From: Callorhinchus milii
Lineage: Eukaryota
Assembly (NCBI RefSeq): GCF_018977255.1
Contig: NW_024704754.1
Location: 18,848,001 to 18,912,000 of the forward strand
Direction of reading: 5' to 3'
DNA length: 64,000 nt
Each line of letters begins with the position of its first letter. Positions within the stretch are counted from its first letter, which is position 1. Of this stretch, positions 1-64,000 are shown piece by piece. Made by a program: the position numbers and the translations under genes. Under the pieces are notes generated by a model. The model made no database searches and was not told the origin of the DNA. It worked only from the letters and a program-made list of their open reading frames with translations.

Positions 1-214
1 TGATGGTGGGAGCAGTCAGGTTGGTAACGGTTTAGGAAGTCGCAGATATTGGGCTAGACCGTGAGGGGCTTTGAAGGTGAAGATGACGATCAAGGATCTC
101 TGGGTGATGTTTAGTTTTTTTTCAATCGTCATTCTCCTTTCTCCCCACTCCGGTGATTTCTGATCCTCTGTGCTAATGGCTGACATGTGCTCGGGGTCTC
201 TGTGTCGTTAACAG

Positions 215-1593
215 GAGGTCCACCACTGCAGGAGGCAGATCAAGTACAGCAAAGACAAAATGTGGTACCTGGCGAAAGTGGTGAGTCCAACTCTCACTCT
301 GTTTCTTCAGCTTCACATAATAATAATAATAATAATAATAATCCTGACATTTAATATAGCTCCTTATCACCTCTTTGAGACGTCTCAAAGCGCTTCACAG
401 AATATACTATAAAATGAATTGACTGTATATTTTGTAGGCAAAACAGTTGGGGATTGAGTGACCACATTTTGGGGGAGGGATTATTACCCCCATAAAGCGG
501 GTTCCTACTGACAGAGGCGTGTAGAGTAAGGAAACTTGCCTAAGATCTCGCTCTGCCTGGGAATCGAACCCGGGTCTTCTCGCTTGCGAGGCAAGTGCTC
601 TAACCACTACGCTTCAGGACTCCACAACTGGGGATTAGAGTGCAGCGCTCCGGAGGGGGAGTGACAATAACAAGACAACAACAACTTACATTTATCTAGC
701 GCCCCACATGCAGGGTAGAGTCCCAGCACAGACGCGATGGGAGGGGGAAACCTACTTCTGTGCTTGTGTTTCAGATCCGGGGGATGACCATCGATCAGGC
801 TGTGGCCCAGATGGAATTTCACGACAAAAAGGGAGCCAAAGTTATAAAAGAGGTGAGAAAAGGACCAGCCAGTGCCACTTAGAGGTGCCCTGGTGAACTA
901 TCTGTTTAACGGCTAACTGGCTCTGTGGCTGGTGCCTGGTGTCTCTCGCTCTCTATGTCAATTCTCTCCCGTTTGGTTTGTGTTCACTCCAGGTTCTGTT
1001 GGAGGCTCAGGAGATGGCAGTGAGGAACCACAACCTGGAGTTCAGGTCTAACCTGTATGTAGGTAAATATCCTCCCCACACACAGCAGTCAGTCGCTTTG
1101 GTTCTCACACTGTGGCTCTGTGCCACCATCGCACTGGTCTGGGGGCTTGAGATATAGGATCATCATCATCATAATAATAATCTTTGCGTTTGATAGAATG
1201 CCTTATCAGGTCGTTGAGACGCCTCAAAGCGCTTTGCAGAATACATGATGGGAGATGGTGGAAGGTGGGGTCTTTGGTTTTTGGGGATGGGGTTGGTGGG
1301 GGGGGATGAGAGGCTGTGATTCAATCTGAAGGGTTGCTTCCCACGTGCCAGGGGTTGACACACTTGTCTCTCTCTGACCCACAGCCAGGTCTTTCTCTGG
1401 GAAGGGTCAGTACCTGAAGAGGATCCGCTATCACGGGCGGGGGATGTGTGGGGTGATGGACAAGGTTTACTGCCATTACTTTGTGCAGCTGGTGGAGGGC
1501 AAACCCCCTCCTGAGGCCCAGAGAACCGGCTTCGACCAGGCCAAAGAGTACGTGCAGGGGCTTCGAAACCGCACCATCATCCACGCTCTGTAG
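215..1593 (+). CDS. MRPL22: Mitochondrial ribosomal protein L22 (uL22m), last four coding exons; 5' exons lie upstream of the window
   Basis: GT-AG exons 215-280 ([22 protein letters not shown]), 775-852 ([26 protein letters not shown]), 993-1062 ([23 protein letters not shown]) and 1385-1593 ([20 protein letters not shown]...[11 protein letters not shown]...RTIIHAL*). They join in frame and match the vertebrate MRPL22 C-terminal half. AATAAA at 1942-1947. Confidence 0.96.
320..625 (-). mobile_element. Near full-length tRNA-derived SINE (tRNA-Ala-like head, L2-like 3' tail ending in (TTA)n)
   Basis: Minus strand reads GTAGTGGTTAGAGCACTTGCCTCGCAAGCGAGAAGACCCGGGTTCGATTCCCAGG (A box, B box, CGC anticodon-like loop), then a body, an AAGCGCTTTGAGACG...GCTATATTAAATG tail and a TTA microsatellite. 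Related heads at ~6934-7040(+), 8590-8765(-), 23145-23290(+), 40315-40460(+) and 60690-60860(-). Confidence 0.8.
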
Positions 1594-1811
1594 CCACGGT
1601 TCCTCCCCGCCTCGGGCCCCACCCTCCTGAGTGTGGCCCCACCCATTTGTGGTCAGAAACCCGCCCCCTCGTGAACACAGACACACCCCCTCAGGAGTCT
1701 GGTCCCACGCTCTTGAGAGTGTGGCTCCACCCCCTCGTGACTGCGGCCCCACTCCCTTGCAAGCCACGCACCGCACCCTTGTTAGAGAGCTCCGCCTCCT
1801 CATGGGTATGG

Positions 1812-1880
1812 CCCCACCCCCTTGCAATCATAGCCCCACCCCTTGCAATCAGCCCCACCCCTTGCAATCATGGCCCCGCC
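1812..1880 (+). repeat. Short tandem repeat (~19-22 bp unit CCCCACCCCTTGCAATCA..) in the MRPL22 3' UTR
   Basis: Three visible copies of cccaccccttgcaatca. Confidence 0.7.
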
Positions 1881-2653
1881 CCTCCATGCACAGTGCTGGT
1901 TGGGAGGACGGCACCACCTGTGTTGAACCTTAGGAGTTTGTAATAAAATCTTTTCTTGTCAGCAATGTTGTGGATTGAGCCTTTGTATTTCTCCGAATCA
2001 GTCGTTATTGCATCAGTCCCCTGGTAGGGCTGGACTCCTTTCGTCGAGAAGCAGGAGGAGGCCATTTAGCCCACCCAGCCTGTTCCACCAGTAGATGAAA
2101 TGACAGCACCATTTCGCCTCAATCCCCAACCGTCTCCCATCTCCCTGTTACACATCCCGGTTGATGGCTTAGGTGCATCAGTGAGGAGAGAGGATTCCCG
2201 TCAGTCCATCATTTACAATACCATTTAATTCCTTGCTCACAAGGTCACAATGCTGTGATGTCCAACTCAATGTCATTTGCACCCCCAGCTGCCCCTCCTT
2301 TCCCCCCCACTCCGCTCTGCCCCCATGCTCCACACCCCCCACGGTCCCCCCACATGCCCAAACCTCATGCTCTGCCATTAAGCTCACCCCCATCAAAAGG
2401 TTCACCCATAACACACGCCCCACAGCTACACTCCCCTCCCCTCCCTCTCTCCCCCACGCACTCTGCTTCCCCCCCCCCCCGTGCTCTGCTTCCCTCCATC
2501 CACCCACCTACTCACACCGCTTCATATTCATCAAAAACAAAGCTAATTCACATCATCTCTATTGCTACATTATTTAAAGCCTGGCTCGGCCTGGCTGAGA
2601 TTAGTATCGTGCTCTGCGCCCCCCCAGCCCCCTCCCACCCCCCAATTCAGCGG

Positions 2654-2884
2654 TTACAGCATCTGTAAGACGGACTGTTTCTGTCTGAACGTATCGATCA
2701 AAGACAGGACCCCCCTCTTGACACCGGAGCCATTGCACTTGGAGTTGGGGTACTCGGGGGGGCAGGGAGAGGCTGGGTTCTCGCCCCTGGTGGGCAGGTG
2801 TGACTTCAGGCAGCCGGGCAGGGGCCGGACTGGCTTTGGTTTGGCTGGAACTGCTGAGGAGACCAGACATTTTTGGTACTGGAG
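2654..2884 (-). CDS. Putative orphan terminal coding exon of an unidentified gene
   Basis: Minus-strand acceptor ttttgtgtccacAG, then an open frame with GC3-rich codons, LQYQKCLVSSAVPAKPKPVRPLPGCLKSHLPTRGENPASPCPPEYPNSKCNGSGVKRGVLSLIDTFRQKQSVLQML*. ATTAAA downstream at ~2224-2229 on the minus strand. Identity not recognised. Confidence 0.4.
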   Translation of the reverse strand, partial: LQYQKCLVSSAVPAKPKPVRPLPGCLKSHLPTRGENPASPCPPEYPNSKCNGSGVKRGVLSLIDTFRQKQSVLQML

Positions 2885-3129
2885 CTGTGGACACAAAACC
2901 AGGCGGTCAGGAACAGGAACAGGAGGAGGCCATTCAACCCTCAAACCTATTCCGCCATTCTATTAGAGCACGGCTGATCCATGCCTCAACACCATTTACC
3001 TTGATACTCTGACCTAACAAAGGTTTATCCATCTCCGTCTCAATCTCGTACAGGTGGGATGCATGGAATTCCCAGTTGGGTTTGAATACTCTTAAGCATG
3101 ATGATGGGTTTTCCCGTGTGTCAGACAGC

Positions 3130-3305
3130 TGGCTGACTAGTGCGGTGCGCTGTTTGTGGGGGCCGCTGCGGTGCGCAATTGGCTGCCGATTTTCGGCCAG
3201 AAAAAAATACACATTACAGTCTATTCCGTGAAGCTCTTTGAGGCGTCTCGAAGACGTGATGAGGCGCTGCGTCAAATGCCAAGATTATTATTGTTATTAT
3301 TATAC
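3130..3305 (+). mobile_element. Deu-domain SINE 3' part with L2-like tail
   Basis: gctgtttgtgggggccgctgcggtgcgcaattggctgcc...gtgaagctctttgaggcgtc...aggcgctgcgtcaaatgc followed by (tta)n. The same family recurs at ~7190-7335, 9305-9450, 12090-12240, 47755-47910, 56320-56450 and 59715-59875. Confidence 0.75.
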
Positions 3306-3384
3306 AGCGCCTTCAGGTAAGGCAGCCTCTCGGAGCTCTGTGTGTTGGTGATTGCCGTACTCACATAGCTTTACCGTTTGACAG

Positions 3385-6300
3385 AGAACCCACCGGATGT
3401 CCCGATTACTCTGACTGAGCCGTACCGCACGCTAAGCGGCCACACCGCGAAGATCACCAACCTGGCCTGGAGCCCACACCACGACGGCCGCCTGGTGTCT
3501 GTCTGTTACGATGGCACTGCTCAGGTTAGTGCTCACCACGGACACGATGGGGGGGGAGAGAGCGAGAGCAGGGGATGGGGTTACAGTAGAGAGCTCCAGT
3601 GGGGCTGTGTGTGATGCATTGCGTGTGTGTGTGTGTTGGAGTGTGTATGTGTGTGGTGTGGTGGGGTGTGGAGAGGGAGAGGACGGTTGGGGGTGGGTGT
3701 GTGTGTGTGTGTGTGGGGGGGGCAGGTGGGGGAGAGGGTGTTGGTGGGAGGATGGTTGGGTGGGTGTGTGTGTGGGGGGGGGGGGTGAGGGGTGGGAGGA
3801 CGGTTGGCTCTGGGGTTTGTGTGACGGTCACTGTCCTACAGGTGTGGGACGTGCTGAGTGAGGAGCCTGTGTGTAACTATCGAGGCCACGTGGGGCGGCT
3901 GCTCAGTGTCCAGTGGTCCCCGGTGGAGCCGGACATGGTGTGGACGGGAGGCGATGACTTCACGCTGCAGCAGTGGGAGGTGTCGCGGCAGGAGCACGTC
4001 CGACCCCCCAAAGGTAACGGGGGTGTGGGCTGATTTGGGAAGAGGGCAGAGGTGGGCGATGGAATTCTGAGCCTCCAGCGCAGCCGAGACCCTCTGGGAT
4101 GATCGAGTAAAATCAGATAATAAAGCAGTTAATAACACCTAATGTTATGTATTATCACTTAATAGTAATGTAGTTTATTCTCGAATAAACGTAAATTTAT
4201 TGGGGACAAAGGAATGAAATGGCCCTGACCTCCTGCTCTGATTCTCAGGTAAGAAGAACTCGGAGCTGGAGAGGAAAAGGTCCACGTTTCCGAAGCCCAA
4301 GTCCAAAAAGAACAGGAAGATTCCGAGCGAGAGGGAACGGGAGAGCGGGGAGAGCCCGGACACCAGGAGCCACAGGGACTGGAGGGAGAGAGAGCAGCCG
4401 CCGGAGACCGTGACCGAGCCAACGTCCGTGCCTAACGGGACCGCCACACGCGGTGAGTCTCGCCATTCACCCTTTCTTATCTTCTACCGTCGTTGGCTGC
4501 GCTTTCAGCCACTACCCCCCGAAACTCTGGAACGTTTCTTCTGGCTGTGATTGAAGACCTTCCCCCTCGACCGTGTCTTCTCCCCGCCCGCTTCCCCCGG
4601 CTTGGTGTCGTGCTCTGCCACTGCAAGGCGCCCTGGGGCGCTGCTCCTGTGTGAGGGGTTGCTGTATAAGCAACATACGTGTAATCTGTTGCTGCTGCTG
4701 TTCTCCTGACAGACATGGCAGACCGTCGGGCCCCCAGTCCGGGGTTTGGCCCCCCGGCGACAGACCTGCTGAGTGGCGGCTCCAGCCAGGACCCTCCTCC
4801 GAGGAAAGAGCGTCAGAGAGAGGAGAGAAAGAAGGAGAAACCGGGTCAGTCATCAGCTCTGACGTCAGGAGGGACTTGTGGAGCAGGGGGGGTGGGTGTT
4901 ACGGAGCAGGAGGGGATGGTGGGGGGCGGTGTGGACAGTGATATTGCCCTGAGAGCTGACTGTCTGCTGTTCACGCAGGGGGTGCTGTGGGGAAGAGGAG
5001 GAAAGGGGGTTCAGTGCTTCCCCTCAGTGGGGCCAGTGACCATCGGCCTAAGGAGGAGCTTCACCAGGACTGTGTTAACCTGGCCAGCGTCCTGTACAGC
5101 AAAGGTAAGCCTGTCAGGAATGTTCCCACCACTGGAACACGTGCTGCGGTGGGGGTGGGCGGAGCGCTGCGGGGGTGGGGAGAACGCTGCGTGCGTGTGG
5201 TGCTGCTGATCACACATGTGTGCGTGTTGCGTGTGTTTCCACAGGGAAGGAAGGGCCCCTCCCGGGGGAGGGGGAGCGGATACAGTTGGGGCTGTTTGTG
5301 GACCGGGCGGCTCTTTACCGGATGTTTGCCGAGGAGGGTGAGTGATGCCGGGGGGATATTGACGCAGAGCGTCGGAGTAATGGGGGTTGGGGCTGGTTGA
5401 GGGGGGTTATTGGAGCACGTAGTTGCGGGGGGGGGTATGGGGTTTGAGGGGCTCAGAGATCCGATGCTTCCGAGGGCAGCCGCAGGGAGAGCCCACGAGG
5501 GGGAAACGGACAGGGGTTATGGAAGGAGAGATCCTCTTTTCCTGGAAGCAGAGATATTGGGGGAGTTGGGGAGTGCGGGGGTGGGTGGGGGTTGTCTGTG
5601 GTGTGGAGCGGGCTCGGTGGGCTGAATGGCCTCCTCCTGTTCCTGTGCCCGTGGGGAGGGGTTGACCCACTGTGACCTCGCTGCAGGTCGGAGCCACCTG
5701 GAGTCGGGCCATCCTGAGCTGCACCATCAGCTGCTGCTGTGGAAAGGAGATGTGAGGGGAGCCCTCCAGGTAGCCGCCCAGCGCGGAGAGCTCAGTGACT
5801 CACTGCTAGCCATGGCGCCCATGGGTATGGACATCATTCTGCGAAACACTCGCTCCCCCTCTCCCTCTCTCGCTATCTATCTCTTTGTGTCTCACTCGCT
5901 CTCTGTCTCTCACTCACTCTGTGTGTGTGTGTGTCTCTCTCTATCTCACTCCTTTCTCTTCCGGCAGTGGGCTGTTCTTTCACACTCTCCCTCTCTCTCA
6001 GTCTCTCACTCTCACCACCCCCCCCCCCCCCCCACCCATCTCCTCTCTCTCACAGTATGCTATGTGGGTGAGGACGATTGGAAGCGTATGTGCTCTCACA
6101 CGCACTCTCTCTCGCTCTCTGTGTCTCGCGCACTCTCTCTCGCTCTCTGTGTCTCACGCGCACTCTCTCTCGCTCTCTGTGTCTCACGCACTCTCTCTCG
6201 CGCTCTCTCTCTCTCTCTCCCCCCGCAGCTGGCTATGGTGTGTGGGTGAGCACAGTGGAGGCCTATGTGAAGCAGTTGTGTTTCCAGGAGCAGTACGTAC

Positions 6301-9300
6301 TGGCGGCCACACACCTGCTCTCACTGCAGCGCGTCCATCAGGCTGTCCAGCTGCTGTCCTCCCACCAACTCTACAGGTCAGCAACGCCCAGCCCCCCCTC
6401 CCTCCCTCTCGCCCAGATCCCCATCCCTCCCTCCCTCTCGCCCAGCCTCCCCTCCTTCGATTGTTGTTATTATTATTGCTGCCCACTCCATCACCTCCGT
6501 GTAACTGGCTCTGGCCGCCTGCGCTTCCCTCGTGCTTTCCCTTCCACCGTCTCTGGCCGCGCTTTCAGCCACTAACCTCTGGAACACTCTCTCCCTCAAA
6601 CCCTCCACCTCGCCCCTTCCTTCCCCCATCTTCAGGTTGTGCTGAAAGACCTTCCTCTATAGTCACCTTTCCCCCCGGCGCAGCATCAAGCTCCGCCACT
6701 GTCAAGCGCTCTGGAGGGCTATCCTCCATGAGGGGTGCTGTGTATGTTGTTGTTGTTTGATGGTTGTCCTCGGTACAGGGAGGCCATTGCAATCGCCAAA
6801 GCCCGGCTGCCACCCACGGACCCGTTGATCAGTGAGCTGCTGGGGAGCTGGGCCGCGAGCCTGGCGAAGGACGGCCATTACTCTGTGGCTGCCAAGTGGT
6901 GAGTGTGGTCACAGAGCTGAGAAACACGCACATGGGGGCTTTCAGTGCGATGGTTAGAGCCCTCGCCTCGCAAGCCAGAGGACCTGGGTTTGATTCCCGG
7001 GCGGTGTGAAACCTTAGGCCGGTTTCCTTATTCCACATAAACACACACACACACACGCGTGCGCGCTTCTGTTTTACGGAGCAGTAAGTAGGAATTCAGT
7101 TGTTAAGTCAGTTGGCAGATCGCTTTTCCGGGGATAATAATCACTTATAATTAAATGAATAAATAAATAATTTGGTCGCTCTACCCACGGCTGTTTGTGG
7201 GGGACGCTGCTGTGCGCAATTGGCTGCTGCGTTTCACCCGCAAAACACCCAGTCACTCCACTTTACAGTGTATCCTGTGAAGCGCTTTGAGGCGTCATAA
7301 GGCGTTGAGTCAAATACAAGAAATATTATTATAAAACGGTCAGACACGGGGGGCCAGGAATCGTGTAGAGGGTCCGTGTGGGGGTGGGGGGGGGAGTCGG
7401 GGTAACATGTAAATGAGACGCCTCTTGCGGTGGCTGACATGCCGTGCTCTTTGCCCACAGTTACCTGACGTCTCGGTGCCCATACGACGCGGCCAAGGTG
7501 CTGGCGAGGAAGGGAGACACGGTGTCGCTCAGGACAGCGGCTGAGGTGGCCCGGCTGGCAGGGGAGGTGGAGCTCTCGGCCTCACTCGCCCTGCGCTGCG
7601 CACAGGACCTGGTGTCGCAGCGAGACTGGCTCACAGCTCAGGAGGTCCTACAGCAGCAGCAGAGCCTACTGGTCAGTCCCATCATGTCTCTCGCCTGCTG
7701 CCCTCCCTAGTGAGCGGTCTCAGTGTTTGGTGCTGTTTACCTTCACACCCCGGCACCTCCCAACCTCTCCCACCTGCTTATTTTCTCCCTAGTCCCCCAC
7801 CTCCCGCTTGCCTGGCTCCGGCTTCCTGCTTGTCCCTCATGCCCTCCGTTCCACCGCCCGCTCTTTCGGCCACTCCGCCCTGGAACTCTGGGCACTCTCT
7901 CCCTCTGCCCCTCCGTCTTTGCCCCGTTCCTTCCCCCATCTTCAGGTCTCTCCTGAAGTCCTTACTCTTCGAAGGTGTTTTCGGTCTCCTCCCCGGCTCC
8001 GCCACTCCGTCCAGCGCTCTGGGACGCTCTCCTGTGTGAGGGGGCGCTGTGTAAATCTGAGCTGCTGTTGTTGATGTTGTTGTGGTCCTCTCTCTCTCAG
8101 GGCCAGAGGTTGCTGCTGTGCACGCACGAGCTGCTGTACAGGAGGCTGGAGGAGCGGGATGTGCTCCTGTGGAGAAGCGCCAACGCTCCCCGGTTCCACA
8201 GCTGGGGGGCACTAGCGAGCCAGAGCTTCCTGAGCTCAGTGCAGGGCGTGTGGCGGGGGGAGTTTGGGCTGGAGACCAGCGAGACGGACAACCTGGAGAC
8301 CCTCCGCAAACAGCTCAGTACAACCGAGTGCCCCCCGGCTACCCCCAACACCCCCCCCAAACAGGTAACAAAACACCGACCGGGCTCCGCGGGGAATCGA
8401 TCGCTGTGAGGTGTAGTGACTGGGTTTTTTTTATATATAATTGACTGCAGCAGTCAGTTTTGGACAAGGAACGTCCCAGCAAACAGCCGTGAAGTGAGCA
8501 AGCGATTATCTGGGCTGATTATCTGTTGCTCGCTCTGCTCTGCAGGCAGCTCAGGCCTGCTCCCCGTCACCCGCTTTTTTTGGTGGGGGGAACGGGATTA
8601 TTACCACGGGAAGTGATTCGCCAATCGGTGAACAACCGGGTTCCCACTTACTGCTGGGTAACCAGAGGCGGGTGTGCGCGGGTGGCGTAAGGAAACTTGT
8701 CTGGGGGTTTCGCCCCCCGCCCGGGAATCGAACGCAGGCGAGAGCTCTAACCACTGAGCTGCGGAACTGCAGTATGATTCGTTATTGACTGTGTTGTGTC
8801 TCTCTCTCTCTCTCTCTCCGCAGCTGTTGCTGACAGTGGCCCAGGAGGTGTGTGGGGTAGGGCTGAGCGAGCTGATGGGGGACAGCTCAGGGGCAGTCAC
8901 CCACACGCTCGGCGCTGTGACCCGCTGTCTGGACGCCGCACACTTCACACTGATGCAGGAAGTCAACCGCCTGCTGCTGCCCGAGGGTGAGTCTCGCTCC
9001 CCGTACAGTGTGAGCCGCAGCCCGGCTCCTATTAGCCGTGATAACAACCCTCATGTTGGAGCCCAGGACGGGAAAACTCGCACAAGCTCAGATCAGGCGG
9101 GAACCATAACATTTAATATGACTTGCGCAAAGTCCCAAGTCTCAGGCAAACTTGGATAAGCCGAGAAAATCTGATCTGATCAGTAATCTACACTGCGCTT
9201 GGTAAAATTCAGCACATCCGGTAAGTGCACAAACAGTTAGGGGTTAAGGCGACATTTCCTGCGGTTTAATGACATCTCAAAGGGTTTCACAAATAACAAA

Positions 9301-11145
9301 CAAACAAATTGCATTTGTGCAGCGACCTTCACGTCGGGAGGACGTCCCAAGGCTCTGAGCGCGAATTGACGGTATATTTTGTGGGCGAATCACGGCAGCC
9401 AATTGTGCACCGCAGCGTCCCCACAAACAGTGCCGTGCGCAATTGCGGCTGCCGTGTGTCGCCCACAAAAGTTGTGTTGGTTCCTCAGTCTCTCCGCTCT
9501 CCGACAAATCCTCTCTGAACGCTTCCCTTGTCTCCCGTCTGTCTGCCCCAGGTCTGGAGTCTGTCTCGGGGCTGGGGTCCCGGCTGGATGGGAGCGACTG
9601 TGAGGGTATGGACGCTCTGCGGAGCCTGGAAGCGTTCTGGTGTTACGGGGAGCTGTACCGGCTGTGGTGGGGTCTCCAGCCCGAGCCGGAGCAGGAGTGC
9701 CATCCCTCCCCCAGCCCCCCACAAGCTGCCCGGGAATCCCCGGACGCTGCGGACGGAGATTTACCACCGGCTCCCGACGGCGACGGGTTACACCGGGAAA
9801 CGTCCGGCTCTGCGGCTGTCTTGTCCGGTGTTCCCGGGCTGCTGTCTGCCTGCTCCCGTCTCCTCTCCGAGGATCACGCCCGGATGCAGGCTCTCGGGCA
9901 GCAGATCACAGAAATCCGGGAAGCCGTGGGCAAACTGATCTGCCAACACCGGGAGTCGGTCAGGACTGAACCGGGAGAGGAGGAGGAGGGAGAGAGAGAG
10001 AAGGAGGAGGGAGAGAGAGAAAAGGAGGAGGGAGAGAGAGAAAAGGAGGAGGATGGAGAGAGAGGAAAGGAGGAGGATGGAGAGAGAGGAAAGGAGGAGG
10101 AGGGAGAGAGAGGAAAGGAGTCTAGAGAAACGATGTCAGTAAACGGAGATGTGGATACGATGGGTGAGCAGGAGACGGAGGCTGGAGCGAGTTTGCTGGG
10201 ACCCTCGGCTCCGAGTGCTGATGGGGACACTCTGAGGTACGTGGGGTTAAGCATCTTCAGCAGTTTATTAACTCGGCCCATTCAGCCCCCCATCACCCCG
10301 GCCCTCGTCAGGCTCCACCGACTCCCCGTCAGGGAACTGATCCAGTTCAAGATCCTCTCATTCGTCTTCGAATCTCTTCACGCCCTGGCTGCTCCCTAAC
10401 TCTCCGACCCTGAAACTCTGGAACACTCTTCCTCTATCCCTGCGCTTTACCCCCTTTTCTGTTCGATCGTGACCTACAGTCACTTCCCACCCCCCCAGCG
10501 TCGTGCTCCACCACCATCAGGCGCTCTGGGCCACTATCCTGCGTGAGTGGCGCTGTGTGAATGCAAGTTGCTGGTATGGGGGAAGAGGGATCAGGCGGGA
10601 GCTTGTCCCTGTTTCTACTCCCAGTCTGGGCGGTGGTGGGGTTGGGGGGGGTAGTTACGTGGAGATGGGGGGGGAGCCTGACGCTCAATGCTCTTGTCCT
10701 CAGGGCTGAGGCTCCGCTGACGAAGCTGACGCAGCGACTGAACGAGGTGAACCGGCAGCGAGTGGAGCTGTCGGCAACAGTGAAGGTTTGTGAGTTCTGT
10801 CTTAGTCTCTCGCGCGCTTTAGTGACCGGTGTTTGTAGATGAGCTCGGCCGACACACGCGATCCCTCTCGAACACACGCAGTCAATTAAACTCGTTCACA
10901 CACACACACCTGCTCGTGTGTGCATGACTTTAGCGACACGTGTGTGAGACTGTAGTGACTGTGTGTTTGTGTTACAGAACTGCCGGTTCCCTGACGTGCT
11001 GGAGTGTTGCCTAGTGTTGCTGCACATGAGCCGGTGCTGCCCCCCCGCAGTGCCCCCCGAGCTGAGGGGGCGAGCCCTGAGCCTGGCTCGTACCTACAGC
11101 TCCCACCGTGGCCTGGCCCTCCGTAGGATCCTGGGGGAGAGCTAG
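3385..11145 (+). CDS. GEMIN5: Gem-associated protein 5, 3' half only (last WD40 repeats, TPR-like dimerisation module, C-terminal RNA-binding region)
   Basis: Exons 3385-3524 ([36 protein letters not shown]), 3842-4013, 4249-4452, 4713-4844, 4979-5104 ([12 protein letters not shown]), 5245-5337, 5687-5824 ([15 protein letters not shown]), 6229-6376 ([14 protein letters not shown]), 6779-6898 ([11 protein letters not shown]), 7461-7671, 8101-8364, 8824-8986, 9552-10236, 10704-10785 and 10978-11145 ([12 protein letters not shown]...*). All have GT-AG ends. AATAAA at 11397-11402. Confidence 0.95.
9975..10120 (+). repeat. In-frame 21/24-bp purine-rich coding minisatellite in GEMIN5 (EKEEGER / GKEEDGER repeats)
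   Basis: About 6 tandem units of aaggaggag(gat)ggagagagag inside exon 9552-10236; frame is preserved. Confidence 0.85.
10275..10580 (+). mobile_element. L2-clade LINE 3' fragment (ORF2 C-terminus and tail) in a GEMIN5 intron
   Basis: Translates [35 protein letters not shown], resembling the L2 ORF2 end motif (HITPxLxxLHWLPxxxRIxFK..KALHGLAP). It is followed by the gcgctctggg...ggcgctgtgtgaatgcaagttg tail. Confidence 0.7.
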
Positions 11146-14100
11146 CGGCACGGAGAGGCACACGACACACCGAGCATCGGCCTCCCGCGTGGACAGGTGC
11201 GGGCGGAGCTGGGATCGTGTGGGGGGAGAAATCTCCAGGGTCTCTTTCCTCCTCCCATTCCCGATCTGAGTGCAGGTATTCCTGCCCCCCTTCCCGCTGC
11301 CTGGCCCAGTGCCACCGAGGACTGTCTCTGCCCCAAGATGGAGTGAGTGCGGTGTGACACCTGCCTCTCAATGTCACGCGCGGTGTTTTGTCAGAGAATA
11401 AAGTTTAAGGTCTTGTTTTTGATACTGAGCCCCTGGGATTTGGCTGCTGACGACCGTAACACTCCCCCCCCCCCCCCCCACCCCGCTCTGACTGGGTTCC
11501 TTAAGGGGATCACACACTGGTTACCGCGAGTGTAAAGAAACGATTAGTTTTGTGTTGATGCTGCACAGAAAGCACCTCCAGATAAAACTGTCGAGTGAGC
11601 GAGTGATCGGAACTTTTTTTTTATATATTGAAATCATTAAAGAGTCTGAAGTTGCCCCGAGTTGCCCTGTTATATTTTCTCCCGGCGGCTGATAACACAG
11701 CCGAGAGGGTGCGAGACACGCAGCGAGTGAGGCCTCGGGGTTGTGTCCTGCACAGAAAGCTGCCTGTGTGTGGGCTGAAAGAGGTCTCTGTGTGAAACCG
11801 GGTTAGAGCCAAGTCCTTGTGGGCGGAGGCACAAAAAAAGGCCTGAATTCAGCGCAACATCAGCAGTGGAACCACAGGAGGAGCCTATGGCACTGTCCCC
11901 GCATCACAACATCAGTGAGTTTTATTACCCGTTCAACCTCTCGCCCCACAAAGGTGACAGAGCGGCTGCTGTGGGTGAGGTGGGAGACACTGAACTGGTC
12001 ATCACTGGCGGTCATCTTCTCAGGGGCTGCCTCACCGCCTGTGAGCACCAGCTGGCAGCAACGCTCCATTGAGCTGCAGCCAGTAATAAGCCTTGCATTT
12101 GATGCAGCACCTTTATCACCTCGTACAGACGTCTCGAAGCGCTTCACAGGATATGCTGTAAAATGCAGTGACTGTGTATTTCGTGGGCAAACCGCGGCAC
12201 CCAAAGGCGCACAGCGGGGTCCCACAAATAGTCGTGGAGCGAGTGACCAATTTGGGGATTGTCGGCCAGGACATTCTGGCCAGGACAAGCTGGCGCTACA
12301 TTGGAGCGTCAGCTTACACTGTGTGGGGGCCTGAACCCACAACCTCGACTCGGGGCTTGAGAGTGTTGGGCTCTGCCGAGTAGATCAATTTAAGAATGTT
12401 ATCAATTGGATAGATTGAGTTTGAGAAGATCACTTTACTTGGTGGCAGTGGAGAGTGCAGAGCAATGAGTGACCGCTGTGGGTCTGACTCGCACTCCCTC
12501 CCTGACTGCCCTGGTCCTCGTGTCTGAGCGGATTCGCTCCCATTCACTCTGAGCCCATTATAAACATCTATTTTCTGTCTGTTAATTAGACGGTTTCAGT
12601 GAACGCCAGCACTGTGTGGGGCGCTCAGTATGTCAATCGTCTCTGGTCTGTGAGAATTGCCCAAAAAAGACTCCTCGTCCCTTTAATCTCATCAGTCTCC
12701 CCGCCCGTCTACCCCATTCTCCCCTCCCAGTGTCAGGCCGTTTCTTAAATGACGTGCCAGCCAAAGTCACTCTGTCCAGCAACTCGGTGATGCCCCAATG
12801 TCATTTGAGAGGAGAAATTAAAGAGGACAAGAATAGAGCCGGGAATGGGGTTAGAGCAGAGAGCTCCAGTGGGGGAGCGAGCCCCAGCACAGGCACGAAG
12901 GGGGGAGTGAGCTGATCCTGTGCTGAGATCCATGACTTTGTGAGTCTGTCTGGGCTGAACACTTGCAGACAGGAGGCCTGATGACACGAAGAAAGAGAGA
13001 GAGTGAGAGATTCTGGCAGTGGGTGAGGAATGCTGACACTGTATAAATAGCACAGGGGGGAGGGAGGAGGGGGCAGAACCACCATTGCAGAGATTCCATC
13101 CGCCTCCACATTAAATCCCAGCTTTACTCTCGGGAACACTGAGCCGAACCGGAGTTGATCACCGTAAACCCACAGGAACCTCAGCTCAGCCGCTAACGGG
13201 TAAGAGCGTTAAACCACATTCTGCCTTCATCTCAAAAGTATTTTTCTCCTCTTGCTAATGTCATCTTTTCCCTTTGCCCTTGGCTTCCCCCCAACACCCC
13301 CCCCCAACCCCTCAACCCGCCCCACGTGAGGCAACGTGTCGAGCGATTGCCAGGATGGTGGAAGGTGAACTGGATGGACCTTGGCCTTCTATCTTCCAGC
13401 AAATTCTTATGTCGTTATGAGGCTGCTCAGTGAGCGAGGGCTGGGGGGGGGGGGGGAAAGATCTGGGGAATCGTGGCCTTCGATCCCGGTCTCTCGTGGT
13501 CCAGGGGGCCGGGAGGAGTCTGGGGGAGGAGGAGGTAGGGGTCTTGGGAGGGTAGAGGGAGAGAGTGGGCAGCGCTCTCGCCCAGCGGTACTGAGGCTGA
13601 TTGTAACCTTGCTGCCGTCTGTAAATCAAAATGCACTCCACCCCCCTCGAGTGTGTCGGGGGATTGAGGATAGGATCCCGACTGTGATCATTGCCCCCGA
13701 TTCTCTGCTGACTGACGCTCACAGTCTGGGGTCGATCACACAGGGCGAGTGTTTGAGAATGGGGAGCCAGCAGCAGTTAAAAGTGACAGACGGACGGACA
13801 GACGGACAGACAGCTGGAGCGAGAGGACTGTGTGTCCGTGCGTCTGTGTGTCAGTCACTCACTGAAATTGTTCCTTTCCAATTGGGAATTCTTCCAATAA
13901 GGAATACTTTTACAAAGCCCTGTGGCCCCGCGGAAGCGCGCTCCGGAAATGGATCAGGTCGGAGAGGAGTTCCTGCGGGTTGGAGTGACCAAATCTTCCC
14001 CCACCCACCCTGTGTGTGTGTGTGAGTGTGAATGTGTGTGTGTGTGTCTGTGTGTGTGAGTGTGTCTGTGAGTTTGATGGATGGAGAGACTAAAAAAGAG

Positions 14101-14199
14101 CCACTTTCCCGATGGCTCAGAGAGAACCGCTCCGGAGCCAAATCAGGAAAAACAGTTTGGAAGTTGGAAGGAAAGTTGAAGCAAAACTTTTTGCAAATT

Positions 14200-14543
14200 T
14201 AATTAATATCATCATCCGGAGAGGGGGCGTGACGTCAGGGCTATGGTTTACTGGGGCTGTGGGAGGCAAAGGGAGGAGAGGGGGGAGAGGGAGGAGGGAG
14301 GGAGGAGAGAGGGGGGAGGGAGGAGAGAGGAGAGGGAGGGTGGAGAGGGAGGAGAGACTGAGAGAGAGAGGGAGGAGAGAGGAGAGGAGGAGAGGGAGAG
14401 AGACTGAGAGAGAGTGGAGAGGAGGAGAGAGGAGAGGACCAGGGACAGAGGCTGAGCCACACACGGACTGAGACAGCGAAGGAGCAGAGACTGAACCTGA
14501 CACAGGGACCAAAACCTCAGAGACAGAGACTGAGTCACACACT
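14200..14543 (+). promoter_or_regulatory. Probable ANXA6 promoter and non-coding first exon
   Basis: GC box-like ggggcg overlapping a palindromic CRE (TGACGTCA, 14230-14237), a long GA-rich tract at 14270-14440, AP-1 TGAGTCA at 14531-14537 and a donor cact|GTGAGT at 14543/14544. The next exon carries the ANXA6 ATG, consistent with the non-coding exon 1 of mammalian ANXA6. Confidence 0.5.
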
Positions 14544-14689
14544 GTGAGTGTAATCCTCACATCACTTATTTTGTTGTGAGTATATTCCACGACACCGATT
14601 TTATTTTTATATCTAATAATCTATCGTTCGTTTTATTGGACGAACCGTTCAGTATTTCTTCTCGTTCGGTGCTCAGCCCCGGAGTCCCC

Positions 14690-14910
14690 CCCCGCCCATC
14701 CCCATCCCCAGCCCCCCATCCCCAGCCCCTATCCCCATCCCCCCATCCCCAGCCCCCATCCCCATCCCCACCCCCCCCAGCCCCCATCCCCAGCCCACCC
14801 CCCCCATCCCCAGCCCAGCCCCCCCCATCCCCAGCCCCCCCCCATCCCCACCCCCCCAGCCCCCCATCCCCAGCCCCCCCCCCAGCCCCCCCCCCCCCCC
14901 CCCCAGCCCG
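14690..14910. repeat. C-rich (CCCCAT/CCCCAGC)n low-complexity tract; G-quadruplex potential on the minus strand
   Basis: Directly visible tandem C-runs. Confidence 0.8.
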
Positions 14911-16334
14911 AGGCGCAGCTCCAAACCTATTAGTATTGCATTCAAATTAATGTGTTTGTGTGTCATTCATTCATTCAAATTAATTGACCCTCTATCTGTG
15001 TACNNNNNNNNNNNNNNNNNNNNNNNNNNNNNNNNNNNNNNNNNNNNNNNNNNNNNNNNNNNNNNNNNNNNNNNNNNNNNNNNNNNNNNNNNNNNNNNNN
15101 NNNNNNNNNNNNNNNNNNNNNNNNNNNNNNNNNTTTTGTGGGGTTTCGAAGCTGCTTTGGAATTTGATTTATTCCAAGTTCTCTGACCTGACGTATCAAT
15201 CCTCACATTTTGTGAAGGCGGCGAAAAAAAACGATTTTGTAAAAGACAAATGTAAAAACCCGATTCAAAAAAACGTTTTTTTTCTGTCAATACAACGACA
15301 AAAAACTTTTTTTTGTAATTGTAAAGTTTTTTTCCTTAAAAAAAGGCTGAGTTTGCGATATTCACTCTCTCCCCTCGGTGTGGGCGGTGTGGGGTGGGGT
15401 GGGGGGAGATGCTGTCTGACCCTTTATTGCCTCCCCCCCACCATCACCCCACACTGAAGCCCTGAGCAATGTGGGCTTATGTGAGCAACAATAATAATAA
15501 TAATCCTTCCATTTGACACAGCGCCTTATCACGCCGTCGAGATGTCTCAAAGCGCTTCTCAGGATATACTGTAAAGTGTAGTGACTGTATTTTGTGGGGA
15601 GGGGCAGGATTCTCTGGGTACCTTTATCCCTATTCTACCTCCCCCCCCACCCACCCACCACACTGAGAACCTGTTGTTGGTGGGTGGGTGATGTCTGGGG
15701 ATTTGCCTGTGGGGTAGTGGTGTGGGGGTGGAGAGGGGGAATTTCAATAGCAGTCGGGTGCGGGAGCCTGCGATTCAAAACACTGTCTTGCGAGAAGGTT
15801 GAAGGTATCAATACAAGTTGTTCTGTCTCCCTCCCTGCCCCGCCTTGACTGAGCCCAGAGTCAATGTTGCCAAGTGTAGTGACTGTTAGTTACTAAGCTG
15901 TGTCGCCTCACTGCTGTGAGGTTTGCTGAAAACGCAGCGAATTGTCTTAAACACCCCTCCATCATCCTATTGACAGCCGGGCAGATAATGCGATCGATTG
16001 ATCATCATTGCCGCATTTCATTCTGCATCCCACCTGCATTGGTGCTGCATTGGCGCTGCATTGGCGCAGGAACAGCCCCGTTGGATGCTGCAGTTTAGCA
16101 ACTGCTGCACGTTGGGTTATAATGAAATGCACAGGAGATGTCAGTCTCCCTCTCGAGGCGGATGTTAAAGATCTTGCTTTGTGACTGGAAAAGAGAAGGG
16201 AGTCTCTCTCTCTCTCTCACCCGCCCGGTGTCCAGGCCGACAAACCCACAGATTCATCAATAATTCACTCTGACCTTGTGGCAAATTGGCTGCCAAATCT
16301 GCTTACACACACGCACGCACACACACACAAATAA

Positions 16335-16374
<40 letters not shown>

Positions 16375-17183
16375 GCACGCACGAGCACACACATGTACAC
16401 AGTCACTAACAGTCACTAACAATTGACAGTGATTCCCTGTGGAGCGCTTAGCGATGTCTCAGTGTTAAAGACACTGCTTGCTGGTGCTCGCTCCGCCACT
16501 GGAGCGCTCTACTCTAATCCCATTACCTGCGCTCTCCCCAGGGTGTCCAGCTACTCTGCCATCACCCTCTGGAACTTCACCCCACAGTCCCTCCAACCCG
16601 CCCCCTCCCTTGCCTCCTTCTAGACCCATCTCAAGACCCTCCTCTTCAACCGTGCCTTAGATCACCCTCCAGCTTTCCCAATCCCGACCCCCCCATCTCG
16701 GGTCTGAAACACTGACTGTTCAGCGCCTCGGGATGTCCTCCCGCCGTGAAAGGCGCTTTACGCGTCATTTTGTTGTTGTTATTGTTGTTTGCTTCCCCCA
16801 CTGGAGCTCTCAACTCTAATCCCAGCAACATGCTGTCTGTGTATCTTTGATATGGTTTGTCAGTCACTAATCCGATTCCTGTTAACGATGACATTCTGGG
16901 TTGAGATACACCAGACCCTTGTGCTATAACCTGCCCCTGGCTGGCGGGGGTGGGGGCGAAATTAGATATTGAAGGATAAAGTACCGTTTAATGAGCAGTG
17001 GGAATATCAGTGTGATGTGAGCCCAGGCATTGCTCTGGTGATCTCCCCCCCCCACCGCCCCCACCCCAGGCGTTCTCACTCACAGCCTTTATGAAGCTGC
17101 GTAAATAATTCAAACGCTTTATTTTACTTTTCCGGCAGATTGTTCCCACTCACAGTACAATCCCTTCTCCATTCCGGTGAAAG

Positions 17184-20100
17184 ATGTCGGCCAAAGGCAA
17201 GGTAAGCGACCAGAGAGTGTGAGAGCGGCCCTGGTGTGAAAGGCCAGCGACCCCCCCACCCTCCCTCCCCCATTGCCCACTCCCCCCAGGCATCACTCAA
17301 CAACCAATTACATCTGTATAGCGCTTACCATCTCAAGAGGACGTCCAAAAGCGCTCTCTCCCTTTCCTCCCCGCTTGCTGCCGCATTCCTTCTAGAATTT
17401 GCTGACACAATCTGCCTACTCTCCCCCACCGCCACCCCCCCACCCCGAGTGCAGCCTGGATCACAAATTGGAGGGTGGGGAGTGGTGGGTGTGGGGTTGT
17501 GGAAGCCACAATTTCTGGGCAGCAGATGACTGACTCTTGCCAGGCTGGTCTGCTGCCCTCCCCCACCTCGCTCGCTCCTCAATGGGCTACTCCCCCATCG
17601 ACCACCACCACCACACAAGGGTGAGCAGTATCTCCCCCTCTTCCCCCCACCACCCAACAGCCTGACTCTGTGCATAACATGGAGATGACTTGCAGAGTGT
17701 TTGGATCAGGACTGTGTTTAGATTTCGGGGTGTGTAAATCTCTTCAACCCAACCTAATATGGCTCATTTTATACTGTTCGAAACCCAGCTCGTCTGCTAA
17801 TTGTCACTGCTGGCGGAGCTGACTCATGGTGGGGAGGGTACCATAGTAGTGTGTCTGTGTGTGTGTGTCTGTCTATGTGTGTCTGGGTGTCCATGTGTCT
17901 GTGTGTGTGTATGTGCATCTGTGTGTGGGGTGTGTGTGTGTGTGTGGGGTGGCGTGGCTGAGGGAGGGGTAGCTAATAACACGGATGAGGTGTTACGGCC
18001 GTTTAAGACCCCAGCCTCCCCCCTCACCGCTGGCGGCTGTTATATATAAGGGTATGTGGGCCCGGTGAGAGGCTATTTATAACCTCAGGCAGCAGCTGCC
18101 GGGAATCAGTGTGCGGGGGGAGAGCCTGGATTACACACAGCTTCCCATAAGGAATGTCCGTAAGAAGATCTGACAGGTGCTGGGGAGGGGGGAGAGCTTT
18201 CTCTCTGTCTCAGACCCACCCACTGCACCAATCTGCCTGGCCCGTGCTGCAGTGTGTAACCTTGTGTTGTGATTAGCGTCCGAGCCCATCTTTTCCGGCT
18301 CCTCACACAGCAATGGAAAGTTTTTAGGAATACTGGAATTTTAACCTCTCCTTAAATGGATGAAGGGAATGGGGTTAGAGTAGAGAGCTCCAGTGGGCGC
18401 GAGCCCCAGCACAGACACGATGGGGAGAGAGAGAGAGACCAGGGAATGGGGTTAGAGTAGAGAGCTCCAGTGGGGGCGCGAGCCCCAGCACAGACACGAT
18501 GGGGAGAGAGAGAGAGCAGGGGATGGGGTTAGAGTAGAGAGCTCCAGTGGGGGAGCGAGCCCCAGCACAGACACGATGGGGAGAGAGAGAGAGACCAGGT
18601 AATGGGGTTAGAGTAGAGAGCTCCAGTGGGGGAGCGAGCCCCAGCACCGACACGATGGGGAAGAGAGAAAGAGAGCAGGGAATGGGGTTAGAGAGCTCTG
18701 GATTCCCGGGATCCTGGGAGTCTGTAACTGTGTGTAAATCCTCTCACAGGGAGCAAGGCCTGGATACAGAGGTTCCATTAAAGCGTTCCCGAATTTTGAC
18801 GCCAATCAGGATGCGGAGAATTTGTATCAAGCGATGAAAGGATTTGGTGAGGAATGGCCCTGTGAATGGCGGGTGTGAGCACGGAAATCCACCAACTTCC
18901 CCCGCCCGCTCTGAGCCTTAAGCACATCGTAACTGGCTGCTAAACGATAGTTAATCGCTGTCCGTTAATTAATCGCTTAAGATCTCTAGGACGCTACCCT
19001 ATGTGAGGGGGCGCTGTATAAATACAAGTTGTTGTTGCTGCCATTCCCAACAGGCAGTGACAAGGAGGCCATCTTGGAGCTGTTGACATCCAGGTCCAAC
19101 AACCAACGCCAGAAGATCCTCATCAGCTACAAGACGCTCTTCGGGAGGGTAAGCCATCACTGGGTGCCGCCTGCGGTCTCTACACCGACAGTCACTTCAT
19201 GGTGACAGGGCACGGCTTGGGGGGGGGGGGGGTGGTTGGGTTTGTGGTGCCGAGCTGTAGTTGGTGATGCCGGGCAGAGCTAAGCTCCGGAATATAGAAC
19301 AATTGGAGGGGATCTTATAGAAACCTATAAGATCATCAAAGGGCATAGAGTAGATAGTGGGAGATTGTTTCCCCCGGTCAGAGAAACTAAAACCAGGGGT
19401 CACAACCTTAAAATCAGAGACAGCCCTTTCACACTGAGTTGAGGAAGAACTTCTTCACTCAAAGGGCAGTGAATGTATGGAACTCACTACCCCAAAGGGC
19501 TGTTGACGCTCAGTCCTTGAACATATTCAAGACTGAGATACATAGATTTCTTATTGCAAAAGGGATTAAGGGATATGGGGATAAGGCGTTGGGGGGGGGG
19601 GTGATATGGGAGAGGGGGGTCGATATGGGGGTAAGGCAGGGTCAGGTTATTAGCTGGAGTTAGATTAGAAGATCAGCCACGATTGAATGGCGGGGCAGAA
19701 GCTCGGAGGGCCGAATGGCCTCCTCCTGCTCCTACATGTTATGTTACCCTCTGCCCAGCACTGGGTGACGGTGTGTCCCTCACTGACAGGACCTGATTGA
19801 TGACCTGAAGTACGAGCTGACGGGGAAGTTCGAGCGGCTGATCGTGGGGCTGATGAAGCCGCCGGCCGTGTACGACGCCAAAGAGCTGAGAGACGCCATT
19901 GAGGTAAGTTTCCCCCCTTCCCCCCTCCCCCTTAACCTCGAGACACCTCTTAACAGCCCCCTCACCCCACACCGTTACTGACTGAGGCAATGTGTCTGCA
20001 TTCCCCACCCCTGGCCTGACCTCTCCCTCTCTCACTCCCTCCCTCTCTCCCTCCCTCTCTCCCTCCCTCACTCCCTCTCTCTCGCTGTGTGACAGGGGAT

Positions 20101-23100
20101 GGGGACGGATGAGAAGTGCCTGATTGAGATCCTGGCATCCAGGACCAACAGCCAAATACACCAGCTGGTCTCCGCCTACAACGAGGGTGAGCTTCTCCGC
20201 GCTCGACAGCGGTCGCGTAGCATGTAGCGTGGGCACCGCGGTGAAAGAACCAACAACATCTCCCAGTGACTGGCCAACCGTCTGTGGGCAATCACCACAC
20301 ACCTGTCTGTCTGTCTGTCTGTCTGACCCCTCGCTGTGTGCAGGACTACTGCGCTGTTTGACCACAAAATGCACAGTCTCTACATTTCACCGTCAAACTC
20401 TTCTGAGAGATTCCCATGTGNNNNNNNNNNNNNNNNNNNNNNNNNNNNNNNNNNNNNNNNNNNNNNNNNNNNNNNNNNNNNNNNNNNNNNNNNNNNNNNN
20501 NNNNNNNNNNNNNNNNNNNNNNNNNNNNNNNNNNNNNNNNNNNNNNNNNNNNNNNNNNNAGTCGGATCTGGAGGCTGACATTGTTGCTGATACCGCGCAA
20601 CATTTCAAGAAGATGTGTGTTGTTCTGCTTCAGGTGAGGAGCGGGAAGTGGTGGGGGTGGGGAGTGGGCAGTGGTGGGCGGTGGGGTGGGGAATGGGCAG
20701 TGGTGGGCGTGGGGGTGGGGAATGGGCGTGGTGGGGGTGGGGAATGGGGTGGGGTTGGTGGGGGTGGGGAATGGGTGGTTGTGGGGGTGGGGAATGGGGT
20801 GGGGGTGGGAATGGGCGGTGGTGGGGCAGGAGGTGGGAAGGGGAAATGGGGGACCTGTTTGCGTGGCGCTGACCCTGTGTCTTGTCCACAGGGGACCCGT
20901 GAGGAAGACGATGTGGTCAGTGAGCACCAGGTGGCAGAAGATGCAAAGGTGTGTGAGTGTGAGTGTGCATGTGAGTGTGAGTGTGGGGGTGGGGGGGGGG
21001 GGGGGGGACAGGCCAGGCTGACGTCTCACTATGATTGTAGGAGCTGTTCGAGGCGGGGGAGGAGCAGTGGGGCACAGAGGAGAGCACCTTCATCACCATC
21101 CTTGGCAACCGCAGCAAACAGCACCTCCAGCTCGGTACAACCTCACCCTCACCCCCCCGCCCCCACCCCCCCATCTGTGTGTGTGTGTGTCACTGTCTGT
21201 ATGTGATTGTGTGAGTGTGTGTGAGTGGATGTGTGTTAATGTGTGCAAGTCTGTCTGTGAGAGTTTATGAGTTTGTATCTATCCATCAATGTTTGGNNNN
21301 NNNNNNNNNNNNNNNNNNNNNNNNNNNNNNNNNNNNNNNNNNNNNNNNNNNNNNNNNNNNNNNNNNNNNNNNNNNNNNNNNNNNNNNNNNNNNNNNNNNN
21401 NNNNNNNNNNNNNNNNNNNNNNNNNNNNNNNNNNNNNNNNNNNNNNNNNNNNNNNNNNNTGAAATGTCTCTGCTCTCTGTCTCAGTGTTTGATGAGTACA
21501 GTCAGATTGCTGGGAAGGACATTGAGGAGAGTCTGTGTGGGGAGCTGTCCGGGGACTTCGAGAAGCTGATGCTGGCGGTGGGTACGTATAACCCCATTCC
21601 CCGTCCCCACTCCAGGTCCAACCCCCCGCCCGCCCCCCCCTCCCGGGCTCCAACTTACGTTCCGTCTGATTCTCTTTCCACAGTGAGGTGTGTACGGAAC
21701 ACTCCGGAATATTTTGCCAAAAGACTGTACAAAGCGATGCAGGTGCGTGGGATGGGGGTGCAGGTGGGGGGGGGGTGGGGGTGCAGATGTGGGGGGTGGG
21801 GATGGGGGGGGGAGTTAAGGGGTTTAATGCTTTAATACATTTGCTGTCAGTCTCGCCCTCAGCCTGGCTCAGTCGCTGCGAGTGTCCTCTCGGGATCGGG
21901 AGGTTGTGGGTACAGCAGTTTGTTTGGGGTTTTGTTCAAATCTNNNNNNNNNNNNNNNNNNNNNNNNNNNNNNNNNNNNNNNNNNNNNNNNNNNNNNNNN
22001 NNNNNNNNNNNNNNNNNNNNNNNNNNNNNNNNNNNNNNNNNNNNNNNNNNNNNNNNNNNNNNNNNNNNNNNNNNNNNNNACCTGTGACAACACGCTGATC
22101 CGTATCATGGTGTCGCGGAGTGAGCTGGACATGCTGGATATCCGGGAGGAATTTCGCAACAAGTACGAGGAGTCTCTGTACCAGACCATCCGGGTGAGTG
22201 AGCACCAGCCGAGCGGCAGCACGGTGCGTGTGCTGTGCTAATTATCCCCCACGCTCACATCACAGCCACCGTCTCTCCTCTGCTTTCAGGGTGACACCTC
22301 CGGTGTGTACAAGAGAGCCCTTCTCAGGCTGTGCGGGGGCGATGACAAGTGAGTCTGGGGGGGCTGTGTGTGTGTGTGTGTGTTTGTCGGGGTGGGGGGG
22401 GCAGTGTGTGTTTGTCGGGGGGTGGGGGCGTGCAGTGTATGTGGGGGGGGGGTGGGGGGGGCTCACTCTGGCTGACACACGTTCTGCATGTTGCAGTGTC
22501 GCTGGTGAGTTCTTCCCGGAAGCAGCACAGTTCGCCTATCAGACATGGGAGCTCAGCGCCTCCATGCAAGTGCAGGTAGGTGTGTGTGTGTGAGCGTGTG
22601 TGTCCCTGAGCCCCCCACCACCCCCCCACCACCCACCATACCTCCGCTGCCCTGAATGCGCCCCCCGCCGTTTGACACATTGAAAACCAGCTTACGGTTC
22701 AGCGACATCTCTTCGTCTGTCTGACAGATGAAGGGGACGGTACGAGACGCTGTGGGTTTCCAGCCTGAAGTGGACGTCAAGGCTCTTCGCAAAGCCATGA
22801 AGGGGTTCGGTGAGTGGGCAGCAGTGGGGGTTGGGGGGGAGATAAAAGATATGGGGGGGAATGGTGGGGAGCGGAGAAGCGGTCACTCTGCTGTCACTCT
22901 GACTCTCTCGGGGCCTCCCACTGGTCCCAGCCACTGTTTCAGGCACAGATGAAGACACCATTATTGACATCGTGACGCGGAGGAGCAATGCCCAGCGGCA
23001 GCAGCTCAGGCAGCAATTCAAGTCCCAGCTCGGCCGGGTACGTCACCAAGGCTCTCAATAACAAGTCACATAAACTCGACAGCACGTACACCCCACACAG

Positions 23101-23248
23101 CCTCCCCTCCCCTCCCCGGGGGAACCTTCCGTTCCCCTCTGTGACATCCTGTAGCTCAGTAGTTAGAGGCCCCGGGTTTGATTCCCGGGCGGGACAGTGT
23201 GAAACCTTAGGCGAGTTTCCTTACTCCACACACACATACACACATGTG

Positions 23249-23282
<34 letters not shown>

Positions 23283-26033
23283 AGTGCCTCTGTTTACCCA
23301 GCAGTCAGGACAGGAGGTGGGATTGGGGTAATGTTGTTGACGTGATGTCTGTCTGCTGTAGGACCTGATGGCGGACCTGAAATCTGAGTTGGGCGGAAAC
23401 TTAGGGCGAGTGATCCTGGCACTGATGATGCCACCAGAGCAGTTTGACGCCAAGCAACTGCGTAAAGCCATCGAGGTGAGAGACACGCGGCGGGGGTGGT
23501 GGGGGGTGGGGTCAGGGATAGGAACATAGGCACAGGAGGAGGCCATTCAGCCCCCGAGCCTGTTACGCTATTCTATTAGATCATGGCTGATCTGTACCTC
23601 AACTCCAAGGCGAGGCTGGGGTGGGGCAGCTACCGGCAGTGTGTGTGTGTTTCAAATGCTGTGAGCCCCTACCCTGCGTGGGGGGGGGCCTATATAAATG
23701 AACGTTGTTGTTGTTGTGCAGGGTGTGGGCACTGACGAGCGGGCGTTGATCGAAATCCTCACCACGAAAACCAACACGGAGATAAACCGGCTCAGAGAGG
23801 CGTATACAGAGGGTGAGTGGCCGGGGCTGATCGGAGGCTTTACCAGTGAGAGCGAGAGGTGTTAGAGTGACACAGCCCCCTCTCTCTCTCTCTCTCTCTC
23901 CCCCGCAGGCTATCACCGAAGCCTGGAGGAGGACATCGAGTCCGACACGTCCGGTCACTTCCAGCGGCTCTTGGTCTCCCTGGTGCAGGTACAGCCCCCC
24001 ACCTCCCCTCCCACCACAGTGTGTGGTTACCACTTAGCCACCCCCAGGCCACCATGTCCGCGCCCCCCCCACGCCCCCAGCGACGTTGATTCCCCCCCAT
24101 CCCACACAATCACCCCCCCGCCAGCTTTGCCCTCGGACCCCCTGCGCCCCGGCGATAGTTTCTCACTGTGCCTCTTCGCCTCAGGGGAACCGTGAGGAGG
24201 GGGACGCTGACCTGACCCGAGCCATGGAGGACGCAAAGGTAATGGAACCACACTGAGAGCGGGAAGACGGAACGAGGGAAGCGGGAATCTCCAGGGGGAG
24301 CGAGTGGGCTGATGTGGTGTGATACTGAGAGCAGTGAAGCTGCTGACACTGAGCTGACATCTCTGTGTCTCTCTCTCTCTCTCTCTCTCTCTATGTCTCT
24401 CTCTCTCTCACCATCTCTTTCACCTCTCTCAGGTGCTGTCTGGAGCTGGTGATGACGACTCCGATTCAATGGAATCAAAGTTTATCAGTGTTCTGTGCAC
24501 CAGGAGCTTCCCCCACCTCAAGAGAGGTACGTGTGTGTGTGTGTGTGGTTGGGGGGGAGTGGGAGATGGGGAGGTATGTGTGTGTATGTGGGGGTGGGAG
24601 GGGAATGACAAGATACGTGTGGGGGAAGGGGGAGGTACGTGCGGGTAGATGGGTCAGTCTCTCATTGTAGCCCCTGTCTGGTCGGTGATGGGGGGTAGGA
24701 GTGGGGTGTCGCGATTGCCTCAGTGACCGACTCTTTCCCACGTTCAGTGTTTCAGGATTACATTAAACTAACCAACCGCGACATCGAGCAAACCATCAGG
24801 AACGACATCTCCGGGGACCTGAGGAACTCTCTGTACGCCATCGGTGAGTCACTGTGGGTGGGGGGGTGGGGAGGGGCACGGGGAGTGGGAGTGGGGGGCA
24901 GCGACATACTATGACGGGCGCCAACAAGACTTAAAACCACGTCTGCATGTCCATGATCTCCTGACACTTGGTAAGGAGGAAGGAGTTACTCTCTCCTGGT
25001 GTCCTGGTCAACATTCCCCACAAATACACAGTCACTACACTTGGGTGTAAGATCAACGCAGGGATTAACGTGCTGACCTCTCTCTCTCTCTCTCTCTCTC
25101 TCTAGTCCGTTGTATTAAGAATAAACCAGTGTTCTTTGCTGATCGCTTGTACAAGTCAATGAAGGTAATTTCTCAGCCTGTGTGGATTCAGGCTCAGTTC
25201 ACCTCTCAGCCAGTGGGGGGCAGTGTTAGAGTGTCCCTTCGGGGCGGAGGAGCCGGTCCAGGGATTCTTTTTCCCCCCAAAATTAACCAAACCACTCAAG
25301 AGGAAATGATTATTGTTAACTGATTTTTGGGGGGTCAGCCGGGTGTCTGACATGTGCGGAAACCCATCACCGTTGCTCGAGGGTCTCCAAACCCAAGCTG
25401 AGAATTCCAGGCATCCCATCTACAACAACAACAACAACAACAAGATTCCATTTATAAAGCGCCTTTCACGTCAGGAGGACGTCCCAAGGCGCTGACATGG
25501 AATGGTTGTTGGAATGGGAAGCTCTCTCTCTCCCTCTCTCTCCCTGGAGGGATGCATCCTGCTTACCTAATTCCAGATAGTATGAGGCGCAAGTTGGCAA
25601 AAGCCAAGGCTTGGGAGGGAGTCCAGAATGTGCGTTGGGGTATCTGCTGGAGTCTAACCAGCTAAACCCACGCAGCTTGCCATTGATATCGCTTGATAAT
25701 TGATCATTACTGATTGATTAATTGATTATTATTAATTATTACTGATATTGTTTGTTATTAGGGCGCTGGGACGGATGACAAGACCCTTATCCGGATTATG
25801 GTGTCCCGAAGCGAGATTGATTTACTGAACATCCGCAAGGAGTTTAAGGACATGTTTGACATCTCGCTCCACGCCTGCATCGAGGTGAGTCTCGTCACTG
25901 CCCACGCAGTTCCGGAACGTTCTTTGGGTGGGAATTCGGAGACCGGGTTTAATCGGTGTCTTTTGTCCCCCAGGGAGACTGCTCGGGCGACTACTCCCGG
26001 GTCCTGCTCACGCTGTGTGGAGGCGAAGACTAG
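17184..26033 (+). CDS. ANXA6: Annexin A6 (eight annexin repeats), copy 1; apparently intact apart from two N-masked exon starts
   Basis: ATG at 17184 (MSAKGK). Exons include 18750-18846 ([29 protein letters not shown]), 19054-19148, 19790-19903 ([18 protein letters not shown]), 20096-20186, ~20560-20633, 20892-20948, 21040-21133, 21486-21580, 21684-21742, ~22080-22193, 22290-22348, 22497-22575 (linker [20 protein letters not shown], diagnostic of ANXA6), 22728-22809, 22943-23037, 23362-23475, 23722-23812, 23909-23988, 24185-24238, 24433-24526, ~24747-24844, 25106-25164, 25762-25884 and 25974-26033 (LLTLCGGED*). Confidence 0.96.
18040..18098. promoter_or_regulatory. Candidate muscle enhancer in an ANXA6 intron (two MEF2 consensus sites plus an E-box)
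   Basis: TTATATATAA at 18040-18049 and CTATTTATAA at 18073-18082 both fit YTAWWWWTAR; CAGCTG at 18093-18098. Duplicated at ~35156-35214. Confidence 0.4.
18364..18700 (+). repeat. ~75-80 bp minisatellite (GGGAATGGGGTTAGAGTAGAGAGCTCCAGTGGGGGAGCGAGCCCCAGCACAGACACGATGGGGAGAGAG...), about 4.5 copies
   Basis: Tandem units directly visible; the same array occurs at 35481-35820 and an inverted array at 52860-53090. Confidence 0.9.
19300..19740 (+). mobile_element. CR1 LINE 3' fragment (ORF2 C-terminus plus 3' UTR)
   Basis: Encodes [13 protein letters not shown]...TRGHNLKI...[37 protein letters not shown], followed by the CR1 tail gatcagccacgattgaatggcgg...ggccgaatggcctcctcctgctcct. Duplicate at ~36420-36860. 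Confidence 0.88.
25345..25665 (+). repeat. Unclassified interspersed repeat interrupted by an L2/SINE-tail insertion
   Basis: Matches 58550-58810 (gtctgacatg.gcggaaacccatcacc.ttgctg...tgcttacctaattc...aggcgca.gttggcaa.agcc.aggcttggg) and a reverse fragment at 3050-3125. Confidence 0.7.
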
Positions 26034-26103
26034 AAGGTCCCGGAACACTGTGCCGTCAACGTGTTCCCCAAGTTTGAAACCGTCCCCCAGTGTGTCACTG
26101 CGC

Positions 26104-26167
26104 TAACCAGTCCCGGTCACTGTGTCCCCATTAACCAGTCCCGGTCACTGTGTCCCCATTAACCAGT
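26104..26167 (+). repeat. 28-bp tandem repeat (AACCAGTCCCGGTCACTGTGTCCCCATT) in the ANXA6 3' UTR; its next unit lies inverted at 27776-27803
   Basis: Two units plus a partial unit on the + strand; actggttaacggggacacagtgaccggg at 27776-27803 is the reverse complement of the next unit. Confidence 0.85.
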
Positions 26168-28014
26168 CATTCCCCATCATCCTGACTGTGAGGCCAATAC
26201 TGGATGTTGCTTTGTCACAGAAAAAGGGGTGGGTGGTGGTGGGGGGGAATGAGATCAAATAGACCAAAGAGTCTTCTTCACTTCAATCTGTTGTGGGGTG
26301 TGGGGGTGTGTGGGTGGGTGAGTATCTGGTCAAATCATTTGCCCAAAAAATACAGTCACTTCTCCACTTTACAATATATCCCGGGAAGCGTTTCAACAAC
26401 GTGATAAGGCACTGTATCAAATGCAAGGTCATTATTATTGGAGTTGGTCTCATTTCACCTCGGTGGAGGTGGGAAGGGAGAGGGGGAGCAGTGTGAAGCT
26501 CTCAGCACTCCCCAGGCTCGGGAGGAGGCAGTCAGCATTCCCAGTGAATGCGGCCAGGATTTTGGGAGAGTTGAGGCTTGGGCTCCACAGCTCCCCACCC
26601 CCTCACTGTAGTGAAGGAGCAGCCCTGGTTGCTGGCTGTGGGGTTCTCCTCCCCCGGTGTGAAACGCACTGGCTCTGGGGGAGACCATGAGCTGAGATTT
26701 CCTCTTTTACACAATTCCTCTTCTACTCACACTGCACTCACTCCACTGGCTGCCGCATTGACTCATGAATAAGTCACGACAATTGGACCGCAAGTCTTTA
26801 CTTCTCTTTCTCTCATTCTTTCTTCCACCCCCACCTATTTCTGTCTCTCTCTCCGTGTGTCTATCTATCTCTATCCGTCTGTCTGCAGTCTATTTTGTGA
26901 AGTGCTTCGAGACATCTCCGAGATATAGAAACAGGAGTAGGCTATTGATACGGTTGTGATAAAGTGCTTGTATGAAATGCAAGGCTTATTATTATTACGT
27001 GTCAAGTTCCTCAGTCTGGTCTGTACTTCTGACAGGAACCAGAGACGAGCTTTTAGCTACAGAAGTGAAACCAGTGAAGTGAGAAGAGGAACCAGGCTGG
27101 GACGTGCGTACAGGAAACCTCACCATCTCTACTGACAACTGAGCAGCTGACACAGAGCGTCAGAGAGAGGGAGAGATAGAGAAAAGAGAGAGAGAGCAGG
27201 GCAAAGCAGGCACCTGACACACAGCAAAGAGCAGCAGTAACGGGGTTTCAGGGTTTATTGTGTGTTGAGGTGCGTTAGACAGAAACCAGAGAGCGAGTGA
27301 GAGAGAACGGTGATAACAGCAACTCCCAGGCACTGCCTCCACTGTGGGGAGAGATTGCGAGAGAGAGAGAGAGAGAGATGGGAAGGCAGACAGGGAGAGA
27401 TAAGAGGATAGAGAGAGAAAAAGGATGAGAGAGAGAGAGATGGGAAGGGAGAAAGAGACAGGGAGGTAGAGAAAAAAACAGGTCGAGAGGGAGAGAGAGG
27501 AGGTGAAAGTTCCACATTAGGGTAAACATTTCCGGTGCAGGAGACAAACACTCAGGAACGGTATCTGTCACCAGGTGTGGGCTGTCGGTCGCTGTGTGGA
27601 TGGTGTGTTGTGCTGATGTGGGGGCTCCTCAGCCTCTCCATTGTCATCAGGAAGTTGGTGTGGGGGTAGGGGGGGGTGGGGGGGGTGGAGGGGGGGCAAT
27701 AGCTTCTTGCTCATTTCCTCGCTGTGTAGAACAAAGAAAAGGGCGAGGCACAGTTCAGTGGTTGAGGTGACCACAACTGGTTAACGGGGACACAGTGACC
27801 GGGTGTGTGAGAAGGTTGTTGGTTCTGCTGGTGAGGTGGGGGGGAGAGGAAAGGGTGTTTTCGTCTGTACTGTGTGTGTGTGTGGGGAGTTGTTCTGCCT
27901 GTAGTTTGTGTGGTGGGGTGAGGGGGGCGTGGCTATTGTTTCCGCCTGTGATGTGGGGAGGTAGGTGTTGTTCTGCCTGTGTGGTTCCTGTGCTGAGCTG
28001 GTTGTTGTCTGCAG

Positions 28015-30415
28015 ATCCAGGGCTCTGATGGGACGAGGCCAGTGGGGGCGCTGGGCAAGGCCACCAGCTCCAGTGACATGCTGCTGAAGCTGGCTCGTAC
28101 CACCCCTTACTACAAGCGTAACCGCCCCCACATCTGCTCCTTCTGGGTCAAAGGCGAGTGCAAGAGAGGAGAGGAGTGTCCCTACAGGTAAACACAGCCA
28201 CAGTGCTCCCCCCACCCCACCCCCCGGTGGGCAGGAACCTTGCGGTACTCCAAGCCCGTGCTGGGGTTAACCTGTGATCCATCGTTTCTTTCAGTGCCTT
28301 GGGACGTCCTCCTGACGTGAAAGGCGCTTTATAAATGGAATTCTTGTTGTTGTTTTGCTGCTGCGGTCGAAGGGGGAAAAATTCAATACAAATCTGGGGA
28401 AACGCTAGTTCATTGAGCAAATAGTAATCGTATGGAACATTGATTCTTTCAAAAGCAAGTGAGATAGATTTCTGTTAGGAAGTAATACCTGGAGCTACAG
28501 TATATGGTTCGGGACACGACATGTGAAAGAGACGGCCAGGACGGTGGGAGGTGAACTAGATGGACCTTGTCTTTTTGTCCAGCAAATTCTTCTGTTGTTG
28601 TGCTCAGACACGAGAAGCCCACGGACCCTGACGACCCTCTGGCTGACCAGAACATTAAGGACCGTTATTACGGCATCAATGACCCGGTGGCTGACAAGCT
28701 GCTGAAGCGAGCGGCCACCATGCCCGGCTGGACCCCCCGAGGACAGGAGCATCACCACCCTGTATGTGGGGGGGCTCGGAGAGCAGATTTGTGAGACAGA
28801 GCTACGGTGAGTGGCCCACCAACTCCACAGCCCACAGCCTTCTTGCTCCACGCACAGACCTGCCCACTCCACATCCGCGCCCACCTTGCTCTCAGCCGTG
28901 TCCCCTCCCATTCTGCAGCCCTGTCCCCCTTCTGCCCCACATCGCCACCCCATCCCTTTCTGGTTCCCAGCCCCTCCCCCCTCTTCTCCGGCACCCCGCC
29001 CACTGCAGCCCCACCGTTTCGCGCTTCAGAGTGTGTCTGTCTGTCTTGTGAGTTTGTTTGTCTCTGTTAACGTGGGAGTCTTGAGTGACTTTGAATCATC
29101 GCAGTTGCTCTGTGAGGGAGGGAGGGAGGGTGTTTTCGAGGAAGAAGGAATGGAGGGTTTCAGCTTCTATCAGGGGCCAGTGTGTGCACAGGTGTGTTGC
29201 TGATTCCCCTCTGTCTCTCCCCAGGAATCACTTTTACCAGTTTGGGGAGGTCCGGTCGATCACGGTGGTGCAGAGACAGCAATGTGCCTTTATACAGTTT
29301 GCCAGTAGACAGGCCGCAGAGCTCGCTGCTGAGAAATCCTTCAACAAACTCATCATCAACGGCCGCCGGCTCAACGTCAAGTGGGGGAGGTGAGCGTGCG
29401 GCAGGGCAGAGGGAGGGAGAGCACGTGTGTGGGTGGGCGGTGGGGTTGGGTGTGAGAGTGTCCGTGGTTGAATGTGTGTATGTGTGGGAGGGTGAGTCTG
29501 TGTGTATGGTGGGGGCTGAGTGTGTGTGTGTGTGTTGGGGGTTAGTGTGCGGGTGAAAGTGGAGGGGGTCAGTGGGTGTGTTGGGGTGGGGGTGGGGGGC
29601 GTCAGGATGTGTATGTGCGTGTAACCTGACAAAGTATCGCTCTGTTGCTGGCAGGTCACAGGCCGCGCGGGGGAAGGAGAAGGACGGGAGCCCGGAGTCG
29701 GGATGAAGCTGGAGCCGGTGCCGGGGCTGCCAGGAGGTGAGTCTGCCCTTCACCGGGAACCGTCCCGGTCTGGTCTGCTCCGAGAGACCGCGACCCAGGA
29801 CACACGCGCCGTCCGTTCACACACACAGACTGACTGACGGGCATTTGCACACGTTTTGTGTAACGGCCAGAACGACGTGTTCTGACAGTTATCTCTCTCA
29901 CACGCACACTCACTCTCTCACACAATCTCTCTCACACTCTCTCTCACACTCACTCTCTCTCGCTCTCTGCCTCATAGTCCTGCCGCCCCCCGTCTCAGTG
30001 GAGGAGGAAACTCCCCCCAACTTCTTCAACCTGCCGCCCAGCGCCCCGGCCACGGTGATGAACATCTCGTTACCCCCTCCACCACCCGGTAAGTGCCCGA
30101 GCGGCAGCCGTGCGCCGTCGGACCGAGACGTTTCAAAGCGCTTCACGCAATACACTGTAAAGTGCAGTGACTGTTTTGTGGGCTTCCTGTCTGTTCCCAG
30201 GGTGTGAGATGGCTCAGTGCAGCAGCGCTGACTGATTGTTGGTGTGTAACGCTCTTTCTCTCTCTCTCTCTCTCTCCGCAGGGTTCGGGCCCACAGTCTT
30301 CCACTCTATGCCTCCGCCACCTCCACCTTTCCTCCGGGCCCCGGGCCCCATCCACTACCCCTCCCAGGACCCCCAGCGCATGGGAGCTCACACGAACAAG
30401 CCCAACAACGCCTAG
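28015..30415 (+). CDS. RBM22: RBM22 exons 6-11, copy 1; lacks exons 1-5 and carries 1-bp homopolymer indels
   Basis: Same exons as 48711-51109 (CCCH zinc finger [34 protein letters not shown]...[26 protein letters not shown]). Frameshifting C/G-run deletions at ~28723-28738 and ~29700. Confidence 0.85.
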
Positions 30416-31912
30416 CCCCCCCGCACGCCTCACCTTCCCTTTATACCAGTCACGGGGGGGATGCGAGGGGGGGGAGAGAGGGTTTGTGTCGCTCTCGCTC
30501 TGTGCCCCCCCCCCCGCCGTCTTGCTTTTATTTGGGGGTTCCAGTGGTTCCCGTATCGCCGCTCGCTTCCGTGAGGAATGTGTGTTTCCGGAGGTCGCGG
30601 CTGGCAGATCCGTGGGGAACCCGGGTATGTCAGGCTGAGCGGTTCGAGGATGAGAGATTGTTTGCACACGTCTGAACACGTCTGAAGTTTGGACACGTCT
30701 AAATTGTCACCCACCCCCCACCACCCCACCCACCCCCACCCACAACCTCTGTGGCTGCCCGCAGTGCCCTCTGGTGGCAGAGTGGGCAAACCACAGGCTG
30801 GGAAGCTAATGAAATGTGTCAAAATCCGGGCTCCCAACTGTGGGAGTGTCTGACTCTGAGGGTCCCCTCCCCCCGGCCTCCCCCCCCCCGGCCCCCCCCC
30901 CCCCCCGGCCTCCCCCCCCCCCCGGCCTCCCCCCCAATCTAATTAGGTGAAATTCATTTTTGTCACGTGCCCGTGGCTTATTTTATACTGTTGCCTCTCC
31001 CAGCCCCCACCCACTGCCCCGTCCCGTCTCGGTCTCCCTGCAGACCCACTGGGGGAACGGGGAGGTGGGTGTGAGCTGTCGCTGGCGGCTGGTGTCAGCC
31101 AGCGGGGAGCGAGGCAGGGATTGTCTGTCTGTCGGTCTATCTGTCCAGCCACACGTCTAGAACATAAAGAGACGCATCTTTACTAATTCAGCTTGTGCCA
31201 GTCTCTTTCTTGTTGCGGGACAGGTGTCAGGGTTGGAAGGCGGACTGCGCAAACACTGCCGAACTCACCGCCTGCCCTGGGGCTGCGTTCACAGGGGCCG
31301 GGAAGCGGGAAAGATCCTCTCCCTCTCCACAGCCGATTGGAGTTTGGAAAAAGTCACAGGTATGTGTGTGTGTCGTGTCTGTTCGCGTGTGGCTGTCAGT
31401 CACACTCCCTTTGGCAGCCCGACTGGTTTCCTGTGATGCTCAGTGATGTTTTGGGCTGGCTGTCGCCTGGCTCTGAGGGCAATCAGGACTCTGGTTGTTG
31501 CTGTATCTCTTTATTTGCTTCTCGTTCGTGTCTCACTTTGTCGCTTGTCTGCCTCGTGCATTAACACACAACGGTCTGATCGGCCAGGATTCCCGCGGAA
31601 ACCATCCCTAAACGTACGTACCCAGCCGGGTGAGGAACTGTGCTTGAAAAGGAATAATGTGCAGAGCTGTGGGGTCAGAGAGGGGGAGTGGGAGTGGTTG
31701 GACAGCTTTTGCAGGGAGATGGCACAGTCACGATGGGCCAAATGGCCTCCTTCTGTGCTGGGAAGATCATTGAGCCGTCCGGGCCTGGGAATAGTTAATA
31801 TGTGACGGGGAGAGGGGAAAGGAATTGTGGTTAACGTTAACCAAAACTTCGCCCCCTCCTCAGATACACACCCCGGTAATTGCCCCTCCCCACCCTCCCG
31901 CTGGAAGCTGCC

Positions 31913-32100
31913 TCACAACTCAGCAGACTCGGGGATGATGGGGATCCAGCCTCGGGGACGACGGTTTGAAGTTGGGGCGGTTGGCGATGCGTTCGGCTTC
32001 CATCGTCACCGGCTCCACCATCTCCTCGACCAACTCGAAGGCCGGTGGCGGGAAGGACCGGGCAGGGAATAGGGCTGGCGTGCCGAAGGGGGTCGCTACC
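31913..32100 (-). pseudogene. MYOZ3: Duplicate of the MYOZ3 terminal exon only, with a 1-bp insertion
   Basis: Matches 52630-52816 except for an extra T at ~31965 that breaks PNFNRRPRGW. Upstream exons are cut off by the 25-N gap. Confidence 0.8.
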
Positions 32101-32188
32101 CTGAAACAACACAGTGTCTGAGGTCGGGGAGAGCATACATCATATCTCTAACCCCATTCCCTGCTCTCTCTCTCATCGTGTCTGTGCA

Positions 32189-32213
32189 NNNNNNNNNNNN
32201 NNNNNNNNNNNNN
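32189..32213. other. 25-N assembly gap at the exact junction of the two duplicate copies
   Basis: Exactly 25 N; sequence to the left repeats at ~52904 and sequence to the right repeats at ~15134. Confidence 0.95.
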
Positions 32214-34299
32214 TGTCTGTCTGTCTGTGTGTATCTGTGTGTCTGTCCGAAGTGTTTTTTTTTTGTGGGGTTTCGAAGCTGCTTTGGAATTTGATTTATT
32301 CCAAGTTCTCTGACCTGACGTATCAATCCTCACATTTTGTGAAGGCGGCGAAAAAAAACGATTTTGTAAAAGACAAATGTAAAAACCCGATTCAAAAAAA
32401 CGTTTTTTTTCTGTCAATACAACGACAAAAAACTTTTTTTTGTAATTGTAAAGTTTTTTTCCTTAAAAAAGGCTGAGTTTGCGATATTCACTCTCTCCCC
32501 TCGGTGTGGGCGGTGTGGGGTGGGGGGGGGAGATGCTGTCTGACCCTTTATTGCCTCTACCCCCCCACCATCACCCCACACTGAAGCCCTGAGCAATGTG
32601 GGCTTATGTGAGCAACAATAATAATAATAATCCTTCATTTGAAAGCGCCTTATAGTCCTCGAGAGTCTCAAAGGCTTCCAGGATATACTGTAAAGTGTAG
32701 TGACTGTATATTTTGTGGGGAGGGGCAGGATTCTCTGGGTACCTTTATCCCTATTCTACCTCCCCCCCACCCACCCACCACACTGAGAACCTGTTGTTGT
32801 GTGGGTGGGTGATGTCTGGGATTTGCCTGTGGGGTAGTGGTGTGGGGGTGGAGAGGGGGAATTTCAATAGCAGTCGGGTGCGGGAGCCTGCGATTCAAAA
32901 CACTGTCTTGCGAGAAGGTTGAAGGTATCAATACAAGTTGTTCTGTCTCCCTCCCTGCCCCGCCTTGACTGAGCCCAGAGTCAATGTTGCCAAGTGTAGT
33001 GACTGTTAGTTACTAAGCTGTGTCGCCTCACTGCTGTGAGGTTTGCTGAAAACGCAGCGAATTGTCTTAAACACCCCCTCCATCATCCTATTGACAGCCG
33101 GGCAGATAATGCGATCGATCGATCATCATTGCCGCATTTCATTCTGCATCCCACCTGCATTGGTGCTGCATTGGCGCTGCATTGGCGCAGGAACAGCCCC
33201 GTTGGATGCTGCAGTTTAGCAACTGCTGCACGTTGGGTTATAATGAAATGCACAGGAGATGTCAGTCTCCCTCTCGAGGCGGATGTTAAAGATCTTGCTT
33301 TGTGACTGGAAAAGAGAAGGGAGTCTCTCTCTCTCTCTCACCCGCCCGGTGTCCAGGCCGACAAACCCACAGATTCATCAATAATTCACTCTGACCTTGT
33401 GGCAAATTGGCTGCCAAATCTGCTTAACACACGCACGCACACACACACAAATAAACGCGCGCGCCACACACACACACACACACACACATATACGCACGCA
33501 CGAGCACACACATGTACACAGTCACTAACAGTCACTAACAATTGACAGTGATTCCCTGTGGAGCGCTTAGCGATGTCTCAGTGTTAAAGACACTGCTTGC
33601 TGGTGCTCGCTCCGCCACTGGAGCGCTCTACTCTAATCCCATTACCTGCGCTCTCCCCAGGGTGTCCAGCTACTCTGCCATCACCCTCTGGAACTTCACC
33701 CCACAGTCCCTCCAACCCGCCCCCTCCCTTGCCTCCTTCTAGACCCATCTCAAGACCTCCTCTTCAACCGTGCCTTAGATCACCCTCCAGCTTTCCCAAT
33801 CCCGACCCCCCATCTCGGGTCTGAAACACTGACTGTTCAGCGCCTCGGGAGTCCTCCCGCGTGAAAGGCGCTCTATACGCGTCATTTTGTTGTTGTTATT
33901 GTTGTTTGCTTCCCCCACTGGAGCTCTCAACTCTAATCCCAGCAACATGCTGTCTGTGTATCTTTGATATGGTTTGTCAGTCACTAATCCGATTCCTGTT
34001 AACGATGACATTCTGGGTTGAGATACACCAGACCCTTGTGCTATAACCTGCCCCTGGCTGGCGGGGGTGGGGGCGAAATTAGATATTGAGGATAAAGTAC
34101 CGTTTAATGAGCAGTGGGAATATCAGTGTGATGTGAGCCCAGGCATTGCTCTGGTGATCTCCCCCCCCCACCGCCCCCACCCCAGGCGTTCTCACTCACA
34201 GCCTTTATGAAGCTGCGTAAATAATTCAAACGCTTTATTTTACTTTTCCGGCAGATTGTTCCCACTCACAGTACAATCCCTTCTCCATTCCGGTGAAAG

Positions 34300-37200
34300 A
34301 TGTCGGCCAAAGGCAAGGTAAGCGACCAGAGAGTGTGAGAGCGGCCCTGGTGTGAAAGGCCAGCGACCCCCCCACCCTCCCTCCCCCATTGCCCACTCCC
34401 CCCAGGCATCACTCAACAACCAATTACATCTGTATAGCGCTTACCATCTCAAGAGGACGTCCAAAAGCGCTCTCTCCCTTTCCTCCCCGCTTGCTGCCGC
34501 ATTCCTTCTAGAATTTGCTGACACAATCTGCCTACTCTCCCCACCGCCACCCCCACCCCGAGTGCAGCCTGGATCACAAATTGGAGGGTGGGGAGTGGTG
34601 GGTGTGGGGTTGTGGAAGCCACAATTTCTGGGCAGCAGATGACTGACTCTTGCCAGGCTGGTCTGCTGCCCCCCCCACCTCGCTCGCTCCTCAATGGGCT
34701 ACTCCCCCATCGACCACCACCACCACACAAGGGTGAGCAGTATCTCCCCCTCTTCCCCCCACCCCCCAACAGCCTGACTGTGCATAACATGGAGATGACT
34801 TGCAGAGTGTTTGGATCAGGACTGTGTTTAGGTTTCGGGGTGTGTAAATCCCTTCAACCCAACCTAATATGGCTCAGTTTATACTGTTCGAAACCCAGCT
34901 CGTCTGTGTATTGTCACTGCTGGCGGAGCTGACTCATGGTGGGGAGGGGGNNNNNNNNNNNNNNNNNNNNNNNNNNNNNNNNNNNNNNNNNNNNNNNNNN
35001 NNNNNNNNNNNNNNNNNNNNNNNNNNNNNNNNNNNNNNNNNNNNNNNNNNNNNNNNNNNNNNNNNNNNNNNNNNNNNNNGAGGGGTAGCTAATAACACGG
35101 ATGAGGTGTTACGGCCGTTTAAGACCCCAGCCTCCCCCCTCACCGCTGGCGGCTGTTATATATAAGGGTATGTGGGCCCGGTGAGAGGCTATTTATAACC
35201 TCAGGCAGCAGCTGCCGGGAATCAGTGTGCGGGGGGAGAGCCTGGATTACACACAGCTTCCCATAAGGAATGTCAGTAAGAAGATCTGACAGGTGCTGGG
35301 GAGGGGGGAGAGCTTTCTCTCTGTCTCAGACCCACCCACTGCACCAATCTGCCTGGCCCGTGCTGCAGTGTGTAACCTTGTGTTGTGATTAGCGTCCGAG
35401 CCCATCTTTTCCGGCTCCTCACACAGCAATGGAAAGTTTTTAGGAATACTGGAATTTTAACCTCTCCTTAAATGGATGAAGGGAATGGGGTTAGAGTAGA
35501 GAGCTCCAGTGGGGGCGCGAGCCCCAGCACAGACACGATGGGGAGAGAGAGAGAGACCAGGGAATGGGGTTAGAGTAGAGAGCTCCAGTGGGGGCGCGAG
35601 CCCCAGCACAGACACGATGGGGAGAGAGAGAGAGCAGGGGATGGGGTTAGAGTAGAGAGCTCCAGTGGGGGAGCGAGCCCCAGCACAGACACGATGGGGA
35701 GAGAGAGAGAGACCAGGTAATGGGGTTAGAGTAGAGAGCTCCAGTGGGGGAGCGAGCCCCAGCACCGACACGATGGGGAAGAGAGAGAAAGAGAGCAGGG
35801 AATGGGGTTAGAGAGCTCTGGATTCCCGGGATCCTGGAGTCTGTAACTGTGTGTAAATCCTCTCACAGGGAGCAAGGCCTGGATACAGAGGTTCCATTAA
35901 AGCGTTCCCGAATTTTGACGCCAATCAGGATGCGGAGAATTTGTATCAAGCGATGAAAGGATTTGGTGAGGAATGGCCCTGTGAATGGCGGGTGTGAGCA
36001 CGGAAATCCACCAACTTCCCCCGCCCGCTCTGAGCCTTAAGCACATCGTAACTGGCTGCTAAACGATAGTTAATCGCTGTCCGTTAATTAATCGCTTAAG
36101 ATCTCTAGGACGCTACCCTATGTGAGGGGGCGCTGTATAAATACAAGTTGTTGTTGCTGCCATTCCCAACAGGCAGTGACAAGGAGGCCATCTTGGAGCT
36201 GTTGACATCCAGGTCCAACAACCAACGCCAGAAGATCCTCATCAGCTACAAGACGCTCTTCGGGAGGGTAAGCCATCACTGGGTGCCGCCTGCGGTCTCT
36301 ACACCGACAGTCACTTCATGGTGACAGGGCACGGCTTGGGGGGGGGGGGGGTGGTTGGGTTTGTGGTGCCGAGCTGTAGTTGGTGATGCCGGGCAGAGCT
36401 AAGCTCCGGAATATAGAACAATTGGAGGGGATCTTATAGAAACCTATAAGATCATCAAAGGGCATAGAGTAGATAGTGGGAGATTGTTTCCCCCGGTCAG
36501 AGAAACTAAAACCAGGGGTCACAACCTTAAAATCAGAGACAGCCCTTTCACACTGAGTTGAGGAAGAACTTCTTCACTCAAAGGGCAGTGAATGTATGGA
36601 ACTCACTACCCCAAAGGGCTGTTGACGCTCAGTCCTTGAACATATTCAAGACTGAGATACATAGATTTCTTATTGCAAAAGGGATTAAGGGATATGGGGA
36701 TAAGGCGTTGGGGGGGGGGGTGATATGGGAGAGGGGGGTCGATATGGGGGTAAGGCAGGGTCAGGTTATTAGCTGGAGTTAGATTAGAAGATCAGCCACG
36801 ATTGAATGGCGGGGCAGAAGCTCGGAGGGCCGAATGGCCTCCTCCTGCTCCTACATGTTATGTTACCCTCTGCCCAGCACTGGGTGACGGTGTGTCCCTC
36901 ACTGACAGGACCTGATTGATGACCTGAAGTACGAGCTGACGGGGAAGTTCGAGCGGCTGATCGTGGGGCTGATGAAGCCGCCGGCCGTGTACGACGCCAA
37001 AGAGCTGAGAGACGCCATTGAGGTAAGTTTCCCCCCTTCCCCCCTCCCCCTTAACCTCGAGACACCTCTTAACAGCCCCCTCACCCCACACCGTTACTGA
37101 CTGAGGCAATGTGTCTGCATTCCCCACCCTGGCCTGACCTCTCCCTCTCTCACTCCCTCCCTCTCTCCCTCCCTCTCTCCCTCCCTCACTCCCTCTCTCT

Positions 37201-40200
37201 CGCTGTGTGACAGGGGATGGGGACGGATGAGAAGTGCCTGATTGAGATCCTGGCATCCAGGACCAACAGCCAAATACACCAGCTGGTCTCCGCCTACAAC
37301 GAGGGTGAGCTTCTCCGCGCTCGACAGCGGTCGCGTAGCATGTAGCGTGGGCACCGCGGTGAAAGAACCAACAACATCTCCCAGTGACTGGCCAACCGTC
37401 TGTGGGCAATCACCACACACCTGTCTGTCTGTCTGTCTGTCTGACCCCTCGCTGTGTGCAGGACTACTGCGCTGTTTGACCACAAAATGCACAGTCTCTA
37501 CATTTCACCGTCAAACTCTTCTGAGAGATTCCCATGTGNNNNNNNNNNNNNNNNNNNNNNNNNNNNNNNNNNNNNNNNNNNNNNNNNNNNNNNNNNNNNN
37601 NNNNNNNNNNNNNNNNNNNNNNNNNNNNNNNNNNNNNNNNNNNNNNNNNNNNNNNNNNNNNNNNNNNNNNNNNNNNNAGTCGGATCTGGAGGCTGACATT
37701 GTTGCTGATACCGCGCAACATTTCAAGAAGATGTGTGTTGTTCTGCTTCAGGTGAGGAGCGGGAAGTGGTGGGGGTGGGGAGTGGGCAGTGGTGGGCGGT
37801 GGGGGTGGGGAATGGGCAGTGGTGGGCGGTGGGGGTGGGGAATGGGCAGTGGTGGGCGGTGGGGAATGGGCGGTGGGGTGGGGAATGGGTGGGGGTGGGG
37901 AATGGGTGGTTGTGGGGGTGGGGAATGGGTGGTTGTGGGGTGGGAATGGGCGGTGGTGGGCAGGAGGTGGGAAGGGGAAATGGGGGACCTGTTTGCGTGG
38001 CGCTGACCCTGTGTCTTGTCCACAGGGACCCGTGAGGAAGACGATGTGGTCAGTGAGCACCAGGTGGCAGAAGATGCAAAGGTGTGTGAGTGTGAGTGTG
38101 CATGTGAGTGTGAGGGTGGGGGTGGGGGTGGGGGGGGGGGACAGGCCAGGCTGACGTCTCACTATGATTGTAGGAGCTGTTCGAGGCGGGGGAGGAGCAG
38201 TGGGGCACAGAGGAGAGCACCTTCATCACCATCCTTGGCAACCGCAGTAAACAGCACCTCCAGCTCGGTACAACCTCACCCTCACCCCCCGCCCCCACCC
38301 CCCCATCTGTGTGTGTGTGTGTCACTGTCTGTATGTGATTGTGTGAGTGTGTGTGAGTGGATGTGTGTTAATGTGTGCAAGTCTGTCTGTGAGAGTTTAT
38401 GAGTTTGTATCTATCCATCAATGTTTGGGATGAGTCTATCACTGTGTGTATCACTGTGTGTGTGTGTGTTTGTGTGTCTGTCACAGTGTGTGTGTGTGTG
38501 TTAGTGTGTGTGTGTCTGTCACAGTGTGTGTGTGTGTCTGTCACAGTGTGTGTGTGTGCGTCTGTCACAGTGTGTGTGTGTGTGTTAGTGTGTGTGTCTG
38601 TCACTGTGTGTGTGTGTGTGTGTGTATAAGTGTGAGTGTGTGTGACACTGAAATGTCTCTGCTCTCTGTCTCAGTGTTTGATGAGTACAGTCAGATTGCT
38701 GGGAAGGACATTGAGGAGAGTCTGTGTGGGGAGCTGTCCGGGGACTTCGAGAAGCTGATGCTGGCGGTGGGTACGTATAACCCCATTCCCCGTCCCCACT
38801 CCAGGTCCAACCCCCCGCCCCCCCCTCCCGGGCTCCAACTTACGTTCCGTCTGATTCTCTTTCCACAGTGAGGTGTGTACGGAACACTCCGGAATATTTT
38901 GCCAAAAGACTGAACAAAGCGATGCAGGTGCGTGGGATGGGGGTGCAGGTGGGGGGGGGGGGGGTGCAGATGTGGGGGTGGGGATGGGGGGGGGGTTAAG
39001 GGGTTTAATGCTTTAATACATTTGCTGTCAGTCTCGCCCTCAGCCTGGCTCAGTCGCTGCGAGTGTCCTCTCGGGATCGGGAGGTTGTGGGTACAGCAGT
39101 TTGTTTGGGGTTTTGTTCAAATCTNNNNNNNNNNNNNNNNNNNNNNNNNNNNNNNNNNNNNNNNNNNNNNNNNNNNNNNNNNNNNNNNNNNNNNNNNNNN
39201 NNNNNNNNNNNNNNNNNNNNNNNNNNNNNNNNNNNNNNNNNNNNNNNNNNNNNNNNNNNNNNNNACCTGTGACAACACGCTGATCCGTATCATGGTGTCG
39301 CGGAGTGAGCTGGACATGCTGGATATCCGGGAGGAATTTCGCAACAAGTACGAGGAGTCTCTGTACCAGACCATCCGGGTGAGTGAGCACCAGCCGAGCG
39401 GCAGCACGGTGCGTGTGCTGTGCTAATTATCCCCACGCTCACATCACAGCCACCGTCTCTCCTCTGCTTTCAGGGTGACACCTCCGGTGTGTACAAGAGA
39501 GCCCTTCTCAGGCTGTGCGGGGGCGATGACAAGTGAGTCTGGGGGGGCTGTGTGTGTGTGTGTGTGTTTGTCGGGGTGGGGGGGGCAGTGTGTGTTTGTC
39601 GGGGGGTGGGGGCGTGCAGTGTATGTGGGGGGGGGTGGGGGGGGCTCACTCTGGCTGACACACGTTCTGCATGTTGCAGTGTCGCTGGTGAGTTCTTCCC
39701 GGAAGCAGCACAGTTCGCCTATCAGACATGGGAGCTCAGCGCCTCCATGCAAGTGCAGGTAGGTGTGTGTGTGTGAGCGTGTGTGTCCCTGAGCCCCCCC
39801 CCACCACCCACCATACCTCCGCTGCCCTGAATGCGCCCCCCGCCGTTTGACACATTGAAAACCAGCTTACGGTTCAGCGACATCTCTTCGTCTGTCTGAC
39901 AGATGAAGGGGACGGTACGAGACGCTGTGGGTTTCCAGCCTGAAGTGGACGTCAAGGCTCTTCGCAAAGCCATGAAGGGGTTCGGTGAGTGGGCAGCAGT
40001 GGGGGTTGGGGGGGAGATAAAAGATATGGGGGGGAATGGTGGGAGCGGAGAAGCGGTCACTCTGCTGTCACTCTGACTCTCTCGGGGCCTCCCACTGGTC
40101 CCAGCCACTGTTTCAGGCACAGATGAAGACACCATTATTGACATTGTGACGCGGAGGAGCAATGCCCAGCGGCAGCAGCTCAGGCAGCAGTTCAAGTCCC

Positions 40201-40417
40201 AGCTCGGCCGGGTAAGTCACTAAGGCTCTCAATAACAAGTCACATAAACTCGACAGCACGTACACCCCACACAGCCTCCCCTCCCCGGGGGAACCTTCCG
40301 TTCCCCTCTGTGACATCCTGTAGCTCAGTAGTTAGAGGCCCCGGGTTTGATTCCCGGGCGGGACAGTGTGAAACCTTAGGCAAGTTTCCTTACTCCACAC
40401 ACACATACACACATGTG

Positions 40418-40449
<32 letters not shown>

Positions 40450-43204
40450 AGTGCCTCTGTTTACCCAGCAGTCAGGACAGGAGGTGGGATTGGGGTAATG
40501 TTGTTGACGTGATGTCTGTCTGCTGTAGGACCTGATGGCGGACCTGAAATCTGAGTTGGGCGGAAACTTAGGGCGAGTGATCCTGGCACTGATGATGCCA
40601 CAGAGCAGTTTGACGCCAAGCAACTGCGTAAAGCCATCGAGGTGAGAGACACGCGGCGGGGGTGGTGGGGGGGGGTCAGGGATAGGAACATAGGCACAGG
40701 AGGAGGCCATTCAGCCCCCGAGCCTGTTACGCTATTCTATTAGATCATGGCTGATCTGTACCTCAACTCCAAGGCGAGGCTGGGGTGGGGCAGCTACCGG
40801 CAGTGTGTGTGTGTTTCAAATGCTGTGAGCCCCTACCCTGCGTGGGGGGGGGGCCTATATAAATGAACGTTGTTGTTGTTGTGCAGGGTGTGGGCACTGA
40901 CGAGCGGGCGTTGATCGAAATCCTCACCACGAAAACCAACACGGAGATAAACCGGCTCAGAGAGGCGTATACAGAGGGTGAGTGGCCGGGGCTGATCGGA
41001 GGCTTTACCAGTGAGAGCGAGAGGTGTTAGAGTGACACAGCCCCCTCTCTCTCTCTCTCTCTCTCCCCCGCAGGCTATCACCGAAGCCTGGAGGAGGACA
41101 TCGAGTCCGACACGTCCGGTCACTTCCAGCGGCTCTTGGTCTCCCTGGTGCAGGTACAGCCCCCCACCTCCCCTCCCACCACAGTGTGTGGTTACCACTT
41201 AGCCACCCCCAGGCCACCATGTCCGCGCCCCCCCACGCCCCCAGCGACGTTGATTCCCCCCCATCCCACACAATCACCCCCCGCCAGCTTTGCCCTCGGA
41301 CCCCCGCGCCCCGGCGATAGTTTCTCACTGTGCCTCTTGCCTCAGGGGAACCGTGAGGAGGGGGACGCTGACCTGACCCGAGCCATGGAGGACGCAAAGG
41401 TAATGGAACCACACTGAGAGCGGGAAGACGGAACGAGGGAAGCGGGAATCTCCAGGGGGAGCGAGTGGGCTGATGTGGTGTGATACTGAGAGCAGTGAAG
41501 CTGCTGACACTGAGCTGACATCTCTGTGTCTCTCTCTCTCTCTCTCTCTCTATGTCTCTCTCTCTCTATGTCTCTCTCTCTCACCATCTCTTTCCCCTCT
41601 CTCAGGTGCTGTCTGGAGCTGGTGATGACGACTCCGATTCAATGGAATCAAAGTTTATCAGTGTTCTGTGCACCAGGAGCTTCCCCCACCTCAAGAGAGG
41701 TACGTGTGTGTGTGTGTGTGGTTGGGGGGGAGTGGGAGATGGGGAGGTATGTGTGTGTATGTGGGGGTGGGAGGGGAATGACAAGATACGTGTGGGGGAA
41801 GGGGGAGGTACGTGCGGGTAGATGGGTCAGTCTCTCATTGTAGCCCCTGTCTGGTCGGTGATGGGGGTAGGAGTGGGGTGTCGCGATTGCCTCAGTGACT
41901 GACTCTTTCCCACGTTCAGTGTTTCAGGATTACATTAAACTAACCAACCGCGACATCGAGCAAACCATCAGGAACGACATCTCCGGGGACCTGAGGAACT
42001 CTCTGTACGCCATCGGTGAGTCACTGTGGGTGGGGGGGTGGGGAGGGGCACGGGGAGTGGGAGTGGGGGGCAGCGACATACTATGACGGGCGCCAACAAG
42101 ACTTAAAACCACGTCTGCATGTCCATGATCTCCTGACACTTGGTAAGGAGGAAGGAGTTACTCTCTCCTGGTGTCCTGGTCAACATTCCCCACAAATACA
42201 CAGTCACTACACTTGGGTGTAAGATCAACGCAGGGATTAACGTGCTGACCTCTCTCTCTCTCTCTCTCTCTCTCTAGTCCGTTGTATTAAGAATAAACCA
42301 GTGTTCTTTGCTGATCGCTTGTACAAGTCAATGAAGGTAATTTCTCAGCCTGTGTGGATTCAGGCTCAGTTCACCTCTCAGCCAGTGGGGGCAGTGTTAG
42401 AGTGTCCCTTCGGGGCGGAGGAGCCGGTCCAGGGATTCTTTTTCCCCCCAAAATTAACCAAACCACTCAAGAGGAAATGATTATTGTTAACTGATTTTTG
42501 GGGGGTCAGCCGGGTGTCTGACATGTGCGGAAACCCATCACCGTTGCTCGAGGGTCTCCAAACCCAAGCTGAGAATTCCAGGCATCCCATCTACAACAAC
42601 AACAACAACAACAAGATTCCATTTATAAAGCGCCTTTCACGTCAGGAGGACGTCCCAAGGCGCTGACATGGAATGGTTGTTGGAATGGGAAGCTCTCTCT
42701 CTCCCTCTCTCTCCCTGGAGGGATGCATCCTGCTTACCTAATTCCAGATAGTATGAGGCGCAAGTTGGCAAAAGCCAAGGCTTGGGAGGGAGTCCAGAAT
42801 GTGCGTTGGGGTATCTGCTGGAGTCTAACCAGCTAAACCCACGCAGCTTGCCATTGATATCGCTTGATAATTGATCATTACTGATTGATTAATTGATTAT
42901 TATTAATTATTACTGATATTGTTTGTTATTAGGGCGCTGGGACGGATGACAAGACCCTTATCCGGATTATGGTGTCCCGAAGCGAGATTGATTTACTGAA
43001 CATCCGCAAGGAGTTTAAGGACATGTTTGACATCTCGCTCCACGCCTGCATCGAGGTGAGTCTCGTCACTGCCCACGCAGTTCCGGAACGTTCTTTGGGT
43101 GGGAATTCGGAGACCGGGTTTAATCGGTGTCTTTTGTCCCCCAGGGAGACTGCTCGGGCGACTACTCCCGGGTCCTGCTCACGCTGTGTGGAGGCGAAGA
43201 CTAG
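34300..43204 (+). CDS. ANXA6: Annexin A6, copy 2 (no upstream promoter or exon 1; two 1-bp deletions in exons; likely redundant haplotype)
   Basis: ATG at 34300, stop at 43202-43204, same exon series as copy 1. A G is missing at ~38026 (cacag|ggacc vs cacag|gggacc), a C is missing at ~40600 (atgccacagag vs atgccaccagag), and Y>N occurs at ~38913. Confidence 0.85.
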
Positions 43205-43558
43205 AAGGTCCCGGAACACTGTGCCGTCAACGTGTTCCCCAAGTTTGAAACCGTCCCCCAGTGTGTCACTGCGCTAACCAGTCCCGGTCACTGTGTCCCC
43301 ATTAACCAGTCCCGGTCACTGTGTCCCCATTTACCAGTCACTACAAGCGGAACACCCTCTCCCCCCACAGACACGCATGCGAAAAACCACCTAACAGCAC
43401 AGGCGGAAACAATACTCTGACACAGACAGTACAGGTGGAAACACACACACACCACAGGCAGAAGCAATATATATATATACACACACACACACACAGTACA
43501 GGTGGAATCAATAACCCTCCACTCTATAGGTGGGAAAGGGCAGATTGTTGAGGGTTAC

Positions 43559-46311
43559 CTCGCGCTCCATGTTCTGGGTGTAATATTCCTTGTTCACGTC
43601 AGACTTAGGCATATCGTCCTTCAGTGACATCCCAGCGTCTCGCACCTGGATCGGCAACCCTGAGGACAGGCAGGTCAATCAATCACAGAACACAGGCAAC
43701 AACAACAACTTGCATTTACAGTGCCCTTCACCCAGGGTGGCATCCCAGAGCGCTTGACAATGATGTAGCACGATGCCAAGCCGGGGGGAAGGGACTGTAG
43801 GCACAATCGAAGAGGAAGGTCTTCAGGCATGACCTGAAGATGGGGAAGAAGGGGGCGAGGCGGAGGGTTAGAGGGAGAGTGTTCCAGAGTTGGAAGCATA
43901 GTGGCTGAAAGCGCGGTCACCGATGGTGGAACAGAGGCGGAGCAGGATCAATCAATCACCCGCAGAGCGAATCTCCCTACCCCCCGGAATGCCCTGGGTT
44001 CTCACCATATTCCAGGTCCAGGAGGCAGGTCTGACACACGTTCTTCAGTTTGCTGCAGGTCTGACAAACCTCCGTTTTCTTAAAGCGCATCCGAGCCCCT
44101 GGGCACCAGCGGAATACAGTGAAGGGCCTCGAGCAGATCTGGGGGGAGGGGGGAGGTCACAGGGCACTTGTCATCCAACCCATCATCACACCCCATTACA
44201 TCCCAAATACACCCCCCACCCCTACACACACTCCCCACACCACCACTGTGAGTGCAGTAAAGCAGTAAACCCATACAATGCTGATGAGATGTGTGCAACA
44301 GGGGGTGAACTGAAACAAACAAACAAATTACATTTACACAGTGCCTTTCATGACGGGAAGATGTCCCAAGGCGCTGGAAGACTTACCTTGCATTCCTTTC
44401 CATATTTCTCCTTTGTCTGAAACACCAAACAAACAACCCAGTTACACACAAGAATTATAATAATAATAGTAATAATAATAAAAACCGTGAATTTACAGAC
44501 AAAAATTGTGGAGTAAATTGAGAGTTTGCTTTCTGTGCGTTTCACACACTTCATTGGCTTTGCGCAGGTTTCTCAGGTCTGAAATGCCACCCATTCCCAG
44601 TGAGCGGGAAGTCAGGGACTTACCATGCGGATGTAGGGGTTTTCTCCCAGACATGTCTGGCACAGGATCGGGAAGTCCTAAACAAAGTGATAAGAGTACG
44701 TTAGCCAGACCACAACACAGCAACACTGTGAACAACAACAACAACAAAATGACACGTATAGAGCGCCTTTCACGTCGGGAGGACGTCCCAAAGCGCTGAA
44801 CAGTCAGGTATCGGGGCCCGAGCCTGGGGGGGGCAGGCGGGGGGGGGGGGTGTAGGGGTGAGGGAAGGCAGAGAGGTGGGAGCGAGACCCGAGGTGCGGT
44901 CGAGGAGAAGCGCTAAACAGTCAAACGCAGAAACAATGGGTTCAGTGCCAATCGCAGCACATCCGGGAAACCTCTCCCCATTCCCGTTCATCTCAAGACT
45001 TAGCTCTTTGACCGTACTTTTGGCCATTCACCCCCTTACCCCCCACCCCACCCCCTACCCTCCACCCACCCCTTACCCTCCACCCCACCCCTTACCTCCA
45101 CCCCACCCCCTTACCCCCACCCCCCCCTTACTCTCCACCCCCACTCCCAACTCCCAGCCGTCCAGCGCTTTGGGAGGTCCTCCTGACACGGAAGCCGCCG
45201 CGCGGGTGCGATTTTTTTTTTTTCCTTTTTGCCGCTGGAAACGCTCGGGGCGGGGAGTGGGGAGTGGGGTTGGGGAGTGGGGGAGTGGGGGCGGGGGGTG
45301 GGGAGTGGGGGGGGGAGCGGGGGGGGGGGGGGGAGTGGGGGGTTGGGGAGTGGGAGTGGGGGAGTGGGGAGTGGGGGGTAGGGAGTGGGGAGTGGGGAGT
45401 GGGGAGTGGGGGTGGGAGTGGGGAGTGGGGAGTGGGGGGGTGGGGGAGTGGTGAGTGGGGAGTGGGGAGTGGTGGGGGGTGGGAGTGGGGAGTGGGGGTG
45501 GGAGTGGGGGGTGGGGAGTGGGGGGTGGGGAGGTGAGTGGGGGAGGGGGGGGGGGGTGGGGGAGTGGGGAGTGGGGGTGGGGGGGGGTGGGGGGTGGGGA
45601 GTGGTGAGTGGGGGAGTGGGGGAGCGGGGGGTGGGGGAGTGGGGGAGGGGGTGGGGAGTGGGGGCGGGGGGAGTGGGGAGTGGGGAGTGGGGAGTGGGGG
45701 AGTGGTGAGTGGGGGGGTGGGGGGGGCGGCGGCGGCGGCATTCACCCGACGGAACGCGCATCGGAAATCCCCCAAAACCGCTTCGCAGCGCCGAGACGTC
45801 GTCTCCGCCACACGATAACCGGCGCCGCTCCGGGAACGCGCCGCGTGTCACCAGAACGACAGCGACAGCGACATTGGCGTTCGGGGCTGTGAGAACGGCT
45901 TCAAACACCGGAGGATTGTGACTGAAAAACTGTAATTAATAGAACACGAGTCACTGCCCCAGAAACCCGGGACCCGGAGGCTGAGAGCGACACTCCCTCT
46001 CCTGGGACTCTCTCTCTCTCTCTCTCTCTCCCTGTGGCTCAGCGGCGGCGGGAGTGTGGGGGGAGTGGGGGGGAGTGGGGGGAGACACGGGGTGTGCGGT
46101 GGGGAGGGCGGGAGAGTCCAGGCCTCGAGTGTGTGGGAGGCCTCGGGACCCGGGGGGGGCCCTCCGCACCGCCTCCCCGGGGACCCCCACCGGCCCTCTC
46201 CTCTCGGTCTCCCCGGGGCCCCTCTCCCCCCCCCCCGGGCCCCCCCGGGCCGCTCACCGCGTCCTCCCAGTTCTGTCTGTTGTAGGTGTTCGCCCCCAGT
46301 GAGGTGGCCAT
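43559..46311 (-). CDS. RBM22: Pre-mRNA splicing factor RBM22 (Cwc2/Ecm2 homologue) exons 1-5, in inverted orientation
   Basis: Minus-strand exons 46311-46258 ([18 protein letters not shown]), 44677-44624 ([18 protein letters not shown]), 44416-44387 ([10 protein letters not shown]), 44138-44006 ([44 protein letters not shown]) and 43659-43559 ([10 protein letters not shown]...[12 protein letters not shown]). All are GT-AG and in phase with exon 6. Confidence 0.95.
45248..45730. repeat. (GGGGAGT)n-type G-rich tract with strong G-quadruplex potential in RBM22 intron 1
   Basis: About 480 bp of G-runs separated by agt or t; a C-rich (CCCCTTA/CCCCA) tract lies just before it at 45030-45150. Confidence 0.9.
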
Positions 46312-46450
46312 CTTCCCGGGTCCCACAATGCCCCGCGCCGCCCGGAAACCCCGGCCCGACTGCGGGGCGGAAGTGGCCCCTCTCAGTGAGAGCCGCGGCG
46401 TCACTCGCTCCGCGCTCCGGGCGGAACCCCCTGAGCTGTGGCTGTTGGTT
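45720..46450 (-). promoter_or_regulatory. CpG island and housekeeping promoter of RBM22
   Basis: High CpG density around exon 1, ETS cores (ccggaa, gcggaagt at ~46367), GC box ggggcgg and a YY1-like AAGATGGC overlapping the ATG. Confidence 0.7.
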
Positions 46451-47014
46451 CTGCACAAGAAGTTCCCCCCCACTCCGCCCCCACCCACAACCAACCAACC
46501 AACCAACCAAGTCCCAGCAGAGCTCGAGTGCTCAGGTGCGGGTTTCAAGTACTTCGGCGCTGAGACCATCCTTTTATTTTTCTTTGTTTCCGTCAAAGAT
46601 GTTGGCGGCCAAACAAGCGGTTGGGTCCTGTTTGTCCCCAAAAACCGTCCGCACAACAGGGACACGTGGGAACATGTGTGATTGTCAGCCAAATTGTTCT
46701 ACATGTCACACCGGGAGTGTCCGCCAGGCAGCGCCCGAGCTCCGCCGCTGGGCAGCCACCACACGTGCAGTGGCTTATAACAGTCAATTGCATTTGTATG
46801 TGGTGCCTTTGATTGAGGTCGGGAGGGCGTCACAAAGTGCTGAGCGGTCAAGGGTTTGGGTCGTTGCATTTACATCGAAACGTGTACATGTTCTGCACAG
46901 AAGGCAGACACTCAGCACATGGGGTGTCCCTTCCAACACACGGGCGCTTCAAACTGAAGCTCACAATATTATAGACAAAGCACAAAATACCGCGGGTGTT
47001 GGCAATCTGAAAAC

Positions 47015-47210
47015 AAAAACAGGAGTCGCTGGGAAGACTCAGCGGGTCAGAGGCAGCGTCTACGGAGAAAGGAAAGGGAGTCAACGTTTCGGGTTCACGA
47101 CCCTTCGTCAGAACGGCTAATTCAGTTGTGGACCCGAAATGTTGACTCATTTTCTTTTCTCCATAGATGCTGCCTGACCTGCCGAGTGTTCCCAGCAACT
47201 CCTGTTTTCA
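47015..47210. mobile_element. Inverted pair of Penelope-like terminal sequences with a hammerhead-like core
   Basis: 47016-47098 is approximately the reverse complement of 47128-47208 (acccgaaa.gttgactc...tctcc.taga.gctgcctgacc.gc.gagt.ttcccagc.actcctgtttt). The minus strand at 47111-47082 reads CTGACGA-AGGGTCGTGAACCC-GAAACGTTG. Confidence 0.6.
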
Positions 47211-48544
47211 CTTACAATATATAACAGGCCAAGGAACCTGTCTGCTGCTCAAGTGAGTGCTGAAAGATGCTGCACTATTGGACAAACCTCCGGGTTAACT
47301 CGTCACCCACCTCTCTCATGGCTGTTTGCCATGTGAACATGCCCAGCTTTTGCAGCCACTCCGAGACGCGACCCTGTGTGAAGCGTTCGATATAAATCCA
47401 AGTTGTTGTAGTTTCTCCTGGTAACCCAGATGTCTCATTTCAGCTCTGAATCAAGCTGTCCTTCACTGTATCTTCTCCACACCACCCTGTCCTGGTCTGT
47501 CTAGTAATAGTGACCAGAATTGGTCAATGGCTCAGGGCCAGCACGATGTGCTATTTGCAAATCCCCCACCGCCTCAAGGGCCTATTACATAGTAAAGAAT
47601 CAGAAGCCTTCAGAAACATGGGTTCAGTTACATTTATTGGTTAAATCACACTAATTAAGAGCAATAGTTTAATACGCTGGAATATCACAACTATAAGTCA
47701 CAACAGAAGCAGTGCAATAAGCCACCAAACTCCAAATTCTCATTGGAAATTGGGCAATAATAATAATCCTTGCATTTGATATAGCGCTTTATGTCTTCGA
47801 GACGTCTCAAAGTGCTTCACAGAATATACTGTAAAGTGTAGTGACTGTATATTTTGTGGGCAAAATGCGTTAGCCAATTGCACACAGCAGTGTCCCACAA
47901 ACAGTCGTGGACCTGCAATGGTCCTTTAGTGTTGCCTCGGTTCTTCAGGGCGTCCATCAGTATAGAGAGAGAGAGAACGCCCCAGCACTACAACCTCAAC
48001 AAAAAACTTACTGAGCACTAGTGTGTGTGTGTGTGTGTGTGTGAGAGGGGGTGGGTGGGGGGTAAAATAGGTTACAGAAATGGTTTGCAATGATGTGAAG
48101 ACAGTAAGTTTCCTGCCTCATACACCAGACATGGGAGCGTCAATCGCATCAGAAGCTTGTGAAGACATACCCATTGCCCCAAATCCTGGACTAGTCTGGA
48201 TCGGCTGGCAACACACAAGTCTCCCAATTTCAGATAAATTGGAATGAATGGGAGAAAGGCGAACGAACGAACAAACGGCTTCTCATTTACTCTTGGCGGT
48301 TCCCCATCACTGAGGCACAGACACTGAGATAAGATGCAGCAGATTTACTGTGACTAAGGTCCTCGGACCTTCTCTCAAACAGCTTCCCTTAAGAAACGCA
48401 AGTAGTTAAAAGCATATGCGGACGGGCGGCTTGTATAAACCTCAGCCAGTCCCTGCTCACCCCTCCTTCCCCTAGGCCACCGTGTGTGAGGAGGTTGTTG
48501 GTTCTGCTGGTGAGGTGGGGGGGAGAGGAAAGGGTGTTTTCGTC

Positions 48545-48575
<31 letters not shown>

Positions 48576-48710
48576 GGAGGGGGAGTTGTTCTGCCTGTAG
48601 TTTGTGTGGTGGGGTGAGGGGGGCGTGGCTATTGTTTCCGCCTGTGATGTGGGGAGGGAGGTGTTGTTCTGCCTGTGTGGTTCCTGTGCTGAGCTGGTTG
48701 TTGTCTGCAG

Positions 48711-51109
48711 ATCCAGGGCTCTGATGGGACGAGGCCAGTGGGGGCGCTGGGCAAGGCCACCAGCTCCAGTGACATGCTGCTGAAGCTGGCTCGTACCACC
48801 CCTTACTACAAGCGTAACCGCCCCCACATCTGCTCCTTCTGGGTCAAAGGCGAGTGCAAGAGAGGAGAGGAGTGTCCCTACAGGTAAACACAGCCACAGT
48901 GCTCCCCCCACCCCACCCCCCGGTGGGCAGGAACCTTGCGGTACTCCAAGCCCGTGCTGGGGTTAACCTGTGATCCATCGTTTCTTTCAGTGCCTTGGGA
49001 CGTCCTTCCAACGTGAAAGGCGTTCTATACATGTAATTTTGTTGTTGTTTTGCTGCCTGCGGTCGAAGGGGGAAAAATTCAATACAAATCTGGGGAAACG
49101 CTAGTTCATTGAGCAAATAGTAATCGTATGGAACATTGATTCTTTCAAAAGCAAGTGAGATAGATTTCTGTTAGGAAGTAATACCTGGAGCTACAGTATA
49201 TGGTTCGGGACACGACATGTGAAAGAGACGGCCAGGACGGTGGGAGGTGAACTAGATGGACCTTGTCTTTTTGTCCAGCAAATTCTTCTGTTGTTGTGCT
49301 CAGACACGAGAAGCCCACGGACCCTGACGACCCTCTGGCTGACCAGAACATTAAGGACCGTTATTACGGCATCAATGACCCGGTGGCTGACAAGCTGCTG
49401 AAGCGAGCGGCCACCATGCCCCGGCTGGACCCCCCCGAGGACAGGAGCATCACCACCCTGTATGTGGGGGGGCTCGGAGAGCAGATTTGTGAGACAGAGC
49501 TACGGTGAGTGGCCCCACCAACTCCACAGCCCCACAGCCTTCTTGCTCCACGCACAGACCTGCCCACTCCACATCCGCGCCCACCTTGCTCTCAGCCGTG
49601 TCCCCTCCCATTCTGCAGCCCTGTCCCCCTTCTGCCCCACATCGCCACCCCATCCCTTTCTGGTTCCCAGCCCCTCCCCCCTCTTATCCGGCACCCCGCC
49701 CACTGCAGCCCCACCGTTTCGCGCTTCAGTGTGTCTGTCTGTCTTGTGAGTTTGTTTGTCTCTGTTAATGTGGGAGTCTTGAGTGACTTTGAATCATCGC
49801 AGTTGCTCTGTGAGGGAGGGAGGGAGGGTGTTCTCGAGGAAGGAGGAATGGAGGGTTTCAGCTTCTATCAGGGGCCAGTGTGTGCACAGGTGTGTTGCTG
49901 ATTCCCCTCTGTCTCTCCCCAGGAATCACTTTTACCAGTTTGGGGAGGTCCGGTCGATCACGGTGGTGCAGAGACAGCAATGTGCCTTTATACAGTTTGC
50001 CAGTAGACAGGCCGCAGAGCTCGCTGCTGAGAAATCCTTCAACAAACTCATCATCAACGGCCGCCGGCTCAACGTCAAGTGGGGGAGGTGAGCGTGCGGG
50101 CAGGGCAGAGGGAGGGAGAGTGTGTGGGTGGGCGGTGGGGTTGGGTGTGAGAGTGTCCGTGGTTGAATGTGTGTATGTGTGGGAGGGTGAGTCTGTGTGT
50201 ATGTGGGGGCTGAGTGTGTGTGTGTGTGTTGGGGGTTAGTGTGCGGGTGAAAGTGGAGGGGGTCAGTGGGTGTGTTGGGGTGGGGGTGGGGGGGCGTCAG
50301 GATGTGTATGTGCGTGTAACCTGACAAAGTATCGCTCTGTTGCTGGCAGGTCACAGGCCGCGCGGGGGAAGGAGAAGGACGGGAGCCCGGAGTCGGGGAT
50401 GAAGCTGGAGCCGGTGCCGGGGCTGCCAGGAGGTGAGTCTGCCCTTCACCGGGAACCGTCCCGGTCTGGTCTGCTCCGAGAGACCGCGACTCCAGGACAC
50501 ACGCGCCGTCCGTCACACACACAGACTGACTGACGGGCATTTGCACACGTGTTTGTGTAACGGCCAGAACGACGTGTTCTGACAGTTATCTCTCTCACAC
50601 GCACACTCACTCTCTCACACAACACTCTCTCTCACACTCTCTCTCACACTCACTCTCTCTCACTCTCTGCCTCATAGTCCTGCCGCCCCCCGTCTCAGTG
50701 GAGGAGGAAACTCCCCCCAACTTCTTCAACCTGCCGCCCAGCGCCCCGGCCACGGTGATGAACATCTCGTTACCCCCTCCACCACCCGGTAAGTGCCCGA
50801 GCGGCAGCCGTGCGCCGTCGGACCGAGACGTTTCAAAGCGCTTCACGCAATATACTGTAAAGTGCAGTGACTGTTTCGTGGGCTTCCTGTCTGTTCCCAG
50901 GGTGTGAGATGGCTCAGTGCAGCAGCGCTGACTGATTGTTGGTGTGTAACGCTCTTTCTCTCTCTCTCTCCGCAGGGTTCGGGCCCACAGTCTTCCACTC
51001 TATGCCTCCGCCACCTCCACCTTTCCTCCGGGCCCCGGGCCCCATCCACTACCCCTCCCAGGACCCCCAGCGCATGGGAGCTCACACGAACAAGCCCAAC
51101 AACGCCTAG
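48711..51109 (+). CDS. RBM22: RBM22 exons 6-11, intact copy (CCCH zinc finger, RRM, Pro-rich tail)
   Basis: Exons 48711-48883 ([58 protein letters not shown]), 49304-49504 ([22 protein letters not shown]), 49923-50087, 50350-50432, 50678-50788 and 50976-51109 ([21 protein letters not shown]). Confidence 0.95.
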
Positions 51110-52629
51110 CCCACCCCGCACGCCTCACCTTCCCTTTTATACCAGTCACGGGGGGGATGCGAGGGGGGGGAGAGAGGGTTTGTGTCGCTCTCGCTCTGTG
51201 CCCCCCCCCCCGCCGTCTTGCTTTTATTTGGGGGTTCCAGTGGTTCCCGTATCGCCGCTCGGCTTCCGTGAGGAATGTGTGTTTCCGGGAGGTCGCGGCT
51301 GGCAGATCCGTGGGGAACCCGGGTATGTCAGGCTGAGCGGTTCGAGGATGAGAGATTGTTTGCACACGTCTGAACACGTCTGAAGTTTGGACACGTCTAA
51401 ATTGTCACCCACCCCCCCCACCCCCCACCCACCCCCCACCCACAACCTCTGTGGCTGCCCGCAGTGCCCTCTGGTGGCAGAGTGGGCAAACCACAGGCTG
51501 GGAAGCTAATGAAATGTGTCAAAATCCGGGCTCCCAACTGGGGAGTGTCTGACTCTGAGGGTCCCCCTCGCCCCCGGCCTCCCCCCCCCCCCCCCCCCCC
51601 CCGGCCTCCCCCCCCCCCCCCGGCCTCCCCCCCTATCTAATTAGGTGAAATTCATTTTTGTCACGTGCCCGTGGCTTATTTTATACTGTTGCCTCTCCCA
51701 GCCCCCACCCACTGCCCCGTCCCGTCTCGGTCTCCCTGCAGACCCACTGGGGGAACGGGAGGGTGGGTGTGAGCTGTCGCTGGGTGCGGCTGGTGTCAGC
51801 CAGCGAGGGAGCGAGGCAGGGATTGTCTGTCTGTCGGTCTATCTGTCCAGCCACACGTCTAGAACATAAAGAGACGCATCTTTACTAATTCAGCTTGTGC
51901 CAGTCTCTTTCTTGTTGCGGGACAGGGTGTCAGGGTTGGGAAGGCGGCTGCGCAAACACTGCCGGAACTCACCGCCTGCCCTGGGGCTGCGTTCACAGGG
52001 GGCCGGGAAGCGGGAAAGATCCTCTCCCCTCTCCACAGCCGATTGGAGTTTGGGAAAAGTCACAGGTAGTGTGTGTGTGTCTGTGTACGTGTGTGCGCGT
52101 GTGGCTGTCAGTCACACTCCCTTTGGCAGCCCGACTGGTTTCCTGTGATGCTCAGTGAGTGTTTTGGTGCTGGCTGTCGCCTGGCTCTGAGGGCAATCAG
52201 GACTCTGGTTGTTGCTGTATCTCTTTATTTGCTTCTCGTTCGTGTCTCACTTTGTCGCTTGTCTGCCTCGTGCATTAACACACAACGGTCTGATCGGCCA
52301 GGATTCCCGCGGAAACCATCCCTAAACGTACGTACCCAGCCGGGTGAGGAACTGTGCTTGAAAACGAAACGTGCAAAGCTCTGGGGTAAGAGTGAGGGAG
52401 TGGGACTAGTTGGTGGCTCTTTCAAATCAAAGAGCTGGCACAGGCACGATGGGCCGAATGGCCTCCTTCTGTGCTGGAAGATCATTGAGCCGTCCGGGCC
52501 TGGGAATAGTTAATATGTGACGGGGAGAGGGGAAGGGAATTGTGGTTAACGTTAACCAAAACTTCGCCCCCCTCCTCAGATACACACCCCGGTAATTGCC
52601 CCTCCCCACCCCTCCCGCTGGAAGCTGCC

Positions 52630-55600
52630 TCACAACTCAGCAGACTCGGGGATGATGGGGATCCAGCCTCGGGGACGACGGTTGAAGTTGGGGCGGTTGG
52701 CGATGCGTTCGGCTTCCATCGTCACCGGCTCCACCATCTCCTCGACCAACTCGAAGGCCGGTGGCGGGAAGGACCGGGCAGGGAATAGGGCTGGCGTGCC
52801 GAAGGGGGTCGCTACCCTGAAACAACACAGTGTCTGAGGTCGGGGAGAGCATACATCATATCTCTAACCCCATTCCCTGCTCTCTCTCTCATCGTGTCTG
52901 TGCAGGGGTTCGCTCCCCCACTAGAGCTTTCTACTCTAACCCCATTCCCTGCTCTCTCTCCCCCATCGTGTCTGTGCAGGGGTTCGCTCCCCCACTAGAG
53001 CTTTCTACTCTAACCCCATTCCCTGCTCTCTCTCTCTCCCCATCGTGTCTGTGCTGGGGCTCGCCCCCCCACTGGAGCTCTCTAACCCCATTGCGTGCAA
53101 AGTGGAGCTGGAATCCTGTGAGTTTGGCCAGTCAGCTGTGTGGTGTCAGGATTAAAATAGAGAAACTGTCAGCGGTGACGTCAGCTCCCATTCACGACTC
53201 CCCCCCCCACCGCTTGCCAGCAACACAGCAGCTCTGCCTCGGTGCTGGGGGGTGGCGGGGTGGGAGCATACTAACACAATCTTTGATGTTAAACTGCCGA
53301 TGTCAGCCGGCCTCGGTGTCTGGCCCGAGTCAGGAGGATGTGGATTGGAGCCATATATCAGGACATGAGCTCAGTCCAGGCTGATGCTCCAGTGCAGCAC
53401 TGGGGTGGGGTGGGGAAGCTCTGGGGAGAAAGCGCTGCGTTGTCGCAGGTGCTGTCCTTCACATCGGATCTAAAGGTAAAATCCCGTCTACCTGGTTGCG
53501 TGAAGGTCAGAGTTGCTGTGACACGATTTAACAACAGTTTCTCTGGGGTGGCTGTTCTGTGCTGATGACACTCACCTGTTGAAGCACCTGAAGGCCTGTG
53601 ACTGGGGCGGGGGCTCAGGCAGGTTGGCGCTGATGCTCTCTACGTAGTCGTGTTCTTCGTTCATGGCCTCTGCCCACGGCGAGTGGTAGGACTTGGGCAC
53701 CACCGTGCTGTTAAACCTCTCCGGGGGGATCTCCTTCAGGGGCCCCGAGTAACCTGGTGGAGGGGGCAGAGCATAGCTTGAGGGGGTGGAGCAGCAATTG
53801 GGGGTGGAGCGGAGTGTGAGGGGCAACAGCTGTGTGTGGATTTGGACACTTGTTATTGGAGGCTATCAAAGCAATGGAAAAGGTGAGGTGTAGATCCACT
53901 GCCACGTTCCTGGGGGCCAAGAGAGTCAGTGAAGAAGACATTTGAGAGGTGAGTTTCTTCCCCTCCACTGGGGGTTTAACACAAGCCCAACAACAGCGTC
54001 CCTACTGCACCCTTTGTGAAACAACAACAACAAAATTACATTTATAGAGCGCCTTTCACGTGGGGAGGACGTCCCAAAGCGCTGGAAGGGGCTATAAAAT
54101 TTATTGTTGTCGTTCCCCATCACGTCCCGTGGCCTCTGAGTGAGTTTGATTGTTCGGTACAGGATTCGCCCCCCCAAGCCCATTGGGAACTGGGCTGAGA
54201 TTGGCTCAAACCCATGTCCTTGCTCAGGGACCCTCACACCAACCCACACAAGACTCTCACCGGGTTGGGCTGGGACTGGATTGAAACCCAGAGGTGAATG
54301 ACGACAACTGACCCTCTTCCCCTTCTGCCCTCTGCCCATGTCAGCCCCTCCCTCGGTACTTTGCTGCAGTGTAAAGAGTGTTGATATGGTAACCTATTTC
54401 ACTGTGGTTATGTACAGCACTGTGAGCTGTACCTGGAGCAATGAGGCTGGGGTTCATGTTGAGGTGTTTGCCTGCGGTGAGACTTCCCGGGAGCTTGGCG
54501 GAGACGGGGGGTCCCGGGGCCTTCCCACCCTGTGGGATGAAGATCTCAGTCTTGTAATTCTCCTTCAGCCCCTCGGGGAGCTTCGAGACGCAGCCTTTCT
54601 GCTGGAGGAGAATGAGAGGTTGATTATAACACAGGATGTCACAGGCTAGGACAGGGCAGGCAAGCAGGCGGTCACTCGATACAGGGTGACACCAGAGGGT
54701 AGGAATGAAGACGTCTGTTTGATCTCAACTTTGCAGAATCCTTCTTCCCGTTACAGCGTTGAGCTGTTTCTTAAGTATGTCCCAGCGACAAGCCCTCAAC
54801 CTCTCCCTGATAGCTCGCTCCAGCTGTCTGCTCATCTCATGTGTGAAGTGATGGTTCTGTACAGAGGAGTTTTGCTGGAGCAGAGAAGGTGGGGGGTGGG
54901 TTGTTCATTTATGATCAGTGGTTTTGATCAATAACAACAAATAACATTTACACGGAGCCTTTCACGTCAGGAGGATGTCCCAAGGCGCTGGACAGTCAGG
55001 ATATGCACCTGAGCTGGGGGTTGGGATCAGGAGGGGTGGAGGATAGGATAGGAGGGTGACAGAAGGCGTGGTTGATTGAAGAGGAGGGTCTTGAGATGGG
55101 TCTTGAGGGAGGGGCGAGGCGAAGGAACTGTGGGATGGAGTTCCAAAGGGTGGGGGCAGAGGAAGCACTATTTGTTGTCAGTATCAAGGGGGGTCGGAAC
55201 CTGATCCAGGTGTTTAAGCTTGGTACAGACTGGTCTCACCTGATGCCGGTCATCCGGGCTCTCTATCGTGAACTTGTCCACACGTTTTTGTCGCAAGTGG
55301 AACATCTTGGCCCCTTTGTTGGAGAGTAACGCCAGCTCCTCCACCATCACATCCTGCGGCAGGTGGGCTTTCTTCCCCAGGTTCAGCTGCACTACTTCTG
55401 GGGGGGGGCGGAGAGAAGTCCAGGCAATGAGAGTGAGGTAAAGAGAAGGGAGTCCATCTCCCAGTGTCATGACCAACAATTCTTCCCATAAATAATTCTT
55501 CCGATAAATAGATCTCTGGGAGGTTGTCCTGCTTGAGGGATGCCATATAAATTTGTGTTGTTGTAAATAGTTGACTTCCCCCATGACTGCCTGTGGGGTC

Positions 55601-56808
55601 AGGATGTGTGCAAATTGGCTGCCAAGTTTACCTCCCGTTGCCCAGTCCCTACACTCCAGGTGTCAGGAAAGCTCATGGTCACCTCCTCCCCACCCACCCC
55701 ACCACTCAGCCACTGTTAATTGCTCCGAGACGCTGCCCTGCATGACCTGCGCTGGTGGTTGTTATTGTTGAGCGAGTGGCTTCGTGGGGCTGTAGGTGTA
55801 GGGGTGGGTGGTAGGACATCTCGCTTGCCCGCACTGCGAGACATGCAAAGTTGACGGCTTCCTCCCCAACAGCTTTCCCTGCCAATCACACACAGGAATA
55901 GATTCAGCGTCACGGAGTGATATTTAGCCTCCGGCAAACCTGGCCTGGAGCAGAGACTGAGACAGAGACTGAGGTCAGACAGACACTTGGGAACTTGTGT
56001 TTGTGGTCAAAACACGTGGAGCATTTCCCCTCGAGACCAGAGATCAGCTACAGCTCGGACCACAAGATTATACCTGGAGGTCTTCCAGGGAACATCAGCA
56101 GATCAACCCCCAGGATGATGGGGTTTAGCTGGGATGAGAGGGTGGGTTGACCTGGGTTCCAGAGCAGTGCTGTGGGGGGAGCATCACGTTGTACGTCCTA
56201 CAAATTAGATGTTGAACTGAGCTCCTTTCTGCCTGTTCAGCTGATGTTAAAGATCTCGCGGCTCTATTCAATCAGAGAAGGGAAAAATCCCCCAGAGAAA
56301 TATTGATCATTCACTTTGTGGCTGTCAGTGGGACATTGCTGAGCGCCTACAAAACACACAGTCACTGCACTTTACAGTAAATCCCATGAAGCGCTTTGAG
56401 ACGTTTTGATCATGTGATAAGGCACAACAACAAATGCAAGGATTATTATATACTGAAGAGGTTAAGGGGGCGATCAGATCAAAGTGTGCAGAGGGATGAA
56501 AAGAATCAACGAGTGAGATAGTGGGTCATAAGGGGGTGCGAGAGGGGGGCTGAGCGAGGGGTAGGGAGAGGGAGGGGGTCTGAGCGAGGAGTCAGGCTGA
56601 TACCACAGCCCCAGAGAGACACAGAAACAGAATCAATCTATTGAGATGTTGAAAAGGGAAACAGACACTTGGGCACTGAGGATCCGCTGGGACCTAATTC
56701 CCGGACGGCTGGACAGACAGACGTGAAGTTACCTCCCGCTCGGTGGAATTCGTTTGCGACAATCGCGGCCTTTTCCTTTTTCTCCTTGATCATTGCGGCG
56801 TACGACAT
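52630..56808 (-). CDS. MYOZ3: Myozenin-3 (calsarcin-3)
   Basis: Exons 56808-56733 (MSYAAMIKEKKEKAAIVANEFHRAG), 55397-55240 (LNLGKKAHLPQDVMVEELALLSNKGAKMFHLRQKRVDKFTIE), 54601-54433 (...MNPSLIAP), 53753-53576 (GYSGPLKEIPPERFNSTVVPKSYHSPW...FNR) and 52816-52630 (RPNFNRRPRGWIPIIPESAEL*). The C-terminal ESxEL PDZ ligand is present. The paralogue call rests on its position between RBM22 and SYNPO. AATAAA at 52224-52229 (minus). Confidence 0.9.
52860..53090 (-). repeat. Inverted array of the same ~75 bp GGGGTTAGAGTAGAGAGCTC minisatellite (about 3 copies)
   Basis: Repeated ctctaaccccattccctgctctctctc...catcgtgtctgtgc.gggg.tcgctcccccact.gagct units. Confidence 0.85.
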
Positions 56809-57348
56809 GGCTGGTGTCTGTGATGGACGGTGGGGGTAGTCGGGGGTCGGTGGAACTGTGCGAGGGGCCCTTGGGGAGCTCTTCCTGCAGGAACAAGGAA
56901 AATCCCATCAGAAACTCAAGCGACTCCCAATTCGCTTGTTTGTTTTGAGCTGTTCGAAACCCAAGATTTCTTCAACCGATTCCATCAACGCAACTTTGTT
57001 CGCTTTCCCCCCTCGCTCGCCCCGCCCTCGTTCCCCCTTTCCTCACCCCTCTCGCTCACTCGTACCCCTCTCTTCCCCCTCACTCGTCCCCTCACTTCCC
57101 CCATATACTCGCTGCTACTTTGTTCCCCACTTCCTCACTCTCCTGTCCCTCCCTCTCTTACTCCTCACGCTCTCACACTTACTCACTCCCTTTGATACCC
57201 ATCTCGCTCGTTCCCATCCACCCGGTTGCTTTTCCCTGTCCCTTTGCTCCCTTTTCCCCCACCTCCTTCCCCTCCCAATCGTCAGTGGACGAATCAGGAG
57301 CCTGATTAAAGGGTTAAACACTTGTCGGTTTGGGGTTTGGTCTCTTAC

Positions 57349-57625
57349 CCGGGTTGGTGTTGGGGCTGTGCTTTGCCCCTCGCTGACCTGGCCACTCAGT
57401 ACTGCAGGACTGGGAGCTCCTGGCTGTGTCTGTGACAACTCCTTGCCTGGCCCGACCGAGACAGGACCGTCCCTCTCCTCTCTTCTCTCTCCTCCCCGCT
57501 CCGTCTGCTCATAAACTTATATTTAGCCGTGAAACTCTCTCCGTCTCCTTCCCACGAGGGATGTGAACAGCTGCCGGCAGACACCGGGGGTCTTGGGTTT
57601 CCCGTTAGTAAATAATTAAACCGGC
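57349..57625 (-). promoter_or_regulatory. MYOZ3 non-coding exon 1 and muscle-type promoter
   Basis: Donor ccgg|GTAAGA at 57349/57348. CTAAATATAA (MEF2/TATA overlap) at ~57517-57526 on the minus strand, CAGCTG E-box at ~57568-57573 and an AT-rich element at ~57604-57620. Confidence 0.55.
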
Positions 57626-58126
57626 CAAGTTAACTCGTTAACAGTGAGATCCCCTTAGCTCTCCATTTGGCTACAGAAACAGTCACTACACCTCAACAGT
57701 AATTGCTTGCTGTGTCGCAGGTTCTGTCCTTCAGATTCAATGATCCATGCATTTGATACAGCACCTTAGCGTGTCTTTGAGACGTGTCAAAGCGCTTCAC
57801 AGGACATACTGTTACGTGTAGTGACTGTATTTTGTGGTTGAAACATTAAAATGAAGTCCCGTCTGTGCCTGTTCAGTCGGGTGTTAAACTGCTTTGGTAC
57901 GTCCTCCTGACATGTAAGGTGCTTTACAAATATAATTTGTTGTTGTTAAAGATCCCATGACACTGTCGGAAAAGAGAAGGGAGAATTGCCCCCAGTGTCC
58001 TGGCCAACAATCCTCCAGGTAAATGGTTTATTATTCACTTTGTGGCTGTTGTGTAATGTGTGTAAATTGGTTGCTGTGTTTGCTTACATGAAGCAACAGG
58101 CGCTGGATAAAAATGCAGGATTGTAA

Positions 58127-58355
58127 TCATAGAATTATACAGCACAGAAGGAGGCCATTCAGCCCATCGTGTCTGTGCTGCTCTTTGAAAAGGGCTTCCA
58201 AATCAACCCCACTCCCCCGCTCTCTCCCCATAGCCCTGATCAACCCCACTCCCCCGCTCTCTCTCTCCCCATAGCCCTGCAAACTTGTCCTCCCCAAATA
58301 ATTATCTACTTCTCGCTTAAAAGTTGTCATCGGTTTGGCTTCCACCGGCCTTTCA
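58127..58355 (-). mobile_element. CR1 LINE 3' fragment
   Basis: Translates VEAKPMTTFKREVDNYLGRTSLQGYGER, followed by the CR1 tail gacacgatgggctgaatggcctccttctgtgctgtataattct. Confidence 0.75.
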
Positions 58356-59971
58356 GGTTATGTTTATCGTGACACTGAGCCGCCCAATGCACAGGGCTCT
58401 GTGAGCTGTTGGTGCTCCTGTTCCGAGGCTCTTTGTTACCTACACCATTGCTGCCCAAACCGTCCCATTCATTCCTTCGAGAGCCCATTGCTCCAGTGTC
58501 TCACTGCCCTCCTGTGGTGAGGGTCAGGGATTTATTTTGCTCAACGCAGTGTCTGACATGCGCGGAAACCCATCACCATTGCTGAAGAGTCTCCAAACCC
58601 CAGCCTGAGAATTTCATGTATCCCACCTACACATGGAAATCCCAGAGAGAGATTGTTGGAATGGGATGCTCTCTCTCTCTCTCTCTCTCTCGCCCTGGAG
58701 GGATCCATCCTGCTTACCTAATTCTGGAGAGTATTAGGCGCAGGTTGGCAAGAGCCCAGGCTTGGGGGGAGCCCAGAGTGTGTGTTGGGGTAACTGCTGG
58801 TATCTAACCATTAAGAGTCCGGAAGCACTCACATCACTCAGCTTTCCTCTGTCTTTATTGTGTAAGAAATCTGTGCCCTATAGAGGAATGTTTGTCAATA
58901 GAGGAAAATGCTGGGTAGCTATCAAATTGTGGATGTGTTGTACCCTCATCCCCTCCCTCAGTCTGGGGGTGGGGGTGTGGGCTTGGGAGGATCTGTGGGG
59001 TGCGGAGTGGAGGACGTGTCTGGGTGCCAATGTCCCCAATTAACCAGCTTTACTCTGAGATGCCCTTAATAACCAACACAATAAATGCAGACGCTCAAAC
59101 TGAAACCAAGTTTATATATTTATCATCAATGAGATACAATCTCGTTTGCATTTGATAGGAAATGGTTTCGGACCTTATTCTATTTATAATCATCAGTCGA
59201 GCCGGGGGAGAGAGACAGAGAGAAGGAAAACTGTATTGTTCAGAAGAAAAACCTAAGCTGAGATGTCTTTATATGGAGAAGTTCTGCTGGTTATAACTGG
59301 TGACAGTGAGACTGAGCGGGTTGTGTGACGTACACTGGAGGTGAGTGACAGTGCGTGAGTGAGCGAGCGAGCCATTAGCTGAACGCGGAGGCAATGTCTG
59401 GGCGACAGGTTGGGAAGGGGAGCGGGTGCGGAGATGGACCTGGTTGTGAAGCATCTCTGTGTGGCTGTCTGGGTTAATGAGCGACTGCCGAGCCAGGGGC
59501 AAAACCCTGGAGTTTCTGTTGGGGTGGGAAAGGTTGTGGCGTTGGAGTCGGGGAGGCGCGGAGGCTGGCGACTGCAGACTTGGCCTGTAAGTTTCCCGTC
59601 TGCCGGTCACGCCAGCCTTCGGGCTCACGGTCAGAGCTGACCTGAGGCAAGGGTGTGAAACTGAGCTGAGCCATGGGGAAATTGGGGGACGTTCCCAGCA
59701 CCGAAACCCAAAGCATTTTATAATAATAATAATCCTTGCATGTGATACAGCGCCTCATCATGTCTTCGAGACGTCTCAAAGCACTTCAAAGAATATACTA
59801 TAAAGTGTAGTGACTGTGTATTTTGTGTTGCGAAACAGCCGATTGCGCACAGCAGCGTCCCCACAAACAGCCGTGGGTTGAGAAACGAAATGAAACCAGC
59901 TTCCAAATTATTATTATTAATAACAATTAGGGTGAATGTTGGGCGGGAGGGCTGGTGGGCAGTGTGTGTCT

Positions 59972-62900
59972 CTAGGGCAGGTGTTCGGCTAACCTGGCCT
60001 TGCTCCCACTCCAGCCGCGGGGGCAGAAGTTGAGGTAACTGGGGGACTTGGGGCTGGAGTCTTCAGACACCCCAGAGAAGTCGGAGTCGGTGAGGGAGCG
60101 GCTGTAGAGGCGGAGGGGAGAGCGAGTCACTGTGTGCTGAGTGTCCGGGGAGGGCCTGAAGGAGGGTGAGGGGGGGGAGAAGGGGCCGGGGCTGGGCCCC
60201 GGGGCGACCAGGCCGGGCCCCGGGGAGACCAGGCTGGGCCCCAGAGCCTCGGACACAGGGCTCCCCAGCTTTTTCCGCCGGGCGGCGTTCACCACATTCA
60301 TGGCCAGGATGTCCTTGAGCCGCCGGCTGTCGGCGCTGGTCCTGGGGTCTCTGGGCACTGACCACCCCCCCGGGGGGCTGAGGGGGTGGGGGAGCGAGCG
60401 CGGACCCTCCCTCCACTCCTCGCTCAGACGCTGGGGGCTGCTCAGCCGCCGCTCGAAGCTGGGTCTCCAGGTCTGGCTCCCAGGGGAGGCTTTCAGCTGC
60501 AGAGAGAGAGAGAACACAATGAGTTACATCCTCGCAGAATCCGTCAATTATCATAATCGTTGCATTTGGTGCCGAACTTCACGGATTACACTGTAACGTG
60601 AATTGACTGTATGTTTTGTGGGTGAAACGCAGCAGCCAATCGTCCCCTCAAAAAGCCGTGAAAAGAGTCACTACATTTATTTTAAGGGATTATTACCCCT
60701 GGAAAGTGATCCTCCAGTCGACTAACAACTGGGTACTTACTTTCCACCAGGTAAGTAGGCGTGTGGGGTTAGGAAACCTGCCGAACGTTTCTCCCTGCCC
60801 GGGAATCCAACCCCGGTGCTCTCCCTTACGAGACGAGTGTGCTAACCACAACTTCATGTGATCAAATAACATGTCCCCTTCCTCGTCATCAAACTCCTGC
60901 CCCCCCCCCCCGCCACCCACCCACCCCCCAGCCCTCTCCCAGGAGATGGCCTGTGAGTGAGAGACCCAGGGAGCAAATGCATGACGGGAGGGGAAACAGC
61001 CAAGTTGCTCCCTTCAGTAACCTTGCCTCAGGTGTTAGGATCTCAAGGGCTCTGGGTCGCTACCCTGTGTGGGGGACATTACATAAATGTATCACATGCA
61101 AGTTGTTGTTGTAAAGGAATCTTTGCTGATGTTTTCTCCCGCGTTACCCACTGTCATGAACATCTTTAATAAGAGACAAATGACAGAAAGAGACAGAGAA
61201 AGAGGAGTTTGAGGAAGCGAGAGGTTTATTGAAGAGCAGAAGAGATAGAGAGAGGCTATCACTGGCCGCCAGTCAGACCCGCGGTTTGTGTTTCAATCCT
61301 GAGGCACAGACCAACAATAAACCACCCTCAGACAGTTCAGGCGGGACAGACAGACACAGAGAGGGAGCAGAGAGATTTGGGAAAGCAGGGAGAGGGAGAA
61401 CCAGGGAGGGAGAGTCTGATTCTAACCGGTGACAAGATCTCAGCTCCAGCCACCATCGGCTCAGACCTGTGCAGTCTGTGTGCGGGTGTGTGGGTGGGTG
61501 TGTGGGTGGGTGAGGGGGATGAACCAAGGTGACGTCTCAAAATATTGGTTCAGAGGAGATCAGTCAGAAGCTATGGAGATATTAGCATAGTTTGACGCTG
61601 TCACAGCAAAGAAATAAGGGTACGTGTTTCTGAACTTTCTGAATACTTGGAGTTAAGGTACAGATCAGCCATGATCTGATAGAATGGAAGAACAGGCTTG
61701 AGGGGCTGAATGGCCTCCTCCCGTTCCTATGGTGACCAAAAAGTTGTGATACCATCACAATGTCAAATAAGCCTCAAAAGAAATTATGATATTTTTGTTT
61801 TCTTTTAGATAATAGAGTGGATATGATGACTTTCTGGTCACCCGGTGTATATAACACTGTGAGTTTACCCTCCTCACTGTCGACCACCCCCAACCCCCCT
61901 CAGAGAAAGGCCGAGGCCGGAATCCACACCTGGGCCTCGAGTCCCGCTCTCTTGGCTGAGAAGGAGGGTCTGGGGGCTTGTGCCTGGTCCTGGCCTCTCG
62001 GGGACGGGCTGCCGCGGCTGGGGGAAGACGATGGTGGCGACACCGGGACCACCTCCACCGGCACGGCCATCACTGCGGCACTGAAGCTGTCGTCATGGTT
62101 ACCAAACCCATTCAGCCTGGGTGGGGAGGTGGGGGCTCTGCCGGGGGAGGGGAGCGAGGCCTGTGTGAGGGGAGAAGGGAGCGAGGCCTGTGTGAGGGGG
62201 GAGGGGAGCGAGGCCTGCGTGAGGGGGGAGGGGAGCGAGGCCTGTGTGAGGGGGGAGGGGAGCGAGGCCTGCGTGAGGGGGGAGGGGAGCGAGGCCTGTG
62301 TGAGGGGGGAGGGGAGCGAGGCCTGTGTGAGGGGGGAGGGGAATGAGCCCTGGTTGTTGGTGGAGGTGTACAAGGCCTGTGGTTGGGGAGGGAAGAGTGA
62401 GGCCTGGTGGGAGAAGGAAACCTGCGGTTGGGGTGTGGGGAGAGCAGCCTGTGTGAGGGGAGCGGGCAGTGAGGCCTCGTTGATGGTGGAGAAGAATGAG
62501 ACCTGTCTGAGGGGACCGGGGAGAGCAGCCTGTATGAATGTGCCCGGGAGTGAGGCCTGTGATTGAGGAGCGGCGAGTGAGGCCTGTGGTTTAGGAGCAG
62601 GGAGTGAGGCCTGTGGTTGAGGAGCAGGCAGTGAGGCCTGCCTGAGGGGAGGTGGGGGCCTGGTTGGTGGAGGCTCCTCAGCCATGATGACCTTAGGTGC
62701 AGGGGGCGCTGCCTTGGGCAGGGAGGCTGTGGGGCTCTTTTTGGGGGAGAGAATAAACAGGGAGGGGTTGAGCTGGTGAGGGGAGCCATCCCACCGAGGA
62801 GGGGCTTGTGGGGGGGGTCGAGGGGGGGCCGTGAAGGCTGCAGGCTGGGTTCTGAAACCTCCGCGTGAGCTCTTCGGCCCCGTCAACCAGCCAGTGGCCG

Positions 62901-64000
62901 AGGCCCTTCGGGGGAGCTCCGAGCATTTCCAAGATGGTGGCAGGGACATGGTAGGGGAGGGGGAGCGGGCGGGGGTCTCTCTGACCGGTGCCGACTCGAT
63001 CACATATTTCTCCATCCGCGATTGTCGTCTGGCGAACAGCTCGGCCCCCCGGCCCGTCCGCTCGGCCAGAGCCTGGGAGGCTCCGCTCTGCAGCTGGGCC
63101 CTGGCCTCTGAGGGCTTCAGGCAGGACAGCCACTCTGGGGCCTGGTACGGGCCGGAGCCTGGCTCTGAGGGCTGGGCCAGCGAGGCAGCCTCGGCCCCCA
63201 GGCTCAGGTACTCCTCCTCCTCCAGCCCAAGTCCAACCCCAGGTCCCGGCTCCTCTCGTCGCTTCCTCTCATCCAGGCCCAGCACCAGCGACAGCAGCTC
63301 CGGGTTGGGAGTGACTTTTGGTTTCTCGAAGAACGTGAACATGGGCTTCTTTCCGGCCCGCCGCACCTTGGAATCTTCCAGAATGTTGGTCTTCCTGGCC
63401 TGGCTGGGGAGTTGGGCTAGTGTGGGGGGAGGGGGGAGGCGGGAGAGTGGGGGAGGGCTGGGGTAGGTCGGGGCGGAGGGCTGGGGGACCGTGTTGGGTG
63501 ACACCGGGAGGGGTTTGGGTGACTTGTTGTGGGGGGTGACAGAGGAGGCCTCGGGTCCTTCCCACTGCAGGTCGATGTAGGCCCGGCCAGAGGGCGCGGG
63601 GGTCAAGTGAACCTCCAGGGCTGTCCTGGCTGGCTTGACCGGAGTCTCCTCGGCCTCGGGTTCCGTCACCTCCTCACCGGCTCCTCGTGGCTCCTGGTCG
63701 CCCGCGGTGAGTCCGTCCTTGTCTGTGCCTGTGTCTGCCCCTGCCTGGCTCTCCATCTCCCTCGCCCCTCGGCTTTCAAAGTAGGGCAGGTTGGCCTCCA
63801 GGCTTCCCCCCACTCGCCAGCCCGGCTCCAGGCTCCCAACTCCCAGCTCGGGCTCCAGCTCTCCGATCTCCGTCACTTTGCCGCCATTCGCTGCCGGTTC
63901 CCGGACACCACTCAGTGTGAGCTCATCGAGTTGCTGGGGGCCCCGGGGTCCGAGCTGGGGCCCCTGGGGGATGAGCGTGGCGCTCAGCTTCGCGTTCTTG
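59972..64000 (-). CDS. SYNPO: Synaptopodin, 3' part: a large exon running off the window end plus the long-isoform terminal exon
   Basis: Large exon >64000 to 61930 with KPMFTFFEKPKVTPNPELLSLV, EEEYLSLGAEA, GRGAELFARRQSRMEKYVIES, RSPSPTMSLPPSWK and APRPSFS..AGLEAQ. Read-through gives the short-form end VWIPASAFL* (stop at 61900). The donor CAG|GTGTGG splices to 60496-59972 (LKDILAMNVVNAARRK...RSLTDSD...SPSYLNFCPRGW). Confidence 0.92.
62140..62650 (-). repeat. 27-bp coding minisatellite in SYNPO (SLPSPLTQA, ~7 near-perfect units, preceded by degenerate QASLPAPQP units)
   Basis: ggggaggggagcgaggcctgtgtgagg repeated in tandem at 62143-62340 without breaking frame. Confidence 0.9.

What the first reader, a model, noticed from the sequence alone, without database searches (positions are those of the whole stretch)
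43339..51109. RBM22 is split across both strands: exons 1-5 are inverted relative to exons 6-11
Seen: the promoter and exons 1-5 of RBM22 read on the minus strand (46311 to 43559), while exons 6-11 read on the plus strand (48711-51109). Both halves are intact, and exon 5 and exon 6 are in compatible phase (..NMERE|IQGSDG..). There is no N gap at either junction. Reverse-complementing 43339-~48480 restores a normal colinear gene. The same degenerate intron-5 motif (tgtttccgcctgt / gttctgcctgt) continues across the restored junction. Known: RBM22 is a core spliceosome factor, so a fixed gene-breaking inversion is unlikely without rescue. Inference: most likely a misassembly; alternatives are a heterozygous inversion allele, somatic rearrangement or opposite-strand trans-splicing.
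Basis: partly seen in the sequence, partly recalled or inferred. Interest (0 to 1): 0.7.

Follow-up and report, generated by a model that had tools for sequence, protein, structure and literature searches.

The report
Split RBM22 gene is assembly error
The RBM22 splicing-factor gene looks split across both DNA strands in this genome assembly, but independent sequencing data from the same species show an ordinary single-strand gene, so the split is very likely an assembly error.

Summary
The split is in the assembly as described: exons 1-5 on minus, 6-11 on plus, all GT-AG, 412 codons when joined. Public contigs of the same species contradict it. At the right junction (48481/48482), 0 of 8 laid records cross as assembled. 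Two run from exon 6's side straight into the reversed exon-5 intron, three leave into sequence not found in the assembly, and one is spliced exon 5-6-7. At the left junction, 3 of 4 DNA-like runs have a listed contig that leaves the assembly; in one the destination is shown, the reversed 1.6-kb piece at 26169-27802. The inner copies carry most 1-bp deletions (38 vs 10; 31 vs 9) and show no doubled contig depth. Best reading: two small pieces written backwards, with the gap between them overfilled by low-quality long-read sequence. A private rearranged allele in the assembled animal is not excluded (about 5%). Trans-splicing is about 1%.

The parts
15134..26168 (+). L1: outer copy of the annexin (ANXA6-like) gene end and start of its 3' UTR; higher-quality backbone
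26169..27802 (-). X: 1,634-bp continuation of the annexin 3' region, written backwards; third copy of the 29-bp UTR repeat at 27775-27803 on minus, AATAAA on minus at 27254
   Evidence: X3 contig joins L to reversed X; single copy in G000
27803..32188 (+). R1: inner copy of RBM22 intron 5 (3' part) and exons 6-11, with 1-bp frameshift deletions in exon 7 (28722, 28732) and exon 9 (29699); likely gap-fill sequence
32189..32213 (.). 25-N run between the two copies; likely the residual assembly gap (a mask cannot be told apart in the window)
   Evidence: sequence is discontinuous across it
32214..43339 (+). L2: inner copy of the annexin gene end; likely gap-fill sequence
43340..48481 (-). Y: 5,142 bp holding RBM22 upstream DNA, exons 1-5 and the 5' part of intron 5, written backwards
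   Evidence: the 43339-44700 part is single copy in G000
46258..46311 (-). RBM22 exon 1 (coding part)
44624..44677 (-). RBM22 exon 2
44387..44416 (-). RBM22 exon 3
44006..44138 (-). RBM22 exon 4
43559..43659 (-). RBM22 exon 5
   Evidence: its end is the loose end before exon 6 in RNA-guess contig X5 record 7
48482..52904 (+). R2: outer copy of intron 5 (3' part), exons 6-11 and downstream DNA; higher-quality backbone
48711..51109 (+). RBM22 exons 6-11, intact
48070..48481 (.). far end of Y, covered by deep RNA-guess contigs (depth 165 and 290) and running on into sequence not found in the assembly; likely the 3' UTR of a neighbouring gene
   Evidence: gene identity not determined

Best explanation
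RBM22 is an ordinary colinear, cis-spliced gene in the public contigs of this species, and the two-strand split is very likely an assembly error. Shown: the contig order is L (annexin end) then X, and Y (exons 1-5) then R (exons 6-11), with the far end of Y continuing into sequence Z that is not found in the assembly. The assembly instead reads L1, reversed X, R1, 25 N, L2, reversed Y, R2. Inferred route (about 0.6 given an artefact): scaffolding left the two small pieces X and Y backwards. A long-read gap filler then closed the outer gaps bluntly, because L truly abuts X and Y truly abuts R. It overfilled the middle gap with the pieces' true neighbours (an 11.1-kb second L and a 4.4-kb second R) and wrote that fill on the wrong strand. 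Reversing only 27803-43339 turns both inner joins into the joins the contigs show. Which program did this is not determined.
For: (complete list, 8 records, 4 runs, 3 studies): 0 of 8 cross 48481/48482. X2 record 4 (594 bp) and X5 record 6 (207 bp) go from 48482 into the reversed exon-5 intron. Their loose 30 letters match minus 43415-43444 exactly, unique in 144 kb, and in register to within 2 bases (56 vs 54). X1, X2 and X6 records stop at 48481 and share one loose 30-mer with 0 matches in G000 at <=1 mismatch. X5 record 7 is spliced exon 5-6-7. X3 record 18 (910 bp) reads 42821-43310 on plus, then 27803-27390 on minus; X1 record 8 and X2 record 15 stop at 43338/43339 with 88 and 115 letters left over; X4's listed contig ends at 43304 and is uninformative. 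All four odd joins use only two cut points. One-base deletions sit mostly in the inner copies: 38 vs 10 (p=6e-5) and 31 vs 9 (p=7e-4). Contig depth over L/R is 0.79-1.09 times that over X/Y in the 4 runs (weak hint only). Tandem false duplication with a gap between copies is described as a common error (10.1101/2020.05.22.110833, passages). Overfilled gaps are tied to inversions and scaffolding mistakes and to duplicated genes (PMC3504050 and PMC9635638, passages).
Against: The raw reads of the assembled animal were not seen, and contigs drop rare variants. The two inner joins (43339/43340 and 27802/27803) are exactly the reciprocal pair a real inversion would make. X1-X4 come from one study and their DNA status is not on record; RNA status of X5 and X6 is the tool's guess. 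One search was swamped by repeats (292,332 pieces not shown), so the lack of assembly-form joins at the left cut holds only for the 32 piece rows listed. No listed contig reached the join at 26168/26169. The 25-N run cannot be told from a mask. That a gap filler leaves exactly 25 N at overfilled gaps is recalled; the paper passage says only that 25 or more N define a gap.
Confidence: 0.93

Rival explanations
1. The assembled animal carried a real heterozygous inversion of X-Z-Y that breaks one RBM22 allele in intron 5, and the assembler mixed pieces of both alleles.
For: The joins at 43339/43340 and 27802/27803 are reciprocal and blunt. Copies A and B differ at 62 substitutions in about 15 kb, and alleles of both copies appear in reads: T at 48658 is copy A's base; reads at 31062, 31063, 31348 and 31383 show copy B's bases.
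Against: It does not account for the other two joins (26168/26169 and 48481/48482) or for the tandem copies. No listed contig from 6 runs in 3 studies shows an inverted join. The inner copies look like low-quality fill.
Confidence: 0.05
2. A real tandem segmental duplication with two different internal inversions is fixed or common in the species, with RBM22 function rescued by the second RBM22-like locus on contig C145.
For: Two copies at 96.6-99.7% identity in the assembly. An RBM22-like gene with colinear exons 5-8 lies on G000:C145.
Against: Colinear contigs in X2, X3 and X5; no doubled depth. C145 has 0 hits to three host repeats against 95 in 144 kb of C13, and CpG o/e 0.88 vs 0.53, so it is likely foreign DNA; its exons 1-4 were not found.
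Confidence: 0.01
3. The split is real and the mRNA is made by trans-splicing of two opposite-strand transcripts, as at Drosophila mod(mdg4).
For: Both halves are intact and in phase, and a spliced exon 5-6 contig exists.
Against: DNA-like contig X2 record 4 and intronic contig X5 record 6 read colinearly across the break in intron 5, which with the 2 extra bases would be about 450 bp. Cis-splicing explains the mRNA. I did not look for a promoter for exons 6-11.
Confidence: 0.01

Closest known systems
False tandem duplication at a scaffold gap (heterotype/homotype duplications, 10.1101/2020.05.22.110833; passages read)
   Same: Two near-identical copies side by side with a gap between, lengths near a long read (11.1 and 4.4 kb), uneven consensus quality.
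   Different: Here each copy also holds a different reversed piece between the same two cut points.
Overfilled gap from long-read gap filling (PBJelly; PMC3504050 and PMC9635638, passages read)
   Same: Extensions from both flanks that do not overlap, a residual N run, duplicated genes, and a link to orientation errors in the input scaffold.
   Different: The fill is on the opposite strand to the pieces it extends; none of the passages I read describes that, and the program used here is unknown.
mod(mdg4) trans-splicing in Drosophila (PMC13490949, PMC4387717; starts of abstracts in a search listing only; exons on both strands is recalled)
   Same: On the assembly alone, intact in-phase exons lie on opposite strands.
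   Different: Contigs here show the exons on one strand across a short intron.
Vertebrate RBM22 (P0001, named RBM22 of a shark)
   Same: 89.8% identity over the full 412 aa.
   Different: Nothing unusual found in the protein.

Membership tests
RBM22 orthologue | Full-length similarity to named RBM22 proteins | tested here: met
   89.8% over residues 1-412 to P0001; exon 7 is 95% identical to P0001, the top hit of 543
False tandem duplication | Near-identical copies adjacent across a gap | tested here: met
   25-N run at 32189-32213 (gap and mask not separable)
False tandem duplication | No extra copy number in reads | tested here: inconclusive
   contig depth ratio 0.79-1.09 in 4 runs; the tool warns that depth is a poor copy measure
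False tandem duplication | Uneven consensus quality between copies | tested here: met
   1-bp deletions 38 vs 10 and 31 vs 9; frameshifts in inner exons 7 and 9
Overfilled gap | Inserted sequence is the true neighbour of each flanking piece | tested here: met
   L is X's neighbour (X3 record 18); R is Y's neighbour
Overfilled gap | Assembly history shows a gap-filling step at this place | not testable with these tools
   no assembly logs or raw reads available
Real inversion allele | Reads or contigs that cross the inverted joins | tested here: not met
   0 of 8 records at 48481/48482; none among the 32 piece rows listed at the other cuts; assembled animal's raw reads not examined
Opposite-strand trans-spliced gene | Exons lie on opposite strands in genomic DNA | tested here: not met
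   X2 record 4 is colinear across the intron-5 break
Opposite-strand trans-spliced gene | Separate promoter for the 3' half | not tested
   not looked for

The most novel reading that the evidence does not exclude
The assembled animal carried a rare, real inversion allele that breaks one copy of the core splicing gene RBM22 in intron 5 and flips the block of genes between it and the annexin gene, while the other animals sampled are colinear.
Probability: 0.05. Interest if true: 0.3.

Novelty: not a real feature. Interest (0 to 1): 0.07.

Why it matters
Biologically it does not: RBM22 appears ordinary. Practically, this stretch of the assembly would give a broken RBM22 model, a false extra copy of the annexin end and of RBM22 exons 6-11 with false frameshifts, and wrong gene order. 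A block that likely holds several genes is missing from the chromosome; part of it likely sits on unplaced contig C896. Anyone using this genome for synteny, gene-loss or copy-number work here would be misled. The pattern (25-N run, inner low-quality copies, reversed small pieces at shared cut points) could help triage similar 'split gene' hits in this assembly.

Tried and rejected
Inverted repeats at the cut points as a recombination cause: none of the 25 longest of 439 inverted pairs flanks the cuts. A colinear copy of exons 2-5 or of X elsewhere in G000: none among the candidates scored (40 each). The loose 30-mer beyond 48481: no match in G000 at <=1 mismatch, in the 144-kb C13 region or 40 kb of C145 at <=3 edits, or in C896 at <=5 edits. 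Search of G000 for the dynactin p62 family, to see whether DCTN4 lies in the missing piece: 0 candidates and no control rang, so uninformative. C896 shares only short repeat-like matches with the window region, so its link to the missing piece is not shown. C145 as a rescuing paralogue: rejected as likely foreign DNA. No RNA holder is on record as RNA; the RNA label is a guess. at 90% likeness was swamped by repeats, so its joint and loose-end tables told nothing about the cuts. Paper searches for the gene order found one human 5q paper (listing only) and nothing, so the vertebrate gene order used here is recalled. PMC5689209 passages gave nothing on 25-N gaps. The RBM22/trans-splicing search listed 10 of 254 papers, none on a split RBM22 by title or start of abstract. 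Earlier findings of this scan: none shown. No supplements were read.
Full report
Observation. Exons 1-5 of RBM22 lie on the minus strand (46311 to 43559) and exons 6-11 on the plus strand (48711-51109). All ten introns have GT and AG ends, and the exons join to a 412-aa frame that is 89.8% identical over its whole length to a named shark RBM22. No N lies at either junction. The exact junctions are 43339/43340 and 48481/48482.

A genome search with exons 6-7 found a second copy at 99% identity 20.7 kb upstream, inside the window. A self-comparison shows two tandem copies, 15134-32188 and 32261-52904, 96.6-99.7% alike, separated by a 25-N run at 32189-32213. Call the annexin gene end L and intron 5 plus exons 6-11 R. 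Copy A is L1, a 1,634-bp piece X written backwards (26169-27802), then R1. Copy B is L2, the 5,142-bp piece Y written backwards (43340-48481, exons 1-5), then R2. Both copies end L at the same base and begin R at the same base. Reversed X starts with a third copy of the 29-bp repeat that ends L and carries an AATAAA in the annexin's direction. X and the exon 2-5 part of Y have no second copy among the candidates scored in G000. Neither copy, as assembled, holds a whole RBM22.

Independent sequence. The run search listed 14 holders in 4 studies. I laid 6 of them, all as assembled contigs. X1-X4 are four samples of one study; their kind is not on record, but they are genome-sized and cover introns. 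X5 and X6 are from two other studies and are guessed to be RNA.

On 48070-48980 the list was complete: 8 records, none crossing 48481/48482. Three records (X1, X2, X6) come from the left, stop at 48481 and continue for 255 or more letters with the same 30-letter start, which has no match in G000. Two (X2 record 4, X5 record 6) come from the right, stop at 48482 and continue into the exon-5 intron read on the other strand. Their loose letters match minus 43415-43444 exactly, and the register fits within 2 bases. One (X5 record 7) is exon 5 spliced to exon 6 and on to exon 7. Two do not reach the cut.

On 26000-45200 the tables were swamped by repeats and only 32 piece rows were listed. Among them, X3 record 18 reads L on plus and then X on minus from 27803, one repeat unit shorter than the assembly. 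X1 record 8 and X2 record 15 stop at the end of L with 88 and 115 letters left. X2 record 10 stops at 27803 with 157 letters left. X4's contig ends short of the cut. No listed piece crosses any join in its assembled form, and none reached 26168/26169. So in these samples the order is L-X and Y-R, with unassembled sequence beyond Y's far end. That X and Y are linked through that missing piece Z is inferred.

Signs of an artefact inside the assembly. One-base deletions fall mostly in the two inner copies: 38 in L2 against 10 in L1, and 31 in R1 against 9 in R2 (binomial p 6e-5 and 7e-4). R1 has frameshifts in exons 7 and 9. Single-contig depths over L and R are 0.79-1.09 times those over X and Y in the four DNA-like runs (from 23 L/R and 10 X/Y contigs; the L-X junction contig and the second listings of one X2 contig were left out); the tool warns that depth is a poor copy measure, so this is a weak hint.

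Mechanism. Shown: the contig adjacencies, the shared cut points and the quality split. Inferred: a scaffold with X and Y left backwards was passed to a long-read gap filler. L truly abuts X and Y truly abuts R, so the outer gaps could be closed with no fill. The middle gap was extended from both sides with the pieces' true neighbours, a second L and a second R, which do not overlap, leaving 25 N, and the fill was written on the wrong strand. Reversing only 27803-43339 converts both inner joins to the ones the contigs show, so all four odd joins follow from orientation bookkeeping. Tandem false duplications around gaps are described as common (10.1101/2020.05.22.110833, passages). Overfilled gaps are defined and linked to inversions and scaffolding mistakes in PMC3504050 (passages) and to duplicated genes in PMC9635638 (passages). 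I put the artefact at 0.93 and this route at about 0.6 of that; haplotype merging or another cut-and-paste step would fit too.

Rivals. A real heterozygous inversion in the assembled animal would give the two inner joins exactly, and its raw reads were not seen; it does not explain the outer joins or the duplicate (0.05). A fixed duplication rescued by a second locus fails on the colinear contigs, and the RBM22-like locus on C145 is likely foreign: 0 host-repeat hits in 120,746 bp against 95 in 144 kb of C13, and CpG o/e 0.88 against 0.53 (0.01). Trans-splicing is unnecessary, since genomic-type contigs are colinear across the intron-5 break (0.01).

The missing piece. Neighbours in the window are a GEMIN5-domain gene on plus and a calsarcin (myozenin) gene on minus. 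From recalled vertebrate gene order, TNIP1, GPX3 and DCTN4 lie between ANXA6 and RBM22; two paper searches did not confirm this. Unplaced contig C896 (29,976 bp) holds a CC2-LZ exon on plus, glutathione-peroxidase exons on minus and an NDNF-like gene on plus (150 of 170 listed frames scanned), so it is a likely part of Z. No overlap with the window was found.

Verdict. Observation confirmed, feature not real in the samples examined, interest low.

Noticed in passing
G000:C896 (L037-L039), 10349-24337: Unplaced 30-kb contig with CC2-LZ (TNIP1-like, name recalled), GSHPx exons with an in-frame TGA (likely selenocysteine), and an NDNF-like gene whose domain hits fall in different frames; likely part of the block missing between the annexin gene and RBM22.
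   Followed up: partly
G000:C145 (L017-L018), 65906-68436 and weak hits to 79540: RBM22-like exons 5-8 in colinear order, about 80-83% identical in protein to vertebrate RBM22s, exons 1-4 not found; the contig lacks the host repeats tested and CpG depletion, so it is likely foreign DNA in the assembly.
   Followed up: partly
G000:C13, about 649 bases before the window (L012): Another 25-N run; it may mark a similar gap-fill site.
   Followed up: no
window 48070-48481: Deep RNA-guess contigs (165 and 290) cover DNA 1.8-2.2 kb upstream of the RBM22 start codon; an AATAAA lies on minus at 47633; likely the 3' UTR of a gene in the missing piece.
   Followed up: partly
window 45226-45730: About 500 bp of G-rich, low-complexity repeat in RBM22 intron 1.
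   Followed up: no
window 28311-28338 vs 49007-49034 and 31651-31740 vs 52365-52456: Clusters of substitutions between the two copies; the first lies in an interspersed repeat; likely polishing with reads from other repeat copies.
   Followed up: no
window 61903-63999 minus: 699-codon open frame with a weak calsarcin hit (E 0.003), possibly a synaptopodin-family exon (name recalled).
   Followed up: no
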